DNA from: Vicinamibacterales bacterium
GTDB lineage: Bacteria > Acidobacteriota > Vicinamibacteria > Vicinamibacterales > UBA2999
Assembly (NCBI GenBank): GCA_036742665.1
Contig: DAINQP010000004.1
Coordinates: 382-64,381 of the forward strand
DNA length: 64,000 bases
Direction of reading: 5' to 3'
Shown: one piece after another, positions 1 through 64,000 of the stretch
How positions within the stretch are numbered: position 1 is the first letter of the stretch
How the letters are laid out: each line of letters opens with the position of its first letter
Translations under genes and position numbers: made by a program
Notes under the pieces: generated by a model
The model's database searches: none
The model's input: only the letters and a program-made list of their open reading frames with translations
Told to the model about the DNA's origin: nothing

Positions 1-1258
1 CGCGCCGGTGGTATCGCGCCACCAGCGCGATCACTTCAATCTCATCTGGATGAAAGCCGCGGAGATCGCCGTTCTTGATCAGGTAGTACGAGTGACGATT
101 GTGACGCGCGTAGCTGATCAGTCCGCCGATGTCGTGGAGCAGCGCGGCATATTCGAGCCATTCGCGTTCACGATCCGTCAGCCCGTGCACGGCCCGGCTT
201 TGGTCAAAGAGGGCGAGAGCCAGGCGAATCACCTGCTGAGAATGCTCGGCGTAGTAGTTGCAACGTTCGGCTAATTCGACGGCGCTGCGGCGGCGGACAT
301 CAGGGATCTTGTCCACCTGAGCGATCTGCCGACGGTTGCGGCGGATGTAGTCGAGGACGAGCCCTTCTCGCAGCGCCAGGTCGCAGAGCGTCAGTTCCTC
401 TGCGCCGAGACGACGAAGGATGGTGTCGAGCAGAACGGCACCGGCGACGACGAGATCGGCGCGACGCGGATCGAGGCCTGGCACGGTCAGACGCTGTGCG
501 GGATTGAGCGCAACGATCTCCTTGCGCAAGCGGCGGATCTGCTTCGCCGAGACGCGCAGGTTGCGGAGTTCGGCGGGCGTCGTGCCGCGGGCGGCCGTCG
601 TCGCCACTGCGCCCAGGCTGAGGATCGTACCGGAGGTGCCGATCACGCGATCGAAGCCGATTGCCGTGATCTGGTCGCAGTGACGGCCGATCTCCGAGAG
701 GATGTGTTTGGTGAGCTTGCGCTCGTCGCGGCCCGAGAGAGGATCACTTTGGACGAAGCGTTCGGTGAGCCGGATCACGCCAATCTTGAAGCTGCGCGCG
801 GCCTGAATGGCCGTCGCGTTCCCCAACGTGATTTCGGTGCTGCCGCCGCCGACGTCGATGACCACCGCCCGCCCGTTCCCGACGTCCACGCCATACACCG
901 CCGCCTGATGGATCAATCGAGCTTCTTCGGTTCCCGTGATGACACGGGGCCGGATGCCCGTTTCGCGCTCGATGCGCGCCAGGAACTCTCCGCCATTGCG
1001 CGCTTCGCGCGTCGCACTGGTAGCGGCGGCGAGAATTTCATCGACGCGATGCGATTCGGCGAGCCGCTTGAACTTGGAGAGCGCTTGCAGCGCCGCATTC
1101 ATCGCCTCGGTGGTCAGCGCCTTACCGTCAAGGCCCCCGGCGCCGAGCCGCACCATCACTTTCTCGCGATCGATGACCTCGAACGAGAGATCCGAGCGCA
1201 CTCTCACGACGATCATGTGGACGGAGTTGGTACCGATGTCGATGGCGGCAATGCGCAT
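1..1258 (-). CDS. ppx: Ppx/GppA-family exopolyphosphatase (3' end runs off the window; absent from the ORF track because no stop lies in the window)
   Basis: Manual reverse translation from the ATG at 1258 gives MRIAAIDIGTNSVHMIVVRV... (DIGTNS ASKHA motif). It stays open to position 1 and contains the C-terminal HD-type motif AALLHDIGGLISY. The + strand ORFs at 420-1306 are Arg-rich shadows. Confidence 0.85.
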   Translation of the reverse strand, partial: MRIAAIDIGTNSVHMIVVRVRSDLSFEVIDREKVMVRLGAGGLDGKALTTEAMNAALQALSKFKRLAESHRVDEILAAATSATREARNGGEFLARIERETGIRPRVITGTEEARLIHQAAVYGVDVGNGRAVVIDVGGGSTEITLGNATAIQAARSFKIGVIRLTERFVQSDPLSGRDERKLTKHILSEIGRHCDQITAIGFDRVIGTSGTILSLGAVATTAARGTTPAELRNLRVSAKQIRRLRKEIVALNPAQRLTVPGLDPRRADLVVAGAVLLDTILRRLGAEELTLCDLALREGLVLDYIRRNRRQIAQVDKIPDVRRRSAVELAERCNYYAEHSQQVIRLALALFDQSRAVHGLTDREREWLEYAALLHDIGGLISYARHNRHSYYLIKNGDLRGFHPDEIEVIALVARYHRR

Positions 1259-1302
1259 GGTGTGAGTCCGACTTATAGTAGGTCGAGTTGCGTGAGTCCG
1301 TC

Positions 1303-2190
1303 ATGAAGCGCACGAATCCCTCAGAGTTGATCATCCGCCAGCGTGTGGCCGCGCTGAGCCGGACGCTTCCGGGGGCGCGGAAGGGTAACGTGCAAGCGGT
1401 CCATCAGGCGCGCGTGGCGACGCGACGCATCCGTGAGGCCCTGCCGTTGGTGGCCCGTGGCCGAACTGGCAAATCGCTCAAAAAATCGGTGCGAAGGTTG
1501 ACCCGCGCGCTGGGCCCGGTGCGCGAACTCGATGTCGCGCTGATGAACCTCGACCAGCTCCGCAACGCCGGCGACGTCTCCGAAGCGGCCATTGCCCGTC
1601 TGCGCGAGATGATCACTGAGGAACGGCAGCGTCTTGGCGCGGAAATGGTGCGTCTCATCTCGCACTATAACCTTCCCAAATTTCAAAAGAAGGCCGTTGA
1701 CGCGGCGGCTCGCGGTCCCGAGCCGAGCGGCACGCGCGACCCGCGCCGTATCGCCGCCGCCTTCAGTCGGGCGGCGCGCCGCGCCGAAGGACTACGCGCC
1801 GCGATGGAGAATGCCGCCGGCATCTATCTACCCGACCGCCTCCATCAAGTGCGGATTGCGGTGAAGAAGATGCGCTACGCGCTCGAGATCGCGCAGGATC
1901 TCAGCGGATCGCGCGCCATCGCGCGCATCAGGACGATGAAGCGCGTGCAGGATCTCCTCGGACGGATGCACGATCTCGAGATGCTCATCGCTCGCACGAG
2001 AGCCATTCAGGGCCACGCCGGCGCGCCGAGTTTGGACCTCTCGGCCGACCTCGATCGGCTGGTGCGGCGGTTGGAGAACGAGTGCCGGCGGTTACACGCG
2101 CGTTACATGAACGAGAGGCAGGCGTTACTCCGAATCTGCGATTATGTCAGCGCGCGCGAGGCACGCATCGGCAACGCTTCGGCAGCGTAA
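1303..2190 (+). CDS. CHAD domain protein (polyphosphate-granule associated family)
   Basis: Repeated CHAD-type helices VHQARVATRRIREAL and LHQVRIAVKKMRYALE. Divergent from ppx. The ATG at 1303 is preferred over the TTG at 1288 used in the track. Confidence 0.75.
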   Translation: MKRTNPSELIIRQRVAALSRTLPGARKGNVQAVHQARVATRRIREALPLVARGRTGKSLKKSVRRLTRALGPVRELDVALMNLDQLRNAGDVSEAAIARLREMITEERQRLGAEMVRLISHYNLPKFQKKAVDAAARGPEPSGTRDPRRIAAAFSRAARRAEGLRAAMENAAGIYLPDRLHQVRIAVKKMRYALEIAQDLSGSRAIARIRTMKRVQDLLGRMHDLEMLIARTRAIQGHAGAPSLDLSADLDRLVRRLENECRRLHARYMNERQALLRICDYVSAREARIGNASAA

Positions 2191-2222
2191 CGTTCTGATC
2201 CGCATTTCAACATCAGGCCTTC

Positions 2223-2726
2223 ATGCCGCCATCTGAGATTTATCTTGTGCGCCACGCCATCGCTGCCGAGCGCGGCGATGACTGGCCTGACGACGCCAAA
2301 CGACCGCTGACGGAACAGGGCATCAGCAAATTCAAGGAAGCCGTTGGCGGGCTGAAAGCACTCGACGGCATCATCGAGGAGATCTTCACGAGCCCGCTGG
2401 TCCGCGCCCGCCAGACCGCCGATCTGCTCGCTGCCGGTGTCCGGGGCCGTCCCACGGTGAAGCTGCTCGATGCGCTCGCACCTGGTCATCCGCCCGCCAC
2501 GGTGATGGCACAGCTCGCGAAATCTTCGAAACGGCGCTGCATCGCTCTGGTCGGGCACGAACCGGATCTCGGCGAGCTTGCCGCGCACTTGATTGGCGCT
2601 CGGCGGGCGCTGCCGTTCAAGAAAGGCGGCATCTGCCGGATCGACCTGGCCAGCCTCTCGACCAAAGCGGCCGGCACCCTCGTTTGGTTCGTGACGCCGA
2701 AGATTCTGCGTAAACTCGCTTCGTGA
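2223..2726 (+). CDS. sixA: SixA-type phosphohistidine phosphatase (histidine phosphatase superfamily)
   Basis: ~165 aa. N-terminal LVRHAIA (RHG-type motif), SPLVRARQTA, and a C-terminal VGHEPDLG...FKKGG pattern typical of SixA. Confidence 0.65.
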   Translation: MPPSEIYLVRHAIAAERGDDWPDDAKRPLTEQGISKFKEAVGGLKALDGIIEEIFTSPLVRARQTADLLAAGVRGRPTVKLLDALAPGHPPATVMAQLAKSSKRRCIALVGHEPDLGELAAHLIGARRALPFKKGGICRIDLASLSTKAAGTLVWFVTPKILRKLAS

Positions 2727-3628
2727 GTGAGCGGGTCGCCGTCATCATCAACCCAATCTCCGGCGCAGGGCGCCGGCCTGATGTAGCTCGACAGCGTGCC
2801 GAGCTCGCCGCCGCGTTTCTGCACCGACGCGGAGTGGACGGGGAAGTGTTCGTCACCGAGCGCGGCGGACACGCGCGAGAGCTCGCCTTCTCGGCACTCG
2901 GCCGTGGCGGCTCGCTCTGTATCGCGTGGGGCGGCGACGGCACTATCAACGAAATCGCGTCCACACTCGCGTTCACCGGTGCATCACTCGGGATCATCCC
3001 GAGCGGATCCGGCAACGGGTTCTCGCGTGAGCTGAACATTCCGTTCGATGCGCATGCGGCATTCGAGATCGCGCTCGGCGGACACGACCGAGTGATCGAT
3101 GCTGGAGAGATCGAGGGCCGGCTCTTCTTCAATCTCGCCGGCGTCGGTCTCGACGCGCGGATCGCGCACCAGTTCGCGGCGACCGGTCTCGTCCGCCGCG
3201 GCTTCCGACGCTACCTCGAGATTGCGAGCAACGAGATCTTCACACGCGCGAAGCACGAGTACGCGATCACGGTGGATGGCAATTTGCGAAGATCGCACGT
3301 GCTGCTCGTCGCGATCGCCAATGGACGTCAGTACGGCAACGGCGCGCTCATCGCGCCGGCAGCACGAATCGACGACGGCAAGCTCGATGTGGTGATCGTG
3401 GACGACCGTTCACCGTGGGCCGTGATCCGGCATGCGCCGAAACTCTTTCGCGGCCGGCTAGCTGACGTGCCTGGCGTGACGATGTCGTCGGCGAACCGCA
3501 TCGACATCACCGCGAATGAGCCGCTGATTTACCACGTCGATGGCGAGCCCTGTGCCGGGGGCCTGACGGTATCCGCCCGCATCAGACCAGCTGCACTCCG
3601 CGTTCGGGTAAGCAGCCTATGTGCCTGA
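2723..3628 (+). CDS. Diacylglycerol/lipid kinase family protein (YegS/BmrU-like)
   Basis: The start overlaps the sixA stop by 4 nt. AVIINPISGAG near the N-terminus and the AWGGDGTINE catalytic motif. Confidence 0.8.
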   Translation: MSERVAVIINPISGAGRRPDVARQRAELAAAFLHRRGVDGEVFVTERGGHARELAFSALGRGGSLCIAWGGDGTINEIASTLAFTGASLGIIPSGSGNGFSRELNIPFDAHAAFEIALGGHDRVIDAGEIEGRLFFNLAGVGLDARIAHQFAATGLVRRGFRRYLEIASNEIFTRAKHEYAITVDGNLRRSHVLLVAIANGRQYGNGALIAPAARIDDGKLDVVIVDDRSPWAVIRHAPKLFRGRLADVPGVTMSSANRIDITANEPLIYHVDGEPCAGGLTVSARIRPAALRVRVSSLCA

Positions 3629-3690
3629 ATCGCATCGATTAGCACGGTCACAGAAGATTTACACAACGTTTACAGGCGAGACGTTCATGC

Positions 3691-3714
3691 GGAGGTATAG
3701 ATCGTTCTATCTCC
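3691..3714 (+). promoter_or_regulatory. Hairpin pairing an SD-like GGAGG with the CTCC immediately 5' of the 3715 start codon
   Basis: GGAG-GT-ATAGA tcgt TCTAT-CTCC, ending 1 nt before the ATG at 3715. Confidence 0.3.
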
Positions 3715-3924
3715 ATGTACAAACGAACTTTCCGGAAGGCGGATCAGACACATCGCTTCGTTATCACCAACACCGATGGCTTCGGATGGGAGGTCCGCGA
3801 AGAGGAGGACAGCCAGGTGATTTCGAGAGTGCGCTATACCGACTGGCATCGCGTCGAGCGCGCCCGAATGAACTTCGCGGCACACGCGATCAATCTTGAA
3901 ATGTCGGGTTGGAAAGAATCCTGA
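3715..3924 (+). CDS. Small hypothetical protein (69 aa)
   Basis: Only non-shadow ORF in the 330-bp gap. GC3-biased codons and no recognisable motif. Confidence 0.3.
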   Translation: MYKRTFRKADQTHRFVITNTDGFGWEVREEEDSQVISRVRYTDWHRVERARMNFAAHAINLEMSGWKES

Positions 3925-3960
3925 AGATGTGGCGCGCACGCATTCGCGTGCGCGCTCTGG

Positions 3961-4725
3961 TTACTCCACGAACCGGTAGCCTAAACCCACCACCGTCTCG
4001 ATTTGACGGCCTGCGTTCCCGAGCTTGGCGCGCAAGCGGCCGACGTGCACGTCCACTGATCGGGTTTCGACCAGCCGATCGTAGCCCCACACGCGTTCGA
4101 GCAGACGGTCTCGCGACAGCACGCGATTTTTGTTTTCTACGAGGTAACGCAGCAGCTCGAATTCCCGCCGCGTCAGTCGCACGGGTTCGTTATCGACACT
4201 GACGGCCACCGCATCGAAATCGGCGACCAGATGCTTGCCGCGATAGACGAACGCCTCGGTCGTCGAGTGGCCATTCCCCGGTCCCACGTCACCACGGCGC
4301 AACACCGCACGCACCCGTGCGGCGAGCTCCCGCAGACTGAACGGCTTGGTGATGTAGTCGTCGGCGCCGACGTCGAGTCCGATCACGCGATCGCTTTCGC
4401 TGCTACGCGCCGTCAGCATGATGATCGGCACGCGTGCCGTACTCGCGCGGGCGCGAAGGATCCGGCAGACCTCGAGTCCGCTCAGCACCGGAAGATTGAG
4501 ATCGAGCACGATCAGATCCGGCGTGCGCTCGTTGACCGCCTTCAGCGCCTCGTCGCCGGTTCCGACAATATCGACATCGATATCGCCGCCTCTTTCGAGG
4601 CTGTGCTTGATCAGCCCGGCAATGTCCTGCTCGTCATCGACGACCAGTACTTGCGTGCGCGCAGTGGCGCCGACGCGCTTCATGCCCGGGTCGTTGATGC
4701 GTGTCGTATCCGAGATGTGTGGCAC
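3961..4725 (-). CDS. OmpR-family response regulator (receiver + winged helix), with no adjacent kinase
   Basis: VLVVDDEQDI...DLIVLDLNLP...GADDYITKPF receiver motifs and a C-terminal LTRREFELL...VDVHVGRLRAKL winged helix. GTG at 4725 is preceded by GGAG; the ATG at 4683 is an alternative start. Confidence 0.85.
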   Translation of the reverse strand: MPHISDTTRINDPGMKRVGATARTQVLVVDDEQDIAGLIKHSLERGGDIDVDIVGTGDEALKAVNERTPDLIVLDLNLPVLSGLEVCRILRARASTARVPIIMLTARSSESDRVIGLDVGADDYITKPFSLRELAARVRAVLRRGDVGPGNGHSTTEAFVYRGKHLVADFDAVAVSVDNEPVRLTRREFELLRYLVENKNRVLSRDRLLERVWGYDRLVETRSVDVHVGRLRAKLGNAGRQIETVVGLGYRFVE

Positions 4726-4877
4726 CCGTACTCCGTGTTCATGGGAGGTTGACCTGTGTACGGTAGAAAACAGGGATTTCTGCGCCGTGACGCGGGAGTT
4801 AAATCTGGGTTACGGACCCGCCTATGCTTCGATCGGCAGCAGAACTCAAGCCCGGCCGGGTTTGGTAGTATCCACGG

Positions 4878-7355
4878 GTGACCACCAACCTCCAGGATGA
4901 GACCTCACCGCCAGCAGTCAGCGCCGAGGCGGCCCAGCGCTGGCTCCCGGCGCTCTTGCTGCTGTTTGTCGGATCGGGCTGCGCCGCCCTCATATACGAA
5001 GTCGTCTGGTTTCAGCTCCTCCAACTCTCTATTGGATCGTCAGCGGTTTCTCTCGGCGTGCTGCTGGGAATTTACATGGGCGGCATGTGCCTCGGCAGCC
5101 TGCTGCTGCCGAAGTATCTGAACCGCCGGAACCACCCGCTGCGCGTCTACGCCCTGCTCGAGCTCGGCATCGCCGTCTTCGGCATCATCGTCCTCTTCGC
5201 CGTGCCAATCGTCGGGCGTATTTACACCAGCATCGCTGGGACGGGGCAGATCTCGCTGGTGCTCCGTGCGATCGTCGCGGCGATCTGTCTGCTTCCGCCG
5301 ACGCTGCTGATGGGCGCGACGCTGCCGGCCATTGCGCGCTGGGTCGAGACGACGCCGAAAGGCGTGTCGTGGCTGGGGTACTTCTATGGCGGCAATCTCG
5401 CCGGCGCCGTGGCCGGCAGTCTGCTGGCCGGCTTCTACCTGCTGCGTGTGTTCGACATGCCGACGGCGACCGGCGTCGCGGTTGCGCTCAACGTCGTGGT
5501 CGCGCTGCTCGCGCTGCTGGTTGCGTCTCGCACGCCGCACACGGTGATTACCGCAGCACCCGGCGATACGCAGGTGGCCGCATCATCGACTCTGGAGGTT
5601 TCGAGGCTCGTCTACATCGCCATTGCACTGTCGGGCCTCACCGCGCTCGGATCGGAAGTCGTCTGGACGCGCGTGCTCTCGCTCCTGTTCGGCGCCACGA
5701 CGTACACGTTCTCACTGATCCTGGCGGTGTTCCTCGTCGGCTTGGGTATCGGCAGTAGTCTCGGCTCGTCGATGGCGCGCAACTTGAAGAATCCGCGCAT
5801 CGCGCTCGGATGGTGTCAGCTCGCGTTATGCGCATGCCTGGCGTGGGCCGCCTATACGACCAGTGCATCGTTGCCGTACTGGCCGATCAATCCGTCGATT
5901 TCGACCTCGCTCTCGTACAACTTTCAACTCGATCTGATGCGCGCGATCTGGGTGATGCTGCCCGGCGCGATCCTCTGGGGCGCAAGCTTCCCGCTCGCGC
6001 TGGCCGCTGTGGCGACGCCCGGGCAGGACTCGGCTCGTCTCGTCGGCGGTGTCTATGCGGCCAACACGGTGGGCGCGATCATCGGCGCGACGCTCATCAG
6101 CCTCGTGCTGGTCGGAACTGTCGGCAGTCAGAAGACGCAGCAGGTGCTCATCGGCATCGCAGCGATGTCGGCGCTGTTGATGCTCATGCCGGCCGTGGGC
6201 GAGACGCGGAAACCGCTGACGTCCACGCCTGTCGTCGTGATTGGTATCGCGCTGATCGCAGGTCTGCTGGCGCGTTCAGTACCGCCGATCCCGTGGCTGC
6301 TCGTTGCCTACGGCCGCTACTCTGCGACGTGGGTCGGCCAGAACGAGATGGTGTACGTCGGCGAAGGCGTGACGGCGTCGGTCGCCGTCACGCGCACTCC
6401 GACCGGCGTCCTCAACTACCACAATGCCGGGAAGGTGCAGGCCTCGAGTGAGCCGCAGGACATGCGGCTGCAGCGCATGCTCGGCCATCTCACGACCCTC
6501 GTGCCGAAGAACCCGAACAAGGTACTGGTGATCGGCTGCGGCGCTGGCGTTACAGCCGGCGCGGTCTCGATCGATCCGATGGTGAAGGATCAGACGATTG
6601 CCGAGATCGAGCCGCTCGTCCCGCGCGTGGTCTCCACCCATTTCGCTCAGCACAACTTCAACGTCGTGGCGAACCCGAAGGTGAAGGTGCATCTCGACGA
6701 CGCACGGCATTACCTGCTGACGACGAATGAGAAGTTCGACGCGATTACGTCCGACCCGCTCGACCCATGGGTCAAGGGTGCGGCGACGCTCTACACGCGC
6801 GAGTTCTTCGACGTGGTGAAGTCGCATCTGAATCCGGGCGGCGTCGTCACGCTCTTCGTGCAGTTGTACGAGAGCAGCGAGGCGGCGGTGAAGAGCGAGA
6901 TCGGCACGTTCCTCGAGGCGTTCCCCAACGGCGCCGTGTTCGCGAACACCGTGAATGGCCAGGGCTACGACCTGGTGCTGTTCGGCCAGCTCGAAAACGG
7001 CAAGATCAACGTGGACACCGTGCAGGCGCGGTTGTCGGATCCGGCGAATGCCGCGGTCGCGAAGTCACTGGGCGAAGTCGGCATCAATTCCGCGGTCGAT
7101 CTGTTCGGCACGTATGCAGGCCGCCGCGGTGATATGAAGGCCTGGTTGGGCGACGCGCAGATCAACACCGACCGCAACCTGAAGCTGCAGTATCTGGCCG
7201 GCCTGGGGCTCAACCTGTATCAGAGCGACGCGATCTACAAGGCGATGATCCGCGACGCGAAGTATCCACCGGACCTGTTCGAAGGCAGTCCGGAGACGCT
7301 CGCAGCGCTGAAGGCGAAGATCGACGCATCGCTGTCTGGTGTGTCGTCCTTCTAA
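4878..7355 (+). CDS. Fused polytopic membrane domain / spermidine-synthase-like aminopropyltransferase
   Basis: ~480 aa of hydrophobic helices followed by VLVIGCGAGVTAG (SAM-type fold) and DAITSDPLDPW. Confidence 0.75.
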   Translation: MTTNLQDETSPPAVSAEAAQRWLPALLLLFVGSGCAALIYEVVWFQLLQLSIGSSAVSLGVLLGIYMGGMCLGSLLLPKYLNRRNHPLRVYALLELGIAVFGIIVLFAVPIVGRIYTSIAGTGQISLVLRAIVAAICLLPPTLLMGATLPAIARWVETTPKGVSWLGYFYGGNLAGAVAGSLLAGFYLLRVFDMPTATGVAVALNVVVALLALLVASRTPHTVITAAPGDTQVAASSTLEVSRLVYIAIALSGLTALGSEVVWTRVLSLLFGATTYTFSLILAVFLVGLGIGSSLGSSMARNLKNPRIALGWCQLALCACLAWAAYTTSASLPYWPINPSISTSLSYNFQLDLMRAIWVMLPGAILWGASFPLALAAVATPGQDSARLVGGVYAANTVGAIIGATLISLVLVGTVGSQKTQQVLIGIAAMSALLMLMPAVGETRKPLTSTPVVVIGIALIAGLLARSVPPIPWLLVAYGRYSATWVGQNEMVYVGEGVTASVAVTRTPTGVLNYHNAGKVQASSEPQDMRLQRMLGHLTTLVPKNPNKVLVIGCGAGVTAGAVSIDPMVKDQTIAEIEPLVPRVVSTHFAQHNFNVVANPKVKVHLDDARHYLLTTNEKFDAITSDPLDPWVKGAATLYTREFFDVVKSHLNPGGVVTLFVQLYESSEAAVKSEIGTFLEAFPNGAVFANTVNGQGYDLVLFGQLENGKINVDTVQARLSDPANAAVAKSLGEVGINSAVDLFGTYAGRRGDMKAWLGDAQINTDRNLKLQYLAGLGLNLYQSDAIYKAMIRDAKYPPDLFEGSPETLAALKAKIDASLSGVSSF

Positions 7356-7357
7356 GT

Positions 7358-7405
7358 CAATTCCCAAATCCAACTACCAACGTCCAACCACGGGATTGGG
7401 AATTG
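7358..7405. repeat. Imperfect hairpin built from TTGGGAA-type heptamer repeat sequence
   Basis: CAATTCCCAAATCC ...20 nt... GGGATTGGGAATTG: 10 bp, a bulge, then 3 bp. It starts 3 nt after the stop at 7355. Confidence 0.5.
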
Positions 7406-7493
7406 GAAGTTTCCCATAGATAATCTTCTGAACAAAGTGTATAGATGCCACGTATGACCTATTTTGACGTGATTTACATGCATAGATCATCAT

Positions 7494-7862
7494 GTGGAAC
7501 GAGGAGTTGCCGTGCCACGGGGTGAGTCGCCGTTGCAGAGCGAGACGCCTCAGGGCACGCTCGACATGCTCGTCCTTCGGGTCCTGGTCATGGGCCCGGC
7601 GCACGGCCACACCATTGCGCACGCCATCGAGCGAGGCTCAGAAGACGTGCTGCAGATCGAGCACGGCTCTTTGTATCCCGCCCTTCACCGCCTGGAAAAC
7701 CGCGGCTGGATCACGTCGTTCTGGGGCACGTCCGACAACAACCGCAAAGCGAAGTACTACCGGCTGACGCCGACTGGTCGCAAACAACTCGCGGCACAGA
7801 CAACCCGATGGGAAGAGATCGTTCGCGCCATCGGCAGGATCCTCAAGCCATCAACGGAGTAA
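7494..7862 (+). CDS. PadR-family transcriptional regulator
   Basis: [18 protein letters not shown]...[16 protein letters not shown]...[13 protein letters not shown] at 7512 preceded by GAGGAG is an alternative start. Confidence 0.85.
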
Positions 7863-7866
7863 GCCA

Positions 7867-10563
7867 ATGAGCTGGCGCCGTTTCTTCCGCAGAGCGTCAT
7901 CGGATCGCGATCGCGCCGCGGAACTGCGCTCCTACCTGGAGATCGAGACCGAGGAGAACAAGGCCCGCGGGATGTCGCCCGAGGCGGCGCGGCGGGCGGC
8001 GCATCTCAAACTCGGGAACACGGTGAGGATTCGCGAGGAGATCTACCGCATGAACACCATCAGCTGGCTCGATACGCTCGGGCGGGATCTGCGGCTGGCG
8101 TTGCGCGGCATGCGCCGACGCTCAGGCTTCACGGCGGCCGTCGTTCTCACGCTGGCGCTGGGCATTGGCGCGAACACGGCGATCTTCGGCGTCGTCGATG
8201 GCGTGCTGATTAAACCGCTGTCATACCCCAACGCCGGCGAGCTCGTCAGCATCAAGCAGGTTGCTCCAGGTCTCAACGTGAGCGTACTCGGCATGTCGGC
8301 GACGCAGTACTTCACGTATCGAGACGAGGGCCGTGTGTTTCAACACATCGGTCTGTATGGTGATGGCGGGCGTACGATTACCGGCGTCGGTGAGCCGGAG
8401 CAGGCGCGCGCGCTGTTTGTCACTCACGACGTGCTGGAGGCGTTGGGTGTGCAGCCGCAGCTCGGTCGCATCTTCACACAGGCGGACAGCACACCCGGTG
8501 GGGCGCCGTATGCTCCGGTGGTCCTCCTGACTCACGCCTATTGGCAACGGCGATTCGGCGGCGATCGCTCCGTGATCGGCCGACGGTTCATTGCCGACTC
8601 GACCCCGGTGGAGGTGATCGGCGTCATGCCGGAAGGGTTCCGGTTCCTCGACATGGAGCCCGCCGCCGAGGTGATCTCGCTGATCACCCTCGATCGCAGC
8701 CGCCTGCGGATCGGCGGGTTCGGCTATTCGAGCCTCGCCCGGCTCAAACCGGGCGCGACCGTCGCCGACGCGAACGCCGACATTGCGCGGATGCTGCCGA
8801 TCTGGCTCGAGGCCTGGCCGACACCGCCCAACACGGCCGGGCCCCAAGAATACGAGAAGTGGAAGATCGCACCGGCAGTGCAGCCGCTGAAGGACGCCGT
8901 CGTCGGCGGCGTTGGCGACATGCTGTGGATCCTGATGGCGACGATCGGGATGGTCCTGCTGATCGCCTGCGCCAACGTCGCGAATCTCATGCTGGTGAGA
9001 TCCGAAAGCCGGCGTCACGAGTTCGCCCTGCGGACGGCGCTCGGCGCCCGGCGAGGAGACATCGTGAGAGAGGTGCTGGTCGAAAGCCTGGCGCTTTCAC
9101 TCGTCGGCGGCGCTTTGGGCGTGGCACTCGCGTATGCCGGCCTCCAACTGGTCGTCGCGACGGCGCCGACTACGCTGCCGCGAGTCGAGGACATCTCGCT
9201 CGATCCCCGCGTGCTCGCATTTGCCATTGTGGTCTCGCTGCTCTCGAGCATGCTGTTCGGCACGCTGCCCGCGCTGAAGCACGCCGCGCAGCATGGCGCG
9301 CCAATCGTCGGCGCCGCGCGCGGCGCCAGCACCAGCCGCGGACGGCAGCGCACGCGCAATGCACTGGTCGTCGTGCAGGTAGCGCTGGCTCTGGTCCTGC
9401 TCGTCGCATCGGGCCTGATGATCCGCACCTTCGTCGCCCTGCTCGACGTCGAGCCGGGATTTGCGGCCGCTGCGGATGTCCAGACGGCACGAGTGTGGGT
9501 GCCTCCCCAGCAGGTGACCGAGGCAGAACGTGTCACGCGGATCCAGCACGAGATTCTCGACAAGGTTGTGGAGCTGCCCGGCGTGAAGGCTGCCGCCTTC
9601 GCGAGCGCAGTGCCGATGGAGGGACCACTGCGAGTGTGGCTCAATCCGGTGTTCGTCGAAGGGAAGGACGCTCCCGGGACGACGCCGCCGATGCGTCGAA
9701 TGAAGGTGGTGTCGCCGGGCTACTTCGCCGCCATCGGCACGCGGATGATCGCCGGACGCGACATCACGTGGAACGACATCTACGGGCGCGCAACCGTGGC
9801 GATCGTCTCCGAGAACTTCGCCCGTGAAGTCTGGGGATCGCCGGCCGCGGCGCTGGGCCAGCGGATTCGTGATTCCGCTCCTGCGAGCACCGACCTGTGG
9901 CGCGAGATCATCGGCGTCGTCGAGAACGTTCACGAGGATGCGTTGTATCAGTCCGCACCGACGTTCGCGTACTGGCCGGTCATGATGGAGAATTTCGGCG
10001 GCAACGGGCTGTTCGTGATGCGCGCCGTCAATCTGGTCATCCGCAGCGACGAAGCCGGCCGCGAGAGCCTTTTGAACGGCGTCCGCAATGCCGTGTCGTC
10101 GGTCAACGCGAGCATGCCGGTTTTTCTCGTCCGCACGATGAAGGACCTCTATGACGCGTCGATGGCGCGGACGTCGTTCGCACTGATCATGTTGGCCATT
10201 GCTGCGACGATGGCGCTGGCGCTCGGGGTGATCGGCATCTACGGCGTGATCGCGTACGTCGTCGCGCAGCGATCGAGAGAAATCGGCATCCGCCTGGCGC
10301 TTGGCGCCGCGCCGACCCAGCTCAAACGGATGTTTGTACGTCAGGGGCTGGTGTTGACTGCGGTTGGCGCCGCAGTGGGCCTGGTGACAGCAATCGCGTT
10401 GACGCAATGGATGTCGTCGCTTCTCTTCGGCGTCGAGCGGCTCGATCCACCAACGTACGCGGCAGTGCTGGCAGTGCTGGCGATGGCCGCGGCGATGGCG
10501 AGTTATGTGCCGGCGCGCAGGGCGGCCACCGTCGATCCCGTTGAAACGCTCACGGCAGAGTGA
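7867..10563 (+). CDS. ADOP-type duplicated FtsX/MacB-like ABC permease
   Basis: 898 aa. N-terminal MSWRRFFRR...EIEEE...LGN leader typical of ADOP proteins and two FtsX-like 4-TM modules. Sits immediately after padR. Confidence 0.85.
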   Translation: MSWRRFFRRASSDRDRAAELRSYLEIETEENKARGMSPEAARRAAHLKLGNTVRIREEIYRMNTISWLDTLGRDLRLALRGMRRRSGFTAAVVLTLALGIGANTAIFGVVDGVLIKPLSYPNAGELVSIKQVAPGLNVSVLGMSATQYFTYRDEGRVFQHIGLYGDGGRTITGVGEPEQARALFVTHDVLEALGVQPQLGRIFTQADSTPGGAPYAPVVLLTHAYWQRRFGGDRSVIGRRFIADSTPVEVIGVMPEGFRFLDMEPAAEVISLITLDRSRLRIGGFGYSSLARLKPGATVADANADIARMLPIWLEAWPTPPNTAGPQEYEKWKIAPAVQPLKDAVVGGVGDMLWILMATIGMVLLIACANVANLMLVRSESRRHEFALRTALGARRGDIVREVLVESLALSLVGGALGVALAYAGLQLVVATAPTTLPRVEDISLDPRVLAFAIVVSLLSSMLFGTLPALKHAAQHGAPIVGAARGASTSRGRQRTRNALVVVQVALALVLLVASGLMIRTFVALLDVEPGFAAAADVQTARVWVPPQQVTEAERVTRIQHEILDKVVELPGVKAAAFASAVPMEGPLRVWLNPVFVEGKDAPGTTPPMRRMKVVSPGYFAAIGTRMIAGRDITWNDIYGRATVAIVSENFAREVWGSPAAALGQRIRDSAPASTDLWREIIGVVENVHEDALYQSAPTFAYWPVMMENFGGNGLFVMRAVNLVIRSDEAGRESLLNGVRNAVSSVNASMPVFLVRTMKDLYDASMARTSFALIMLAIAATMALALGVIGIYGVIAYVVAQRSREIGIRLALGAAPTQLKRMFVRQGLVLTAVGAAVGLVTAIALTQWMSSLLFGVERLDPPTYAAVLAVLAMAAAMASYVPARRAATVDPVETLTAE

Positions 10564-11492
10564 AGTGGGTGACGCAGATGACTCGACACATTGTTTGCGG
10601 CTTGGTCGTGTTGATGCTCTCACTTGCTGCGCTGCTCGGCAACGGTGCACGTGCACAGGCGCCCGCGGGGTTCGAGCTGACGTTAGTGGATGTGGACGGT
10701 ACGAAAAAAGTTCTCGGCCAGCTTCCGCCATCCGTCTATGCACCGCGCATTTCACCAGACGGTACGCGAGTGGCGTTCGAGACGCGTGACCTGTCGGGCC
10801 CCGACGGACCGCGACTCTGGACCGCGGAACTCTCAAACGTCGCCGGACGAAAGCCGCTGCCACTCGTCGCTGGTGCCATCAACTGGGCACCGATGTGGAC
10901 ACTCGACGGCCAGCGGGTCGTCTTCATCGTCTCCGGCCAGCGTGGTGACGCGGTGTATTGGCGGCGAGCGGACGGCAGCGGCGACGCCGAGCACCTGATC
11001 GACACTCGCGCCGCCGAAGGTTGGACGCCAGGTGGGCTCCAACTGCGGTTTCTGACCCTGAAGGAGTCGGGTGGCAATCGCGATTACGGAATCGCCATGC
11101 TCGACATGGCTTCACGCAAAGTAACGCCGCTCGTCGATCTGCCGGACTCAGCGCAGCATAGCAGTGCGATGTCGCCAGACGGCAGATGGATGGCGTATGC
11201 GTCGAACGAGACTGGTCGCTATGAAGTGTGGATCGAGCCGTTCCCGCACACCGGCGCACGTCATCAGCTGACCCGGGACGGCGGCTCGCATCCGCTGTGG
11301 CTGCCCGACGGCCAGTCGATCTACTTCGATCGCGACCATCAGATATTCCGCCTCGCCGTGAACGTGAAGGCCTTGTCTGGGCACATGGAGCCGACGCCGC
11401 TGCCAGTCACGGGATTCGCGCAGGCCGAGTACCGTCGACAGTTCGACCTGATGCCCAACGGCCGTCAATTCATTGTGCTTATGCCAAGATAG
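10560..11492 (+). CDS. Secreted PD40/TolB-like beta-propeller repeat protein
   Basis: Signal peptide (..LSLAALLGNGARAQA) and repeated SPDG(T/R)xxAF motifs. The start overlaps the ADOP stop. Confidence 0.65.
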   Translation: MKWVTQMTRHIVCGLVVLMLSLAALLGNGARAQAPAGFELTLVDVDGTKKVLGQLPPSVYAPRISPDGTRVAFETRDLSGPDGPRLWTAELSNVAGRKPLPLVAGAINWAPMWTLDGQRVVFIVSGQRGDAVYWRRADGSGDAEHLIDTRAAEGWTPGGLQLRFLTLKESGGNRDYGIAMLDMASRKVTPLVDLPDSAQHSSAMSPDGRWMAYASNETGRYEVWIEPFPHTGARHQLTRDGGSHPLWLPDGQSIYFDRDHQIFRLAVNVKALSGHMEPTPLPVTGFAQAEYRRQFDLMPNGRQFIVLMPR

Positions 11493-11503
11493 GCAGTTGG
11501 GAG

Positions 11504-12766
11504 TTACACGATCGTCCCGGGCTTTATCACTCCACCTTTGGCCACCACGACAATGCCGCTGCGGATGTAGTAGCCATCGCCATCGGCGTGCTCGATTCGT
11601 TGCTCGTTGACCAGACGTGCGCCGTCGCCGATGCGCGCGTTCTTGTCGATGATCACGCGATCGAGCACGACCTCCTTGCCGATTCCGAGCGCCGGCAGGC
11701 CCTCGGGCGGCTCACCATATTCGTAGAAGTCGGCACCCAGCAGCACCGATCGCGAGATTCGCGTGCCTTCCCGAACGGCGCTGCGTACGCCGACGACGGA
11801 TGTATCGACGTTGCAGCCGGCCAGATAACATCCTTCCGAGATGAGCGAGTCCCGGGCCTGCACGTTCGGAATCAGCGAGCCAGGAAGATGACGCAGGTGC
11901 GTGTAGATCGGACGATCCTTGTCCCAGAAGTGAAACGGTGAATCGAGCCGTCCGAGCATCACGTTGTTCTCGTAGAACGACTCGATAGTCCCGACGTCCG
12001 CCCAGTACCCGCGATACAGATACGACTTCACCTTGCACTTGCCGATCGCGCCAGGGATTAGCTCACGGCCGAAGTCGTGTCCGGTTTCGCGCTCGAGCAT
12101 GTTGATCAAGACACGCCGCGAAAAGACGTACACGCCCATCGAGGCCATGAACGGCCGCTCGTCGGAATGTGTGGCGAAGGTGGCTCCCTCGGGAATGCTG
12201 CGGCCGATCGCCCGCAGTTGTGGCTCTTTCAGCTTCTCGTCGAAGGCGACGATCGTCCCGTCACGATCGAAGCGGAAGATGCCCATCTGAGTCGCGGTCT
12301 CGATGTCCACCGGCTGCGCTGCGATAGTGATGTCGGCTTTCTGCTGACGATGCGCCTCCACCAGTTCTTCGTAATCCATCCGGTACAGATGGTCGCCGGC
12401 GAGGATCAAGTCGTACTTCGCGTCGTGCTGAACGAAGTGCCGCGCAGCTTGCCGGACGGCATCAGCTGTCCCCTGATACCAGTTGGGATTGTCGGGCGTC
12501 TGCTCGGCGGCAAGGATCTCGACGAAGCCGCCGGAGAACCGATCGAGCCGATACGTGTTCGAGATATGACGATTGAGTGACGCCGAATTGAACTGCGTGA
12601 GCACGAAGATGCGGGAGATGTCCGCGTGCAGGCAGCCACTGATCGGAATATCGATGAGGCGATACTTTCCGCCGATCGGCACTGCGGGTTTCGAGCGCGT
12701 AGCGGTCAGGGGAAATAGCCGCGCGCCCTGTCCGCCGCCAAGGATGATTGCCATCGTATCGTTCAT
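11504..12766 (-). CDS. glgC: Glucose-1-phosphate adenylyltransferase
   Basis: AIILGGGQGARLFPLTATRSKPAVPIGGKYRLIDI at the N-terminus and C-terminal left-handed beta-helix repeats. Confidence 0.9.
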   Translation of the reverse strand: MNDTMAIILGGGQGARLFPLTATRSKPAVPIGGKYRLIDIPISGCLHADISRIFVLTQFNSASLNRHISNTYRLDRFSGGFVEILAAEQTPDNPNWYQGTADAVRQAARHFVQHDAKYDLILAGDHLYRMDYEELVEAHRQQKADITIAAQPVDIETATQMGIFRFDRDGTIVAFDEKLKEPQLRAIGRSIPEGATFATHSDERPFMASMGVYVFSRRVLINMLERETGHDFGRELIPGAIGKCKVKSYLYRGYWADVGTIESFYENNVMLGRLDSPFHFWDKDRPIYTHLRHLPGSLIPNVQARDSLISEGCYLAGCNVDTSVVGVRSAVREGTRISRSVLLGADFYEYGEPPEGLPALGIGKEVVLDRVIIDKNARIGDGARLVNEQRIEHADGDGYYIRSGIVVVAKGGVIKPGTIV

Positions 12767-12886
12767 AAACCTGGAGGGGTTTTAACACAGTCGTGCCGGT
12801 GATGTGATCCGCGCGTCACATCGTCGCCCTAATCTTCGGTCGTATGCACGTGGGTATACCACGGCACATGCTAGGAGGGCGCAGGC

Positions 12887-13176
12887 GTGATGCGAAGGTT
12901 GAGCGTCATTGTCTGCGCCCACAATGAGGCAGATTACCTTGCGCCTGTGCCAAGGCCTGGTGGTGGCGCGCGAAACCGGGCGGCGAATGGCGACGGGCGA
13001 CGTGCTCGTGTACCTGGATGCCGACTGCCACGCGCCGCTGACCTGGCTCGAGCGCGTCAAGCGCCGCTTCCAGCGCGACCCCGATCTCATTGCACTGTCC
13101 GGGCCATATCGCTTCTATGACTGGACTGGTGGGGCCGACTGCTCATCCGCGCCTATGACTTCACGCTCGCGCCGGC
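12887..13176 (+). pseudogene. Family-2 glycosyltransferase remnant (internal deletion plus frameshifts)
   Basis: MRRLSVIVCAHNEADYL in one frame. ARETGRRMATGDVLVYLDADC...LSGPYRFYDWTG follows in a second frame only ~20 codons later (an intact GT2 has ~60-80). WGRLLIRAYDFTLAP continues in a third frame. Confidence 0.55.
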
Positions 13177-13179
13177 GAC

Positions 13180-13657
13180 AGCAAGCTCGCGGTCGCCGAA
13201 GTTGTGGACCTCTACGGATCGACCGGCAAGTTCGACGTGATCGCGATCACATCAATCCGCGAACGCCATCCTGAAAGAGATCCGTCGTCAGGCTGGGTTG
13301 AGCATCGCCTTCATCCCCATCATCGGACGACGCGACGGATTGAGATCGGTACGTGCTACCTCTGGGATCATCGCAATGAGCTCTCCGATCTGGTTGACGT
13401 CTGGGAGGCCGGCAATCGCGACGACCTCTTCTCGGTGACCAGCCTCAAGCACTTTCCGTATGTCGTCAACAGCGATTTCCACAAACCGAAGCACCTGTAC
13501 TCGTGGAAGAACGCTCGTCCGCTGCGAGAAGAACTGGCCGGCGGTGAAGCAGGCACTGCGCGCCAACGTCGACATTGCGCTCACGCTGTTCCGACACGGA
13601 TCCTGGGCAGCGGCCTCACGTGGCATTGAGGTTAGACCTGCCTCACGTCCTGGCTGA
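13180..13657 (+). pseudogene. PHP-domain phosphoesterase-like remnant (at least 3 frameshifts)
   Basis: GKFDVIAIT(S), ANAILKEIRRQAGLSIAFIP, VDVWEAGNRDDLF...VVNSDFHKPKHLYSWK and LVRCEKNWPAVKQALRANVDIALTLF lie in different frames. Confidence 0.4.
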
Positions 13658-13956
13658 CCAGGATCGTGTGCGCGTCGACCTCCGTCGAGGCTACTGTTCA
13701 ATAGGCGCTTCGTCGGCGTTATACCTGTGACGCTCAAGGAGTGCTTGTGCTGCCACGTTTGGTGTGCTGTCGGGCACGCTTGTCAGAACCCTGCGCGACG
13801 CCCCGATCGTGCTGGCATTTGCTCCCGGCTACCACGATCTTCAGCACACGCCATCGTCGGGTGCGTGGGATTACATCAGGGCTGCACAGTTTCGCGTGAG
13901 ACTGGGTTGTCTCTTTGTGATGATGCCCGACGCCGTGACGCGTCCGCTGATGCAGA

Positions 13957-14505
13957 TCAGACCTTTACGATCTCGCCGCGGCGCAGCTTTCGATACAGCT
14001 CCAGTGCGTCTCGAATGATCGTTACGGCTTCCTCTGGGCCCAGCAGGTCCTCGACGACGACCTGCTTGTGCTCGAGTGACTTGTAATCTTCGAAGAACCG
14101 CCGCAGCTCGAGGAGCAGGTGTGCAGGCAGTTGCATCTTGTCTGTATAGCCGGCAAACGCCGGGTCGTGCACGCTGACGGCGACGATCTTGTCGTCGATG
14201 CCTTTCTCATCGCGCATCCGCATCACGCCAATCGCGCGCGCCTCAACGACCGTCAGCGGATACACCGGCTCCTGGCTCAAGACCAGGGCATCGAGCGGGT
14301 CGCCGTCGTCGCAGAACGTGCGGGGAATGAAGCCGTAGTCGGCCGGATAGTGCACCGCGCTGTACAGCACGCGATCGAGCTTCAGCAGCCCGGTCTCTTT
14401 ATCGAGCTCGTACTTGTTCTTGCTGCCTTTCGGAATTTCGATGACAACCGGAAATGCGTCGCTGACGAGCGCATCGTCAACGTAGCTGTCATGCCACGGG
14501 TGCAT
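13957..14505 (-). CDS. ppa: Inorganic pyrophosphatase (family I)
   Basis: [13 protein letters not shown]...[20 protein letters not shown]. Confidence 0.9.
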
Positions 14506-14514
14506 GAAGCGAGT

Positions 14515-16470
14515 CTACTTGATTTGCGGACGGTACAGCTCCAGATCGCCGTCAGTCCCGACGTGCTCGAGCCGCAGCGCACCGGAGGCGAACGCGCGCA
14601 GCGCGTCGCTCGTGCGTGCGCGATCGATCACGACGAAGCCGATCTTCGAACGCTCGGTCCAGACCGGTCCGAGTTCGATCAGCCGAGCCTTCACGTCATC
14701 CGGGATGTCGTCGCCCTCGCTGAGGACGAGCAACGCGTCGATCATCTCGTTGCTGCGCAGCAGGCCGATGCGCCGCCGCGACACGCGCGACAGATAGCCG
14801 CCGACCAGCGCCTTCTCGTGGAAGGTTTGATAGAACTGCGATCGAGCCGTGAAGTTGCCGATGCTACTCGTGCCGTCGCGCGCACCGACCGGAAGCTCGA
14901 GGAGCCGAACGTCGGCCGGCGCGTTCTTCACCTGCTGATAGATGCGCGGAACGGCTGCCGAATAAATCGGACGCGGCGCCGGCAACAGCTCGAAGAGCAG
15001 CAGGGCACCCACGGTGGTGACAATGAGCCGCCGTTTCGCCGGATAGCGACGCGTGAGCGCAACCAGTGCCGTCGCGAACAGGATCGCCACGCCCAGCATC
15101 AGCACCACGCTGAATCGCGAGGGCGATCGGGTGAGCCCGAGAATCGGTACGTAGCGCAGGAAGGCCCACGGACCAGGCGCGTACGTGTTGACGCCGGCGA
15201 TGTGAATGAACGGCCCCAACGCGAGGAGACCGAACAGCGCCGTGAGGCCCGCCCACCACCGCGATGGCACCCATCCGGCGCGCCAGGCCACGCACAACGT
15301 GACGATCGCGACAAGCGGCACGGAGACGAGCCCTTCGATGTAGCGCCCGGGCCATGAATTGAGCCAGTCCACGAACATCCCTGGCGCCAGCGGATGATTC
15401 GGATTCGGCAGGAAGAGCGCGAGCACATCGACGCCGCCCGGACTGCTGCGCCAGAAGATCTGGGACGGATCGAGCGGCCCGTTCTTCAGCCGGACCGCGG
15501 TCGCATAGAGCACCGGGGACAGTAGGCAGATCGCCACGACGCCTGCGGCGAGAGAGAAGCGCACGAATCGCCACAATCCGCTTGTCGGCCGCAGCGATGT
15601 GCGGAGCTCCCAGGCGACCCGGATCGCCACGAGCATCGTCAGCACCATCATCGGTGTGTAGAGGCTATGGATCGGCAGTGGCCGTCCCATGATGGAGAAC
15701 TGCCAGCCGCCACTGATGATGAGCGCAGCGATGAAGCCGCCCATGCTGAGAATCAACACGTCGAGCGCCCAGCGCGCCGCAACGCCGCGTCCGGCCAGGG
15801 GGCTTCGATGGATAGCCACGATCCGCACGGCGAGGAAGATGACGCCGATGAGGAGGCAGTACACCGCGAAGTACACGTCCGTGCTTGCCGCGAGCCATTC
15901 CGTGGCCCCCAGCGCGACCGCGTCACGGAACCGCTCGTGTCCGTCGGCCTTCACGAGGATCAAGAGGAAGATCGCGAGTGGAGCCGCAGCCACCAGGCTG
16001 AAATGTTCAGTGCCGCGCGTGACGAGAAGTGGACTCCAGGCGAACAACGCACCCGCCAGCCACGATTCGGCAGCCTGATTGGTCACGTGTCTGGCCAGCA
16101 GGAACGTCGCGTAGGCCGTGAGCACCGTCATCAGCAGGTAGATGACGTTGAACGTCGTCACGACGCCGAGGATGCCGATCAGCGGCAGCGCCAGGAGATT
16201 CTGGAACGCCGTGTAGTTGTGAAGACTGAGATTGGTCGGCTCGGTGAGGGCGAAGATGCGGTCGGTAAAGTATGGAAGGTGGCCCTCCTGTACGACTTCA
16301 TGGCGAAAGACCCACTGATTCCAGACGTACACACCGGTGTCGCCGCCTGGCACCCCAGTGAGGTGCGTACTCATATTGAGCGGAAGCGGCCATGAGAAAG
16401 CGATGGCCACCACCACATACGCAGCGAGGACGGCTGCGTGCGACGACCCCCGCGAGTCGCGCGTCTGCAT
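14515..16470 (-). CDS. Large polytopic membrane protein (possible GT-C-like glycosyltransferase), 9 nt upstream of ppa
   Basis: 651 aa. More than 12 hydrophobic segments followed by a ~150-aa soluble C-terminal domain. No diagnostic motif recognised. Confidence 0.45.
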   Translation of the reverse strand: MQTRDSRGSSHAAVLAAYVVVAIAFSWPLPLNMSTHLTGVPGGDTGVYVWNQWVFRHEVVQEGHLPYFTDRIFALTEPTNLSLHNYTAFQNLLALPLIGILGVVTTFNVIYLLMTVLTAYATFLLARHVTNQAAESWLAGALFAWSPLLVTRGTEHFSLVAAAPLAIFLLILVKADGHERFRDAVALGATEWLAASTDVYFAVYCLLIGVIFLAVRIVAIHRSPLAGRGVAARWALDVLILSMGGFIAALIISGGWQFSIMGRPLPIHSLYTPMMVLTMLVAIRVAWELRTSLRPTSGLWRFVRFSLAAGVVAICLLSPVLYATAVRLKNGPLDPSQIFWRSSPGGVDVLALFLPNPNHPLAPGMFVDWLNSWPGRYIEGLVSVPLVAIVTLCVAWRAGWVPSRWWAGLTALFGLLALGPFIHIAGVNTYAPGPWAFLRYVPILGLTRSPSRFSVVLMLGVAILFATALVALTRRYPAKRRLIVTTVGALLLFELLPAPRPIYSAAVPRIYQQVKNAPADVRLLELPVGARDGTSSIGNFTARSQFYQTFHEKALVGGYLSRVSRRRIGLLRSNEMIDALLVLSEGDDIPDDVKARLIELGPVWTERSKIGFVVIDRARTSDALRAFASGALRLEHVGTDGDLELYRPQIK

Positions 16471-16551
16471 CTTGAGCGAGCGGAGAATAGCAGAGCTCGC
16501 GCGTCAGTAGTGAAAAAAGTTAAGAAAATGTAAAACGAAAGAAATCAGGCC

Positions 16552-17205
16552 TTATTCGCTGCGTGCGGCGAGGGCGCGGGCGGCCAAATAGGCCTGAGAT
16601 TCGCGATCGAGGCGGAAGGCGCCGGTTCGGAGGTCGGCAAACTCGCGCGCGTCGATGCTGGCGCGCATCAGCCCGTACGGCGAATGCGCGTTGCTCTGAA
16701 GGAGGTAGTGGCCGATCTCGTGGGCGACCGCCCGGCCCAGCACGACGCCCAGTTTGTATTGACGCATCGCGGGCAGATCGACCAGCGGGAGTTCGGGCCG
16801 CTCCTCGACGATGCGAAGGGCCGCCGAAATAGACGCGAGGGCAATGGCGCTGCGATCCTCGAATCGCATGAGCTCAGCGACCGGCCACTGGTTGTCTGTC
16901 GCAGCCATCATGCGACGCGCGACGATGATGCGAAGCGGACGGTCCTCGTCCGTGCTGCGGTTGTCGCGAATCCAGCGAAGCTGCACGCGGGCGTCTTTCC
17001 AGATGGATTCAGTTTCGTTGATGAGCGCGCCTTGGCTGACGGCGGAGAGTTCGTTTGACGTGGTGAACCGGACGCTGAGGACGGTCGGGAACTCGGCGTC
17101 GCTTTTTTCGGCCGCGTGGGGGACAGCCCCGCAGAATCCCAGCACGATGCCCAGAACCATCACACCGCGTCGGGATACAGCACTCATCCTAAGTCGGGTC
17201 ACCAT
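16552..17205 (-). CDS. Secreted hypothetical protein with an HExxH zinc-peptidase motif
   Basis: Signal-like N-terminus (VMVLGIVLGFCGAVPHAAE) and AVAHEIGHYLL near the C-terminus. Confidence 0.45.
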   Translation of the reverse strand: MVTRLRMSAVSRRGVMVLGIVLGFCGAVPHAAEKSDAEFPTVLSVRFTTSNELSAVSQGALINETESIWKDARVQLRWIRDNRSTDEDRPLRIIVARRMMAATDNQWPVAELMRFEDRSAIALASISAALRIVEERPELPLVDLPAMRQYKLGVVLGRAVAHEIGHYLLQSNAHSPYGLMRASIDAREFADLRTGAFRLDRESQAYLAARALAARSE

Positions 17206-17414
17206 AGCATGACGACCACGTTACATGTGTGTTAATTATTTCGGCTCAATGAGGGAATGGAAATAGGAGGTGAAAGGTCTTAGGTAGCAACGAGAAGCTC
17301 GGGCTGAAGGGCAGATTTTAAGTAGTGGTTCGCGGTCCGTCATCCTTCGTTTACACCCCCCGCATAACCTGCCTCGGACACGGTGGCAACCCAGTTCATG
17401 CGGAGGTGAGTGTG

Positions 17415-20400
17415 ATGACGTTGACGGTACGAGGCTCGGTGAGAGGCCTCATGGCAATGGTGATGGCGATGGTCGTCTCCGGCGCCATGCTGATCGCGCA
17501 GGCCGATGCGCGCTTTACGGGCACGGTGCTCGATCAATCGGGCGCGACGGTGGCCGGTGCGACGGTGGTCGTGAAAGATGAAAAAACCGGCCAGGAACGG
17601 GCGGTTCTCTCCAACGCCGAGGGGCGCTATCTCGTCACCAACCTGAAACCGTCGGTGTACACGCTGCGGGCGACCTTCAAGGATTTCGCGCCGCTCGAAT
17701 ACCCCGGCATGCAGCTCGTCGCGGCCCAGGAATTCAGCATCGACCTGGAGTTACGGCCGGCCGGTCTCGCCGAGACGGTGACCGTGCAGGCCAATGTCAG
17801 CGCCATCGACCTCAGCTCGGCGCGCAATGGCGTCAACGTCAGCGAGCGCGAAGTGCTGAACCTGCCCGTGAACGGCCGGCAGATGTCACAGCTGCTGTTG
17901 CAGGCTCCCGGATCGCAGAATGCCGGCACAGGCACGTGGCAGGACATCCGGTTCTCTGGCCGCGCGGTTGAACAGAACGTGATTCGCTACGATGGCATCG
18001 AAGGTTCGGCCATCATCGACTCGGCGCCCGGCAACGTGAACGGCGAAAACAATACGCCGTTCAAGCTGCAGGCGAGCCTTGAAAACGTCCAGGAGTTCCG
18101 CGTCGAATCGAATAACTACCCGGCCGAATACGGCACCGGCACCGGCGGCCAAGTCAGCGTCATCACCAAGTCGGGCAGCAACGCCTTCCATGGCGCCTTG
18201 TTCGAGTACTTCCGCGATGACAGCCTCGATGCCCCTAACTACTTTGACAAGCAACGCAACCCGGACGGCAGCGTGATCGCCGACCTCGGCAAGTCGAAGC
18301 TGAGGCAAAACCAGTTCGGCGGATCCTTTGGCGGCCCGATCGCTCGGAATCGCGCGTTCTTCTTCGGGAGCTATGAGGGCTACCGCCTCGACGCCGGGCT
18401 GAACTTCATCGAGGCCGTGCCGAGCGCCGCCGCGTGGGCGCGTGCCGTGCCGTCGATTGCGTCGCTCCAGTCCGGATTCGTCTCGCCCGGCGCCGTCATT
18501 CTCGCGGGCGCGTCCGCTAACCCGGACTTCGACATCGCGCAGCTCCAGACAACGCAGACGGTTCGCGAGGACGCCTTCAGCGCCCGTCTCGACGTGAAGC
18601 TGACTCAGAACTGGTCGAGCTACTACCGCTTCTTCCGCGATGACGCCGACAACAACGAGCCGCAGGGCGTCACCGGACGCCGGTTCAACGTGACTTCCAA
18701 GCCGACCAACTTCGTCGCCAATCTGCAGGGCCTCATGGGCACCACTACGACGAACGACCTGAAGTTCGGGTATAACGCCGCCAATTCCACGTCGCACGGC
18801 ATCGCGGGCACGCCGACCTTCCAGGGTATCGCCTTCAGCCTGAGCGGATCGGTGGCCAACAATGGCATCTCGGGTCAGGGCGCCACGTCCGGCATCGCCA
18901 GCCCGGGCGGCCTGGTGCGCGTGAACAGCGCCGGCAACGGCGAGTCGGCTCCCTACGAGCCCTACTCGCTGACGTTCGCCGACACGCTGAGCAGCGTCAG
19001 GGGCAATCACTATCTCAAGGTCGGCGGCGACCTGCGGATCATCCGCATGGCCACCGACCAGGTCGGCGGCATCACCTACACCTACCAGAACATCGGCAAC
19101 TTCCTGAACAACATCCCGCAGCAGATTCAATACTTCGGCGACCTCAGCGAGCCCAGCCCGTTCCACAACGGCGCCACGGGATTGAAGCACACCGCGCAGG
19201 AGTACTACGTCGGCTTCGCACAGGACGAGTGGAGAGTGTCGTCGAAGGTGACGTTCAACTACGGCCTGCGCTACGACTACTACACGCCGATGAAGGAGCG
19301 CGATAACCGGATCGTCAAGTTCAACATCGACAACGGTGCGCTCGATCCGGACACGACGCCGTTATTCAAGACGAAGAAGAACAGCGTCCAGCCCCGCGTC
19401 TCGTCGACCTACGCGATGTCGAACAAGACCGTGCTCCGCGGCGGGTTCGGCATCTTCGTCGGTCCGGGTCAGACGGAGGACCAGATCCAGCCGATCGAAG
19501 CCGAACGCATCAGCACCACCGCCACCAGCGGCGCGTTCCTCTTCTTCCCGGTTGACGAGAACGCGATTCGCGCAAACTTCACAAATAATCCGAACAACCG
19601 GTCGTATCAGCCGCGCGCCTACGCCAACGACTACACGCTGCCGGAGCGGGTCTACCAGTACACCGCATCCGTTCAGCAGGAACTGCCGGGTGCGACGACG
19701 GCGACGATCGCGTATGTCGGCAGCCAGGGTCGGAACCTGTTCCTTCGCAGCGTGGCGAATCGGATCGTCGGCGTGTTGCCGTCGGGCACGGCACTCCGCG
19801 AGTTTGACATCATCACGTGCGCGAACGGGGCCGTTCAGGACGGGCGCACGACGCCGAACACCACTTCGAACTTGTGCGCGGGGTCCACGGCGGCCAGCAA
19901 GCAATCGCCGTACGCCGAAGTCGACTACAAGACCAGCGGCGGCCACGACGGCTATAACGCGCTGCAAATCGCGCTGCAAAAGCGGTCGGTGAGGGGCCTG
20001 GCGCTGAACGGCCAGTACACGCTCGGCTACAGCAAGGGCAACACGGGTGGATCGAACGAGGCTGTCACCGCCGGCAACAATGCGCGGGCGATCGCGGAAT
20101 TCGACTACGACGACGGTTACAACAATTTCGACATCCGCCACACCTTCAACGTCAGCGCGCTCTACACGGTGCCAGGCCAGGGCGCGTGGGCGGGCGGCTG
20201 GGAGATTGGCGGCATCTTGAACGGACGCAGCGGCCTGCCGATTCCGGTGCTCGTCACCCGTCCTGACATCGTCTTTGTTGATGCCGCGGGGAACGTGTTC
20301 AACAACGCGGCGGCGGGTCTGACGGCGGTGGTCAACGTTCCGGGCGGCGGCGCCTCGCGCAGCACGCGCCGACCTGATCTGGTGCCGGGCGCGGATCCGT

Positions 20401-20801
20401 TCATCAAGGACGGCGGTCTGATCTTCCTGAACCCGGCGGCGTTCGCGACCCCGAAGCCGGGGACGTTCGGCAACCTCGAACGCAACTCGATTCACGGGCC
20501 GTGGTTTCGCCAGGTTGACCTGGTGGTGTCGAAGCGAATCCCAATGGGCGAGGGACGCAACCTGGAACTGCGGTCGGAGTTCTTCAACCTCTTCAACATC
20601 ACCAACTTCACCAACCCGGTCGGCACGTTACCGAACGCGCTGCCGAACGCCTCGCTGACCGAGGCGAACAAGGTGCAGCCCGGGCAGGCGTATACCACGG
20701 GTGCCGCCGGAACGTTCGGCCGGTACACCAGCACGGTCGGCCGCACCGTCGGTCTCGGGACGCCGCGTCAGATCCAGTTCGCGATGCGTCTCTCGTTCTA
20801 A
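17415..20801 (+). CDS. TonB-dependent outer-membrane receptor with an N-terminal carboxypeptidase-regulatory-like domain
   Basis: Signal peptide ...MLIAQA; VLDQSGATVAGATVVVKDEKTG...GRYLVTNLKPSVYTL; plug/barrel sequence; C-terminal ...QFAMRLSF. ATG at 17415 is preceded by GGAGGTG. Confidence 0.85.
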   Translation: MTLTVRGSVRGLMAMVMAMVVSGAMLIAQADARFTGTVLDQSGATVAGATVVVKDEKTGQERAVLSNAEGRYLVTNLKPSVYTLRATFKDFAPLEYPGMQLVAAQEFSIDLELRPAGLAETVTVQANVSAIDLSSARNGVNVSEREVLNLPVNGRQMSQLLLQAPGSQNAGTGTWQDIRFSGRAVEQNVIRYDGIEGSAIIDSAPGNVNGENNTPFKLQASLENVQEFRVESNNYPAEYGTGTGGQVSVITKSGSNAFHGALFEYFRDDSLDAPNYFDKQRNPDGSVIADLGKSKLRQNQFGGSFGGPIARNRAFFFGSYEGYRLDAGLNFIEAVPSAAAWARAVPSIASLQSGFVSPGAVILAGASANPDFDIAQLQTTQTVREDAFSARLDVKLTQNWSSYYRFFRDDADNNEPQGVTGRRFNVTSKPTNFVANLQGLMGTTTTNDLKFGYNAANSTSHGIAGTPTFQGIAFSLSGSVANNGISGQGATSGIASPGGLVRVNSAGNGESAPYEPYSLTFADTLSSVRGNHYLKVGGDLRIIRMATDQVGGITYTYQNIGNFLNNIPQQIQYFGDLSEPSPFHNGATGLKHTAQEYYVGFAQDEWRVSSKVTFNYGLRYDYYTPMKERDNRIVKFNIDNGALDPDTTPLFKTKKNSVQPRVSSTYAMSNKTVLRGGFGIFVGPGQTEDQIQPIEAERISTTATSGAFLFFPVDENAIRANFTNNPNNRSYQPRAYANDYTLPERVYQYTASVQQELPGATTATIAYVGSQGRNLFLRSVANRIVGVLPSGTALREFDIITCANGAVQDGRTTPNTTSNLCAGSTAASKQSPYAEVDYKTSGGHDGYNALQIALQKRSVRGLALNGQYTLGYSKGNTGGSNEAVTAGNNARAIAEFDYDDGYNNFDIRHTFNVSALYTVPGQGAWAGGWEIGGILNGRSGLPIPVLVTRPDIVFVDAAGNVFNNAAAGLTAVVNVPGGGASRSTRRPDLVPGADPFIKDGGLIFLNPAAFATPKPGTFGNLERNSIHGPWFRQVDLVVSKRIPMGEGRNLELRSEFFNLFNITNFTNPVGTLPNALPNASLTEANKVQPGQAYTTGAAGTFGRYTSTVGRTVGLGTPRQIQFAMRLSF

Positions 20802-20813
20802 AACGCACACGGT

Positions 20814-20841
20814 CCGGCCCTGGTGACGACACCAGGGCCGG
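20814..20841. terminator. Perfect 12-bp stem hairpin between the convergent TonB receptor and arsM genes
   Basis: CCGGCCCTGGTG acga CACCAGGGCCGG. No clear U-tract on either strand. Confidence 0.55.
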
Positions 20842-20856
20842 AACCCCACCGCCGAT

Positions 20857-21702
20857 TCAATTCCCGCAACACGTTGTCGCGCAGCATGACCGTGTCACAG
20901 CGGGCTTCGTGGCGCGAACGAACGCGCTCATGAACCTGCCGTCGATCTGCTCGACCACCTCGTCACTTTCGAAACCGCTGCCGGTCAGAAACTGCCGGGC
21001 GTCCTCAGCCCGATAAACGCGAGTGGGTTCGAGCTCTACGCCCTCGAATCCTGCAGTGGCCAGCTTGTCGCGGTAGCTGCCTTCTTCGAGCGCGCCGGCC
21101 ACACAGCCGACCCACAGTTCCATGCTCCGGCGCATTGCCTCCGGCACGTCGTCACCTCGAATGACCACGTCGGAGACTGCGAATCGTCCACCGGGCTTGA
21201 GCACGCGGAACGCTTCGGCGAGGACCTGGTCCTTATCGGCAGACAGATTGATCACGCAGTTGGAGATGACGACGTCGACGGAGTCGTCGGGCAGGGGAAT
21301 GTGCTCGATCTCGCCGCGCAGGAACTCGACGTTGGTCAGCCCGGACTTCGCCTGGTTCTCGCGCGCCAGCGCGAGCATCTCGTCGGTCATGTCGAGGCCG
21401 TAGGCCTTGCCGGTCGGGCCGACACGTCTGGCCGACAGCAGCACGTCGATGCCGCCGCCGGATCCAAGGTCGAGGACCACTTCCCCCGGCTTCAACTCGG
21501 CCAAGGCGGTGGGATTGCCACATCCGAGCGAGGCGAGCACCGCCTCGTGTGGCAACGCCGTCGTCTCGTCGGCGTCGTAGATATTCGACGTGATGGTGTC
21601 GCAACAGGACGAACTGCAGCCGCAGGTTGCCGAGCGGCCGGCCTTGGCTCGCCTGGCCGCCTCGCCGTATTTGCTTCGAACGATTTCCTTGATATCGGTC
21701 AC
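20857..21702 (-). CDS. arsM: Arsenite S-adenosylmethionine methyltransferase
   Basis: KYGEAA...CGCSSSCC...ASLGCGNP...[11 protein letters not shown]...[12 protein letters not shown] start preceded by AAGGAG. Confidence 0.85.
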
Positions 21703-21715
21703 GACTCACTCCTTA

Positions 21716-21771
21716 TATATTCGCTTAGCCGAATATACGGCCGCCGTGGTATATTCGTCAAGGCGAATATA
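21716..21771. promoter_or_regulatory. Two identical 22-bp operators TATATTCG-N6-CGAATATA in the arsM/arsR divergent region (candidate ArsR sites with embedded -10 boxes)
   Basis: IR1 is at 21716-21737 and IR2 at 21750-21771, 34 bp start to start. The arm distal to each gene reads TATATT toward that gene. IR1 starts 2 nt from the arsM SD and IR2 ends inside the arsR SD (AGGAG). Confidence 0.6.
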
Positions 21772-21780
21772 GGAGAGCGG

Positions 21781-22161
21781 ATGGCGGCGGACCTCAAGGC
21801 TATCGCGTCGACATATAAAGCACTGGCGGATCCCACGCGGCTGCGCATTTTGGCGCTGCTCGTCGAGGGCGAGGTCTGCGTGTGCGAGATCCACGACACC
21901 CTTCGTTTGCCTCAGCCGACCGCTTCGCGACACCTTGCGTATCTGCGGCGCACGGGTCTGGTCGAGGCGCGGCGTGACGCGACCTGGATGCACTACCGCC
22001 TGGCCGATGTCGATCCGGTGGTGAAGGGGATCGTGCAGCACGCGGCTCACGCGATGTCGCACGTCAAAGATGCCACGCGCGATCGGCGGCGGTTCGAGAG
22101 CTGCTGCGGCCGAGCGCTGAGCGTCGTCAACGCGCCGCATGCGCCGTGCTGCGCGGGATGA
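21781..22161 (+). CDS. arsR: ArsR/SmtB-family As(III)-responsive repressor
   Basis: LADPTRLRILALLVEGEVCVCEIHDTL (CVC metalloid site) and QPTASRHLAYLRRTGLV. The upstream part of track ORF 21301-22161 is antisense to arsM. Confidence 0.85.
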   Translation: MAADLKAIASTYKALADPTRLRILALLVEGEVCVCEIHDTLRLPQPTASRHLAYLRRTGLVEARRDATWMHYRLADVDPVVKGIVQHAAHAMSHVKDATRDRRRFESCCGRALSVVNAPHAPCCAG

Positions 22162-22874
22162 CCGGGATGGATCAGCCGATCGACGCGGGTGCGGTCGTGG
22201 CAGAAGCGATGGGCACCTCGTTTCTGCTCGCGGCGGTGGTGGGGAGCGGCATCATGGGCGAGCGCCTCGCCGGCGGCAATGTCGCGATCGCGCTGTTGGC
22301 GAATTCTCTCGCCACTGGAGCGGCATTGACCGCGCTCATTCTGGCCTTCGGGCCAATCTCTGGCGCGCACTTCAACCCGGTCGTGACGATGGTGGAGGCC
22401 GTGCAGGGGCGGCTGTTGCCGAAGCAAGCAGTCAGCTACGTGCTTGCGCAGGTCCTGGGGGCGTTTACTGGCGTCATCGCCGCACAGGTCATGTTCTCGG
22501 AGCCGCTGTTGCTGGCGTCGACGCACGAACGCAGCGGCTTTGCGCAGATGTTCAGCGAGTTCGTGGCGACCTTCGGCCTCGTCACCGTCATCTTCACCGT
22601 CTCACGGAGCCGTGCATCTGCGGTTCCGTTCGCGGTCGCGGCGTACATCGTCGCCGCCTACTGGTTCACGTCGTCAACGTCGTTTGCCAATCCCGCGGTC
22701 ACGGTGGCTCGCGGGTTTACCAACACCTTTACTGGTATTCGTCCAGCCGACGTGCCCGTATTCCTAGTCGGCCAGGTTGGTGGCGCGGTCGCATCGATGG
22801 TGATGTGCCGATGGCTGGCTGGAGGCGTGGCCCGGGCGAAGGACGAGGTCGAGTCGCGAGTGCCGGTGCCATGA
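22146..22874 (+). CDS. aqpS: MIP-family aquaglyceroporin (AqpS-type arsenite channel)
   Basis: GAHFNPVVTM (first box is NPV rather than NPA) and SFANPAVTVAR (second NPA). Six hydrophobic helices. Overlaps the arsR end. Confidence 0.8.
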   Translation: MLRGMTGMDQPIDAGAVVAEAMGTSFLLAAVVGSGIMGERLAGGNVAIALLANSLATGAALTALILAFGPISGAHFNPVVTMVEAVQGRLLPKQAVSYVLAQVLGAFTGVIAAQVMFSEPLLLASTHERSGFAQMFSEFVATFGLVTVIFTVSRSRASAVPFAVAAYIVAAYWFTSSTSFANPAVTVARGFTNTFTGIRPADVPVFLVGQVGGAVASMVMCRWLAGGVARAKDEVESRVPVP

Positions 22875-23257
22875 AGTCGATCGTGTTCGCGTGTGTTCAC
22901 AATGCCGGTCGCTCACAAATGGCCGCGGCATTTCTCAATCAGCTAGCCAACGGCAAGGCACGCGCGGTGTCCGCCGGAACGGACCCGGGCACACGCGTGC
23001 ATCCGGAAGTGGTCCAGGCGATGAAGGAAGTGGGTGTCGACCTGGCTGTCGCCGTGCCGCAGAAACTCACGACCGAGTTGGCGTCCGATGCAGATCTGTT
23101 GATCACGATGGGCTGTGGCGACGAGTGCCCATACGTTCCTGGCGTCATGCGAGACGACTGGCCGCTCGACGATCCCAAGGGCCGAAGCCTCGATGACGTC
23201 CGCCGGATTCGCGACGACATCCGCCGCCGCGTCGTCGAATTACTGAACGGGGTCTGA
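22871..23257 (+). CDS. arsC: Arsenate reductase, low-molecular-weight PTPase type
   Basis: ATGA start/stop overlap with aqpS. IVFACVHNAGRSQMA (CX5R-S P-loop) and MGCGDECP. The stop codon TGA lies in the first unit of REP array A. Confidence 0.85.
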   Translation: MKSIVFACVHNAGRSQMAAAFLNQLANGKARAVSAGTDPGTRVHPEVVQAMKEVGVDLAVAVPQKLTTELASDADLLITMGCGDECPYVPGVMRDDWPLDDPKGRSLDDVRRIRDDIRRRVVELLNGV

Positions 23258-23285
23258 CCCGGGGTCAGACCCCGGGTCAGACCCC
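23249..23285. repeat. REP family a, array A: three tandem 12-nt palindromic units GGGGTC(T/A)GACCC
   Basis: ggggtctgaccc ggggtcagaccc cgggtcagaccc c. Reads as GSDP/GVRP in shadow ORFs. Confidence 0.85.
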
Positions 23286-23466
23286 AACGACAAGTGTCAA
23301 CGGCGGTTGTCGCGTCGACAATCACGCGACAGGTTTTCCTCACGAACTTCTTGGCTCGCCTATTGAAAGCTCGGGTTCGAGATTTCAACAGGCTTGTCAC
23401 GCGTGCGGTGTTCGAGGCGGCAGATCCTGCCAAAGTACCGACGTCGCGCCCATCGATGCCGAAATT

Positions 23467-23503
23467 GGGGTCAGACCCGGGGTCAGACCCCGGGTCTGAC
23501 CCC
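23467..23503. repeat. REP family a, array B (inverted relative to array A)
   Basis: ggggtcagaccc ggggtcagaccc cgggtctgaccc c. Contains the phoR-like stop codon (23483-23485). Confidence 0.85.
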
Positions 23504-25267
23504 GCCCTCACCTGGCAGGGTCACGGTGAAGACGGCGCCGCCGGTGACGGCATTCTCCGCGCGGGCATCGCCGCCGTGCAGCTCCACCAGATGCTTGACG
23601 ATCGCGAGACCGAGTCCGGTCCCGCCTGGCCGCGCCCGTGACTTGTCCACGCGATAGAACCGCTCGAATACCCGTCCGAGATCCTCTGGCGGAATCCCCG
23701 GCCCCGAATCGGCGACCGTGATCGTGTATTTCCCATTCAGACGCGACGCCGCCAGCGTGACATCCGCACCATCGGGCGAATAGTTGACCGCGTTCTCCAC
23801 CAGATTGCGAACGATGTCGTGCAGCTTGGCCGGATCGCCCTCGACCTGCGTCGCATCCTGCGCCACCTCGATCGCCACACGCTGGCCCTTCGCCTCGATC
23901 GACGGCGACAGATCGGCAATGACGCCGCTGAAGATCTGTCGCACGTCACAGCGCGTCATCTCCAGTGCCTCCTGACGGGCATCGAGCCGCGCCAGCCGCA
24001 GCAGATCTTTCACCAGCCGCTCCATTCGCGTGGTATGGCGCGCGATGATCTCGAGAAACTTCTGCGTGCCGTCAGCAACGCCTGCGCCACCGGCGCCCTC
24101 GTCGAGCAAGGCCTCGACGTAACCGCGAATCGCCGTCAACGGCGTGCGAAGCTCGTGCGACACGTTGGCGACGAAGTCGCGCCGGATCTGATCGGCGCGC
24201 CGCAGGTCGGTGATGTCGTGCAGCACGAGCACTGCGCCACCGCCGCCGCTGCCGGAAACAGACGCGGCACGCGCAAAAAACGTACGCCCCGGGTCGCGCG
24301 TCAGCGCCACCTCCAGGCTGCCCGCATCCTCACCGCTCAGCGCGCGGGTGAGCTGCGCCGCGATATCAGGGTGACGAATCACCTCGAGATACGAACGGCT
24401 CGTCGCCGACGGATCGACGCGCAGCATCTCCTGCGCCGCACGATTCACAAGCTGCAACCGTCCTTGCCGATCGACGAGGAGGACGCCTTCGACCATGCCG
24501 GCGAGAATCGCTCCCATCCGCGCGCGATCGCGGGAGAGCTCTTCGAGCCGCCCACCGAGTTCCTGCACGGACGTATCGAGCGCACGGGCGACCGTGCCGA
24601 GCTCGTCGTTGCCGTAGTCGTAGGTCGATCGCGAGAGATCGCCGGCTGAATACCGGTCGGCGACGCGGGCAATCGCTTGCACCCGTCGCGCGAGCGGCGC
24701 CGACAGGATCCACGACACGATGAGCGCCAGCGGAATCGCGACCGCCATCGCCGTCAACGCCGCGCGTCGAATGGCCGCGAGTTGTTCATCGATGTCAGTG
24801 AGCGGAAGAGCGAGACGCACATATCGCACCACCGGATGCGATGCACGAACGGCGACGTACAGCATGTCGGTATCCACAGTTGTGCTGTATCGCTGGCTGG
24901 TGCCGAGGCCTCGCTGGCGTGCGGCGACGACTTCCGGCCGTAACGCGTGATTCTCGAGCGAGTCGAGGGTCTCGGCAGGCTGCGTGGAATCGCCCACCAC
25001 ACGCCCGTCCTCGGCAACCAACGTGATGCGAGTGGAGACGAGCTGCCCGAGCCGATCGGCTTCGGCGTCGAGTGCCCGGCCATCGATGGCCGGCGCTTGT
25101 GACAGGAGTTCGGCGATGAGCCGCGCTTCATCGGCGAGCCGCTGCTCGAGCGCAGATCGCTGCTGGCTGCGAGCCTGCCACGACAGCAACGCGGCGAGCG
25201 CGACCAGCGATACTGCGGCCGCCACCACAGAGGCAACGAATACCTTGGTGCGAAAGCTGGTGCGCAT
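23483..25267 (-). CDS. phoR: PhoR-like sensor histidine kinase (TM-sensor-TM, HAMP, PAS, HisKA, HATPase)
   Basis: VSHELRTPLTAIRGY H-box; NLVENAVNY, DSGPGI and GGTGLGLAIV ATPase boxes. Last gene of the DUF47-pit-phoB operon. Confidence 0.75.
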   Translation of the reverse strand: MRTSFRTKVFVASVVAAAVSLVALAALLSWQARSQQRSALEQRLADEARLIAELLSQAPAIDGRALDAEADRLGQLVSTRITLVAEDGRVVGDSTQPAETLDSLENHALRPEVVAARQRGLGTSQRYSTTVDTDMLYVAVRASHPVVRYVRLALPLTDIDEQLAAIRRAALTAMAVAIPLALIVSWILSAPLARRVQAIARVADRYSAGDLSRSTYDYGNDELGTVARALDTSVQELGGRLEELSRDRARMGAILAGMVEGVLLVDRQGRLQLVNRAAQEMLRVDPSATSRSYLEVIRHPDIAAQLTRALSGEDAGSLEVALTRDPGRTFFARAASVSGSGGGGAVLVLHDITDLRRADQIRRDFVANVSHELRTPLTAIRGYVEALLDEGAGGAGVADGTQKFLEIIARHTTRMERLVKDLLRLARLDARQEALEMTRCDVRQIFSGVIADLSPSIEAKGQRVAIEVAQDATQVEGDPAKLHDIVRNLVENAVNYSPDGADVTLAASRLNGKYTITVADSGPGIPPEDLGRVFERFYRVDKSRARPGGTGLGLAIVKHLVELHGGDARAENAVTGGAVFTVTLPGEGGVRPGV

Positions 25268-25314
25268 ATCCGGGGCAGATCGTGATTCTTGCGCTCGAGG
25301 CGTTCACGCAAGAA

Positions 25315-26004
25315 TCAAGACATGACGCCATCTTCCACAAGCTTGTAACCGAACTGTTTCACGGTCACGAGCGCGTCAACCAGGAACGGTAATTTTTCAC
25401 GCAGCCGCCGGACGTGGACGTCCACGGTGCGTGTCCCTCCCGTATAACGGTAGCCCCAGACGTCACCGAGCAGCAGATCCCGCGAGAGGACACGTCCGCG
25501 ATGCTGCAGCAAGTACTGCAACAGCATGAACTCCTTGGCCGTCAGCTTCACCTCACGTCCCTCGTCCAGCACGGTATGCCGGCCCAGGTCCATGACCACT
25601 GGGCCGAACGCAAGCGTTGAGCCTTCCGGCTCCGTCCGCTTCGATCGGCGCATCAACGCGCGCACGCGCGCGACCAGCTCGTTGGGGCTGAACGGCTTCG
25701 AAATGTAATCGTCGGCGCCGATTTCGAGACCGATGATGCGGTCGCTCTCTTCGGCGCGCGCCGTGAGCATGATGATCGGAATCGCCGCAGTGTTCTTGTC
25801 CGCCCGCAGCGCACGACAGACTTCCAGGCCGCTCAAGCCTGGCAGCATGATGTCGAGGATGACGAGGTCGGCCGGGTTGCGGCGGGCGCTGGCCAGTGCC
25901 TCGTCCCCGGTTCCCGTGATGTGTGCGCGCCAACCGGCGCGCGAAAAGTAGTGGGCAATCAGATCGGCGATGTCGCGATCGTCCTCGGCGACGAGTATGT
26001 TCAC
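25315..26004 (-). CDS. phoB: PhoB-like OmpR-family response regulator
   Basis: MNILVAEDDRDI...DLVILDIMLPGLSG...GADDYISKPFSPNEL...TVDVHVRRLREKL. Confidence 0.8.
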   Translation of the reverse strand: MNILVAEDDRDIADLIAHYFSRAGWRAHITGTGDEALASARRNPADLVILDIMLPGLSGLEVCRALRADKNTAAIPIIMLTARAEESDRIIGLEIGADDYISKPFSPNELVARVRALMRRSKRTEPEGSTLAFGPVVMDLGRHTVLDEGREVKLTAKEFMLLQYLLQHRGRVLSRDLLLGDVWGYRYTGGTRTVDVHVRRLREKLPFLVDALVTVKQFGYKLVEDGVMS

Positions 26005-26094
26005 GTCGCCGTCATTATCCCATGCGGCTTACAACGTTCGCCGGCCGCTCCCGCCTTCGCCCCCGGCGCGACGCGGACACGTTGGTGGGACACG

Positions 26095-27117
26095 TCAGGC
26101 GGCGCGGAAGATTGCTCGAATCAGACCATAGGCGATGGCGCCGATCGCCGCTGACGCCGGAATCGTCAGCATCCACGCCCAGACGATCTGGCCTGCGACT
26201 CCCCATCGTACCGCCGACAGCCGTTTGGTCGATCCGACGCCGACGATGGCCCCCGTGATCGTGTGCGTTGTGCTGATGCCGGTCCCCATCGCGGTCGCGG
26301 TATAGATCGCCAGCGCAGCCCCCGTCTCAGCGGCGAAACCGCCAATCGGTTGCAGCTTGGTGATCTTCGATCCCATCGTCTTGATGATGCGCCAGCCGCC
26401 CGACAGCGTGCCAAGGCCAATCGCAGTGTAGGCCATCAGCTCGACCCAGATCGGGATGGGCAGCTTGCCTGCGGCATCGCGGTCCAGAAAACCGCCCGTG
26501 AACAAGGCTCCGGCCATGATGCCCATGGTCTTTTGCGCGTCGTTCGCACCGTGCATCAGGCTGAATGCCGCAGCGGAGAGCAGCTGCATACGACGAAAGA
26601 ACGCATCGACGCGCCGAGGCGTGGCGTTCCTGAATATCCAGTGGCTGAGGGTCATCAGCGTCAGGCCGACGACGAGTCCAATGAACGGGGCGATGACGAT
26701 GAAGATCAGCGTTTTTGTCCAGCCGGAGACGATGATGGCGGCGAAGCCGGCCTTCGCAACGGCGGCGCCGGCGTAGCCACCGAACAGCGCGTGCGACGAG
26801 CTGGTCGGCAACCCGAAATACCACGTGATCAAATTCCACAAGATCGCCCCGGTGAGACCGCCGAAGATGACAGCGAACGTCACCACGTTCAGATCCACCA
26901 TCCCTGAGCCGACGGTCTGCGCGACGCCCGTCCCGAAGAAGAATGCCGCGGCGAAGTTGAAGAACGCTGCCCACAGCACCGCTTGTCCCGGGGTCAGCAC
27001 GCGTGTGGAGACGACGGTGGCAATCGAGTTCGCGGCGTCGTGGAAGCCGTTGATGTAATCGAAGATCAGCGCAACGCCAATGAGCGCGAGGACCGGCAGC
27101 AGCAGTGGGTTGTTCAT
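26095..27117 (-). CDS. pit: PiT-family inorganic phosphate transporter
   Basis: FDYINGFHDAANSIATVVST at the N-terminus, duplicated GANDAQKTMG motif, ~10 TM helices. Confidence 0.9.
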   Translation of the reverse strand: MNNPLLLPVLALIGVALIFDYINGFHDAANSIATVVSTRVLTPGQAVLWAAFFNFAAAFFFGTGVAQTVGSGMVDLNVVTFAVIFGGLTGAILWNLITWYFGLPTSSSHALFGGYAGAAVAKAGFAAIIVSGWTKTLIFIVIAPFIGLVVGLTLMTLSHWIFRNATPRRVDAFFRRMQLLSAAAFSLMHGANDAQKTMGIMAGALFTGGFLDRDAAGKLPIPIWVELMAYTAIGLGTLSGGWRIIKTMGSKITKLQPIGGFAAETGAALAIYTATAMGTGISTTHTITGAIVGVGSTKRLSAVRWGVAGQIVWAWMLTIPASAAIGAIAYGLIRAIFRAA

Positions 27118-27132
27118 GCGTGGGCGGATGTG

Positions 27133-27756
27133 TCAGCCGTGCTTGACGACCACGCCTTCGAGGAGGTTGCAGACGTCTTCGCACCGGTCAGTCGCAGCCT
27201 CCAGGAAGTCGAAGATCTCCTTCCACTTGATGACCGCGATCGGGTCGCGTTCCTCGTCGAACAGCGCGACGATGGCGTCCTGGTGTACGCGGTCGGCTTC
27301 ACGTTCGAGCTGATTGACGCGCGCGGCGAGCTCCAGCACGCCCTGGCTCTGCTTCTCGAGGATGGACAGTGCCTCGGTGATCCGGTCGCAGCAGTCGCAA
27401 ATGATGTCGGCGAGCCGGCGGGCGTGCGGTCTGATGTTGGTGATCTTGTAGAGGCGAATAACCGCGGCAGCCGCGTCAATCGCGTCCATCACGTCGTCGA
27501 GGGAAATCGCGAGAGCGTGGATGTCCTCGCGGTCCAACGGGGTGACGAACGTCCGGTTCAAACGGTCGATGATCGACCGGGTCCGGCCGTCGCATGCATG
27601 TTCGATGTCCTTGATGACATCCGCTTTGGCCATATCCGGCGGATTGCTCGAGACCATCTGCTTGAGCGTCCGTGCGCCGACGCGGATCTCCTCGGAAAGG
27701 CCGACGAAGTCGTGAAAAAACTGTTCTTCGCGGGGAATCAGACTGAAACGGGCCAT
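27133..27756 (-). CDS. DUF47 / PhoU-like phosphate-transport regulator (YkaA/PitR type)
   Basis: MARFSLIPREEQFF...; an all-helical ~207-aa protein directly upstream of pit. ATG at 27756 is preceded by GAGGTG. The track ORF extends spuriously to 27867. Confidence 0.8.
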   Translation of the reverse strand: MARFSLIPREEQFFHDFVGLSEEIRVGARTLKQMVSSNPPDMAKADVIKDIEHACDGRTRSIIDRLNRTFVTPLDREDIHALAISLDDVMDAIDAAAAVIRLYKITNIRPHARRLADIICDCCDRITEALSILEKQSQGVLELAARVNQLEREADRVHQDAIVALFDEERDPIAVIKWKEIFDFLEAATDRCEDVCNLLEGVVVKHG

Positions 27757-27777
27757 GTCACCTCGACAATCGACGGA

Positions 27778-27817
27778 TCGTAACAGATTTAACCCATCTG
27801 TTACATGACCGTTACAG
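27778..27817 (-). promoter_or_regulatory. Pho-box-like array upstream of DUF47-pit-phoBR
   Basis: In gene orientation: CTGTAAC ggtc ATGTAAC agat GGGTTAA atct GTTACGA, heptamers at an exact 11-bp period. The same sequence also reads as a perfect 9-7-9 palindrome GTAACAGAT-N7-ATCTGTTAC (27780-27804). A possible -10, TTAAAT, is embedded. Confidence 0.4.
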
Positions 27818-27918
27818 CCTCTTCGGGTGAGGAGCACTCGACGCCGAGTGAGCGCACCCGCATCCACACATGCTCTAGGGAACGCGCAGTCGCGGTTATT
27901 GCGTCGAGGAAGATTTCG

Positions 27919-28740
27919 TTACTTCCCGACCCACGTGAAGTTCACGCCCGCGCCGCCGAGAGCCGCCGCCGGCGACACCGCGAACCGTGCGTTGCCGTGG
28001 CCGATCGTGACCGTGCGACCCGCAACCATCCCGATCGCCGCGCCAAAGGCGACGTCGCTGAAGTAATGACGTTGACTCTGGATGCGAGACGCCGCCACAT
28101 ACGACGCGACAGCATAGGCCGGGATGCCCGCCTTCCACCCGAGATGGCGCTGGAGTACCGTGGCCGTTGCGAAGGCCGATGCCGAGTGTCCCGACGGGAA
28201 CGAAAGCGATGTTCCGTCCGGACGTGTGCGGCCGGTACCGAGCTTGATGACCTGCGTCATCGTTTGCGAGACGAACTGCGCGCGGACGAGATCGGCGCCG
28301 ATGATCGCCAGGTTCGGATTACCGGTGGCCCGGCCGATCGAGTATGTCGCGAAGGCCGCCGCGAGCTGCGTCGTGGCCGCGCCAACCGTTTGTCCGGCGC
28401 CGAACGCCCCGTGCATCGATTGGGCACCCGAAAACGATTGTGACAAACGTGCGTCGGAAGGATGACCGGCGGCTGCAGTCAGCCCGCCAATTCCCAGGAT
28501 AATCGCCGAGTCACGAGACGGCACGCGTCGGAAATCGGTGATCGTATCGGCGAAAATCCGTCCAAGACTGGGCACGAAATCCGCGGCGGGCCGGGCGTTG
28601 AGCGTTGGAGCAACGGGCATCGGCGCAAGTGTTTGCGCCGACAAGTCACGGGGAACGAGTGTGATCCCGGTCCACAGTGTGGTTGTGATCAAGAAGGCGT
28701 ACGCAGGTTGTCTCATGGAATCGTGCCCATCCGAGTACAA
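27919..28740 (-). CDS. PAP2-family (type 2 phosphatidic-acid-phosphatase-like) membrane phosphatase
   Basis: KLGTGRTRPDG ... SFPSGHSA ... ASRIQSQRHYFSDV (the three PAP2 motifs) and an N-terminal signal/TM segment. Confidence 0.8.
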   Translation of the reverse strand: MYSDGHDSMRQPAYAFLITTTLWTGITLVPRDLSAQTLAPMPVAPTLNARPAADFVPSLGRIFADTITDFRRVPSRDSAIILGIGGLTAAAGHPSDARLSQSFSGAQSMHGAFGAGQTVGAATTQLAAAFATYSIGRATGNPNLAIIGADLVRAQFVSQTMTQVIKLGTGRTRPDGTSLSFPSGHSASAFATATVLQRHLGWKAGIPAYAVASYVAASRIQSQRHYFSDVAFGAAIGMVAGRTVTIGHGNARFAVSPAAALGGAGVNFTWVGK

Positions 28741-28764
28741 GCGTCGATCGTTGGAACGACGGTT

Positions 28765-30456
28765 TTACTTTTGGACGACCGACTTGCTGGTTCGGTCGAG
28801 ACCGACCGTCTCCCACTGCGTGCCGTTGCGGCGGAAGGTAAACGTAACGGGGTTGGACCATGCCGGATAGTCCGCATGGATCGAGCGGATGCTGACGCTG
28901 AGAAATGCTGAATCGAGCAAAGCCTCTGGCGTCTCGATGCGAACGCCATGCAAGACGCCGTTCGTACGGCCGACCGTGGTGCCGTCGACGAATTGACTCG
29001 TTGCGCCAGTCGCGTTGTCGAAGCGCGACCATGTGAATCGGTATTCGCTGGGAGCGGTGGCAATGCCCGCCTCGACCGCCGCGTTCTCGAACATCAGCCC
29101 GCCGTCTACGAGGAGCTGCGCGTTCACGAGAGGATTGACACCAGTCAACCACGCACGCAGGACCTTGTCGCGCCGTTTGATTAATGTGGTGGCAATGTGC
29201 TCGGCCGCACCCGGCTCGCTATATCTGGCTTTGGCCACCACGGCGCGAATTACCTCATCGCTGAACTTCGACACCAGCCGCGCGGCCCAGAACGCATCCT
29301 GCGGCGTCATGTTGTCGAAGGCCGGGTTCGGATACTCGGGCCGCCATTGGACCGGGTCGAAAAAATCTCCTTCGAACCTGCCGACGGACTTCGCGCCTTC
29401 CCAGTAGTCCACCAGGATCCATGGCCGCACATAGATGCCGAGTGTCGCGAGCGTCTTGAACCCAGGTCCCCATTCGAGGATGTACTCGTTGCCTGCACGC
29501 GGCACCTGCGCCGTCGTGCTGCCGCTGCCCATGATCGAGCCGAAGTCGAACATGTAGTGGCGGATCCACTGACGACCGGGCGCCTCACCTTCGAGCATGT
29601 CGAGGCTGTTGAGGCCGCGCGAGTCGTCATGATTGAGCCACGCAGCGAACACACGGTTGCTACGAAGCTCACGCCGGTGCTCGTGCGGGTGAATGTCGTT
29701 GGGGTCGTCCGGTCGCGTGCCGTAGTACTTGAAATATCCGAGCGGCTTGCCATCGGCAAAGCGGCTGAGGGTCGCGCGGTATTTGCCATTGGGCAGCTTC
29801 GCCGCCACACGGAGCAGCCGATCGACGTTCGTGCGTGTAATCGGGACCTTGCGACCACGCAGATCCACGGTGGTCGCGTTGGGGGCGATGACGATCCTGG
29901 CCGGGTCCACCTCGACGATGTAGCCCTGCACTACGTTGTAACCAATCGCGTGATAGAAGGCGGCACCGATCACTTCGGCCCCGCTCGCCATCTCTGGATT
30001 GCTCGGCGGATCGAACTTCACCTGGTACAAACGCCCATCCGGCGCGACGACGCGATAGCCGGGTGTGATGCCGCTGCTCTTGCCCTCGATGACCGGCCAG
30101 TCGTCGATATTGAGCGCATCCAGCGTGTTCGGTCCGCGAACGATCTCATCGACCGACATGCCGGGGAGGCGGCCGATCCGGTTGGTGAACCAACTCGAAT
30201 CCGGGACTTCGTCGATCGTGTTGACGTTGACGGCCTGAATCGGCCGACGTTCGGCGGGCTTGATGAACGTCTGCTCGGCGAAGTCGTAGGCATTGCTGCC
30301 TTCGATTCGTACCGCCTTGCTCGCATCGAGGGCGCGGTCGAAGTCCTCCCGCGCCGGGTCGTCGGGGAAGTAAACCGGTGTGGCGCTTCGCGTCGTCAAC
30401 GTCAAAGCGACACAGGCGATCGCGGCGAGCGGCAGCAGCCACCGCCTAGAACACAT
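28765..30456 (-). CDS. Exported protein with a protein-kinase-like fold motif set (uncharacterised family)
   Basis: N-terminal signal or possible lipoprotein sequence MCSRRWLLPLAAIACVALTL. RLYQVKFD (beta3 Lys), GAEVIGAAFYH (alphaC Glu), WLNHDDSRGLNS (HxDxxxxN with canonical spacing), HYMFDFGS (DFG). Confidence 0.55.
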   Translation of the reverse strand: MCSRRWLLPLAAIACVALTLTTRSATPVYFPDDPAREDFDRALDASKAVRIEGSNAYDFAEQTFIKPAERRPIQAVNVNTIDEVPDSSWFTNRIGRLPGMSVDEIVRGPNTLDALNIDDWPVIEGKSSGITPGYRVVAPDGRLYQVKFDPPSNPEMASGAEVIGAAFYHAIGYNVVQGYIVEVDPARIVIAPNATTVDLRGRKVPITRTNVDRLLRVAAKLPNGKYRATLSRFADGKPLGYFKYYGTRPDDPNDIHPHEHRRELRSNRVFAAWLNHDDSRGLNSLDMLEGEAPGRQWIRHYMFDFGSIMGSGSTTAQVPRAGNEYILEWGPGFKTLATLGIYVRPWILVDYWEGAKSVGRFEGDFFDPVQWRPEYPNPAFDNMTPQDAFWAARLVSKFSDEVIRAVVAKARYSEPGAAEHIATTLIKRRDKVLRAWLTGVNPLVNAQLLVDGGLMFENAAVEAGIATAPSEYRFTWSRFDNATGATSQFVDGTTVGRTNGVLHGVRIETPEALLDSAFLSVSIRSIHADYPAWSNPVTFTFRRNGTQWETVGLDRTSKSVVQK

Positions 30457-31672
30457 GGCCGAACCTCATGATGAAGTGCGCGCCCGCAGAACTGCCGAAC
30501 GCACCCTCGACACGGAGGAACACGCCGTTGGCGGTGCCGAACCTGAACCCGATGCCGAAGTCGCGCTCGAAGTCGCTCAGGTGGAAATCCTGACGCCGCG
30601 GCGCAACCTTGCCGATGTCGTAGAAGAGCGCGCCATCGATGGCGGTGAAGATCTCCCAGCGATATTCGGCCTGGAACAGCAGCGTGTTGCGATCGCGGAA
30701 TCGGAAGTGGCGAAATCCTCGCAAGTCGTCGGGGCCGCCGAGCGTCGGCTGGAAATAGAACGGGACTTCTGCGCCCGCGTCCGCGTCGGTCATGACCGCA
30801 CGCGCGTGCAGGGCCAGCACGCGGCGATCGCGAACGATCGGCACATAGTGCTGCAGATCGATGTCCACGCGGTTGAACGAGAACAGATCGATTTCGGTAT
30901 CGTCGAAGCGATGATAGGTGACCGCGTAGCGGCCGCCCCGGCGCGGGTTGCCGAGCGGGGCGCGATTGTTGACGTCCAACGTGGCCAAGTACCTGAAGAA
31001 GTCCGGCTGTACGAGAACGCCGGGCGCATCAGCCGGTCCGAACACCCGCAAGAGGCTGTCCTCTTCGCTGATCGCGTCGATGTCGGGGTTGTAGTAATCG
31101 AGACCCGCGGTCAGATTCAGCCACGCCATCGGCCGGTAGGTGCCATACCCGCCAAGCACGGTGTTCCTGAGACCGTAGATGACCTCGTCGTCGCGTGACG
31201 AGTCAGGCCCGAGACCGAAGAAGTCCTCCTTCGGAAAGTCGTAGCGTTGCGCGTGCACGCCCAGCCCCACCCTTCCGTTGGCCAGCCGCGGCGCCTGCAG
31301 GCGCGCGTCGATCATCCAGTAGTGGGAGAACGACGCGGCGACGAAGCTGCTGAACTCGAGTTGTCCGTCGAACCAGCGCGGATAGCGGTATCCGGGGCCG
31401 AACGAGAAGCCGCTACCCGTCGTGATGTTACCGATTTTCGGATAGAGCCCTTCGGCAGGATTCAGGATGCGCTCGAAGACGCGGCCGCTTTCGAGGTCCA
31501 TCAAGGCCCGCTCGAGGCGGCTCTGTTGCGGCGGCGCGAGGTTCAGCGCCTTCTCCTCGCGCTCACGCTGCAGCGTTTCGGCGCGCGTCTTCGGCTCTTG
31601 AGCCTTCGTCGCGGCCGGCGCGACGACGCACACGACGAACGTGAGGAGCCGAATGAGTCCCACCTGTCGCAT
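30446..31672 (-). CDS. Omp85/Bac_surface_Ag-type outer-membrane beta-barrel without POTRA domains
   Basis: Signal peptide ...VAPAATKAQ; TLGGPDDLRGFRHFRFRDRN...AEYRWEI...FYDIGKV...GIGFRF; terminal aromatic ...RFGHVF. Confidence 0.65.
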   Translation of the reverse strand: MRQVGLIRLLTFVVCVVAPAATKAQEPKTRAETLQREREEKALNLAPPQQSRLERALMDLESGRVFERILNPAEGLYPKIGNITTGSGFSFGPGYRYPRWFDGQLEFSSFVAASFSHYWMIDARLQAPRLANGRVGLGVHAQRYDFPKEDFFGLGPDSSRDDEVIYGLRNTVLGGYGTYRPMAWLNLTAGLDYYNPDIDAISEEDSLLRVFGPADAPGVLVQPDFFRYLATLDVNNRAPLGNPRRGGRYAVTYHRFDDTEIDLFSFNRVDIDLQHYVPIVRDRRVLALHARAVMTDADAGAEVPFYFQPTLGGPDDLRGFRHFRFRDRNTLLFQAEYRWEIFTAIDGALFYDIGKVAPRRQDFHLSDFERDFGIGFRFGTANGVFLRVEGAFGSSAGAHFIMRFGHVF

Positions 31673-33018
31673 TACGCCGCGTGGCGCTCTGAGGTTTCAG
31701 CGCCCACCATTTTGCGATGTTCGCGCGCGATGCCGACTGCGAGCAACAGCCACACACCCACGAGTACCACGTTCACCAGCGCGAAGCTGCGGAGGGTCAA
31801 CGAAAGCACTTCGGTGCCGAGGAAGACTACAGCCGCCTGCAGCAGATCGCCGGTCCTGACGAAGAAGGCATCTATGGCCTGCTTGGCGTTGTACTTGGCC
31901 TCGCGGCTCGTCGGCAGGAACAGCGCGTGCCGGGTCGTGTTCTGGATCGAGTAGTCGGTGGCGTTCTCGAAAATCTTCGTCCACTGCAGAACGAGCAGCA
32001 CGGGGACTAGCAGGACGGCGGTGTATCCGCTCAAGGCGATCAGCGGCAGGACGAACAGCGCGCCGCGGACACCGATGTACTTGAAAATTCTCGAGACGGC
32101 GAATGTCTGCAAGATGAACGCGAGAATGTTCACCGACGAGAGGACCGTGCCCGAGAGCGAGGCGATGATCGCGCGCCGATCGGCGGCGGCGGCGAGACCG
32201 GCCGCGATACGCGCGTCGGCCGTTTTCGTGATGAGGTCGTTGAGCATGAATCCGCCGAGCGTGTTCACGAGATTGAAGACCAGCACCATCAGCGCAATCA
32301 GCAGCAGGTAGCGATTGGTCAGCACGAGCTTGAAGCCGTTGCTGCCTTTCGCAAGCGGCTGCTCGCTGACAACCTGCGCGTCGCGCCGCATTTCAGCCTC
32401 TCGACGGTTGACGACGATCGTGAGGACTACCGGGACCAGCATGCCAGCGGCGGCGACCAACATGAGCACATAGGGACCGATGCCGCCAAATACCAAAGTC
32501 GCCAGCAGTGAACCGAGCGCCGCGCCCAGCGTCGCGCCGACGCCGACCAGCGGAAAGAGTCGCTTGCCCCGCTCGGAGTTGTAGACGTCGTTGGCGAACG
32601 CCCAGAACTGTGCGACCGCCACCATGTTGAAGACGCCAATCCAAATGTAGAACGCCACGCCGATGCGCACACCGGCCGACCCGAGCGCCCAGAAGACCAG
32701 CAGATGCGACGCGAAGAACAGCGTCACGCCGCAGACCAGCCAGACGCGATTGACGCGCGCCGAGAAAGCGCTGTAGGCAGGGACGAAGATAAAGAGGATC
32801 GCCGCCATGCCCGCGGCAGCATAGCTCGCCGCGACAGCGCCCGACTCGCTGAGGATCAGCGCTTCGCGAACCAGCTTCAGGACCTGGTAGAACGCGAGCA
32901 GGTAAAAGGCATTGGCCGCGAGCAGCAGGGCGCTGACGCCTTCGCCCGCCCGCACCTCCGTCACGACCGAGAGGGCACGTTCGAGGAGACTCTTCTGCGA
33001 CGGAGCGGTGTCCAGCAT
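31672..33018 (-). CDS. 12-TM transporter resembling the TLC (ATP/ADP or nucleotide antiporter) / MFS family
   Basis: The N-terminal pattern FYLLAFYQVLKLVREALIL..GA....YAAAG resembles the TLC signature (F..Y.ilR..Kd.L). ~12 hydrophobic segments. The family assignment is by eye only. Confidence 0.5.
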   Translation of the reverse strand: MLDTAPSQKSLLERALSVVTEVRAGEGVSALLLAANAFYLLAFYQVLKLVREALILSESGAVAASYAAAGMAAILFIFVPAYSAFSARVNRVWLVCGVTLFFASHLLVFWALGSAGVRIGVAFYIWIGVFNMVAVAQFWAFANDVYNSERGKRLFPLVGVGATLGAALGSLLATLVFGGIGPYVLMLVAAAGMLVPVVLTIVVNRREAEMRRDAQVVSEQPLAKGSNGFKLVLTNRYLLLIALMVLVFNLVNTLGGFMLNDLITKTADARIAAGLAAAADRRAIIASLSGTVLSSVNILAFILQTFAVSRIFKYIGVRGALFVLPLIALSGYTAVLLVPVLLVLQWTKIFENATDYSIQNTTRHALFLPTSREAKYNAKQAIDAFFVRTGDLLQAAVVFLGTEVLSLTLRSFALVNVVLVGVWLLLAVGIAREHRKMVGAETSERHAA

Positions 33019-33027
33019 CAGCAGATG

Positions 33028-34695
33028 CTATATCGTGACGGCCTCCGCTGTATCACGCCGCGGTTCGCTGACCTTGAGCGGCCCCGACAGCTGTGGCAGG
33101 TGCATCCGCCACCAGCCCTTGGCTTCGTCCGAGTTCCATTCGTCGCGAATCCGCACGCGGCAGGCCATCTGATACAACTCGCCGGCGTCCTGTGGCCGAT
33201 GGCGCGGATCTTTCTGCAGGCAGGCGAGGACCAGTTCATCCAGCTCACGCGGAACCGTTTGCTCGGTCCTCTCCGACGGCGGCGTCGGCTGCGCGTGCAG
33301 GTGCTGCATCAGCATCTTCATTGAGGTGTCGGCCTCGAACACGAGTTCCCCGGTGAGCAGGAAGTATGCGACGCAGCCCAGGGAATAGACGTCGGCCCGG
33401 CGGTCCACTTCGGCGTCGCCGAGGATCACCTCGGGTGCCATGTAGGCCGGTGTACCCGGTGTCGAGTTCTCGCGTGTCGCGAGCGTCTGCGCGTCGCGCC
33501 CCTGGCCTGATGATGTCTGTATCTTGACCAGGCCGAAGTCGAGCACCTTGGCAAAGTCGTATTCCAGCCCCATGCGGCAGACATAAATGTTGGCCGGCTT
33601 GATGTCGCGATGCACCAATCCTCGCGCGTGCGCATCGGCGAGCGAATGACACACCTGGCGCAGCAAGTAGAGGACGCGATTCGGCGGCAACGGTCCAAAC
33701 TCGCGGACCAGCGATTCGAGGTCGCGGCCGGTGAGCAGCTCCATCACGTAGTAGAAGGTTCCGTCCTGCGTGATGCCGAAGTCGAACACCTGAATCGTGT
33801 GCGGTGAGCTCAGCACCGCAGTGGCCTGCGCTTCGCGCTCGAACCGTTTCAGCGTCAGCCGCGCTTCGTTCTCGTCGCGTGCCCCGAGCACTTCCGGCCG
33901 CACCAGCTTGATCGCGGCATCGCGCGCCAGCAGCCGATGCTCGGCGCGCCACACCTCGCCCATGCCTCCGGTGCCAAGGCGTTCGATCAGGTGGTAGCTG
34001 CCGAGATCCTGCGCCTCGCGCAAACGGCGGCCGAGCCGCTGCAGCACTCGCGCCGGCACCACCGCGACGAACGCACACGCATAGCTGGGCCAGGTAATGA
34101 TGAACACGTAGGCCGGGTCCAGCGCCCTGCCGCCCAGCAGCCAGGCGATCGAGTACGCGATCGGATCGAATGACGCGACGATGATCGACGCGATGAACAT
34201 GCGCCGCGGCGTGCTCGGTGCGATCATCGCGAAGATGAGGATCAGCAGGCAGATCCACGAGATCCGCATGATGTCGGTGCCGGCCGGCGGCACCGCCCAC
34301 GCATTGAACGCCGCGATCCCGGCGCCGTGCATCAACATCATCGCGACGCCGGCGTTGCTCTTGCTCTCGATGCTGGTACTGGCGCTGCGCAGGTGCCAAT
34401 ACATCACCGCCGAACCGGTGACCCCGCACAATTGCAAGATGATCGCCCGCAAGTTGCGGACCCAGCCGTTCCACAGCCACGGCATGACGAACGAGTCCAG
34501 CATCAGGGCGAAGGTCCACAGCACCAGTGCCACCGTGCTGAACACGACCAGCCGCTGGGCCTGCTCCGACAGCAGCTCCGTTGGCAGCCGCGTCGTTCGG
34601 CCTGAATCGCCGATCGAGGACGCCGGCGTGGCGTGCGGTGCAATTCGACGTGATTCGTGGCTCGTGCCCATCCGGGGTTCCGTGCCCTCAGGCAC
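33028..34695 (-). CDS. Ser/Thr protein kinase with an N-terminal ~6-TM domain and a C-terminal Hanks kinase domain
   Basis: LGTGGMGEVW, AAIKLV, HRDIKPANIYV, DFGLVK, GTPAYMAPE. The kinase occupies residues ~235-500, preceded by six hydrophobic helices. The GTG start overlaps the upstream stop (GTGCCTGA). Confidence 0.85.
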   Translation of the reverse strand: MPEGTEPRMGTSHESRRIAPHATPASSIGDSGRTTRLPTELLSEQAQRLVVFSTVALVLWTFALMLDSFVMPWLWNGWVRNLRAIILQLCGVTGSAVMYWHLRSASTSIESKSNAGVAMMLMHGAGIAAFNAWAVPPAGTDIMRISWICLLILIFAMIAPSTPRRMFIASIIVASFDPIAYSIAWLLGGRALDPAYVFIITWPSYACAFVAVVPARVLQRLGRRLREAQDLGSYHLIERLGTGGMGEVWRAEHRLLARDAAIKLVRPEVLGARDENEARLTLKRFEREAQATAVLSSPHTIQVFDFGITQDGTFYYVMELLTGRDLESLVREFGPLPPNRVLYLLRQVCHSLADAHARGLVHRDIKPANIYVCRMGLEYDFAKVLDFGLVKIQTSSGQGRDAQTLATRENSTPGTPAYMAPEVILGDAEVDRRADVYSLGCVAYFLLTGELVFEADTSMKMLMQHLHAQPTPPSERTEQTVPRELDELVLACLQKDPRHRPQDAGELYQMACRVRIRDEWNSDEAKGWWRMHLPQLSGPLKVSEPRRDTAEAVTI

Positions 34696-36967
34696 CCTTG
34701 TCCACGCGTTTGCGCAGCTCTTCGAGATTCAACATGATCGACTCATTCGATCGCAAGAGGTCGGCCAGGATCTCATCTCGCTGGCGGACGTCGCGCGGTG
34801 CCGCCTGTTCGCGGCCGAGGAACGGCCACAAACGCTGACTCAGGTCCTGCGGCAGTACGCCTTCGAGATACTCGAGCGCCGTGCCGCGCAGCTTCGGATC
34901 GTCGGTGTGAAGACCGCGATAGGCAATTTGGAGCGGTGCCGTCGGCAGCACGAGCGACAACAGGGTGAAGACATGCGCGAGGCTCTGGCCCGCCCGATCC
35001 TTCAGGAACTCATCGACAAACGACCGCTGCTCGGGATCGATGCTGTCGAGCAGACGATGACTCTGCCACACCGGACGGCCGACCGCCACTTCCTTGCGCA
35101 CCACGTCGAATACGCGCTCGCGATCGATCCGGACGCGTGGATTCTTCTCGAGGATCGACGACAGCGATCGGCCGCACTGAAATCGTACTTCGAAGCGCAG
35201 ATCCTCGAGACCGAGCAACAGCCCATCGACTGCGCGCTGTGACACGCAGATAGAAAACACCCGCGCCAGCCGCCGCCGGACGGCGAATGGCTGGTTGGGA
35301 TCGAGCAGGGCGTCGATCAGCTCACCGACACGTTCCTCGGCAATCTTGCGCAACGCCCGCACGGCGTCTTCGGCGACCGGATCCCAGGCGAGGAGGGGGA
35401 TCACGTGTGGGACCAGTGTCGGCGGGAGCCCTTCCTCGTCGCGCAGCACACTGAGGACGCGGTCCCGATTCCGCGACTTCAGCGCCATGATCTCCATCAC
35501 CTCCGGGTCGCCGACGGGAACCGGGTGCTCCATGGTCATCGCACCCGTCAATGAGGTCGTCACGATCGTACGGTCGCGTGTCAGGCCGGCCGTGAACGGC
35601 GTGCGGAGCGTGCGAATCATCGCCGTGCGCGTCGTGATGTCTTCCACGTCCGACAAGTCGAGTTCGACCGCGCGATCGAGCAGGCTGCGCTCGAGTGTCT
35701 GGATATAGCCGGTACTGAGTCGTCTCGCCACGACGATCGCCACCCCGGAACATGCAACGGCGGCGAGCAGGATCGCGCCGTATTGCTGCGTCGCCGGGAG
35801 CAGGATGAGCAGCCGCACCACACCACCGCCGACCGCATCGCCGAGCCGATCGAAGCCGACATCGATGATCGACTTGGCGGCGCGTTTCTCGTCGGCCGGG
35901 ATCGGCGTATAGAAGATCTCGTAGCCAGTCCGGAACAGCGAGCCGCGGAAGACCGACTCACCCGTGCGCGCGAGCAGCGCGCCAGCCAGGCCAGGAAACG
36001 CAAGTCCGAGCAGGCCGCCGACCGTCAGCGCGATTGACGGCGTGCTTGCTGTAAGACCCAGGCCCAACCGCTCTAGCGCCAGGGCGCTCGACGTGGTCTG
36101 GACCAGGAACGACAACAAGCTGACACCCGCGTAATAGAGCGCGAAAAAGCGCAGCAGGCTGTCGCCGCGTCCGAACGTCTCGACGGCCTGAGCCTTGAAG
36201 ACGTAGTCGGCCAGCGCGGCGCCGATCGTCCCGAGCAGCACGAGTGCCGCGAGATTGCGCAGATACGGTGCCTGTGCCAGCACATGGAGACCAGACTGCG
36301 GCGACGTCGCGGCCAGATCAGGCGGCACAGTCTCGAGCGTGGCGTGCTGCGAAGGCGGCGCCGATTGCGCAAGCCGCCGAATCTGCCAGGCGCAGAACAC
36401 GTTGACAACGGCCAACAGCGGCAGCATCGCCGTCACCCCAACCATGACCGCCACGCGTTCGGCGACGAGCGCACCACCAAGGCCGGCGAGCGTCCCGACG
36501 CCGGCGATTCGGCCGAAGTGATGCCGTGCGGTGTGCGGATCGAAGCGCTCGGTGGCAATCAGCCAGAAGCTCGAACCGAGCATTGGACCCAGACCGGAGA
36601 TCTGCAGGTAGACCAGCCGCGCCGCCAGGACCGGCGTCGAGAACGTCAGCAGCCACGAGGCAAACAGCAGGGCGCCGCTGAGCGCGAAGGCAATTGGCAC
36701 GAACGTCGCCGGCGATACCCTCTGCAGGCCACGCGAGCTCGCTATCACAAGGAGGATCGACACCACGGCTGTGGCGATCACGATCGTCGGCAGCGTTGTA
36801 ACGTCGAGGTTCGCGAGGTACAGCGCGTCCCGCGTGGCCTTACCGGCGATGAACTGCGCGCTCACGGCCGCCGAGCAGATCATCGCGATCATGACTGCCG
36901 GGTCGGCCCGGGTCTGTGATGAGGTCATCGGAACAGTCGGGGTACGGGGAATGCGCGCCTTCGGCAC
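34688..36967 (-). CDS. TLC/MFS-like polytopic transporter fused to a ~330-aa C-terminal HEAT/ARM-like helical repeat domain
   Basis: N-terminal GKATRDALYLANLDVTTLP... pattern and ~12 TM helices, then repeated ~30-aa helical units (..VIPLLAWDPVAEDAVRALRKI.., ..LLDPNQPFAVRRRLARVF.., ..GLHTDDPKLRGTALEYL..). GTG at 36967 is preceded by GAGGGG. Confidence 0.5.
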   Translation of the reverse strand: MPKARIPRTPTVPMTSSQTRADPAVMIAMICSAAVSAQFIAGKATRDALYLANLDVTTLPTIVIATAVVSILLVIASSRGLQRVSPATFVPIAFALSGALLFASWLLTFSTPVLAARLVYLQISGLGPMLGSSFWLIATERFDPHTARHHFGRIAGVGTLAGLGGALVAERVAVMVGVTAMLPLLAVVNVFCAWQIRRLAQSAPPSQHATLETVPPDLAATSPQSGLHVLAQAPYLRNLAALVLLGTIGAALADYVFKAQAVETFGRGDSLLRFFALYYAGVSLLSFLVQTTSSALALERLGLGLTASTPSIALTVGGLLGLAFPGLAGALLARTGESVFRGSLFRTGYEIFYTPIPADEKRAAKSIIDVGFDRLGDAVGGGVVRLLILLPATQQYGAILLAAVACSGVAIVVARRLSTGYIQTLERSLLDRAVELDLSDVEDITTRTAMIRTLRTPFTAGLTRDRTIVTTSLTGAMTMEHPVPVGDPEVMEIMALKSRNRDRVLSVLRDEEGLPPTLVPHVIPLLAWDPVAEDAVRALRKIAEERVGELIDALLDPNQPFAVRRRLARVFSICVSQRAVDGLLLGLEDLRFEVRFQCGRSLSSILEKNPRVRIDRERVFDVVRKEVAVGRPVWQSHRLLDSIDPEQRSFVDEFLKDRAGQSLAHVFTLLSLVLPTAPLQIAYRGLHTDDPKLRGTALEYLEGVLPQDLSQRLWPFLGREQAAPRDVRQRDEILADLLRSNESIMLNLEELRKRVDKGA

Positions 36968-37211
36968 GCGAGAACCCCTCGATGCGAGACGATTTCGTTC
37001 ATGGTATCACCCGCCTTCGCGTTAGGGCTTCGGCGTGGCAGGCCCTGCCTTTCGTCGGACGTAGCCTGCCTCCGGCGGGCCAACCTGACCAGGGCAGCTT
37101 GCGTGTATCCGGACAGTTGGCGTGCCCAGGACACTGGCAGGTGGTTCGTTCTCGTCCCGGTCCGCCGAACCGGTAGAAAGTGATCGTGTTCTGTATGATG
37201 CGTGGGTCCCT

Positions 37212-38639
37212 ATGACCAGAACTCGCGTTCGATCGGTCATATCTGCCGGCGCCATCGTCCTCGCGTTGTGGGGTCCCGCGGCGCTGGCGCAAGGCCGCGC
37301 TCAGGCCACCGCGCTACCCGTGCTCACCGATCTCGACGGCACGATCGAATCACTGGTCCGCACCGTCGATCCATCGGTGGTGCAGATCTTTACGTCCGGA
37401 CTCGCGACAAGTGAAGGCGTGGTGAAGGGGCCGTCGGATCTCGTCACCCCGGTGCGAGCCAGCGGCTCGGGCGTCGTCGTGGACGCCGAGGGATTCGTCA
37501 TCACCAATGCGCACGTCGTGCGCGGTGCGTCGCGGATCCGGGTCGAAGTGCCGGTGTCCCCGGCCGGGCAGTCGCTCCTCGCACGCCGCAGCCGCATCGT
37601 CACGGCGCGGCTCGTCGGCTTCGACCAGGAGACCGACATCGCGGTGCTGAAAATTGATGCGAGCGGTTTGCGCGCGCTGCCGTTCGGAGACTCCGACGGC
37701 CTCAAAGCGGGGCAGGTCGTGCTGGCGTTCGGCAGCCCGTTGGGCCTGCAGAACTCGGTATCGCTTGGCATTGTCAGCGCTGTGGCCCGGCAACTCGAGC
37801 CCGAATCGCCGATGGTCTATATCCAGACCGACGCGTCGATCAACCAGGGCAACAGTGGCGGCCCGCTGGTCGATGCGAGGGGCCATCTGGTCGGCGTCAA
37901 CACGCTGGTCGTGTCCACCTCCGGCGCCAACAGCGGGCTGGGGTTCGCCGCACCGAGCAACATTGTCAAGACGGTGTTCGATCAGATCAAGCAGAGCGGC
38001 CGTGTGCGACGGGGTGAGATCGGTGTGAGGGCGCAGACGGTGACCCCGGTGCTTGCAGCGGGACTGGGTCTGTCGCGCGACTATGGCGCAGTGCTCGCTG
38101 ATGTCGTGCCCGGTGGGCCGGCCGATCGCGCGGGCCTGGCCGTCGGCGACCTGGTGCTGTCGATCGATGGCAAGCCGATCGAAAACGGACGTCAGCTCAA
38201 CGTGACGCTGTATCGCAAGGCCGTCGGCGACGTGGTCAGACTCGACGTGTTGCGCAACGAACAGGTCAAGACGGTGAACGTCTCGGTGGCCGAACGCAAC
38301 GATCCGCTGTCGCGGATTACCGGGCTCGCCGATCCACGACAGAACGTCGTCGAGCGTCTCGGGATCCTCGGTGTGACCCTTGGGCCCGACGTTGCGGCGC
38401 TGCTACCGCTGTTGCGCGCGAAGTCAGGTGTGGTGGTCGTCTCGGCGACGGCCGGCACGTTCGACGCCGACAGCGGCGTGCTCGTGCCCGGCGATGTGAT
38501 TCATGCGGTGAACGGCACGTGGATCATGACGCTCGAGGCGCTGCGCGGCGCACTTGCGGGCAAGAAGGCTGGGGATGCCGTGGTGCTGCAAATCGAGCGT
38601 CTCGGTCTTTTGAGTTACATCGCGTTCACTCTCGACTAA
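37212..38639 (+). CDS. DegP/HtrA-family periplasmic serine protease with two PDZ domains
   Basis: Signal peptide ...GPAALAQG; GSGVVVDAEGFVITNAHVV (His); DIAVLK (Asp); GNSGGPLVD (Ser). Confidence 0.85.
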   Translation: MTRTRVRSVISAGAIVLALWGPAALAQGRAQATALPVLTDLDGTIESLVRTVDPSVVQIFTSGLATSEGVVKGPSDLVTPVRASGSGVVVDAEGFVITNAHVVRGASRIRVEVPVSPAGQSLLARRSRIVTARLVGFDQETDIAVLKIDASGLRALPFGDSDGLKAGQVVLAFGSPLGLQNSVSLGIVSAVARQLEPESPMVYIQTDASINQGNSGGPLVDARGHLVGVNTLVVSTSGANSGLGFAAPSNIVKTVFDQIKQSGRVRRGEIGVRAQTVTPVLAAGLGLSRDYGAVLADVVPGGPADRAGLAVGDLVLSIDGKPIENGRQLNVTLYRKAVGDVVRLDVLRNEQVKTVNVSVAERNDPLSRITGLADPRQNVVERLGILGVTLGPDVAALLPLLRAKSGVVVVSATAGTFDADSGVLVPGDVIHAVNGTWIMTLEALRGALAGKKAGDAVVLQIERLGLLSYIAFTLD

Positions 38640-38641
38640 GC

Positions 38642-38830
38642 GTGCTGTTCTTCGAGTTCTTCCCGCTCTTCGTCGCGCTCGTTGGCGTGGTCGCCGCCGT
38701 GTTCCTCTTCATGAGAGACCGTCGCGCGCGCGCGGCCAACGAGCCGGAGGATCCGATCGCACAGCGAAAAGAGCCCTCTCCTGACGACGATGAGCGCGGC
38801 CCGGGGCTGCGGCCAAGCATGCGGGCATAA
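38642..38830 (+). CDS. Possible small single-TM protein (62 aa, GTG start)
   Basis: VLFFEFFPLFVALVGVVAAVFLF followed by a charged tail. Starts 3 nt after the degP-like stop. Weak support. Confidence 0.25.
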   Translation: MLFFEFFPLFVALVGVVAAVFLFMRDRRARAANEPEDPIAQRKEPSPDDDERGPGLRPSMRA

Positions 38831-38932
38831 GAACCTCGCGGGACGACCGACGTTCGTCGCGTCGCGCGAGCGGACGAAGTCTTCGAGCAGGTGGGAGCCG
38901 TCCTGATGCCGTGGCGATGTTGGCGTCCTAAT

Positions 38933-39280
38933 CTATTTCTTCGCGGCGTGCTCTTTTGCCAACTCCAGATGGAGCTTGGCCAGCGCGCGCAGCGCCTCTG
39001 CAGCCTCGCGGGAATGCGCGGCATAGTGTCGCGCCTCGCCAAGCAGCTTCGCCTCGCTCTTCTCATAGAGCGTCGCCAGGTCTTCATGGACTTTGGCGTC
39101 GTTCTCATGCTCGACCGCGTGCGCCGTGTAGTGCGCCGCAAGTTTCTGATGTTCCTCGGCGGTGCTGTGGGACTGCGCCACTTTCTTGAAATCCTGGTCC
39201 GAGAGCTGGCCAGTCTCTGCGTAGGCGAGCGAGCACAGGGCCAATGCCGCCACACCGACGTACGAACAGAGTCGTGTCAT
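38933..39280 (-). CDS. Secreted His-rich all-helical protein (possibly Spy/CpxP/ZraP-like)
   Basis: Signal peptide MTRLCSYVGVAALALCSLAYA. The mature part is helical and rich in H/E/K/A (AEEHQKLAAHYTAHAVEHENDAKVHEDL). Confidence 0.4.
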   Translation of the reverse strand: MTRLCSYVGVAALALCSLAYAETGQLSDQDFKKVAQSHSTAEEHQKLAAHYTAHAVEHENDAKVHEDLATLYEKSEAKLLGEARHYAAHSREAAEALRALAKLHLELAKEHAAKK

Positions 39281-39479
39281 GCGTTTGCCTCCATCTTCAG
39301 TTGCCGTCTGGTGACAGCCAGCGCAGACGCGCCGCTCTCCTGACGTAACAGTTCGATGGGCGGCTGGGGAGCAACGCGCGTGCCACGCACGCACATTGGA
39401 GATCTCGCGCGATATCCGCGAGAACGTGCGGGAGGCTGCGAAGTTGCTCGCAGCACTGCGGAATTTTTCCCCGTCCGAT

Positions 39480-40364
39480 CTAGTCGTAGTACTGCGGCGC
39501 CTTCTTCAATTTGGTGATGAACTCGTAATCGTGCTCGATCCAGAGCGGCATCTTCGTCTTCCCGAGGTAGTCCTCGATCACGCGCCGTGAGGCCGCCGAC
39601 TGCTCGGGGCTGAACTCGTTGTCCGGCGGCCGCCGCTTGAAGCTGCGCTCCTCGCGGTAGTGATAGAGATCACCGCTCAACATGATGGGTCCCGTCTTCG
39701 CCAGTTTGAGAACCAGGACCTGATGCGCCGGAGTGTGGCCGGGCGCGGCCTTCATGATCACGCTGCCATCGCCGAACACGTCGTGCTCATCCTTGTCGAC
39801 GACAACCACCTGGCTGCCCTTCAGAGACGAGTAGAACGCCGGATTCACGCGCGGGTTATTCTCGGCCCACATGAAGTCGCGCTCCGCGGCGCGCGTCAGC
39901 CACGTCGCCGCGGCAAACGCGTTGAGGTTCGCGGTGTGGTCGATATGCGCGTGCGAAACCGCGACGTAGGTGATGTCCTCAGGCTTATAGCCAACCTGCG
40001 CGAGTTGGCTCTTCAGCGTGCGCGTGACAACAGCTGCGACGGTCGGATTGACGTTGGCCTTCGCGTTGTTCGTCTGCGCCTCGACGACGCTGTCAGGAAT
40101 GACGCCGACGTCCCACATCAGCGTCCCGCGCGGATGGGCGATCAGGAAGCAGGGCACCGGCATGCGGATCTCGCCGACCTCCTGCATGGTGACGTGATAG
40201 CGCTCAACCCCCTCGCGATTGGGCGTGAGCGTGCCGCAGTCGAAGACATAGAGCCGAAGCGATTTCACCGCTGGTGATTTCGTCTGCACCGAGACGGGAG
40301 CTGATAGGGCTGCCTCAATCGCCACGGCTGCCGCGAGCGCCGCGGCCCATCGCAGGTGTTTCAT
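39480..40364 (-). CDS. Secreted MBL-fold metallo-hydrolase (lactonase-like)
   Basis: Signal peptide MKHLRWAAALAAAVAIEA; VAVSHAHIDHTANL (HxHxDH); APGHTPAH. Confidence 0.75.
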   Translation of the reverse strand: MKHLRWAAALAAAVAIEAALSAPVSVQTKSPAVKSLRLYVFDCGTLTPNREGVERYHVTMQEVGEIRMPVPCFLIAHPRGTLMWDVGVIPDSVVEAQTNNAKANVNPTVAAVVTRTLKSQLAQVGYKPEDITYVAVSHAHIDHTANLNAFAAATWLTRAAERDFMWAENNPRVNPAFYSSLKGSQVVVVDKDEHDVFGDGSVIMKAAPGHTPAHQVLVLKLAKTGPIMLSGDLYHYREERSFKRRPPDNEFSPEQSAASRRVIEDYLGKTKMPLWIEHDYEFITKLKKAPQYYD

Positions 40365-40386
40365 CACGCTGAGAGTATAGGGCGAG

Positions 40387-42033
40387 TTACCAGCGAAACG
40401 CTGTCTGGGCCGTCTGAGTGGCCAGCCGCTCATGGAGCATCATGGCCGTCTCGCGGGCAAGGTAGGGGATGCTGATTCGGTGGACTGGAGAGGCGCTGCC
40501 GGCCGTATCGACACGGATGCCCGCCATTGCAGCTCGCCGATCGAACGGAGACTCGGCACGCCCAACCACTTGAATCTTCGCGATCGGCACAACCGTGTTC
40601 TGCCGCCACCACCACCCGCTGCGCAGAACGAGTGCGTCTTCAGTGACAGCCCAATGTGTATGGCGAACGTGTTGCCAGGCCAGAGTCACGATCCAAGGCA
40701 CTGTGATCGCCAACACGATGAGTCCTGCCCAACCGAACCAGAAAACGAATGGCACGACGGTGATGAACGGCAGGACGAGAGCGGGCTTCACCGCGCGCCG
40801 AAACGCGCGCGGGTGCAGCGGCTGCCACGCGACGCTGTCGAGATCGAACCCGGGAAGCACTTCGTGCACCAGCGCCCGAACGGCGGCCTTCCGAATGATG
40901 GGCGCCAGCCGCTCGCGCGGCTGCGTGCGTTGTCCGTCGTGAGGAGAGCCGTGTCCGCCCGCGGTTTCCACACGCACTGACATCCGATTGACGAGCCGCT
41001 GTAGCGGTGACTCGGTGACGGTCAATGACTGCACGCGTTTCAGCGGAACGGTGGTGGTCACACGCGTCAGCAGGCCGTATTCGGTCCGCAGGTCTTCTCC
41101 AACGCGGGTGAGATGGAACTCGTGCAGGCGCAGGAACGACCACACCATCGACAGCACGCGCACGAGCAGCAACAGTCCGATAACGCCCACCAGCAGAATC
41201 GCGACGCGTCCGAACGAGGGCAGTCGGCCCGCGGCCACTGTGGCTATCGTGTCACGCAGCAGTCCGGGCGCATACGCGCCGCTTGTGAGCTGCTCCCACA
41301 CCGATCGAAACAGCCCGGCCTCCCACAGCACGCCGTACGCGGCCGCCACGATCACCATGCCACGGTTTTCGAGCAGCCCGTTCAGCAGCAGCTCGCGTAC
41401 CGGCAGGTAGAGCAACGTCCGGCCGTCCTCGCGCTCCGCGCGACGCTGCCCAGGTTCGGTCTCGGCCGCGGTGCCCTGCGTCGTCAATGGTTCCGGTTCC
41501 GGGACCGCAACCAGCGCGCGTCCGGCGAAGACGCGGCGGCGCATTTCGTGGAAGACGGTTTCGTGCAGGACGCTGATCGTCGCTTCAGGGGCCGTTCCAC
41601 CGCCGGTTTCGACACGAACCTCGGCGACGCCGAACAGACGGTGGGCGATGTTTCTCACTGCATCGAGGTTCTGGATCCGCGCATACGGCACGTGGCGTTC
41701 GTTGCGAAAGAGGATGCCCGAGCTGATGACGAGTTCCGTACCCTCGTAACGCAGACGGAACGAGAAGTAGCGCACCAGCGCCGCGATGGTCGCTGGAATC
41801 AGAAAGAGCAGGATCCAGAACTGCCAGTTGGCGATCTCCAACTCGCCGGGCATCCATCGGTTCATCCATCGCGCGGGTCCCCATCCTCCAGGATCAGAGG
41901 GCTGTGGCGAGGAGCGGCCGCTGGTCAGGATGAGCACGACCGCTGGCAGCAGAAATGCTCGGAGGCTGCGAGCCAGCGCAAACAGGACGGACGAGGGGTG
42001 CAGGCGATGATCAGACGGCATCGCCCTGATCAC
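40387..42033 (-). CDS. YdbT-like membrane protein with three bacterial PH (bPH_2) domains
   Basis: Three repeats of a TM pair followed by ...RYEGTELVISSGILFRNERHVPYARIQNLD... type modules. Overlaps the upstream ydbS-like gene by 23 nt. Confidence 0.7.
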   Translation of the reverse strand: MIRAMPSDHRLHPSSVLFALARSLRAFLLPAVVLILTSGRSSPQPSDPGGWGPARWMNRWMPGELEIANWQFWILLFLIPATIAALVRYFSFRLRYEGTELVISSGILFRNERHVPYARIQNLDAVRNIAHRLFGVAEVRVETGGGTAPEATISVLHETVFHEMRRRVFAGRALVAVPEPEPLTTQGTAAETEPGQRRAEREDGRTLLYLPVRELLLNGLLENRGMVIVAAAYGVLWEAGLFRSVWEQLTSGAYAPGLLRDTIATVAAGRLPSFGRVAILLVGVIGLLLLVRVLSMVWSFLRLHEFHLTRVGEDLRTEYGLLTRVTTTVPLKRVQSLTVTESPLQRLVNRMSVRVETAGGHGSPHDGQRTQPRERLAPIIRKAAVRALVHEVLPGFDLDSVAWQPLHPRAFRRAVKPALVLPFITVVPFVFWFGWAGLIVLAITVPWIVTLAWQHVRHTHWAVTEDALVLRSGWWWRQNTVVPIAKIQVVGRAESPFDRRAAMAGIRVDTAGSASPVHRISIPYLARETAMMLHERLATQTAQTAFRW

Positions 42034-42553
42034 GGGGGAGCAGATGCGCGCGGACGCGCTGCGCGATGGTGAACTCGAGACCGGGCAGCTTCACTTCGGA
42101 ATGCTGCGTGCCCGCGGTGTAGACGACCAGCGTGCCGAGGCCATGCCGGCGCTCGAGCGGCCCTTGCGAGACATCGGTATGCTGGATCCGCGATCGTGGA
42201 ACGTTGGTGATCGTCCGCCAGTACACGCCGCGCAGGATCTCGAGACCAGCCTCGTCGACGCGGTACCACGTGTGGCGATAGGCGATCGCCGGCCAGTGTT
42301 GCAGGTGCCAGCCGAGTGCGCCGATGACGACGAGCCACAGTGGCAGAAGCAGCGCGCCAAGCTCGAGAATCCCGCTTGCCACCCACAGCGACACGACCGC
42401 CACGAACGACCCTGCCGCCAGGATAACGATGAAGATCGCGGCGTGCAGCCGCTGAACGGTGATCCAACGCGGGTCGAGCTGACGGCTGATGCCGTCGGCG
42501 ATCGAGTCGGCTGTGCCGGAATCCATCGACGAAGACGACTCTATTACAATCAC
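42011..42553 (-). CDS. YdbS-like membrane protein with a single bPH_2 domain
   Basis: TM hairpin followed by YRVDEAGLEILRGVYWRTITNVPRSRIQHTDVSQGPLERRHGLGTLVVYTAG. Confidence 0.7.
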   Translation of the reverse strand: MIVIESSSSMDSGTADSIADGISRQLDPRWITVQRLHAAIFIVILAAGSFVAVVSLWVASGILELGALLLPLWLVVIGALGWHLQHWPAIAYRHTWYRVDEAGLEILRGVYWRTITNVPRSRIQHTDVSQGPLERRHGLGTLVVYTAGTQHSEVKLPGLEFTIAQRVRAHLLPRDQGDAV

Positions 42554-42558
42554 CGCAC

Positions 42559-42581
42559 GTCCGGCTGAAGCCGGACACTAC
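42559..42581. repeat. REP family c palindrome GTCCGGCT-GA-AGCCGGAC + ACTAC
   Basis: 8-bp perfect arms. Lies in the 32-bp gap between the annotated divergent starts at 42553 and 42586. Confidence 0.8.
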
Positions 42582-42585
42582 ATCG

Positions 42586-43962
42586 ATGCCCATCTCTCGC
42601 CGCCTCCTGTTGCAATCGCTGATCGCTCAGCCGCTGCTGGCGCGCGTTGCGTGGGCGCAGGCACGACTCCTCGGCAGACCGAAGCCGCTGCCCGCCGGTG
42701 CCGTCACGCATGACTGGACGTCGTTCCTCGGCCCGACGCACAACGCGGTGTCCACTGAGACGAAGCTGACTCGCACGCTGCCGCCACCACTCATCTGGGA
42801 ATTTTCGAAAGGCACCAGCTATTCATCGCCGGCGATCTCCGGCGATCGGCTCTTGTACATCTACCGCATCGGCAATGAGGAGATCGTCGAATGTCTGGAC
42901 GCTCTGACGGGTGTCAGCCGCTGGCAGTTCAAATACGCCACGGTGTTCGAGGATCGCTACGGCTATAACAACGGACCGCGCGCGAGTCCGGTTATCGATG
43001 GCAACCGCGTGTACACGATGGGGGCCGAAGGGAAGCTACATTCCCTGGACCTCGCCGCGGGCAAGGTGCTGTGGAAGCGCGACCTCCGCGCCGACTACAA
43101 GGTGCCGCAGGATTTCTTCGGCACAGCGTCCTCGCCGCTCGTCGAAGGCCGTGTGCTGATCGTCAACGTCGGTGCACCAGGCGGTCCGTGCGTCGTCGCA
43201 ATGGATACTGCGACGGGGAAAGAAGTGTGGCGCGCCGGCAATGCGTGGGGGCCGAGCTATGCGTCACCGGTACCGGCAGTCGTGCATGGTCAAAGACGTG
43301 TCTTCGTGTTTGCCGGCGGCGAATCCGATCCGCCAACCGGTGGGCTCATGTCGATCGATCCGGCGAACGGCAAGGTGGACTTCTCGTTCCCGTGGCGCAG
43401 CCGTAGTTACGAGTCGGTAAACGCGTCGTGTCCGGTCGTCTTCGACAACAAGGTCTTCATCTCGGCGAGCTATCGCACCGGCGGCGCGCTGTTGCAGATC
43501 AACGCTGACTTCTCGCACAGAGTCCTGTGGACGACGCAGGAGTTTGGGCTGCACTTCAACACGCCCATCTATCGCAACGGGTATCTGTACGGGTTCGATG
43601 GCCGCAATGAACCCGACGCGTCGCTGGCATGTATCGACGTGGCGACGGGAAAAGTTGCGTGGCGCGAGATGCCAGAATGGAACGAGACCGTCGGCGGCCG
43701 TCAGGCCACTGTCGGCACGTACCGCGGTTCGCTACTCGCTGTTGACGGCAGCTATCTCTGCCTCGGCGAGCTCGGACACCTGATGTGGATGGATCTGACG
43801 CCGAAGGGCTACAAGGAAATCTCGCGAGCCTGGCTGTTTCAGGCCCGCGAATCATGGACGCTGCCTGTGCTTAGCCGCGGGTTGCTCTACGTCGCGCAGA
43901 ACACCCGTGAGATCAACCGCGGTACTGCGCCGCGGTTGCTTTGCTACGATCTCCGCGCCTGA
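42586..43962 (+). CDS. Secreted PQQ-like/BamB-like beta-propeller repeat protein
   Basis: Tat-like leader MPISRRLLLQSLIA...AWAQ and repeated ...G.V.W... propeller blades (GVSRWQF, GKVLWKR, GKEVWRA, GKVAWRE). Confidence 0.7.
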   Translation: MPISRRLLLQSLIAQPLLARVAWAQARLLGRPKPLPAGAVTHDWTSFLGPTHNAVSTETKLTRTLPPPLIWEFSKGTSYSSPAISGDRLLYIYRIGNEEIVECLDALTGVSRWQFKYATVFEDRYGYNNGPRASPVIDGNRVYTMGAEGKLHSLDLAAGKVLWKRDLRADYKVPQDFFGTASSPLVEGRVLIVNVGAPGGPCVVAMDTATGKEVWRAGNAWGPSYASPVPAVVHGQRRVFVFAGGESDPPTGGLMSIDPANGKVDFSFPWRSRSYESVNASCPVVFDNKVFISASYRTGGALLQINADFSHRVLWTTQEFGLHFNTPIYRNGYLYGFDGRNEPDASLACIDVATGKVAWREMPEWNETVGGRQATVGTYRGSLLAVDGSYLCLGELGHLMWMDLTPKGYKEISRAWLFQARESWTLPVLSRGLLYVAQNTREINRGTAPRLLCYDLRA

Positions 43963-43988
43963 GCCCTGCCTGCCACACGCACTCGAGC

Positions 43989-44618
43989 TCATCGTGGCAA
44001 CGCGGGTTCAGCGATGATGCCTGTGGCGAGAACGGCCGGCGCGCTCTGCTGCGGTTCCATCTGATAGCCGTACACGAACTGCTTGAACTCAGGGTGCAGA
44101 AAATCGGCGCCGAACTTGAACTGTTTCATCTCTTTGAATGCCTGCTCAGCGCCCCATTTGTCGTGAGTTATGCGATAGACCGCCGTCATGACACCCGTAC
44201 GATGTCGCCCGCCAGCGCAGTGCACATAGACCGGCTGGTTCGCCGGGTCGTTGACCAGTTTCAAAAATGAAGCGAGCTGTTCTCTGGTCGGCGCCACGCG
44301 GGTGGTCATGCCGATGCGCTTGAACTTCATGCCGGCTGCCTCGACGAGCTTTTGCTCGGCGGGATCGAACTCGCGCTGAAGATCGATGACCGTCTTCACG
44401 CCGAGCGCCGCGAGATCGGTGTAGTCGCGGCCGGTCGGCTGGGCTCCGCGGAAGTAGTTCGCGTTGACCTCGCCAAAGTTGTCGATGTGAATCCGCGTGC
44501 GTGACGCGCTGGCGCCAGTGGATGTGGTTTTGTCGGCGGCGGCAGTACCGACGACTGGCGACAGCGCAAGCGCCGAGGTTAAAGCGAACGACAGCACAGC
44601 TCTCTGGACGTGGCCCAT
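43989..44618 (-). CDS. Secreted CX5R protein-tyrosine/dual-specificity (PTPLP-type) phosphatase
   Basis: Signal peptide MGHVQRAVLSFALTSALALSPVVG; VYVHCAGGRHRTGVM P-loop. Confidence 0.75.
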   Translation of the reverse strand: MGHVQRAVLSFALTSALALSPVVGTAAADKTTSTGASASRTRIHIDNFGEVNANYFRGAQPTGRDYTDLAALGVKTVIDLQREFDPAEQKLVEAAGMKFKRIGMTTRVAPTREQLASFLKLVNDPANQPVYVHCAGGRHRTGVMTAVYRITHDKWGAEQAFKEMKQFKFGADFLHPEFKQFVYGYQMEPQQSAPAVLATGIIAEPALPR

Positions 44619-44822
44619 GGGACACCTTCGATCGTATTGAGTTCGAGCTCTGACGCGGCTGCGTCGGTTCATGGCCCTAACGGGCAACTGCAGTGCCATG
44701 TGTTCTTGTGACGTTCGATGCACGGTTCGTGGTTTGTATAGCCGAGCCGTGCTACGGATGCCGTGAATTTTCCGCGTCGCAGCGACAAGGAAGACAACTC
44801 GGCTGCTGTGGCACTGCCTTAA

Positions 44823-44840
44823 TTGTCATCGTGCGTTCAT
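44823..44840 (+). promoter_or_regulatory. Pho-box-like direct repeat upstream of the second PAP2 gene
   Basis: TTGTCAT cgtg CGTTCAT (7-4-7; compare the E. coli consensus CTGTCAT-N4-CTGTCAT). TACCAT lies 11 nt downstream as a possible -10, with GGAGG and then the ATG at 44873. Confidence 0.35.
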
Positions 44841-44872
44841 GGATATGTCCGTACCATGACGATGGAGGCACG

Positions 44873-45682
44873 ATGCGCGCGAGATGGGCCGCACGAGTGA
44901 TGTTGGCGCTGGTGGTGGCCACGACTCAGGCCGCCGCTCAAACGCCGGAACCACCACCAACGGAATCCGCACAAGGCGGACAGGACACAGTGCCGCCCGT
45001 TGAGCACACCGGCTGGAAGACGCTGATCAAGGACACGGGCCGAGACTTTGTGGCGTTTCCACGACGCAAATCCACATGGGTCCTGCTCGCGGGCGGAGGC
45101 GTCGCGGCGCTCGCGGTCCATCCGGCTGACGACTATGTCCAGAGCCACATCCTCGGGAACGACGCCGCCGACAAATTCTTCAAACCCGGCAAGATCATTG
45201 GGGGCGCGCCGTTTCAGTTCGGTGTGTCCGTGGGGTTGTGGGCGGTCGGACGCTACATCGTTCCGGCGAAGGACGGGTCGCGTACCAACAAGCTCTCGCA
45301 TCTCGGGTTCGACCTGATGCGCGCGCAAATCGTCTCGCAGGCATTGGTCCAGGGCATCAAATACACGGCGCAGCGCGATCGGCCGACCGGTGAGTGCTGC
45401 GCCTTTCCCTCTGGTCATGCCGCCACCGCATTTGCAGCTGCGTCAGTCGTCGAGCGGCATTTCGGCTATCGCGCATCGTGGCCGGCGCTGCTGGCAGCGA
45501 GTTATGTCGGCGCCTCGAGGCTGGTCGAGAACCGCCACTGGTTGAGTGACGTCGTCTTTGGTGCGGCTCTGGGCGAAGCCGTTGGATGGACGATTGTCGG
45601 ACGTCATGGCCGATCGGAGTACGCCTTGCAGCCCGTGCCTGTGCCCGGGGGGATGATGGTGGCGCTCGTGCGAACGCCGTGA
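44873..45682 (+). CDS. PAP2-family phosphatase (paralog of 27919-28740)
   Basis: Signal peptide; KYTAQRDRPTG ... AFPSGHAA ... ASRLVENRHWLSDV. Confidence 0.8.
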   Translation: MRARWAARVMLALVVATTQAAAQTPEPPPTESAQGGQDTVPPVEHTGWKTLIKDTGRDFVAFPRRKSTWVLLAGGGVAALAVHPADDYVQSHILGNDAADKFFKPGKIIGGAPFQFGVSVGLWAVGRYIVPAKDGSRTNKLSHLGFDLMRAQIVSQALVQGIKYTAQRDRPTGECCAFPSGHAATAFAAASVVERHFGYRASWPALLAASYVGASRLVENRHWLSDVVFGAALGEAVGWTIVGRHGRSEYALQPVPVPGGMMVALVRTP

Positions 45683-45744
45683 CTCCCGATCCACTCAGTC
45701 CGCGACTCCGGGTGTATTCTGGCCCCGGATAACCACTCGGACTT

Positions 45745-46428
45745 ATGCGCATCCTCCTCGTGGAAGACGAGCCGCGTGCGGCGCAGATGCTGGCGAGAGG
45801 TCTTCGCGAACAGACGTATGCCGTCGATGTCGCGGGCGACGGCGACGAGGCGCTCTACCACGCGTCGATCACTGACTACGACGCGGTGATCCTCGACGTC
45901 ATGCTGCCGCGGCGCGACGGGTTCAGCGTGTGTCAGCAGCTGCGTGCGTCGGGCTCCACGGTTCCGGTCCTGATGTTGACGGCCCGCGACGAGATTGAGT
46001 CGCGCATCGAGGGTCTGGATATCGGCGCCGACGATTACGTCACCAAGCCATTCGACTTCGGCGAGCTGCTCGCCCGCCTGCGCGCGTTGACCCGCCGCGG
46101 CCATCGGCCGCTGACCCCGCATCGCCTCACCGTTGGTCCGCTGGAGATCGACACGCGCGCGCGTCGCGTGACTCGTTCGGGAACGGTGCTCGAGCTCACC
46201 TCGCGCGAGTACGCACTGCTCGAGTTCTTGATGCTCAACGCTGGCGCGGTCGTCGGGCGCGCGCTCATCGCGGAGCACGTGTGGGACAACGACTACGAGC
46301 CGCTGTCGAACGTCATCGATGTGTATATTCAGCGATTGCGCCGCAAGATCGAACGGCCGGGCACGCGCGCACTGCTGGTCACGCGGCGCGGCGAAGGCTA
46401 CATGATCGAGACGGGCGACGCGACGTGA
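45745..46428 (+). CDS. OmpR-family response regulator (CusR/CopR-like)
   Basis: MRILLVEDEPR...DAVILDVMLPRRDG...GADDYVTKPFDFGEL...IDVYIQRLRRKI. Confidence 0.85.
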   Translation: MRILLVEDEPRAAQMLARGLREQTYAVDVAGDGDEALYHASITDYDAVILDVMLPRRDGFSVCQQLRASGSTVPVLMLTARDEIESRIEGLDIGADDYVTKPFDFGELLARLRALTRRGHRPLTPHRLTVGPLEIDTRARRVTRSGTVLELTSREYALLEFLMLNAGAVVGRALIAEHVWDNDYEPLSNVIDVYIQRLRRKIERPGTRALLVTRRGEGYMIETGDAT

Positions 46429-47879
46429 GCTTGTCCATCCGCGCACGCCTGTCGTTGTCCTATTCGGCGCTCGTCCTCGCGGTCCTGGCGACCGCGACTG
46501 TGGTCATCGCCGGTATCGAATCGCGGAGCAGTCTGGCCCGCCTTGACGCGGAGCTGCAGCGTCTCAACCTGACCCTCGGCGCCGTCATGCTCAACGAATT
46601 TGGCGAGGGTCTCGATTTGTCCGGTGCGGCACTGGAAGCGAGCTCCGAGGTGGTCACTCCGGGACGCATTCTGCTGATCGCAAAAGAGGACGGATCAATC
46701 GTGCGAGCGTGGGGTGGCACGGTCCCCTCGTCCTGGCATCCGGATGTCGCATCGCCAAACGCCGCTGCCTCGTCAGTGACACTGAACGGCGCGAACTATC
46801 GAACGGCCGCACGCCGCGTCGTCGCGGACGGGCGCCACGCCTTTGTGGTCGTGGTCCTGGCCGCGATGGCGCCCCTCGAAGAAGATCGGCGCGAACTGTT
46901 CGGCACACTGAGCGTCGGCATCGCCGCTGCGCTGATGGTCGCTGTACTTGGCGGCTTGCTGATTGGGAAGCTCGCACTGCGTCCGCTCTCGGCGATGGCC
47001 GAACAGGCTGCCGCGCTCGGCGAACGCAATTTCACAACACGACTGGCCGCTCCTAATCCCCGCGACGAGCTCGGCCGGCTCGCATCAGCATTCAACGGAC
47101 TGCTTGGCCGGCTGTTATCGGTGCTGTCATCGCAACGCCAATTCATGGCTGACGCCTCGCATCAGCTGCGCACACCAGTGTCGGTGTTGCGAACCACCGC
47201 CGATGTGACGCTTCGTCAGCCGCATCGGCCCGAACACGATTACCGTGAGGCGATCACCATCGCTGCCGAGCAAGCCGTCCGGCTGACCAAGCTGGTGGAC
47301 GCGATGTTCGTGTTGTCACGGGCGGAAGCGGGTGGCCGCACGCTCCGCCCCGAACCGGTGTATCTCGACGAGATTGTTGCGGACTGCGTTCGCGAGCTGA
47401 GTGTGATCGCCGCGGAGCGAGGCGTGCGAGTGGTCGCGATAGGCGACACCGACGTGCCTTTTGTTGGCGATGACGACTGCCTGCGGCAGTTGTTCACGAA
47501 TCTGTTGGACAACGCGTCCGCGCACACACGCGCCGGCGGTCTCGTGACCGCCGATACTCACGTTGCTGAACACCAGATTCGCGTGCGTATCACCGATCAA
47601 GGCGAAGGGATCCCGACCGCCGATCGCGAGAGAATCTTCGAACGGTTCACCCGACTCGATCAACGACGTCCAGGTGCCGGCCTCGGACTCCCGATTGCGC
47701 GGTGGATGGCCGAAGCGCATGGCGGCACGCTCGAACTCGATTCGTCCAGCAGCGAGGGCAGTGTGTTCGTCGTGACGCTGCCGCGCGCGGTCCGAGCTGA
47801 CGCCACGCCAGCGCGATCTGACGCTCAGGGATTCGCCATCCCGACAACGGGCACACTGAAGGAATCGGGCACCGGCTGA
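46425..47879 (+). CDS. Sensor histidine kinase (TM-periplasmic-TM, HAMP, HisKA, HATPase)
   Basis: GTGA overlap with the regulator stop. FMADASHQLRTPVSVL H-box; NLLDNA, DQGEGI and GAGLGLPIA boxes. Confidence 0.8.
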   Translation: MSLSIRARLSLSYSALVLAVLATATVVIAGIESRSSLARLDAELQRLNLTLGAVMLNEFGEGLDLSGAALEASSEVVTPGRILLIAKEDGSIVRAWGGTVPSSWHPDVASPNAAASSVTLNGANYRTAARRVVADGRHAFVVVVLAAMAPLEEDRRELFGTLSVGIAAALMVAVLGGLLIGKLALRPLSAMAEQAAALGERNFTTRLAAPNPRDELGRLASAFNGLLGRLLSVLSSQRQFMADASHQLRTPVSVLRTTADVTLRQPHRPEHDYREAITIAAEQAVRLTKLVDAMFVLSRAEAGGRTLRPEPVYLDEIVADCVRELSVIAAERGVRVVAIGDTDVPFVGDDDCLRQLFTNLLDNASAHTRAGGLVTADTHVAEHQIRVRITDQGEGIPTADRERIFERFTRLDQRRPGAGLGLPIARWMAEAHGGTLELDSSSSEGSVFVVTLPRAVRADATPARSDAQGFAIPTTGTLKESGTG

Positions 47880-47908
47880 GGCTTGACGAGCGCTTTCCTT
47901 CGCAGCCT

Positions 47909-50900
47909 CTACGTCCTTTCCGGCCGGCGACGCCTTCGATGAAACACTGAATACAGCCCGGGGATCGCCAGTAGCGTCACTGGTGTCGAGAGCGTGAGGC
48001 CGCCAATCACTGCCAGGGCCAGCGGCTTCTGCAATTCAGCGCCCGCGCCCAGTCCGAACGCGAGCGGCAGCAGGCCGAATAGCGTGCAGCAGGTCGTCAT
48101 GAGAATCGGCCGCAGCCGGATTCGACCCGCGTGCGCAATCGCCTCGTCGAACGGCTCGCCGCGTTCGTGCAGATGTTCTGAGACGTCGAGCAGCATGATG
48201 CCGTTCTTCACGACGAGGCCGATCAACAGAATCAGGCCCATCGCAGCGGTGACGTTCAGCTCCGTTCCCGTCAACGCCAGCGGCAGGAACGCGCCGCCGA
48301 GCGAGAGGGGAGCGGCGAGCAGGATCAGCGTGGCCGGAAGCCACGCGCGGAAATGGACGATGAGAATAGTGAAAACCAGCACGACCGCCAGCCCACACAC
48401 CATCAGCAATTCACGAAACGCCTGCTGCTGCGACTCACGCTGGCCACCGATCTCGTAGGTGTAGCCAACCGGTAACTTGAGATCCTTCAAGCGCGATTGA
48501 ATCTCGTTGACGGCACTTCCCATATCGCGCCGCTCGAGACGGGCGGAGACGAGCGCCATTTGCCGGAGGTTCTCGCGCAGCAACTCCGCCTGGCCGTTGG
48601 CGCGCGTCGTGTGCGCCAGGCTCGACAGCGGCACGAGACCACCTTCGCTGGTTCGGATGAGCGTCTCCGGCAACCGAGTGGGATCGAATCTGAACGTGTC
48701 TTCCAGACGAACGCGAACCGGGACGCGGCGATCGAGGAGACGAAGGTCGGTTGGCACATCACCGAGCCATGACGCCGACATCTGCTGGCCGACCTGCTCC
48801 ACCGTCAGTCCCACGCGGGCTGCGGCCACCGGATCGATCTGCCAGGTGACTTCAGGATTACCGCGCTGCATGCCGACAACGTCGACGACGCCGCTGACCT
48901 TCTCGAGCAACTGTTCGACGGAGTCGGCAATGCGCTCGAGCGCGTCGGGATCGTCGCCGAATACCTTGACTTCGATCGGCGTCGGCGCACCTTCGAGGTC
49001 GCCGAGCATGTCCTGCAGCAGCTGGACGAACTCGATCTCGGCGAGCGGTGCCGCCTCGTGCAAAGAGGGACGCATCGCCGAAATGATGTCCTCCGAGGAT
49101 CGATCGCGCTGGTCGCGCGGCTTCAGCCGGACGAGGATGTCGCCGGAATTCTGCGCGGTCGCGAACAGACCCAACTCCGATCCAGTCCGTCGTGAGTACG
49201 ACGCCACGTCGGGAACACCGGCGATGACGCGTTCCATCGCCCGCACCTGCCGGTCTGTTTCCTCGAGCGAGGAGCCCGCCGGCGTCAGGTAGTCGATCAC
49301 GAACCCGCCTTCATCAGCCTTGGGCAGGAAGCCGGTGCCCACCGAGTAGAACCCGATGACGCTTGCCGCGGCGAGGATTACCGCCAGCAAGATGGCTGCG
49401 ACGGGCCGTTTCACGATCGTCGTCAAGGCACGAGCGTATGTCTGCGTCAGCCTCGTCTCAGCGCCTCCAGGCTGCCGTTTCATATGGTGACGACGAAATG
49501 CCCATCGCGCCATCATCGGCACTACCGTGATCGAGAGCGCAAGCGATAGCAGGACCGCCACAGCAAGACTCGTAGAGAGCGCACGGAAAAACTGACCGAT
49601 GACTCCGGACAGCAGGCCAAGCGGCATGAAGACGACGACCGTCGTCAGCGTCGAGCTCACCAGCGGTCCCATCAACTGCTGCACGGCGTCGATGACGGTC
49701 TCGTCGCCTTCCGACGCCCGCCGGTGGATGTTCTCGACCACCACCACGGCATCGTCAATGACCAGGCCGATGGCGACGGCGAGTCCGCCCATCGACATCA
49801 GGTTGATCGAACCGTGGAAGAGCCGCAGGAACACGAACGTCGGGATGACCGCAAGCGGCAGCGTAGATGCGGCAATCAGCGTCAGCCGGACGTCGCGGAG
49901 GAACAGAATCAAGACTACGACGGCGAGGACGCCGCCGATGAGAATGGCGTCGCGCACGTTGGCGATCGCGGCGCTGACGAATTCGGCGAGGTCATAGACC
50001 TTGGTCAACCGGATGCCCGAGGGCAACGACGTCGCGAGCGTCGCCAGGGCGGCATCGACGCCTTGCTTGACGGCCAGGATGTTGGCTTCGATCTGCTGAG
50101 AGATGCTGATCGAGATTGCGTCGCGGCCGTTGCCGGTGATGAGCAGCGTGCGATCGGGTGAACCCGGCGTGACGCGTCCGATATCCGACACGCGAATGGT
50201 CGCGCCGTTCTTCACCACCACCGGCGCGTCGGCGATCTGTTCGGCAGACTGCCATAGACCTGAGGCGAGCGACAGGTGCTGCTGCCCGGACTGTGGAAAG
50301 CGGCCGACCGGGAGCAGCTGGTTCTGGGCCTTCAGCGCATCAGCGACATCGACCACTGATAGACCGGCGGCTGACAGCCGCGTCGGATCGAGCGCCACCT
50401 CGATCTCACGAGAGTCGCTGGCCAGTACTTCGATGCGTCCCGCACCGGGGACGCGCGCGAGCTCGGGCTTGACGACATAGGTCGCGAAGTCGTTCAAGTC
50501 CGGTGTCGGGAGCGATCCCGTCATGCTCAGGATCAAGATCGGGAACACCGCAGGGGTCAGCCGCTCGACCGTCAGATCGAGGTCGGTCGGCAGTTCTCCG
50601 CGCGCCTCTGCGAGACGGTTCTGTACCTGCTGCAGCGCCACGATCATGTCGGTCGCCGGATCGAATTGTGCCGAGATCTCGGCGGCGCCGCGAATGCTGC
50701 GCGAACGGACGCGGCGAATGCCTGGCACTTCCATCACCGCGGTTTCGATCGGACGCGTGACGGTCAGCGTCATCGACTGCGGCGGCAGTGTTCCGCTGCG
50801 AGCGATGATCACGATGCGCGGAAACTGCAGTGGGGGATAGATGCCACTGGGCAAGGTGAAGGCGGCAATCGCACCGGCAACCACCAGCGCGAACGTCACG

Positions 50901-50947
50901 AGCAGCGCGGCCCGTGAATGCCTGGCGGCGACAGCGGCAACGCTCAT
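47909..50947 (-). CDS. RND efflux transporter inner-membrane permease (AcrB/CusA/CzcA superfamily)
   Basis: 1012 aa, 12-TM RND architecture with two large periplasmic loops. The start overlaps the MFP stop. Confidence 0.9.
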   Translation of the reverse strand: MSVAAVAARHSRAALLVTFALVVAGAIAAFTLPSGIYPPLQFPRIVIIARSGTLPPQSMTLTVTRPIETAVMEVPGIRRVRSRSIRGAAEISAQFDPATDMIVALQQVQNRLAEARGELPTDLDLTVERLTPAVFPILILSMTGSLPTPDLNDFATYVVKPELARVPGAGRIEVLASDSREIEVALDPTRLSAAGLSVVDVADALKAQNQLLPVGRFPQSGQQHLSLASGLWQSAEQIADAPVVVKNGATIRVSDIGRVTPGSPDRTLLITGNGRDAISISISQQIEANILAVKQGVDAALATLATSLPSGIRLTKVYDLAEFVSAAIANVRDAILIGGVLAVVVLILFLRDVRLTLIAASTLPLAVIPTFVFLRLFHGSINLMSMGGLAVAIGLVIDDAVVVVENIHRRASEGDETVIDAVQQLMGPLVSSTLTTVVVFMPLGLLSGVIGQFFRALSTSLAVAVLLSLALSITVVPMMARWAFRRHHMKRQPGGAETRLTQTYARALTTIVKRPVAAILLAVILAAASVIGFYSVGTGFLPKADEGGFVIDYLTPAGSSLEETDRQVRAMERVIAGVPDVASYSRRTGSELGLFATAQNSGDILVRLKPRDQRDRSSEDIISAMRPSLHEAAPLAEIEFVQLLQDMLGDLEGAPTPIEVKVFGDDPDALERIADSVEQLLEKVSGVVDVVGMQRGNPEVTWQIDPVAAARVGLTVEQVGQQMSASWLGDVPTDLRLLDRRVPVRVRLEDTFRFDPTRLPETLIRTSEGGLVPLSSLAHTTRANGQAELLRENLRQMALVSARLERRDMGSAVNEIQSRLKDLKLPVGYTYEIGGQRESQQQAFRELLMVCGLAVVLVFTILIVHFRAWLPATLILLAAPLSLGGAFLPLALTGTELNVTAAMGLILLIGLVVKNGIMLLDVSEHLHERGEPFDEAIAHAGRIRLRPILMTTCCTLFGLLPLAFGLGAGAELQKPLALAVIGGLTLSTPVTLLAIPGLYSVFHRRRRRPERT

Positions 50948-52041
50948 TTCTCGTCTCGGGCTGCGAGCGTGACCTTCGCGCCATCGGGAAGGCCGTTCTG
51001 CCCGGATGTGATCACCATCTCGCCCAGTTTGACGCCGCTGATGATCTCGACGCGGCCGCCGTTCTCAATTCCGATCTTCACCTCGCGCCGCTTCGCGGTC
51101 TCGTTCTCGACCACGAAGACCGCATTCTCCTCGCCCTCGCGCACGATGGCCGATGCCGGAACGAGCACCGCGTTCATATGCGTGTCGGTCTCGATGCCGA
51201 CCTGCACCGGCGTACCGACCGGGTAACGAGTCGGTTTCGCGAAGGCGATCCGAACCGCGACGGTGGCCGTCCCGGGTTGGACGGCTGCAGGTCGCGCCAC
51301 GACTTTCAGGCTGTTGTCACCCGCGCTTGCCGGTGCGTCAACGATCCGCGCCGGTGCACCAACCCTGATACTCAGCGAGTCCAGGATTGGTACGGATGCG
51401 ATGACTTCGACTCGCCGTGGATCGACTACGCGAAGGACCGCGTCGGCAGCGGTGGCTTCCACAAGATCGCCCGGGTTATGCGATCGCTTGGCGACGATGC
51501 CATCGAACGTGGCACGAACGACGCTCCTCGCGGCCATCGCTCCCGCAGCCGTCGTCGCTGCCTGTGCGGCGGCAACGTCCGCTTCTGCATCCGCGATCTC
51601 CCTGGTGGCATCTTCGACTTCCTTGCGCGCCGCGACACCGCGGTCGAACAAGTCTCTCGCCCTGGCGAGGGCGGCGCGCGCGTTCTCGAGCCGTGCCTGC
51701 GCGCGCTTGGTTTCTGCATCCTGCTTCGACACTTCCGCGGCGGTTGAGGGGATCTCGAATCGTACGAGGACGTCACCGCGCTTCACCGTGTCGCCCTCGG
51801 CCTTCGGTATCTCGACGATGCGAGCAGGCTCGGGCGCGACGACCAGCAGCTCTGCGCCAGGCGCTGGGGCGACGAGCCCTGTCGCATGCGCTTCGGCGGT
51901 AATCGATCCGGTTTCCGCCGCCATTGCCGTCACCGGGACAACCGTCTCGCTGTCGATTTCTTCCGGTGCGTCTCGATGACACGCGACACCCCAGAAGGTG
52001 ATGCCGACGATCGCGAGCCACGCGGCTGTGCGAGTGATCAT
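50944..52041 (-). CDS. RND efflux periplasmic adaptor (membrane fusion protein)
   Basis: Lipoprotein-like N-terminus (..GVACH), a coiled-coil hairpin (AEVSKQDAETKRAQARLENARAALARARDLF) and a beta-barrel domain. Confidence 0.85.
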   Translation of the reverse strand: MITRTAAWLAIVGITFWGVACHRDAPEEIDSETVVPVTAMAAETGSITAEAHATGLVAPAPGAELLVVAPEPARIVEIPKAEGDTVKRGDVLVRFEIPSTAAEVSKQDAETKRAQARLENARAALARARDLFDRGVAARKEVEDATREIADAEADVAAAQAATTAAGAMAARSVVRATFDGIVAKRSHNPGDLVEATAADAVLRVVDPRRVEVIASVPILDSLSIRVGAPARIVDAPASAGDNSLKVVARPAAVQPGTATVAVRIAFAKPTRYPVGTPVQVGIETDTHMNAVLVPASAIVREGEENAVFVVENETAKRREVKIGIENGGRVEIISGVKLGEMVITSGQNGLPDGAKVTLAARDEK

Positions 52042-53285
52042 GGCGTAGGCGTTGTAGGCGTCAACGGTGCGCCGACGGCGCGCTCGAGATCTGCGATCGC
52101 GTTCTGCAGATCGGCGGCGGCCTGGATCGATCGCAGCCGCACGTCACGCGACGACTGCACCGCTTGCAGGTAGGCGGCGATGCCGGTTTGACCCAGTCGA
52201 TAGGCGTCCTCGGCCATGCGCTCGAGTTCGAGCGCCTGGGGGACGATCTCGTCGCGATACCTGACGAACTGCTGTCGCTGCGATTCAGCGACAGTTGCCG
52301 CGGCGGTCACCTCACCGGCGATGCGCGCCGCGGTGGCCTCGCGTTCGCTCGTCAACTGCGCGAGCGTCGCGTCCTCGAGCCGGACGGCGGCCTGGTGAGT
52401 GGTCAAGACCGGAATTGAGATCGCCACCGCCGCGCGCCATCCGGTATCGAACTCGGGCTGGGCGACTCTGGTCAGCGTCGCTTCCGGCGTGACGTCCGGT
52501 GTTCGCAGCGCATGCGCAAGCGCGACCCGCGCGCGCTGCTCGTCGATCCGCCGATCGATGGCGAGGAGCTCGGCGCTCGACTGGCGGGCTCTCGCCACCA
52601 CGGTTTCCACCGACAGCTCCGGCTCGATGTCCAGTGACGTTTCGACCGGCGTCGGCGCATCGAGGGGAAAGGCGAGCACGGCGTTGAGCCTGGCGCGCGT
52701 CGCATCCACCGTGCCGCGAGCCGCAGTCGCCTGGTTCTCCGCGTCGGACAGCGCCAGTTGCGCTTGCACCACTTCGAGACGCGGGACGCCGCCGGCGTCG
52801 AACCGCGCCCGCGCCGCGTCGCGCGCGCGCTGAGCCAGCATCTGCATGTCGATAAGGAGCGCGAGCCGGTTCTCCGCGATCACTCGCGCGATGAATGCGC
52901 GCCGCACGTCGGCGTGTACTTCGGCGATCGCGAGGTTCAATTCCGCCTCGCCAGTCTTGATCGCGGCATCCGCGACGGCGATGCGGCGGGCGCGTTTGCC
53001 CCCGAGTTCCAGCGGAACAGCGAGGGTGTAGCCCTCCTTTGGTGTTTCCTTCGAGGCTTCAAAGCGAACCTCAGGATTCAGCCGCTCGGCAGCGACGTCG
53101 CGCGACGCGATGTTGATCGGGCGGCGGAGCCGGGCGGCGATGATACGAGGATTGGCGGTGAGCGCGCGGGTCACCGCGGCGCTGTAGGTCAGGGCCGCCG
53201 CCGGCGACTGCCCCTGGTCTGCGGCCGCAGCGAGAACGGTCGACGCGAACGCGGCGATTGCAAACACCCGGCACGCATGGCGCAC
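52038..53285 (-). CDS. TolC-family outer-membrane efflux protein
   Basis: Signal peptide and two repeats of long helical hairpins. First gene of the TolC-MFP-RND operon, with 4-nt overlaps throughout. Confidence 0.8.
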   Translation of the reverse strand: MRHACRVFAIAAFASTVLAAAADQGQSPAAALTYSAAVTRALTANPRIIAARLRRPINIASRDVAAERLNPEVRFEASKETPKEGYTLAVPLELGGKRARRIAVADAAIKTGEAELNLAIAEVHADVRRAFIARVIAENRLALLIDMQMLAQRARDAARARFDAGGVPRLEVVQAQLALSDAENQATAARGTVDATRARLNAVLAFPLDAPTPVETSLDIEPELSVETVVARARQSSAELLAIDRRIDEQRARVALAHALRTPDVTPEATLTRVAQPEFDTGWRAAVAISIPVLTTHQAAVRLEDATLAQLTSEREATAARIAGEVTAAATVAESQRQQFVRYRDEIVPQALELERMAEDAYRLGQTGIAAYLQAVQSSRDVRLRSIQAAADLQNAIADLERAVGAPLTPTTPTP

Positions 53286-53320
53286 GCGCCAAGCATGCTA
53301 GGTGCAAGATGAATATTCGA

Positions 53321-54109
53321 TTAATTCGATCCGCACTTGCCACCGGGGCAGCGGTTGTTCTCCTGACAGACGTATTCGAACAATCCGTCCTTCTCCCATT
53401 CGGGCTTGGCGATGATTTCGAACTCCTGCGACCACGGTTTCGTGAAGATCTTCGGGTCGTCAATCGTGATCGTGTAGGAGATGGCAGTCGGGCTCTTCCA
53501 GCGTAAGCGCTCGATGGTGTGCAGCGCGTCGCTGTGCATGCGGAACTCCTCGCCATTCGTGTAGTGGTGATCGTCGAGCGCCCACCGCTTGAAGTTGGTG
53601 GTGTCGATCACCAGCGTGTCGCCTTCCCACTTGCCGACCGGGTCGCCGTCGTACATCGGTTCGAGGCCTTCGCGGTGTGGACGGCCGTCGAGCGGGATGA
53701 TCCGTGTGTTGCGCTGGAACTCGTGTACCCAGATGAGATGAGTCTTCGTCTGGAACAGTTGCATCGCATTGCCAGACAACACGCTGGCGGGGAAGCCGGC
53801 CGGCATGCAGAAGTCGCGCGGCTCGTCGTGCCTGGGATCACCGGTGCGCGGTTCGAAGAACGGCTCGCCACCTGGCTTGAGCGGGGCGAAGTTCTTGCTG
53901 TCGAAGATCGTCGCGTTCGAGCGACCGCGCGTGGCCCCTGGAAGATACGTCGGCCACTGGTACGTGCCGCCGAAGTCCGGCTTGCCGTCGGCGCTACGCG
54001 GGATTTGCGCCGGCTTCGCCGTGGACGTGTTCTGCGCGGAGAGCGGTGTCATCACCGTCAGCGCACCGAGGGCGAGCATCAGTAACAGCCAGCGTGTGTA
54101 TCGCAGCAT
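53321..54109 (-). CDS. Secreted hypothetical protein
   Basis: Signal peptide MLRYTRWLLLMLALGALTVMTPLSAQ. GC3-biased ORF with no diagnostic motif. Confidence 0.5.
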   Translation of the reverse strand: MLRYTRWLLLMLALGALTVMTPLSAQNTSTAKPAQIPRSADGKPDFGGTYQWPTYLPGATRGRSNATIFDSKNFAPLKPGGEPFFEPRTGDPRHDEPRDFCMPAGFPASVLSGNAMQLFQTKTHLIWVHEFQRNTRIIPLDGRPHREGLEPMYDGDPVGKWEGDTLVIDTTNFKRWALDDHHYTNGEEFRMHSDALHTIERLRWKSPTAISYTITIDDPKIFTKPWSQEFEIIAKPEWEKDGLFEYVCQENNRCPGGKCGSN

Positions 54110-54126
54110 GGTGACCTCTCAGGCGA

Positions 54127-54176
54127 GTGTGAAGACTCCCCTCTACGCCAGGCGGGTCTGAAGACCCGCCTCTACT
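54127..54176. repeat. REP family b: palindrome GGCGGGTCT-GA-AGACCCGCC with a CTCTAC tail, preceded by a half copy
   Basis: gaagactcccctctac gcca ggcgggtctgaagacccgcctctac. The tail supplies the TAG stop of the 54172-54567 gene. Confidence 0.8.
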
Positions 54177-54567
54177 TCGATTGCTGATCCGCGGCTGACG
54201 CCGTGAACACGTTTCGGCCGTCCTGATACGTCACGCTGCGGCCGAACCCGTTATGCGATCCGTCTTTCGCCCGGAATCCATCGACGTTGACGATCGCGCC
54301 GACCACGAGCTGTTCTTTGCGGATGCCGCGACGCATCAACTGCCCGGGCGCGCCGCCCGACAGTCCCCACAGCGTAGTGGTGCCGTCAGAGTTCTTCACC
54401 TCGACGTAGTACCAGATGTGCGGATTCGTCCACTCGACCTTCTTGAGCGTGCCGGTCAGCTTGATCGGCTGCGTGTCGTCGAACTCTGCGGCAAACGAAT
54501 GATGCGCGAGCAGTTTCGCGCCGCCGAGAAGACCGGCGAACAGTGCGATGAGCACGAGCGTCTTCAT
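54172..54567 (-). CDS. DUF6152-like small secreted protein
   Basis: MKTLVLIALFAGLLGGAKLLAHHSFAAEFD...KVEWTNPH pattern. The ATG at 54567 is preferred over the track start at 54627. Confidence 0.6.
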   Translation of the reverse strand: MKTLVLIALFAGLLGGAKLLAHHSFAAEFDDTQPIKLTGTLKKVEWTNPHIWYYVEVKNSDGTTTLWGLSGGAPGQLMRRGIRKEQLVVGAIVNVDGFRAKDGSHNGFGRSVTYQDGRNVFTASAADQQSK

Positions 54568-54632
54568 AACAACCTCGAAATAAAAGTCTAGTCCCTGACC
54601 GTCCTGTTCGAAAGCCTGGCCTCGCACGTTGA

Positions 54633-54809
54633 CTCAGTGGACGGCAAGACAAGCCGGCCGCCCCCCAACGGTCAGAACTGATCGGCACCATCGACCCGAA
54701 CGACTTCAGCTGGATCGAGATTCCCGGCAGCCGGGTGCAGAACCGCGGCACGATTCTGTCCCGCCTGCAGCGGTTCGAACGGGACGCCCCAGCGCTCACG
54801 CACTGGTGA
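54633..54809 (+). pseudogene. Orphan 3' gene fragment (58 codons, no start codon)
   Basis: A strongly GC3-biased frame, ..ELIGTIDPNDFSWIEIPGSRVQNRGTILSRLQRFERDAPALTHW*, opens directly after an in-frame TGA with no ATG/GTG/TTG. Confidence 0.3.
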
Positions 54810-54827
54810 GGAGCAGGAGCGCGTCCT

Positions 54828-54850
54828 CGGGTCTGAAGACCTGCCTCTAC
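54828..54850. repeat. REP family b copy (degenerate left arm)
   Basis: cgggtctgaagacctgcctctac. The tail supplies the TAG stop of the GH63-like gene (54847-54849). Confidence 0.7.
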
Positions 54851-57585
54851 GAGCCGTGTGGTGGTGCGGCTCGCTCGGCGATGAATCGCGCTGCCAGCGC
54901 CGTCCATCCCGTCTGATGACTGGCTCCGCAGCCGCGGCCGGTCTCGGCGTGGAAGTATTCATGGAACTGCATCAGATCCCGCCAATGCGGATCGTCGGCA
55001 TGCTTCCGATCGGTCCCGAAACACGGACGACGGCCTGAGCCGTCGCGGAGGAACAGCGAGGCAACGCGTCTCGAGATCTCCCGGGCGACCTGCTCGAGCG
55101 TCAAATGCCGTCCTGATCCAGTCGGGCATTCGACGGTGAACGCGTTTCCATAGAAGTGGTGATACCGCTCGAGCGCCTCAACCAGCAGGAAGTTGAGCGG
55201 CAGCCAGATCGGCCCGCGCCAGTTCGAGTTCCCGCCAAAGAGTCCAGAGGTCGATTCACCAGGGATGTAGTCGAGACGATGCTCGTCGCTGTTGAAGCGC
55301 AGGGTAAACGGGTGCGATTCATGAATGCGCGAGACCGAGCGGATGCCGAACGGCGAGAGGAACTCCTGCTCGTCCAACATGTAGCGCAGCATGCGGTGGA
55401 GCCGCTCGCGCGACGGGATGGCGAGCAGCCGGTGTGGTCCGTGGTGCGCCGACGTTGCCATACACGTGATGTGCCGGGCGAGGTCTGGACGATTGACCAG
55501 AAACCAGTCGAGGCGCTTCTTGAAGCCTGGCAGCGCGTCGATCGTCGTCTGGTCGAGGACCTCGACCGCGCAGAGTGGCAGCAGGCCGACCATTGATCGG
55601 ATGGGCAGGGGCACCACGTGCCCGTCGATCGAGAGGCGGTCGTAATAGAAGCCGTCAGCCTCGTCCCAGAGTCCGGTCCCCCCGAGCTCATTCATCGCAT
55701 CGACGATGGCCACGAAGTGTTCGAAGAACTTCGACGCCATGTCCGCATACGTCGGGTCTTCTCTCGCCAGTTCCAGCGCCATCGACAGCATCGTCGAACA
55801 GTAGAACGCCATCCACGCCGTGCCGTCGGCTTGCCGCAGTTGATGATTCGACGGCAGCTCTGAGCGGTTCAGGACGCCGATGTTGTCGAGACCGAGAAAG
55901 CCGCCAGAGAAGAGGTGACGGCCATCGACGTCCTTGCGGTTGACCCACCAGGTGAAGTTGAGCAGCAGCTTCTGAAAGACGCGAGAAAGGAACTGATGGT
56001 CGCGATGACCGGGTTCACCGGTCATCTTATAGACGCGCCATGCCGCCCATGCGTGGACCGGTGGATTCACGTCCGAGAGTTGCCACTCGTACGCGGGCAG
56101 CTCACCGTTTGGGTGCATGTACCACTCGCGCAGGAACAGCACGAGTTGATCCTTGGCGAACTCGGGATCGAGCGGCGAGAACGGAATCATGTGGAACGCC
56201 AGGTCCCACGCCGCGTACCACGGATATTCCCACTTGTCGGGCACACTGATGACGTCGCGGTTGTAGAGATGTGTCCAGTCCTCGTTGCGGACGTGCGCGC
56301 GTTCGGGTGACGGCGCCACATCGGTGGGATCGCCTTCGATCCAGTCCTTGACGACATAGTGATAGAACTGCTTCGTCCAGAGCAAACCTGCCGCGGCTTG
56401 CCGGCTCACCTGTCGTGCATCGCCGGTCACGTGCGAAGGGATCGTGGCCGCATAGAACGCATCCGCGTCGGCACGACGCTGCTGGAACGGCTGCTCGAAT
56501 GCCTCCCCGAACCAATCATCAATAGACGATGACGGAGTGGCGACATCGGCCAGCCGCACACGCACGACTGATGTCGCGCCGGCGAGCACCTCGAAGACGT
56601 AATGCAGCGCCGCCTTCGTGCCCGTCTGCTCAGGATTCATCGCCTCGCGACGGCCGTTGATGATCGCCTCGCCGAAGGCGTCCTTGACGAATGGCGTGCG
56701 ATTCGGGACGCCAAAGATGCGCTGATAGTTGGTTTCGTTGTCGGTGAAGAGCAGATCAGGGGCGTGCTTACCGAACGCATCGCCGCGCAGCTCGAAGGTG
56801 CCGAGCGTCACATGCTCGGCACGAATGCCGCGCACGCACCCTGCCCTGAGTGAAGGCGAAGGGTCTGCCCTGAGCGCATCCGCAGGGACTGCCGACATGT
56901 GCGGTCTGGGCCAGTACCCTTCGCCGGTTCGACCCCATGACCATGTGTTGCGGAACCATAGCGTTGGCAGCACGTGAATGCGCGCACGCTCCGGCCCGCG
57001 GTTGGCGACCTCGATTTGGATCAGGATGTCGTTGGCTGAGGCCTTGGCGTACTCGACCGTCACATCGAAGTATCGGTTCTCGTCAAAGATACCCGTGTCG
57101 CTGATCTCGAACTCAGGGTCGAGACGGCTGCGCCGGCGGTTCTCGTCGTAGAGCTGCTCGTAGGGAAAGGCCGCCTGCGGATACTTGTACAGCGCCTTCA
57201 TGTAGGAGTGGGTCGGCGTCGAGTCCAGGTAGTAGTAGCACTCCTTCACGTCCTCGCCGTGATTGCCTTCCTTTCCGGTGAGACCGAAGAGCCGCTCCTT
57301 GAGAATGACGTCGCGTTCGTTCCACAGCGCGAGCGCGAAGCACAAACGGCCCTGCCGGTCGCAAATCCCCAGCAGTCCGTCTTCTCCCCACCGGTAGGCG
57401 CGGCTTCGCGCGTGGTCGTGCGTGAAGTATTCCCAGACCGTGCCGCGGGCAGAGTAGTCCTCGCGGACTGTGCCCCACTGCCGCTCGGCGAGGTACGGAC
57501 CCCATCGCTTCCAATCCACTTCACGGGAGGTGGCCAGGGCGAGCCGCTGTGTTTCGGCGTTCTGTGGATGTTGAGGGCGAGTCAT
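54847..57585 (-). CDS. GH63-like (alpha/alpha)6-barrel glucosidase (MGH1/YgjK-related)
   Basis: WKRWGPYLAERQWGTVREDYS...WEYF.HDHARSRAYRWGEDGL...ALWNERD.ILKERLFGLT..EGNHGEDVKE.YYYLD N-terminal signature. ATG at 57585; track start 57681 is an alternative. Confidence 0.7.
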   Translation of the reverse strand: MTRPQHPQNAETQRLALATSREVDWKRWGPYLAERQWGTVREDYSARGTVWEYFTHDHARSRAYRWGEDGLLGICDRQGRLCFALALWNERDVILKERLFGLTGKEGNHGEDVKECYYYLDSTPTHSYMKALYKYPQAAFPYEQLYDENRRRSRLDPEFEISDTGIFDENRYFDVTVEYAKASANDILIQIEVANRGPERARIHVLPTLWFRNTWSWGRTGEGYWPRPHMSAVPADALRADPSPSLRAGCVRGIRAEHVTLGTFELRGDAFGKHAPDLLFTDNETNYQRIFGVPNRTPFVKDAFGEAIINGRREAMNPEQTGTKAALHYVFEVLAGATSVVRVRLADVATPSSSIDDWFGEAFEQPFQQRRADADAFYAATIPSHVTGDARQVSRQAAAGLLWTKQFYHYVVKDWIEGDPTDVAPSPERAHVRNEDWTHLYNRDVISVPDKWEYPWYAAWDLAFHMIPFSPLDPEFAKDQLVLFLREWYMHPNGELPAYEWQLSDVNPPVHAWAAWRVYKMTGEPGHRDHQFLSRVFQKLLLNFTWWVNRKDVDGRHLFSGGFLGLDNIGVLNRSELPSNHQLRQADGTAWMAFYCSTMLSMALELAREDPTYADMASKFFEHFVAIVDAMNELGGTGLWDEADGFYYDRLSIDGHVVPLPIRSMVGLLPLCAVEVLDQTTIDALPGFKKRLDWFLVNRPDLARHITCMATSAHHGPHRLLAIPSRERLHRMLRYMLDEQEFLSPFGIRSVSRIHESHPFTLRFNSDEHRLDYIPGESTSGLFGGNSNWRGPIWLPLNFLLVEALERYHHFYGNAFTVECPTGSGRHLTLEQVAREISRRVASLFLRDGSGRRPCFGTDRKHADDPHWRDLMQFHEYFHAETGRGCGASHQTGWTALAARFIAERAAPPHGS

Positions 57586-57721
57586 GTATGAGCCGGACCG
57601 TGAGTTAAACCGCACGCCATTATTTCTCGCAATGGGCACCGGTCGCGTCTCCTCGGGGATTTCCTGAGATGGCAACGACACGGGGGGTGTATACGTTGGA
57701 GAGTGGCCTTACAGTGTTGGG

Positions 57722-58447
57722 ATGAAAATCGAAGTCGCTGAGAGCGCTGACGCGCTGAGCCACGAGGTAGCGGAGCAGTTCGTGCGCCTCACGACAGACG
57801 CCGTGCAGACGCGCGGCCGATGCACGGTGGCGTTGAGCGGCGGGTCGTCACCGGGGGGCGTTTACCAGTTGCTGGGGGCGCCGGCGTTTCGTACGCGCGT
57901 GCGCTGGAACGATATCCATTTCTTCTGGGGCGACGAGCGTCACGTGCCGCCCGATCATCCGGACAGCAATTACCGGATGGCGGTGGAGGCGATGCTGTCG
58001 AAGGTGCCCGTTCCGCCGGCAAACGTCCATCGCGTACGCAGTGAACTGCCCGATGCCGAACGCGCCGCACGTGAATACGAAGAGACGATTCTCGCCTGCG
58101 TCAACGGTGAGCCGCCGCCTCGATTCGATCTCATTCACCTCGGGATCGGCACCGATGGGCACGTTGCGTCGTTGTTTCCTGGGAGCGCCGCGCTCGAGGA
58201 ACGCCAGCGGATCTGCGTCGCCAACTGGGTTGCGAAATTTGAAGGCTACCGCATTACGGTGACGCTGCCGGTCTTGAACGCGGCTCGCGCCGTCGTCTTT
58301 ATCGCGACCGGAGTGGAGAAAGCCGCCATCGTGCAGCAGGTGCTCCGGGATCCCGTGTCGTCGCCGTTACCCGCGCAACTTGTCCAACCGGCCGACGGCG
58401 AACTGTCGTGGATGCTCGATCGCGCAGCGGCAGGTGAGCAGACATGA
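57722..58447 (+). CDS. pgl: 6-phosphogluconolactonase
   Basis: VALSGGSSP...FFWGDERHVPPDHPDSNY...HLGIGTDGHVASLFP. Confidence 0.85.
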   Translation: MKIEVAESADALSHEVAEQFVRLTTDAVQTRGRCTVALSGGSSPGGVYQLLGAPAFRTRVRWNDIHFFWGDERHVPPDHPDSNYRMAVEAMLSKVPVPPANVHRVRSELPDAERAAREYEETILACVNGEPPPRFDLIHLGIGTDGHVASLFPGSAALEERQRICVANWVAKFEGYRITVTLPVLNAARAVVFIATGVEKAAIVQQVLRDPVSSPLPAQLVQPADGELSWMLDRAAAGEQT

Positions 58448-59076
58448 TCACGCGTGTCTTTCTGGTGAGACACGGTGCCACGACGCTGACGGCCGACGAC
58501 CGCTTTGCCGGATCCAGCGATGTGCCACTTGGCCCGGACGGGCAGGTTCAGGTCGAACGTTTGGCGGATCGCCTTGCCGCCGCGCCGCTGGCCGCACTGT
58601 ATTCGAGCCCGTTGCAACGTTCCGTCACGACCGCCACCGTTGTCGGTCGTCCACACGGATTGGCGCCGGTGCTGGGTGACGGTCTGCGCGAGATCGATCA
58701 CGGACGATGGGAAGGTCTTCGGCGGGACGAGGTGCAGCGCATGTATCCCGACGAATATGCCGCCTGGGAGCATGACCCGGTGCATGTCGCCCCGCAGGGT
58801 GGTGAGACCGGGAAACATGTCCTCGCGCGAGCGTTGCCGGTCATCAACGACATCATCCGGCGTCACGCCGGCCAGTCGGTCCTCGTCGTCGCGCATAAGG
58901 CGACCAACCGCCTGCTGATCGCGCACTGGCTGGGGTTCGACCTGCGAACCTATCGCGATCGCATCGAGCAATTGCCGGCCTGCCTCAACCTGCTCGACTT
59001 CAAAAGTCCCGACCAGGCTCGTCTGGTCCTCCTGAACGACGTCTCCCATTACGACCTCGCCGGCGCCCACGCCTGA
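58444..59076 (+). CDS. Histidine phosphatase family protein (phosphoglycerate-mutase-like)
   Basis: VFLVRHGATT...SSPLQRSVTTA...VVAHKATNR. ATGA overlap with pgl. Confidence 0.8.
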   Translation: MITRVFLVRHGATTLTADDRFAGSSDVPLGPDGQVQVERLADRLAAAPLAALYSSPLQRSVTTATVVGRPHGLAPVLGDGLREIDHGRWEGLRRDEVQRMYPDEYAAWEHDPVHVAPQGGETGKHVLARALPVINDIIRRHAGQSVLVVAHKATNRLLIAHWLGFDLRTYRDRIEQLPACLNLLDFKSPDQARLVLLNDVSHYDLAGAHA

Positions 59077-59079
59077 CTG

Positions 59080-59145
59080 AGGGTCTGACCCGGGGTCTGA
59101 CCCCGGGTCAGACCCCAAACACCGTTCTGACAACGGCGGTTGTCA
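59080..59145. repeat. REP family a, array C (three 12-nt units) plus the conserved downstream module AACGGCGGTTGTC inside the palindrome TGACAAC-ggcg-GTTGTCA
   Basis: gggtctgaccc ggggtctgaccc cgggtcagaccc c at 59080-59116; tgacaacggcggttgtca at 59128-59145. Same orientation and layout as array A (AACGGCGGTTGTC at 23299-23311). Confidence 0.8.
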
Positions 59146-59180
59146 GCTGCGGGTATGTCTACGCTAGGATGGGGGCCGAT

Positions 59181-59576
59181 ATGAAATTCATCCTGCTGGT
59201 TTACAACGATCCCGCCGCGCTCGAATCGCTGCCAGCCGGCGACTTCGACAACAAAATGCGGCACTGTCTCGCGCATGCCGACGAACTCAAGCACCACGGC
59301 CGTCTCATCGAGTCGCAGATGCTGGAGGATGCCTCCACCGCGAAATCAGTGCGCATCCGCAACGGACGACAGACGACACTCGACGGACCGTTCGCGGAGA
59401 CGAAGGAAGTGCTCGGCGGATTCAATCTGATCGAAGCCGAGAACATCGACGAGGCAATCCGCATGGCCGCCGAGTTCCCCTGGGCGCAGACGGGAACGAT
59501 CGAGGTTCGCCCGGTCCGGGACATTGAAACCGTGCGGCAGCGAGTCAACAGTGTCGCGGCCACGTCGTCGATATAA
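59181..59576 (+). CDS. YciI-family protein
   Basis: MKFILLVYNDP...DGPFAETKEVLGGFNLIEAENIDEAI. An alternative ATG lies at 59169. Confidence 0.75.
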   Translation: MKFILLVYNDPAALESLPAGDFDNKMRHCLAHADELKHHGRLIESQMLEDASTAKSVRIRNGRQTTLDGPFAETKEVLGGFNLIEAENIDEAIRMAAEFPWAQTGTIEVRPVRDIETVRQRVNSVAATSSI

Positions 59577-59588
59577 CCTTCATCACGC

Positions 59589-60434
59589 TTGATGTTCATC
59601 ACGCGCCGCCGTCTGCTGTACGCGTCCGCTGCGACGGTGGTGTCGGGTGCCGGCGTGGGACTGTACACCTGGCTGGTCGAGCCGCACTGGCTCGAGGTTG
59701 TCAGACGGCCTCTGCCGATTCGAAGCCTCCCTTCGTCGCTTCGCGGCCGCACGCTCGCACAGTTGAGTGACCTCCACGTCGGGCCGCGGGTGTCCGACTC
59801 GTACATCCTCGAGACGTTCAGTCGCGTGGCCGCTCTCGCTCCGGACATCGTTGTCTATACCGGCGACTTCACCAGCTACGACACGGACGTCTACACCCAT
59901 GCCGCGCGCGTCTATGCCGACGCGCCGCGCGGACGTCTGGCGACGTTCGGCATTCTCGGCAACCACGATTACGGCCAGAACTGGGCGCACCCAGAAGTGG
60001 CGGCACGCGTGACGATCCAACTCGAGGCGGTTGGCATTCGTATGCTGCGGAACGAGGTTGCTGATGTCGGAGGGCTGCAGGTCGCGGGCATGGATGAACT
60101 ATGGGCGCATCGCTTCGACCCGGTTCGCACGCTGGCGGCGCTCGACCGTGACCGGGCGGCGATCGTGCTCAGTCACAATCCCGATACCGTCGATCGTCCC
60201 GGGTGGGACGGCTATTACGGCTGGGTGTTGAGTGGCCACACGCACGGCGGTCAGTGCAAGCCGCCATTCCTGCCGCCGCCGCTGCTGCCGGTTGAAAATC
60301 GGCGATATACGTCAGGGGTCTTCGAGTTGTCGCGGGATCGGATGCTGTATATCAGCCGCGGTATCGGCCACCTTCTTCAGGTGCGTATCAACGCACGTCC
60401 GGAGGTAACGCTCTTCGAGTTGCAGTCCGCGTAG
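59589..60434 (+). CDS. Calcineurin-like metallophosphoesterase (YkuE-like) with a Tat-type leader
   Basis: TRRRLLYASAA leader; LSDLHVG, YTGDF, GNHDY and SGHTHGG motifs. The TAG stop lies inside a REP family b copy. Confidence 0.8.
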   Translation: MMFITRRRLLYASAATVVSGAGVGLYTWLVEPHWLEVVRRPLPIRSLPSSLRGRTLAQLSDLHVGPRVSDSYILETFSRVAALAPDIVVYTGDFTSYDTDVYTHAARVYADAPRGRLATFGILGNHDYGQNWAHPEVAARVTIQLEAVGIRMLRNEVADVGGLQVAGMDELWAHRFDPVRTLAALDRDRAAIVLSHNPDTVDRPGWDGYYGWVLSGHTHGGQCKPPFLPPPLLPVENRRYTSGVFELSRDRMLYISRGIGHLLQVRINARPEVTLFELQSA

Positions 60435-60457
60435 AGGCGGATCTTCAGACCGCCTAG
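60431..60457. repeat. REP family b copy bridging two convergent stop codons
   Basis: gTAGaggcggatcttcagaccgcCTAg. TAG for the + gene at 60432-60434 and TAG for the - gene at 60454-60456. Confidence 0.75.
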
Positions 60458-61140
60458 TCCCCTCCGCTTCCCGTGAATTGGTCGCTTTCATCGGCGAACA
60501 GCACGTTGAAGCTGGTGAGCGATCCGTAGCAGCCGCTGACGTATGCCTGCAGCTTGACCTTCACGTCCTCCGGCAGATCCGACGCATTCACCTGCTGCTC
60601 GAGCGTGCGCAGACGATTCCGCAGCATCACCACCTTGTGGAAGAAGGTCTCGATCGGCCAGCTCTTCTCCTGAATCCCCGGCGTGCCTGGCTTCAAGACC
60701 ATCGTGCCACCGCGCCACTTTTGCGCGGGTGTGACCGGGGTGACGCCAGCCTCCTCGCGAATGATGCGGCGGAGCAGCAGCTCGAGATCCTCGGAACGGT
60801 CCTGAAGCGACATGAGTGATGCTGTCCTTTCGCGATCGCTGACCAGTGGAAACGCTCCCGACGGTTGAACGTTGGGTCTTGTTAGTGATTGGGAGTCGGG
60901 CGTCGGGAGTGGTTGGGCGTTGGGTATTGGGCGTTGCGAATTTGCAACAGTCCGAGGCCCGCCGCGATAGTTGTGCTGACTCTGGCAGAAGCCGCATTGC
61001 ACCCGCAGCGGCCATCCCGCTTCGTCCACGACGATCACCGTGTGCGAGCGGTCGGTTTTGCACGCGCGGCAGAGGTCTTCGACCTCGTCTCCAGCGCGAA
61101 ACACTCGATCAGTAGGCATTGGGCATTCCGCATTGAGCAT
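60454..61140 (-). CDS. Hypothetical protein: N-terminal CxxC...CxxC zinc ribbon, repeat-derived P/Q/S linker, conserved-looking C-terminal helical domain
   Basis: DLCRACKTDRSH...VQCGFCQSQH; linker ANSQRPIPNAQPLPTPDSQSLTRPNVQ; C-terminal ...ETFFHKVVMLRNRLRTLEQQV.... Confidence 0.5.
   Translation of the reverse strand: MLNAECPMPTDRVFRAGDEVEDLCRACKTDRSHTVIVVDEAGWPLRVQCGFCQSQHNYRGGPRTVANSQRPIPNAQPLPTPDSQSLTRPNVQPSGAFPLVSDRERTASLMSLQDRSEDLELLLRRIIREEAGVTPVTPAQKWRGGTMVLKPGTPGIQEKSWPIETFFHKVVMLRNRLRTLEQQVNASDLPEDVKVKLQAYVSGCYGSLTSFNVLFADESDQFTGSGGD
60889..60940. repeat. Imperfect heptanucleotide tandem repeat (TYGGGNR) embedded in frame in the CDS
   Basis: ttgggag tcgggcg tcgggag | tgg | ttgggcg ttgggta ttgggcg ttgcgaa. 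Blocks of 3x7=21 nt keep the frame. Same heptamer family as the 7392-7405 hairpin arm. Confidence 0.6.
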
Positions 61141-61198
61141 CGTGCATTGCGGCGTATCTTCGCAACCTAAGTCAAAATCATGTCTCTACCATCGCTCC

Positions 61199-62083
61199 AT
61201 GAACGAACGACTCACGACGCGCAGCGACTATGCGATGCGGCTGGAGCGGGTCTTCCGCTGGCTGGCCGATCATCTCGACGAGACGCTCGACCTGGCCAGG
61301 CTGGCCGAGGTGGCCGCCATGTCGCCATATCACTTTCATCGCACCTATCACGCGATGCAGGGTGAAACGGCGGCCGAGACGGTGCGCCGGCTGCGACTGC
61401 ATCGCGCGGCCGTGGAACTCATCACCGGCGAACTGCCGGTGCCGCGTGTGGCTCGGCGGGCAGGGTACGGCAGTCAGGAAGCGTTTACGCGAGCCTTCAA
61501 GGCGGCGTATGGCGTACCGCCGGCTCGCTATCGTGCGTCGTTCGTTCCAGACCTGACACTCACAGGCCGGTCCAAAACGATCGGCCCAACACAAGCGGAG
61601 GACGCGATGGACACGACGACCTATCACGCAACCATTCGAGAGGCGCCAGCACTGACAGTGGCAGGACTGGCACATAGCGGCGACTACATCAACATCGGCA
61701 GCACGTTCGAGCGCCTGATGGCGATGGCTGGCGGCCAGGGGCTTCTCGGACCATGGACGCGATCGTTCGGCATCTACTATGACGATCCCGCGTCCACGCC
61801 GCGCGAGGCGCTGCGCGCCGACGCCTGTGTCACGTTGCCCGATGACAAAATGCCCGGCGGCGATCTGCAGTTGCGAGAGATTCGCGGCGGCCGTTATGCG
61901 GTCACGTTGCACGTTGGGCCGTACGCCGAGCTCCACTTCCCATATACGTGGTTGTACGGCACGTGGCTGCCGAAGAGTGGTGAAGAGGCGGCACATGCAC
62001 CGAGCATCGAGGAGTACCTGAACGACGCGCGCGTTGTACCACCGTCGGAGCTGCGCACGGAGATCTGGTTACCGCTGCGATGA
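61199..62083 (+). CDS. AraC-family regulator fused to a GyrI-like small-molecule-binding domain
   Basis: LARLAEVAAMSPYHFHRTYH...VARRAGYGSQEAFTRAFKAAYGVPPARYR, then a GyrI-like C-terminus (..IYYDDP....LRADACV...GGRYAV..H.GPY). Confidence 0.8.
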   Translation: MNERLTTRSDYAMRLERVFRWLADHLDETLDLARLAEVAAMSPYHFHRTYHAMQGETAAETVRRLRLHRAAVELITGELPVPRVARRAGYGSQEAFTRAFKAAYGVPPARYRASFVPDLTLTGRSKTIGPTQAEDAMDTTTYHATIREAPALTVAGLAHSGDYINIGSTFERLMAMAGGQGLLGPWTRSFGIYYDDPASTPREALRADACVTLPDDKMPGGDLQLREIRGGRYAVTLHVGPYAELHFPYTWLYGTWLPKSGEEAAHAPSIEEYLNDARVVPPSELRTEIWLPLR

Positions 62084-62155
62084 GGTCCAGCTGCCGCGTT
62101 CGCGCTCACGCGCTACGGCGCCCGAGAAAGCCGGACACTCCGTTCAGAAGTATCA

Positions 62156-62722
62156 TTGGCTCCGATGAAACCGAGCGACTGCATTCTGTTCAGCGGAGGC
62201 GCACCAGGCGCCGAGGCGTACTTCGGCGCCTGCGCCGAGCGTCACGGCGTCGAGGAAGTGAACTTCACCTTCGACGGCCACAAGATCGATCGGCACCGCG
62301 GCGTACGTGTGCTCAATCACGAGGAGCTGCTGGCTGGCGACGTGAGTCTGCAGTACGTGTCGCGGTTGATGCATCGCCGTTACACCGAAGGTCCGACGCT
62401 GCGGAAGGTGCTGCAGACGCTCTGGTATCAGGTCAACAGCGGCCAGGAGATCTACGTCATCGGGTCGATTCTCGACGACGGGACGGTGCGCGGCGGCACC
62501 GGGTGGGGCGCCGAGTTCGCGAAGCTGTGCAACAAGCCGGTCTATGTGTTCGATCAGGATCGCGACCACTGGTCGCGATGGACGGGTGACGAGTGGGAGG
62601 CGCTCTCCGTGCAGACCGAGCCGGTGATCACGCATCCGCATTTCACCGGCACCGGCACACGAACGCTACGCGACAACAGCGCAAAGGCCATCGAGGCATT
62701 GTTCACGCGTTCGTTTTCGTAG
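62156..62722 (+). CDS. Hypothetical Rossmann-like protein with SLOG-type (DUF2493/YpsA/DprA-like) features
   Basis: CILFSGGAPGAEAYFGACAERHGV (compare the SGGAxGAD motif) and GGTGWGAEFAKLCNKPVYVFD near the C-terminus. Assignment is by eye only. Confidence 0.35.
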   Translation: MAPMKPSDCILFSGGAPGAEAYFGACAERHGVEEVNFTFDGHKIDRHRGVRVLNHEELLAGDVSLQYVSRLMHRRYTEGPTLRKVLQTLWYQVNSGQEIYVIGSILDDGTVRGGTGWGAEFAKLCNKPVYVFDQDRDHWSRWTGDEWEALSVQTEPVITHPHFTGTGTRTLRDNSAKAIEALFTRSFS

Positions 62723-62787
62723 ATGTAGTGTCCGGCTTCGGCCTTCGTTGAAACTACGGCGGACCACCGTAGCCTTGGCCAAGATGG

Positions 62788-63636
62788 TTAGGCGGACAGA
62801 CGATCGGCAATGAGCCGGTAATAGATATTCAGCAGCCCCATCGCGAAGAGTCCCATGATGAGCGCGGTGCGCGACCAGAGAATCGTCCGCTCCACGATCG
62901 TGCGCGCGCGCAGTCGATACGACACGACATCATCCGGGCTCACGCCGAGCGAAACGGGGAGCACACACAGGCGATCCTGAAACTCCGGATATTTCTCGAG
63001 CGCCACGCGCTCCAGCTTGTCGTCGGGCCAGCTCTCGTAGAAGCCAGGAAACTGATAGCGGATCTGCCTCGCCAGACTGGCCGAACAAAAGCCCGTTTCG
63101 AGATCCGCGCCGCTCAGCGGCTTCAACAGATCCGTCGCGGTCATCGTCGGCTCGAGCACGGCGACAGTGCCGGGCAGCGTCAGGAAGCTGGTGATCGCGT
63201 TGCCGGCGTTGCCGGCAGCTTTCGTGTGACCGTCGAGCGTCGCGACGATCTCCACGTTCGCTCGCGTTGGTGCCAGCGGCTGATGCGTGTACGTGACCAG
63301 TCCGTAACCCACACCGCCGACAAGGATCAACAACAGCAGTGTGAAGACGATGCGCCAGGCGCGCGAGACGTGCGTGTCGCGGTAGCCGACGAGCAGGCCG
63401 GCGAGGCCGGATGCGGAATCAGTCGTCGCGCGCGAGGTTGCGGATACCGAGACCGTCGCCATGGGCGAGAGATCGAAGTTATATCCGAGCGCTTCGAGGC
63501 GGCGTCGCTCGACGCCGCAGCGGCACACCTCGATGGATCGCGGTACTAGACGGCCGCATTCCGGGCACTTCCACCCGCCTGCCCTGAGCGAGCCAGGCGA
63601 GTCGAACGGGCGCGTCGATGGGGATGAAGATTCCAC
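62788..63636 (-). CDS. Hypothetical membrane protein: N-terminal zinc ribbon, TM, ~150-aa extracytoplasmic domain, C-terminal TM
   Basis: WKCPECGRLVPRSIEVCRCG; hydrophobic segments IVFTLLLLILVGGVGYGLV and ALIMGLFAMGLLNIYY. Confidence 0.5.
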   Translation of the reverse strand: MESSSPSTRPFDSPGSLRAGGWKCPECGRLVPRSIEVCRCGVERRRLEALGYNFDLSPMATVSVSATSRATTDSASGLAGLLVGYRDTHVSRAWRIVFTLLLLILVGGVGYGLVTYTHQPLAPTRANVEIVATLDGHTKAAGNAGNAITSFLTLPGTVAVLEPTMTATDLLKPLSGADLETGFCSASLARQIRYQFPGFYESWPDDKLERVALEKYPEFQDRLCVLPVSLGVSPDDVVSYRLRARTIVERTILWSRTALIMGLFAMGLLNIYYRLIADRLSA

Positions 63637-63712
63637 TCGGTCGTTTTATCGGCCGGACAGCGGCGACTCGCCACCGCGTGCAAATCTGCGATCCGAGACA
63701 CAATCGTTCCCG

Positions 63713-64000
63713 ATGATTTCTTCCCAGGACGCCCTGGCCCGGTTGCGCGACGGCAACCGCCGTTTCGTTGCCAACGAATCCACCACGTCGCCGCTGCTCA
63801 CGCCCGCTCAACGTCTGGCGCTGGCCAACGGCCAGGAGCCGTTTGCCATCGTCCTCGGCTGCTCGGATTCGCGCGTGCCCGCCGAACTGGTCTTCGATCA
63901 GGGATTCGGCGATCTCTTCGTCATTCGCGTGGCCGGTAATATCGTCGCGCCTTCGCAGGTGGGGAGCGTCGAGTTCGCCGCAGCTCGATTCGGCACACGG
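63713..64000 (+). CDS. Beta-class carbonic anhydrase (5' part; runs off the window; not in the ORF track)
   Basis: Manual translation MISSQDALARLRDGNRRFV...PFAIVLGCSDSRVPAELVFDQGFGDLFVIRVAGN (CSDSR zinc-ligand motif). Confidence 0.8.
   Translation, partial: MISSQDALARLRDGNRRFVANESTTSPLLTPAQRLALANGQEPFAIVLGCSDSRVPAELVFDQGFGDLFVIRVAGNIVAPSQVGSVEFAAARFGTR

What the first reader, a model, noticed from the sequence alone, without database searches (positions are those of the whole stretch)
27919..36967. Six-gene translationally coupled envelope operon with an unfamiliar domain combination (candidate undescribed system)
Six minus-strand genes are packed with coupling junctions visible in the sequence. 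These are an 8-nt GTGCCTGA overlap (34688-34695), a 9-nt gap (33019-33027), a TAATG overlap (31670-31674), an 11-nt ATGTGTTCTAG overlap (30446-30456) and a 24-nt gap (28741-28764). In order, the operon encodes a TLC/MFS-like transporter with a HEAT-like tail, a polytopic Ser/Thr kinase, a second TLC-like transporter, a POTRA-less Omp85 barrel, a signal-peptide protein with a complete kinase-fold motif set, and a PAP2 phosphatase. Together these parts reach cytoplasm, inner membrane, periplasm and outer membrane. I do not recognise this combination as a described system. It ends 162 bp upstream of the DUF47-pit-phoB-phoR operon on the same strand. Speculative readings follow. (a) It could be a periplasmic phosphoryl-transfer or remodelling machine, with nucleotide carriers supplying the periplasm, an exported kinase writing and PAP2 erasing, possibly on lipid A or other envelope lipids, since LpxE/LpxF/LpxT are PAP2 enzymes. 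(b) It could scavenge extracellular nucleotides or organophosphates under kinase control.
Basis: partly seen in the sequence, partly recalled or inferred. Interest (0 to 1): 0.8.

Follow-up and report, generated by a model that had tools for sequence, protein, structure and literature searches.

The report
Conserved envelope cluster: exported kinase, barrel, carriers
A soil bacterium carries a six-gene cluster, also found in distant phyla, that joins an exported kinase-like protein and an outer-membrane barrel to two ATP-carrier-like transporters and a phosphatase; nobody appears to have described it, and it may mean that bacteria carry out ATP-driven phosphorylation outside the cytoplasm.

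Summary

The gene with no family match (g5, 563 aa) belongs to a large exported family: 3,460 clusters at 50% identity, none with a Pfam family. A confident AlphaFold model (pLDDT 93) has a protein-kinase-like fold, closest to Fam20C and HipA. The catalytic residues (Lys, Glu, D-x4-N, DFG) are conserved.

The near-constant core is a POTRA-less Omp85 barrel gene directly upstream of g5, seen in 117 of 120 loci. Four further roles recur around this pair in shuffled gene orders and across phyla, in genomes from 36% to 64% GC:
- two NTT/TLC-like carriers, one with a HEAT-repeat tail
- a regulator, either a membrane Ser/Thr kinase or a cyclic-nucleotide-binding protein
- an exported phosphoesterase, either PAP2 or Metallophos

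No paper I could find describes this combination.

My best reading, which is inferred and not shown: the carriers export ATP to the periplasm, a kinase tethered at the barrel uses it, and the phosphoesterase reverses the mark.

The neighbouring PhoU_div-pit-phoBR operon has its own conserved operator. That operator is absent upstream of this cluster, so control by phosphate is not supported.

The parts
34688..36967 (-). g1: NTT/TLC-like 12-TM-type carrier (about residues 20-415) with a cytoplasmic HEAT-like repeat tail (about 440-759). It has the architecture of the 'NTT-HEAT' fusion clade.
   Evidence: Pfam TLC E=5e-8, 32.6 bits against a cutoff of 21. The best PDB sequence hits are designed HEAT-like alphaRep proteins at residues 514-618 and chloroplast NTT1 9j3j. 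An ortholog in L159 is 33% identical over residues 16-755. The NTT-HEAT clade is described in PMC5381601.
33028..34695 (-). g2: polytopic membrane Ser/Thr kinase, with about 6 TM segments at residues 49-213 and a Hanks-type kinase domain at 234-502.
   Evidence: Pfam Pkinase E=4e-43. NCBIfam PknB-like hit. Hydropathy. The L159 ortholog aligns over residues 20-554, including the membrane part. The start codon is uncertain: GTG at 34695 or ATG at 34671.
31672..33018 (-). g3: single-domain NTT/TLC-like MFS carrier.
   Evidence: Pfam TLC E=8e-10, 38.6 bits against a cutoff of 21; MFS_1 is below its cutoff. The best PDB sequence hits are the ADP/ATP carriers 9j3j and 9j3n, sharing the FWxFAN...KRxxPLxGxGA signature.
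30446..31672 (-). g4: POTRA-less ('noNterm') Omp85-family outer-membrane barrel. It has a signal peptide, then a roughly 50-aa charged helical segment, then the barrel.
   Evidence: Pfam Omp85 E=5e-12 at residues 185-393, with no POTRA hit. NCBIfam hit to a roughly 420-aa Omp85 subfamily. Read directly in the translation: an LRGF loop-6 motif, FYDIG, and a C-terminal ...RFGHVF. A g4-like gene lies immediately upstream of g5 homologs in 63/65 genome loci and 54/55 metagenome loci.
28765..30456 (-). g5: exported protein-kinase-like (PKL) protein of an undescribed family. It has a signal peptide, an N-terminal wrap (27-118), a kinase-like core (about 120-440) and a C-terminal beta-sandwich (443-555).
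   Evidence: The query has no Pfam or NCBIfam hit. There are 3,460 representatives at 50% identity. AF2 gives pLDDT 93.1 and pTM 0.92. Foldseek top hits are Fam20C, Fam20A, PINK1, Rio2, SidJ, HipA and HipT, and CotH and PI3K/PI4K in BFVD. There are weak HipA_2 hits in 13/60 members. Conservation: K147 54/60, E161 44/60, D278 54/60, N283 57/60, D304 60/60. 58/60 members have an N-terminal signal, and many have a lipoprotein Cys.
27919..28740 (-). g6: PAP2-family phosphatase with an N-terminal signal or anchor. The likely true start is the ATG at 28716.
   Evidence: Pfam PAP2 E=5e-13. The motifs K-x6-RP, PSGH and SR-x5-H-x3-D can be read in the translation. The best PDB sequence hits are lipid phosphate phosphatases LPP2, LpxE and PgpB. 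Gene callers give 265 or 233 aa. The helices are only weakly hydrophobic.
37001..37008 (-). Candidate extended -10 promoter element GATACCAT, 34-41 nt upstream of the g1 start.
   Evidence: G[ATG]TAnnAT is present within 150 nt upstream of g1 in 12/21 orthologous loci, against 0.69 expected from shuffles. That this is a promoter is inferred.
27780..27816 (-). Boundary element in the g6/PhoU_div spacer: direct repeat TGTAAC-N5-TGTAAC overlapping a perfect 9-bp inverted repeat. It is a candidate operator of the downstream PhoU_div-pit-phoB-phoR operon and not part of the six-gene unit.
   Evidence: The motif is conserved immediately upstream of PhoU_div in many Vicinamibacteria loci and is never found upstream of g1 or g4.

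Best explanation
The six genes form one conserved, envelope-spanning system of a kind not yet described.

Shown:
- The core is a POTRA-less Omp85 barrel (g4) encoded directly upstream of an exported kinase-fold protein (g5).
- g5 keeps the ATP/Mg catalytic residues.
- Four other roles travel with this pair across phyla: two NTT/TLC-like inner-membrane carriers (g3, and g1 with a HEAT tail); a cytoplasmic-side regulator (the polytopic Ser/Thr kinase g2, or a cNMP-binding protein elsewhere); and an exported phosphoesterase (the PAP2 g6, or Metallophos elsewhere).

Inferred mechanism:
- The NTT-like carriers run as exchangers in the direction the gradients dictate in a free-living cell. ATP goes out to the periplasm and ADP (plus Pi) comes back.
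- The kinase-fold protein is held at the outer membrane, by the g4 barrel here and by a lipid anchor in many relatives. It uses that ATP to phosphorylate an envelope substrate. That substrate could be a lipid, glycan or protein, or the barrel or its cargo.
- The phosphoesterase removes the phosphate.
- g2 adjusts ATP delivery, perhaps by acting on the HEAT tail of g1.
For: Gene structure and families.

g5 is an exported, probably active, kinase-fold protein:
- AF2 model with pLDDT 93.
- Foldseek top hits are all kinase folds, led by the secretory-pathway kinase Fam20C (E 5e-4, prob 0.99), followed by HipA and HipT. CotH and PI3K/PI4K appear in BFVD.
- Weak HipA_2/HipA_C Pfam hits in 13 and 6 of 60 family members.
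- K147, E161, D278-x4-N283 and D304-F-G fall on beta3, alphaC, the catalytic loop and the DFG position of the model, and are 73-100% conserved.
- Signal peptides or lipoboxes in 58/60 members.

Core pair: 63/65 and 54/55 loci. It is also present in Marinimicrobia, a second Acidobacteriota lineage and Calditrichia.

Linkage to the carriers despite rearrangement, with at least five gene orders seen:
- L159 (40% GC) has orthologs of g1, g2, g3, g4 and g5 plus Metallophos.
- L160 (36% GC) has Omp85, PKL, TLC, TLC-HEAT and cNMP-binding genes, plus PAP2.
- L161 has Omp85, PKL, TLC and TLC.

An exported phosphoesterase recurs. PAP2 is present in about 19/51 genome loci and in L087, L099, L143, L145 and L160. 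Metallophos with a signal peptide or lipobox lies directly downstream of g5 in L132, L149 and L156, and upstream of the barrel in L159.

g1 and g3 pass Pfam's TLC threshold. Their only significant PDB sequence relatives among transporters are ADP/ATP carriers.

From established knowledge: all characterised TLC/NTT proteins carry nucleotides or NAD, mostly as exchangers.
Against: - No biochemical evidence exists for any component.
- g1 and g3 are distant from characterised NTTs: 27-35 bits on TIGR00769 against a cutoff of 387. By my own residue mapping, which uses residue numbers recalled from memory, the position of AtNTT1 E245 is Gly in g3. The substrate may therefore not be ATP.
- 22 of 37 metagenome loci of at least 8 kb show no NTT-like gene at my thresholds. 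Many of the Vicinamibacteria paralogous pairs also lack one nearby.
- Foldseek TM-scores are low (0.27-0.41). The fold assignment therefore holds only at superfamily level.
- Some long family members have lost the catalytic Asp.
- ATP-dependent phosphorylation in the periplasm has no established precedent.
- Nothing identifies the substrate.
- One relative, P0270 in L075, has no barrel neighbour.
Confidence: 0.4

Rival explanations
1. Secretion or anchoring system resembling two-partner secretion. The g4 barrel exports g5 across the outer membrane, or displays it there. g5 then acts at the cell surface or in the medium, as an ecto-kinase or as an effector against neighbours. The carriers, the Ser/Thr kinase and the phosphatase are accessory or regulatory.
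For: A barrel gene directly upstream of a signal-peptide partner, with overlapping stop and start codons, is the classic arrangement for a barrel and its passenger, and it is nearly invariant here. Omp85-family barrels are the translocators of type Vb and Vd secretion, as discussed in PMC11358297. Tandem or duplicated g5 copies beside one barrel (L095, L103, L147) resemble passenger duplication.
Against: g4 has no POTRA domain and g5 has no TPS domain. Both are needed for recognition in known two-partner systems. Many family members are lipoproteins, and no known Omp85 route exports those. This reading does not explain why nucleotide-carrier-like genes and phosphoesterases co-travel across phyla. 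An extracellular kinase would have no ATP supply.
Confidence: 0.2
2. Scavenging pathway for phosphorus or nucleotides. The barrel admits phosphorylated organic compounds, and g5 binds or processes them. The phosphoesterase releases Pi, and the NTT-like carriers import nucleotides.
For: The cluster lies next to PhoU_div-pit-phoB-phoR in the window and in about 15-20 of 51 related loci. In a paralogous clade the barrel/g5 pair sits about 50 bp upstream of phoB-phoR. The recurrent partners are phosphatases of scavenging types: PAP2, and a Metallophos protein whose motifs (GDxG, GDNxY, GNHD, GHxH, by my reading) look purple-acid-phosphatase-like. Characterised NTTs are importers in parasites (PMC5381601).
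Against: The conserved candidate operator of the pit operon is absent upstream of g1 and g4 in all loci examined. Outside Vicinamibacteria the Pho genes are not linked. Omp85 barrels are not known to act as nutrient channels. A binding or processing role does not explain why a full kinase catalytic set is conserved.
Confidence: 0.17
3. g5 is a non-catalytic (pseudokinase-like) structural partner of a specialised Omp85 barrel that works in outer-membrane biogenesis or lipid handling. The neighbouring genes are only loosely related.
For: Sam50 still works when its POTRA domain is removed, and noNterm Omp85 proteins are proposed to act in biogenesis (PMC4104836). Some long g5 relatives lack the catalytic Asp. 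PAP2 and DAGK_prokar lipid enzymes neighbour the pair in L160.
Against: The catalytic residues are conserved in 73-100% of 60 diverse members. The linkage to the carriers and regulators persists across a 36-64% GC range and through rearrangements.
Confidence: 0.13
4. The six genes are adjacent by chance and do not form a functional system.
For: No transcript data are available. Two start codons are uncertain.
Against: The same set of families recurs around g5 homologs that are only 30-40% identical, in several gene orders and in genomes with very different GC content.
Confidence: 0.03

Closest known systems
Two-partner secretion (type Vb: TpsB barrel + TpsA passenger) and type Vd (PlpD)
   Same: An Omp85-superfamily barrel is encoded next to, and apparently translationally coupled with, a signal-peptide partner protein.
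   Different: g4 has no POTRA domains. g5 has no TPS domain and is a globular kinase fold plus a beta-sandwich, not a beta-helix. Many relatives are lipoproteins.
'noNterm' Omp85 subfamily (Heinz & Lithgow 2014, PMC4104836; Leptospira paralogs, PMC11358297)
   Same: An Omp85 barrel with no periplasmic N-terminal domain and conserved loop-6 and beta-13 type motifs. The function of this subfamily is still unknown.
   Different: There is no DUF5982 hit. The published noNterm neighbourhoods do not include a kinase-like partner; that paper contains no occurrence of 'kinase'.
Fam20C/Fam20B secretory-pathway kinases (structural neighbours). From general knowledge, they depend on an ER/Golgi ATP/ADP exchanger.
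   Same: Fam20C is the best structural match to the g5 model. Both work outside the cytosol, and both raise the same logistic need, that ATP be carried into a compartment that does not make it.
   Different: Sequence identity is about 9% and TM-scores are 0.29-0.37. Fam20 proteins are eukaryotic and have no barrel partner. The analogy to the ATP supply route is my inference.
HipA/HipT toxin kinases and the Pfam HipA_2 family
   Same: These are the only Pfam families with any signal in the g5 family (13/60 and 6/60 members, best E 8e-4). They are also Foldseek hits. They share a D-x4-N catalytic loop and a Mg-binding Asp.
   Different: The scores are below family thresholds. HipA is cytoplasmic and pairs with an antitoxin. 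The g5 family is exported and has its own invariant DDPND..H..RR..R motif.
NTT-HEAT fusion proteins and single-domain NTTs of free-living bacteria (Major, Embley & Williams 2017, PMC5381601)
   Same: g1 has the NTT + C-terminal HEAT architecture. In L160 the ortholog is followed by a cNMP-binding gene, exactly as that paper describes. The paper lists Acidobacteria and Marinimicrobia among the carriers of such genes.
   Different: That paper gives no function and no link to Omp85 or kinase-like genes. Here the regulator is a polytopic Ser/Thr kinase.
PAP2 lipid phosphate phosphatases and phosphotransferases (LpxE, LpxF, LpxT, PgpB, LPPs)
   Same: g6 has all three PAP2 motifs, and its closest solved relatives by sequence are LPP2, LpxE and PgpB.
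   Different: The matches are weak: LpxE NCBIfam 16 bits against a cutoff of 177. Its helices are only weakly hydrophobic. In other lineages an unrelated Metallophos enzyme takes its place.

Membership tests
Two-partner secretion (T5bSS) | TpsB transporter carries two periplasmic POTRA domains | tested here: not met
   No POTRA, ShlB or POTRA_2 Pfam hit at E<=0.01. Only about 50 residues separate the signal peptide from the barrel.
Two-partner secretion (T5bSS) | Passenger carries an N-terminal TPS (haemagglutination activity) domain and a beta-helical fold | tested here: not met
   No Pfam hit. The AF2 model is a kinase-like core plus a beta-sandwich.
Two-partner secretion (T5bSS) | Barrel and partner genes are adjacent in one operon | tested here: met
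   11-nt overlap in the window. Adjacent in 117 of 120 loci.
BamA/TamA insertases | 3-5 POTRA domains plus a 16-strand Omp85 barrel | tested here: not met
   Barrel domain only. NCBIfam BamA 15 bits against a cutoff of 297, and TamL 19 against 400.
noNterm Omp85 subfamily | Omp85 barrel domain with no N-terminal periplasmic domain | tested here: met
   Pfam Omp85 46.4 bits against a cutoff of 24. The protein is 408 aa with a signal peptide.
noNterm Omp85 subfamily | DUF5982 motif of the Leptospira/Cytophagales subset | tested here: not met
   No such Pfam hit at E<=0.01.
TLC/NTT nucleotide transporters (PF03219, TC 2.A.12) | Sequence membership by the curated Pfam threshold | tested here: met
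   g1 32.6 bits and g3 38.6 bits against a cutoff of 21, though the alignments are partial.
TLC/NTT nucleotide transporters (PF03219, TC 2.A.12) | Membership of the characterised NTP/NDP exchanger group (TIGR00769) | tested here: not met
   26.8 and 34.7 bits against a cutoff of 387.
TLC/NTT nucleotide transporters (PF03219, TC 2.A.12) | Nucleotide counter-exchange activity | not testable with these tools
   Needs transport assays.
NTT-HEAT fusion clade | NTT domain fused to C-terminal HEAT repeats | tested here: met
   g1 residues 514-618 match HEAT-derived alphaRep proteins (E 1e-4). The L160 ortholog has a weak Pfam HEAT_2 hit. No phylogeny was made.
Hanks-type Ser/Thr protein kinases | Pkinase catalytic domain | tested here: met
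   g2: PF00069 148 bits, E 4e-43.
PAP2 phosphatases | Motifs KX6RP, PSGH and SRX5HX3D | tested here: met
   KLGTGRTRP, PSGH and SRIQSQRHYFSD can be read in the translation. PF01569 49.4 bits against a cutoff of 27.2.
Lipid A phosphatases LpxE/LpxF | Equivalog-level sequence match | tested here: not met
   LpxE NF007159 16.4 bits against a cutoff of 177.
Protein-kinase-like fold superfamily (g5) | Bilobal kinase fold with beta3 Lys, alphaC Glu, catalytic D-x4-N and a DFG-type Asp | tested here: met
   Confident model. The significant Foldseek hits are all kinases.
HipA / Fam20 / CotH families (g5) | Family-level sequence or structure match | tested here: not met
   The query has no Pfam hit. 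Other family members give only sub-threshold HipA_2 hits. TM-scores are at most 0.41.
Pho regulon | PhoB-type operator upstream of the operon | tested here: not met
   The E. coli-type Pho box is not enriched. The local TGTAAC-N5-TGTAAC repeat is conserved upstream of PhoU_div-pit but absent upstream of g1 and g4. That this repeat is the PhoB site is itself inferred.
Anti-phage defence systems | Match to PADLOC models beyond a generic kinase domain | tested here: not met
   Only generic Ser/Thr kinase hits for g2, and none for the other five proteins.

The most novel reading that the evidence does not exclude
Bacteria have an ATP-dependent phosphorylation system outside the cytoplasm. NTT-type carriers, whose role in free-living bacteria is unexplained, export ATP into the periplasm and take ADP and Pi back. 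A Fam20/HipA-like kinase docked on a POTRA-less Omp85 barrel uses that ATP to phosphorylate an outer-membrane lipid, glycan or protein, and an exported phosphoesterase resets it. This would be a previously unknown way to deliver chemical energy or signals to the outer membrane. It would parallel the eukaryotic secretory-pathway kinases and their ATP/ADP exchanger.
Probability: 0.3. Interest if true: 0.95.

Novelty: categorically new. Interest (0 to 1): 0.8.

Why it matters
Three open questions meet in this one locus:
- What POTRA-less 'noNterm' Omp85 barrels do.
- Why free-living bacteria keep NTT/TLC nucleotide carriers, including the widespread NTT-HEAT fusions.
- Whether the periplasm, usually treated as free of ATP, can support kinase chemistry.

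The locus gives a concrete set of proteins to test all three. These are an exported kinase-fold family with thousands of members and no annotation, its constant barrel partner, two carriers, a regulator and a phosphoesterase. If the ATP-supply model holds, it would add a new route for energising or signalling to the outer membrane. If it fails, the conserved barrel/kinase-fold pair is still a new and common envelope module, found in Acidobacteriota and in Marinimicrobia, Calditrichia and Zixiibacteriota.

Tried and rejected
- AF2 of g5 with a shallow alignment (23 sequences, at least 68% identical) gave pLDDT 50 and was unusable. It was replaced by a 60-sequence alignment of diverse representatives.
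- Sequence searches of g5 and its family profile against the PDB found nothing meaningful: a chance 20-residue adenylate kinase match and armadillo repeats.
- The full A2 alignment was too diverse for the locus search. A 12-sequence subset worked.
- Defence-system reading: PADLOC gives only generic kinase hits.
- RNA elements: no credible Rfam hit in 23000-38000.
- E. coli-type Pho box: not enriched.
- Tat export of g5: the SRRWLL motif is not conserved among orthologs, so Sec export is assumed.
- HtrA/DegP-like divergent neighbour as part of the system: conserved only in the four closest loci.
- Long g5 relatives as fusions to known domains: their extensions have no Pfam hits.
- I could not find the paper on the NTT cryo-EM structures. 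The conservation of substrate-binding residues in g1 and g3 was therefore checked only roughly and from memory.
- Terminator and promoter consensus scans were uninformative in this 64% GC sequence.

Full report
**1. The observation**

The window is 63-66% GC. An exact protein match places it in a Vicinamibacterales (Acidobacteriota) soil metagenome-assembled genome.

These are the longest possible ORFs, so two starts are uncertain:
- g2 may start at an ATG eight codons further in.
- Public gene callers start g6 at internal ATGs, giving 265 or 233 aa.

The 265-aa form of g6 begins with a plausible signal peptide.

The consensus scans found no internal terminator above background. An extended -10-like element lies 34-41 nt upstream of g1. 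Related elements occur in 12 of 21 orthologous upstream regions, against 0.69 expected. This fits a promoter directly in front of g1.

**2. What the six proteins are**

- **g1** passes Pfam's TLC threshold. Its C-terminal third matches designed HEAT-like alphaRep proteins. Its transporter part matches the chloroplast ADP/ATP carrier NTT1. This is the 'NTT-HEAT' architecture that Major et al. reported as widespread in bacteria and functionally uncharacterised (PMC5381601).
- **g2** has about six N-terminal membrane segments followed by a strong Hanks-type kinase domain.
- **g3** is a single-domain TLC-like carrier. Its only significant PDB sequence relatives are two ADP/ATP carriers, with which it shares the FWxFAN...PLxGxGA signature. 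Both g1 and g3 fall far below the NCBIfam cutoff for characterised NTP/NDP exchangers, so their substrate is not established.
- **g4** is an Omp85 barrel with a signal peptide, a short charged helix and no POTRA domain. It keeps an LRGF loop-6 motif and ends in an aromatic residue. It belongs to the 'noNterm' Omp85 group, whose function is still unknown (PMC4104836, PMC11358297).
- **g6** is a PAP2 enzyme with all three catalytic motifs. Its closest solved relatives by sequence are lipid phosphate phosphatases.

**3. The unknown protein, g5**

g5 has no Pfam, NCBIfam, PADLOC or PDB sequence match. It is nevertheless common. An exhaustive search of 1.84 billion representatives found 3,460 clusters at 50% identity, 905 of them below 1e-30. 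Every name given by a source was 'hypothetical protein'.

A first structure prediction from close homologs failed. With 60 diverse representatives the model reached pLDDT 93.1 and pTM 0.92.

The PDB Foldseek search put kinase folds at the top, and all matches with E at or below about 0.002 are kinases. Fam20C (the Golgi casein kinase) came first, then Fam20A, PINK1, Rio2, SidJ, HipA and HipT. The viral library added CotH and PI3K/PI4K. TM-scores are low (up to 0.41), so this is a distant member of the protein-kinase-like superfamily.

Independently, 13 of 60 family members give weak HipA_2 hits.

The catalytic set falls where the model predicts it should:
- a Gly-rich beta1-beta2 loop
- K147 on beta3
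- E161 on the following helix
- D278-x4-N283
- D304-F-G

These residues are conserved in 73-100% of members. The family also has its own invariant motif, DDPND..H..RR..R, just before the catalytic loop.

58 of 60 members start with a signal peptide. Many distant members have a lipoprotein cysteine. The family is therefore exported across the inner membrane.

**4. Conservation of the neighbourhood**

In 69 genome loci, mostly Vicinamibacteria, and 80 diverse metagenome loci, a g4-like barrel gene lies directly upstream of the g5 homolog on the same strand. This holds in 63 of 65 and 54 of 55 loci that have enough upstream sequence.

The full six-gene order is kept in about 19-22 of 51 genome loci. 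It is also kept in a divergent metagenome locus, L143, where g5 is only 40% identical.

Elsewhere the same families stay linked in other orders:
- g4-g5-g3 followed by g1 and g2 on the opposite strand
- g4-g5-g2-g1
- g3 divergent from g4-g5

Three very distant lipoprotein-type relatives settle the point:

| Locus | GC / taxon | Genes clustered with the kinase-like gene |
|---|---|---|
| L159 | 40% GC | orthologs of g1 (33% identity over nearly full length), g2 (including its membrane domain), g3 and g4, plus an exported Metallophos enzyme |
| L160 | 36% GC | Omp85, Omp85, kinase-like, TLC, TLC-HEAT, cNMP-binding protein; PAP2 and a DAGK_prokar gene lie divergently upstream |
| L161 | Calditrichia | Omp85, kinase-like, TLC, TLC |

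Metallophos genes with signal peptides or lipoboxes also lie directly downstream of g5 in L132, L149 and a Marinimicrobia genome.

The system therefore consists of a near-constant pair plus four roles. Some of these roles are filled by unrelated proteins in different lineages: PAP2 or Metallophos for the phosphoesterase, and a Ser/Thr kinase or a cNMP-binding protein for the regulator. Conservation of roles through gene rearrangement and non-orthologous replacement is strong evidence of a functional link.

One relative (P0270, in L075) has no barrel neighbour and no clear signal peptide.

**5. Relation to phosphate**

The cluster ends 162 bp upstream of PhoU_div-pit-phoB-phoR. That spacer holds an exact TGTAAC-N5-TGTAAC direct repeat overlapping a perfect 9-bp inverted repeat. 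The repeat is enriched in the window, with 10 matches against 0.76 expected. It is conserved immediately upstream of PhoU_div in many related genomes. It never appears upstream of g1 or g4.

The Pho operon is therefore a separate unit with its own operator. I found no evidence that the cluster is under PhoB control.

Adjacency to Pho genes does recur within Vicinamibacteria. One paralogous clade has g4-g5 about 50 bp upstream of phoB-phoR. Outside that class the adjacency is absent.

**6. Mechanism**

Shown:
- A conserved set of envelope proteins spans the inner membrane (two carriers and a kinase with a cytoplasmic catalytic domain), the periplasm or outer membrane (the kinase-fold protein and a phosphoesterase) and the outer membrane (the barrel).

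Inferred:
- All characterised TLC/NTT proteins move nucleotides or NAD, mostly by exchange. In a free-living cell, the ATP gradient would drive such an exchanger to export ATP and re-import ADP.
- An exported enzyme with an intact ATP/Mg kinase site needs exactly that supply, and the recurring phosphoesterase fits a write-and-erase cycle.
- The barrel would tether or present the kinase-fold protein at the outer membrane. A lipid anchor may do this in relatives that carry a lipobox.
- The polytopic Ser/Thr kinase, or the cNMP-binding protein elsewhere, would regulate the HEAT-tailed carrier.

I give this model about 0.4. The rivals are a secretion or display system resembling two-partner secretion (0.2), a phosphorus or nucleotide scavenging route (0.17), a non-catalytic outer-membrane biogenesis partner (0.13) and chance adjacency (0.03).

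The main weaknesses of the favoured model:
- The carriers are distant from characterised NTTs.
- Many barrel/kinase-fold pairs have no carrier gene nearby.
- The substrate is unknown.
- There is no biochemistry for any component.

**7. Comparison with known systems, and novelty**

The pair resembles two-partner secretion in gene layout only. It fails both defining features that I tested, POTRA domains and a TPS domain.
- g4 is a member of the noNterm Omp85 group.
- g1 has the NTT-HEAT architecture.
- g2 is a Hanks-type kinase.
- g6 is a PAP2 enzyme.
- g5 belongs to the kinase-like superfamily but to none of its named families.

Full-text searches for the combination found nothing. The papers on noNterm Omp85 and on NTT diversity do not mention such a link. 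These searches cover open-access papers and bioRxiv only, so a description in a subscription journal cannot be excluded.

On this evidence I rate the system as a new kind, built from parts of known superfamilies plus one new family.

Noticed in passing
window 27780-27816; also 2091-2107, 3647-3674, 4798-4814, 17220-17236: The direct repeat TGTAAC-N5-TGTAAC (11-bp period) has 10 matches against 0.76 expected. It is conserved upstream of PhoU_div-pit in many Vicinamibacteria genomes, so it is a candidate Pho box or operator for this class. Other copies lie near a CHAD gene, a histidine phosphatase gene, a YegS/DAGK_cat lipid kinase gene, a response regulator gene and a large CarboxypepD_reg outer-membrane barrel gene.
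   Followed up: partly
window 1288-3628 (+): A run of phosphate-related genes: a CHAD domain protein (CHAD domains are linked to polyphosphate), a His_Phos_1 phosphatase and a DAGK_cat/YegS-type lipid kinase.
   Followed up: no
window 4878-7355 (+): An 825-aa ORF combines an MFS-like membrane region with a spermine/spermidine synthase domain. The MFS_1 score is below Pfam's cutoff.
   Followed up: no
window about 20857-23257: An ArsR-type HTH gene, a MIP aquaglyceroporin gene and a low-molecular-weight phosphatase (ArsC-like) gene lie on the + strand, with a methyltransferase gene beside them. This arsenic-resistance-like set is convergent with phoR. The coordinates are mapped from the gene calls of L001.
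   Followed up: no
window 23483-25267 (-): The PhoR-like histidine kinase has a periplasmic sCache-like domain between two membrane segments. It may therefore sense a periplasmic ligand directly.
   Followed up: no
window 37122-38639 (+): An HtrA/DegP-like protease gene (Trypsin_2 plus two PDZ domains) is divergent from g1. The adjacency is kept only in the four closest genomes.
   Followed up: yes
window 28741-28764: The 24-nt stretch between the g5 stop and the longest g6 start contains a short imperfect hairpin (one search lists its + strand form at 28746-28764). Its role is unknown.
   Followed up: no
L012-L068 paralogous loci, e.g. L043 8682-13553: Several Vicinamibacteria genomes carry a second barrel/kinase-like pair, 45-52% identical to g5, without carriers. 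In many of these it sits about 50 bp upstream of phoB-phoR, with pit-PhoU_div inverted downstream.
   Followed up: partly
L095 6992-10271; L103; L147; L160 616-3849: Tandem or duplicated copies occur: two g5 homologs in a row (L095), g5-g4-g5 (L103, L147), and a second barrel/kinase-like pair in L160.
   Followed up: no
proteins P0134 (1158 aa), P0209 (848 aa), P0144 (742 aa): Long members of the g5 family have lost the catalytic-loop Asp (NH-T/F/Y-L/F). They carry C-terminal extensions of 200-600 residues with no Pfam match, so they may be pseudokinase variants.
   Followed up: partly
L160 3866-5078: A PAP2 gene and a DAGK_prokar (diacylglycerol/undecaprenol kinase family) gene lie divergently upstream of the barrel genes. 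This hints at a lipid phosphate substrate.
   Followed up: no
window 40387-42033 (-): A 548-aa protein with three bacterial PH (bPH_2) domains lies upstream of a metallo-beta-lactamase-fold gene.
   Followed up: no

Follow-up and report, generated by a model that had tools for sequence, protein, structure and literature searches.

A predicted exported protein-kinase-like enzyme family paired with Omp85 barrels in Acidobacteriota

We report a gene from a soil acidobacterium (Vicinamibacterales bacterium, assembly GCA_036742665.1, contig DAINQP010000004.1) encoding a 563-aa protein with a probable export leader and a predicted protein-kinase-like (PKL) fold, which belongs to a large family with no name in the databases searched. 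Its genes are nearly always paired with a gene for a predicted outer-membrane barrel of the Omp85 superfamily and often lie beside genes for ATP/ADP-carrier-like transporters. This association hints at ATP-driven phosphorylation outside the cytoplasm, something not known in bacteria; however, activity, location and substrate are inferred only. The gene lies at 28765..30456 on the minus strand of the analyzed window, a stretch of 64,000 nucleotides to which all coordinates refer.

Predicted fold and active site

The gene was first flagged in an earlier note, made from the sequence alone, as encoding a secreted protein or possible lipoprotein with the full motif set of a protein-kinase-like fold. 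This observation is confirmed and its interpretation is supported, with some corrections. The note did not state the strand: the ORF is on the minus strand, with an ATG start, while the plus-strand translation of the same interval is full of stops. A plus-strand ORF at 29197-30471 (424 aa) is a high-GC shadow ORF; the conserved homolog family matches the minus-strand product.

Scans of the protein against Pfam (at E <= 0.01) and NCBIfam recovered no hits, and a Pfam scan of 10 distant or long relatives likewise returned nothing significant (at E <= 0.1). A single-sequence search of PDB sequences yielded only a chance 20-residue match to adenylate kinase at E of about 1, and a family-profile search hit only designed armadillo repeats via a repeated 26-residue segment, which we rejected as a repeat artefact. 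The protein nevertheless has at least 7,913 homologs (3,460 clusters at 50% identity), mainly from Acidobacteriota, whose members, where named, are called only 'hypothetical protein'. An AlphaFold2 model (pLDDT 93.7, pTM 0.92) predicts a bilobal kinase-like fold, and the 50 best PDB matches recovered with it by Foldseek are all PKL enzymes: these include PINK1 (E = 3.9e-4), Fam20C (probability 0.98), HipT (TMt 0.40), the hydra Fam20 (TMt 0.42), HipA, Rio2, SidJ and PknG. These matches are, however, remote, with TM-scores of about 0.3-0.4 and 9-13% identity.

The predicted PKL core spans residues 121-440 (29137..30096) and comprises, in order: β1; a Gly-rich-like loop, K126-SSGITP-G133; β2; β3 with K147; αC with E161; β4-β5; an insert (189-240); an invariant block (248-265, RPDDPNDIHPHEHRRELR); αE; the catalytic loop; the DFG motif; and a helical C-lobe (329-437). 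The motifs fall on the expected elements of the model: K147 is at the end of the strand 143-148, within LYQVKFD (residues 143-149; 30010..30030); E161 is in the helix 156-171, which contains GAEVIGAAFYH; the catalytic loop HDDSRGLN (residues 276-283; 29608..29631) directly follows the helix 267-274; and the DFG-type metal-binding motif in HYMFDFGS (residues 300-307; 29536..29559) directly follows the strand 297-302. The catalytic loop, H276-x-D278-x-R280-x-x-N283, shows the HxDx[KR]xxN pattern and spacing of Hanks Ser/Thr kinases.

Across 97 relatives with 30-86% identity these positions are well conserved: K147 in 91, E161 as E or D in 89, H276 in 71, D278 in 89, R or K at position 280 in 81, N283 in 92, H300 in 95, D304 in 96, F305 in 83 and G306 in 82; 84 of the 97 keep K, D, N and D together. 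The canonical Lys-Glu pair is not universal, however, as one paralog clade (19-20 of 57 full-length loci) has Glu in place of the β3 Lys. K126 of the Gly-rich loop is conserved in both clades; it may substitute for the β3 Lys, as in WNK kinases, or the chemistry may differ. Moreover, the most strictly invariant residues (R93, D251, D254, H258, R262, R265, D387, W390 and R428) are not classic kinase residues. An hhalign comparison with the profile of the Hanks kinase domain encoded in the same operon places the catalytic loop on LVHRDIKPAN and aligns the DFG together with it, but this sequence-only support is not significant (E = 0.074, probability 0.8%).

The core is flanked by an N-terminal leader and extension and by a C-terminal domain. 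The leader (residues 1-24, MCSRRWLLPLAAIACVALTLTTRS; 30385..30456), of which the earlier note had given the first 20 residues (MCSRRWLLPLAAIACVALTL), has R4-R5 as its n-region, a hydrophobic h-region of about 16 residues (6-21; helix 7-19 in the model) and a likely signal-peptidase-I site, TRS-A, where the hyphen marks the inferred cleavage. A hydrophobic leader is present in 96 of the 97 relatives, and the cleavage-type motif is conserved in position across homologs (TRS-A, GRA-A, AQA-Q), at a conserved distance before PxFFPDDP. The lipoprotein option raised in the note is not supported for this protein: although AIAC is present, Cys15 is replaced by G, S or A in close homologs, and a lipobox-like string occurs in only 28 of the 97 relatives by a crude regular expression. 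The N-terminal extension (residues 25-120; 30097..30384) is mostly non-regular structure modelled with high confidence and carries the conserved FFPDDP and DEVPDSSWFTNRIG motifs, with R93 invariant. The C-terminal all-β domain (residues 443-555; 28792..29130) is about 115 aa, rather than the approximately 200 aa suggested in the note; it is the most variable part of the protein and gave no Pfam hit when scanned alone.

Conserved gene neighborhoods

The most informative feature, missed by the earlier note, is the partner gene immediately upstream (30446..31672, minus strand), which overlaps the start codon region of the target by 11 nt. It encodes a 408-aa Omp85-family protein (PF01103) with a signal peptide and a C-terminal RFGHVF. 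Its model, which is only moderately confident (pLDDT 71), shows helices at 30-70 followed by a barrel at 75-404 and no POTRA domain, as in the 'noNterm' class; BamA and TamA barrels are its top PDB hits at probability 1.0 (TamA TMt 0.72), and the L6 LRGF and β13 FYDxG motifs are invariant. An Omp85-like gene lies upstream of the target in 71 of 75 loci; three of the other four are contig-edge cases, and in the fourth the gene is still found by tblastn. The pairing also holds in paralogs at 45-50% identity and in Marinimicrobia and Bryobacteraceae relatives.

Further upstream on the same strand are three genes for membrane proteins. The first (31672..33018), which overlaps the Omp85 gene by 1 nt, encodes an NTT/TLC-like inner-membrane carrier (448 aa, about 12 TM segments; PF03219, 38.6 bits against a cut-off of 21) whose best PDB hit is the ADP,ATP carrier NTT1 (9j3j, E = 2.3e-6). 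The next (33028..34695) encodes a membrane-anchored Hanks Ser/Thr kinase (555 aa) with a polytopic N-terminal domain (about residues 49-213) followed by a Pkinase domain at 234-502 (PF00069, E = 4e-43); such a kinase co-occurs with the cassette in 29 of 75 loci. The third (34688..36967) encodes a 759-aa carrier with a TLC-like membrane domain (PF03219, 32.6 bits) and a C-terminal HEAT-like repeat domain, supported by a weak HEAT_2 hit and AlphaRep hits at 530-620; this NTT-HEAT architecture has been described, with unknown function (PMC5381601). The two TLC-like carriers noticed earlier are thus real, and NTT1 is the only transporter among their PDB matches, but their membership in the NTT family is distant: TIGR00769 scores 35 and 27 bits against a cut-off of 387. 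Such carriers lie within 10 kb in 27-29 of 75 loci, in at least five gene orders, in several clades and in relatives down to about 35% identity, whereas about 60% of loci have no NTT-like gene within 10 kb.

Downstream by 24 nt is a gene for an exported PAP2-family phosphatase (27919..28740, minus strand; 273 aa; PF01569), with weak PDB hits to phospholipid phosphatase 2 and LpxE. PAP2 genes are present in 25 of 75 loci and Metallophos genes in 7 of 75, and these neighboring proteins carry Sec- or Tat-type N-terminal signals. It is followed on the same strand (23483..27867) by genes for PhoU_div/DUF47 (27133-27867), a PHO4/Pit transporter (26095-27117), a PhoB-like regulator (25315-26004) and a PhoR-like kinase (23483-25267). 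PhoBR and Pit/PhoU genes recur within Vicinamibacteria; PhoB- or PhoR-type genes lie within 10 kb in 32 and 28 of 75 loci, in two arrangements, including one with Omp85, target, PhoB and PhoR contiguous on one strand. Automatic upstream regions were unreliable because longest-ORF starts are imprecise; a quantitative scan for tandem half-sites of the TGTCAT-N5-TGTCAT type in 33 upstream regions showed no enrichment of an E. coli-type Pho box over background (mean best score 7.27 against 7.14). A promoter and terminator scan of 22800-37400 was uninformative, with counts at or below the shuffled expectation.

Functional interpretation

These observations are compatible with an envelope phosphotransferase that works at the Omp85 barrel, a reading we consider about as likely as not. 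Under this proposal, the protein, after export and leader cleavage, would stay in the envelope and work at or on the periplasmic face of its Omp85 partner, much as PlpD holds its enzyme domain in the periplasm (PMC11116518). With a canonical kinase active site, it would transfer phosphate from a nucleotide to an envelope substrate, which could be a protein, lipid or glycan. The NTT/TLC-like carriers would exchange cytoplasmic ATP for periplasmic ADP to fuel it, the exported PAP2 or Metallophos phosphoesterases would remove or process the phosphate, and the membrane Ser/Thr kinase and the HEAT domain of the larger carrier would regulate the supply. In many Vicinamibacteria the linkage to PhoBR and Pit/PhoU genes suggests a role in the phosphate response.

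Several alternatives appear less likely. The strict one-to-one, translationally coupled pairing of an Omp85-family gene with a signal-bearing protein follows the genetic logic of TpsB/TpsA systems, and the barrel keeps motifs used by translocating and inserting Omp85 proteins; hence, the PKL protein could be cargo delivered to the cell surface or medium, there to act on extracellular substrates, as do the secreted kinases Fam20C and CotH, or to capture extracellular nucleotides. We regard this as unlikely: the barrel lacks the POTRA domains that known TpsB transporters need to recognize cargo; the target is a predicted globular PKL domain rather than a TPS-domain β-helix; for noNterm Omp85 proteins an extracellular dome has been argued to block transport (PMC11358297); and the supposedly secreted PlpD passenger turned out to be periplasmic (PMC11116518). 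Outside the cell ATP supply would be an even harder problem, and the inner-membrane carriers would have no obvious role. A similarly improbable option is a phosphorus-scavenging module, in which the PKL protein binds or hydrolyzes nucleotides in the periplasm and, with the exported phosphoesterases, NTT-like importers and Pit, harvests phosphate or nucleotides under PhoBR control. The Pho gene adjacency, the recurrent phosphoesterases and the fact that characterized NTTs are nucleotide importers (PMC5381601) favor it; however, conservation of the catalytic Asp, Asn and DFG Asp with a D+2 Arg/Lys points to phosphotransfer more than to simple binding, no role is apparent for the Omp85 barrel, no Pho-box-like motif is enriched, many loci lack any nearby Pho gene, and the distant clades keep the NTT, Ser/Thr kinase and Metallophos genes but not PhoBR.

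Less probable still is a pseudokinase that merely replaces the missing POTRA domains as a structural or ligand-sensing module in outer-membrane protein or lipid biogenesis. The pairing with a barrel lacking its own periplasmic domain, the Glu-bearing clade, the invariance of non-kinase residues and the presence of clearly degenerate members (in our numbering of relatives P0155, P0191, P0194 and the 1,158-aa P0134) are in line with it, but the complete catalytic set is intact in this protein and in 84 of 97 relatives, which is unusual for a scaffold, and the recurrent carrier neighbors argue that a nucleotide is consumed. Finally, as export is inferred from sequence features only, the hydrophobic segment could be an uncleaved anchor, or not used for export, of a cytoplasm-facing kinase. 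This is very unlikely: the short h-region and the positionally conserved small-residue site fit a cleavable signal better than an anchor, the partner is a predicted outer-membrane protein and the recurrent neighbors are exported enzymes.

A bolder possibility, which remains doubtful, is that the cassette is the core of a dedicated extracytoplasmic phosphorylation system, with the NTT and NTT-HEAT carriers running in reverse relative to those of parasites, a kinase docked on the POTRA-less barrel, and PAP2 or Metallophos enzymes as the matching phosphatases. If so, it would be the first ATP-fuelled kinase/phosphatase cycle described in a bacterial periplasm, and would assign a function to two orphan groups: the NTT-HEAT carriers of free-living bacteria (PMC5381601) and the noNterm Omp85 proteins (PMC4104836, PMC11358297). 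The periplasm probably lacks ATP, and known periplasmic phosphotransfer, such as that by LpxT, appears to use lipid-linked donors instead; our literature searches found no described periplasmic kinase of this type, Omp85-kinase pair or account of this PKL family.

Relationship to known systems

The protein shares with the atypical PKL branches (Fam20C/Fam20, HipA/HipT, Rio2, PINK1) the predicted bilobal fold and the canonical order and spacing of motifs; like Fam20C, it has an inferred secretion signal and long extra segments around the core. It differs in its invariant block, N-terminal extension and C-terminal β-domain, and it has no sequence-level membership in the Fam20C family (only a structural resemblance, TMt 0.38-0.42, about 10% identity) or the HipA family, its context being an envelope and phosphate operon rather than a toxin-antitoxin pair. 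With the Hanks kinase of its own operon it shares the catalytic-loop pattern (LNHDDSRGLN against LVHRDIKPAN) and DFG, but it has no PF00069 or PF07714 hit, has a large insert between β5 and αE and is probably exported, whereas the Hanks kinase domain is cytoplasmic.

The partner resembles noNterm Omp85 proteins (Heinz and Lithgow, 2014), such as Leptospira LIC12252/12254/12258, in having a 16-strand-type barrel with only a short helical periplasmic segment. No Pfam family other than PF01103 matched it, so it does not appear to carry the DUF5982 region described for some noNterm proteins; the Leptospira paralogs have different neighbors (a DUF1566 lipoprotein), and the PKL partner is not reported in the noNterm papers consulted. 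PlpD, the type Vd patatin-Omp85 protein of Pseudomonas aeruginosa, has an Omp85 barrel dedicated to one enzyme module residing in the periplasm, as is inferred here, but it is a single polypeptide with a POTRA domain and a lipase passenger, whereas here the enzyme is a separate protein with a predicted kinase fold. A PlpD-like gene even lies near one distant cassette (locus L073).

The gene and its predicted fold

The gene is an ATG-initiated ORF at 28765..30456 on the minus strand of the window, encoding a protein of 563 aa; the plus strand of the same interval is full of stops. The GC content is about 62-66% throughout the window and hence long shadow ORFs on the opposite strand are expected; however, the conserved homolog family matches the minus-strand product. 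All peptides listed in the earlier note as a leader and a set of kinase motifs are present: the leader at residues 1-24 (nt 30385-30456), LYQVKFD at residues 143-149 (nt 30010-30030), the αC segment MASGAEVIGAAFYHAI at residues 156-171, HDDSRGLN at residues 276-283 (nt 29608-29631) and HYMFDFGS at residues 300-307 (nt 29536-29559). The note had not stated the strand.

The protein hits nothing in Pfam (2025 copy) or NCBIfam 20.0 and nothing meaningful among PDB sequences. Nevertheless, at least 7,913 database proteins match it, and the 120 listed have no Pfam domain and no name beyond “hypothetical protein”. An exhaustive search of 50%-identity representatives recovered 3,460 clusters at E <= 1e-3, of which 905 are at E <= 1e-30. 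The genome hits are almost all Vicinamibacterales or Vicinamibacteria MAGs (Acidobacteriota), with some genomes carrying two paralogs, while more distant members come from Bryobacteraceae, other Acidobacteriota and Candidatus Marinimicrobia.

An alignment of 97 relatives at 30-86% identity yielded an AlphaFold2 model with a mean pLDDT of 93.7 and a pTM of 0.92. The order of its elements is: a signal helix (7-19); a well-packed but mostly non-regular N-terminal extension (25-120); three strands (121-125, 133-137, 143-148); a long helix (156-171); two strands (173-183); an insert (189-240); short helices (262-274); two further strands (284-289, 297-302); a helical lobe (329-437); and a separate β-domain (443-555), which at about 115 aa is smaller than the approximately 200 aa proposed in the earlier note. 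A Foldseek search of the PDB with this model returned only protein-kinase-like enzymes in the top 50: these include PINK1 (E = 3.9e-4), the Fam20C Golgi casein kinase (probability 0.98, TMt 0.38), hydra Fam20 (TMt 0.42), HipT and HipA (TMt up to 0.40), Rio2, SidJ, PknG, an alpha-kinase, amicoumacin kinase and haspin. The matches are remote (9-13% identity, TM about 0.3-0.4). This is therefore a new family of the superfamily, rather than a member of any named branch: the fold class is known, but the family is unnamed in the databases searched.

Predicted active site and inferred export

The residues proposed for catalysis sit where a kinase needs them: K147 ends β3, E161 lies in the αC-type helix, H276-D-D278-S-R280-G-L-N283 follows the αE-type helix, and D304-F-G follows the next strand pair. 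Across the 97 relatives, K147 is conserved in 91, position 161 is E in 70 and D in 19, H276 is conserved in 71, D278 in 89, R or K at position 280 in 81, N283 in 92, H300 in 95, D304 in 96, F305 in 83 and G306 in 82. K, D, N and D are retained together in 84 of the 97, and the exceptions include clearly degenerate members that look like pseudo-enzymes, such as the relatives P0155, P0191 and P0194. Some family members carry long C-terminal extensions with no Pfam match: P0134 (1,158 aa; positions 428-3904 of locus L071), P0209 (848 aa) and P0144 (742 aa). Of these, P0134 has a degenerate active site (S126, I147, A161, L278, R300, DFS) and is probably a pseudo-enzyme, yet it still follows an Omp85-like gene.

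The pattern HxDx[KR]xxN is that of the Hanks Ser/Thr kinases. A profile-profile comparison with the Hanks kinase encoded in the same operon is not significant (E = 0.074); nevertheless, its only local alignment superposes LNHDDSRGLN on LVHRDIKPAN and DFGS on DFGL at the same time. Two observations complicate a simple reading of the active site. The strictly invariant residues of the family are not the classic ones: they are R93, G172, D251, D254, H258, R262, R265, G310, D387, W390 and R428, several of which lie in the block RxDDPND..PHEHRRELR just before the catalytic loop. Further, the β3 Lys varies between clades: a paralog clade in Vicinamibacteria (19-20 of 57 full-length loci) has Glu at position 147 (“YQ[LV]E[VF]D”), while keeping all other catalytic and invariant residues. 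K126, at the start of the Gly-rich-like loop GKSSGxxPG, is conserved in both clades; it could take over the ATP-binding role, as in WNK kinases, although this is inferred.

The leader has a charged n-region (R4, R5), an h-region of about 16 residues and a T-R-S|A site. Homologs show equivalent sites (GRA|A, AQA|Q) at a fixed distance before the conserved PxFFPDDP motif. A hydrophobic leader is present in 96 of the 97 relatives, and 28 of 97 carry a lipobox-like string by a crude regular expression. Export and cleavage of the protein are inferred from these features, and are supported by the genomic context. The earlier note had also raised the possibility of a lipoprotein leader; however, Cys15 is not conserved, and this protein is probably not a lipoprotein.

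The Omp85-family partner and the accessory genes

The gene immediately upstream (30446-31672, minus strand) encodes a 408-aa Omp85-family protein (PF01103), with its own signal peptide and the outer-membrane-protein C-terminus …RFGHVF. Its stop codon lies 11 nt inside the target ORF (…CATGTGTTCTAG…), which suggests translational coupling. Its model (pLDDT 71) has about 40 residues of periplasmic helices followed by a barrel from residue 75 to 404, with no POTRA domain. The best PDB matches are the BamA and TamA barrels (probability 1.0, TamA TMt 0.72), and the hallmark L6 LRGF and β13 FYDxG motifs are invariant. It therefore belongs to the “noNterm” Omp85 class, whose function is unknown (PMC4104836; PMC11358297). 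All partner barrels share a conserved periplasmic N-terminal helix motif (Q/E-x-T-R-A-E-x-L-x-x-Q/E-R-x-E-K-A, with R30 and R38 invariant), which is a candidate docking site for the kinase-fold protein. In 75 loci analyzed with iterated profiles, an Omp85-like gene lies upstream of the target in 71; three of the exceptions have the target at a contig edge, and in the fourth tblastn still finds the gene. The pairing persists in paralogs at 45-50% identity, in Marinimicrobia, in Bryobacteraceae and in other distant members. This partner, which the earlier note had missed, is the strongest functional clue.

In the window, ten genes lie on the minus strand with gaps of 90 nt or less, or with overlaps: NTT-HEAT (759 aa), membrane Hanks kinase (555 aa), NTT-like carrier (448 aa), Omp85, target, PAP2, PhoU_div, PHO4/Pit, PhoB-like and PhoR-like. 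Within 10 kb of the target across the 75 loci, NTT-like carriers are found in 27-29, a Ser/Thr kinase in 29, PAP2 in 25, Metallophos in 7, a PhoB-type gene in 32, a PhoR-type gene in 28, PhoU_div in 23 and PHO4 in 22. The link to NTT recurs in several gene orders and clades: NTT-HEAT, kinase, NTT, Omp85, target; Omp85, target, NTT, with NTT-HEAT and kinase on the opposite strand; NTT, Omp85-like, target; NTT followed in frame by Omp85, then target, then Metallophos; Omp85, target, kinase, a 711-aa protein, and NTT on the opposite strand; and NTT-HEAT, cNMP-binding protein, response regulators, Omp85, target. In locus L075, an 848-aa ORF (3642-6188) consists of a TLC-like carrier followed in frame by an Omp85-like protein with its own internal signal peptide, and is either two genes with no intervening stop codon or a fusion.

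Both carriers of the window pass the PF03219 threshold, and the plastid/bacterial ADP,ATP carrier NTT1 is the only transporter among their PDB matches; they are nonetheless far from the characterized exchangers. The 759-aa carrier (34688-36967, minus strand) is of the NTT-HEAT type, with its C-terminal ~300 aa being HEAT-like repeats (alphaRep hits at 530-620). This matches the NTT-HEAT architecture reported as widespread in free-living bacteria with unknown function (PMC5381601). In a related locus (L077), a 921-aa NTT-HEAT gene is followed by a separate cNMP-binding gene, an arrangement described in the same work (PMC5381601). A conserved GGGTGATAC(C/G)ATG-like element lies about 40-50 nt upstream of the first gene of the cluster (window ~36999-37013, minus strand, upstream of the NTT-HEAT gene), and is also present upstream of the orthologous gene in the loci L004, L005 and L030; it may be a promoter or regulatory element. 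The membrane kinase of the operon is a bona fide Hanks Ser/Thr kinase (33028-34695, minus strand), whose N-terminal ~215 residues form a polytopic membrane domain (TM-like segments at 49-67, 142-160, 166-184 and 195-213, among others) with no Pfam match, and which travels with the NTT-like carriers in 29/75 loci.

The PAP2 and Metallophos neighbors have N-terminal export-type leaders, one of them with a twin-arginine motif, and the PAP2 protein is nearest to lipid-phosphate phosphatases. A second arrangement places Omp85-target-PhoB-PhoR contiguously on one strand, with Pit and PhoU_div nearby on the opposite strand; however, an E. coli-type Pho box is not enriched upstream.

A possible role in envelope phosphotransfer, and further neighbors

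Taken together, these observations best fit an envelope phosphotransfer module; the reading in the earlier note of an exported protein with a kinase-like fold is supported. Such a module, in which catalysis, a complex with the barrel and the direction of nucleotide transport are inferred, would consist of an exported kinase-fold enzyme acting at a POTRA-less Omp85 barrel; exported phosphoesterases that reverse or process the modification; and inner-membrane NTT-type carriers that could deliver ATP to the periplasm, with a membrane Hanks kinase and a HEAT domain as likely regulators. A precedent for an Omp85 barrel that keeps an enzyme in the periplasm and does not secrete it is provided by PlpD (PMC11116518). 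A PlpD-like patatin-Omp85 gene also lies about 5 kb upstream of a distant Omp85-target cassette (L073, 1-1915), next to a glycogen-phosphorylase-type gene and an exported Metallophos gene. We also considered a TPS-like secretion pair, a phosphorus or nucleotide scavenging pathway in which the protein binds or hydrolyses nucleotides, a non-catalytic accessory subunit, and a cytoplasmic location; none of these is excluded. The literature we searched contains no periplasmic kinase of this type and no kinase-Omp85 pairing. That the cassette represents a new type of system, in which ATP is exported to fuel periplasmic phosphorylation, is a possibility that we regard as rather unlikely on the present evidence.

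Next to the PhoR-like gene are a SAM methyltransferase (20857-21702, minus strand) and a 372-aa protein with a C-terminal LMW phosphatase/ArsC-type domain (22139-23257, plus strand), which may be arsenate-handling genes beside the phosphate genes. Two unrelated neighbors are a protein with three bacterial PH (bPH_2) domains (40387-42033, minus strand) and a 1,158-aa CarboxypepD_reg + OMP_b-brl_4 outer-membrane protein (17325-20801, plus strand).
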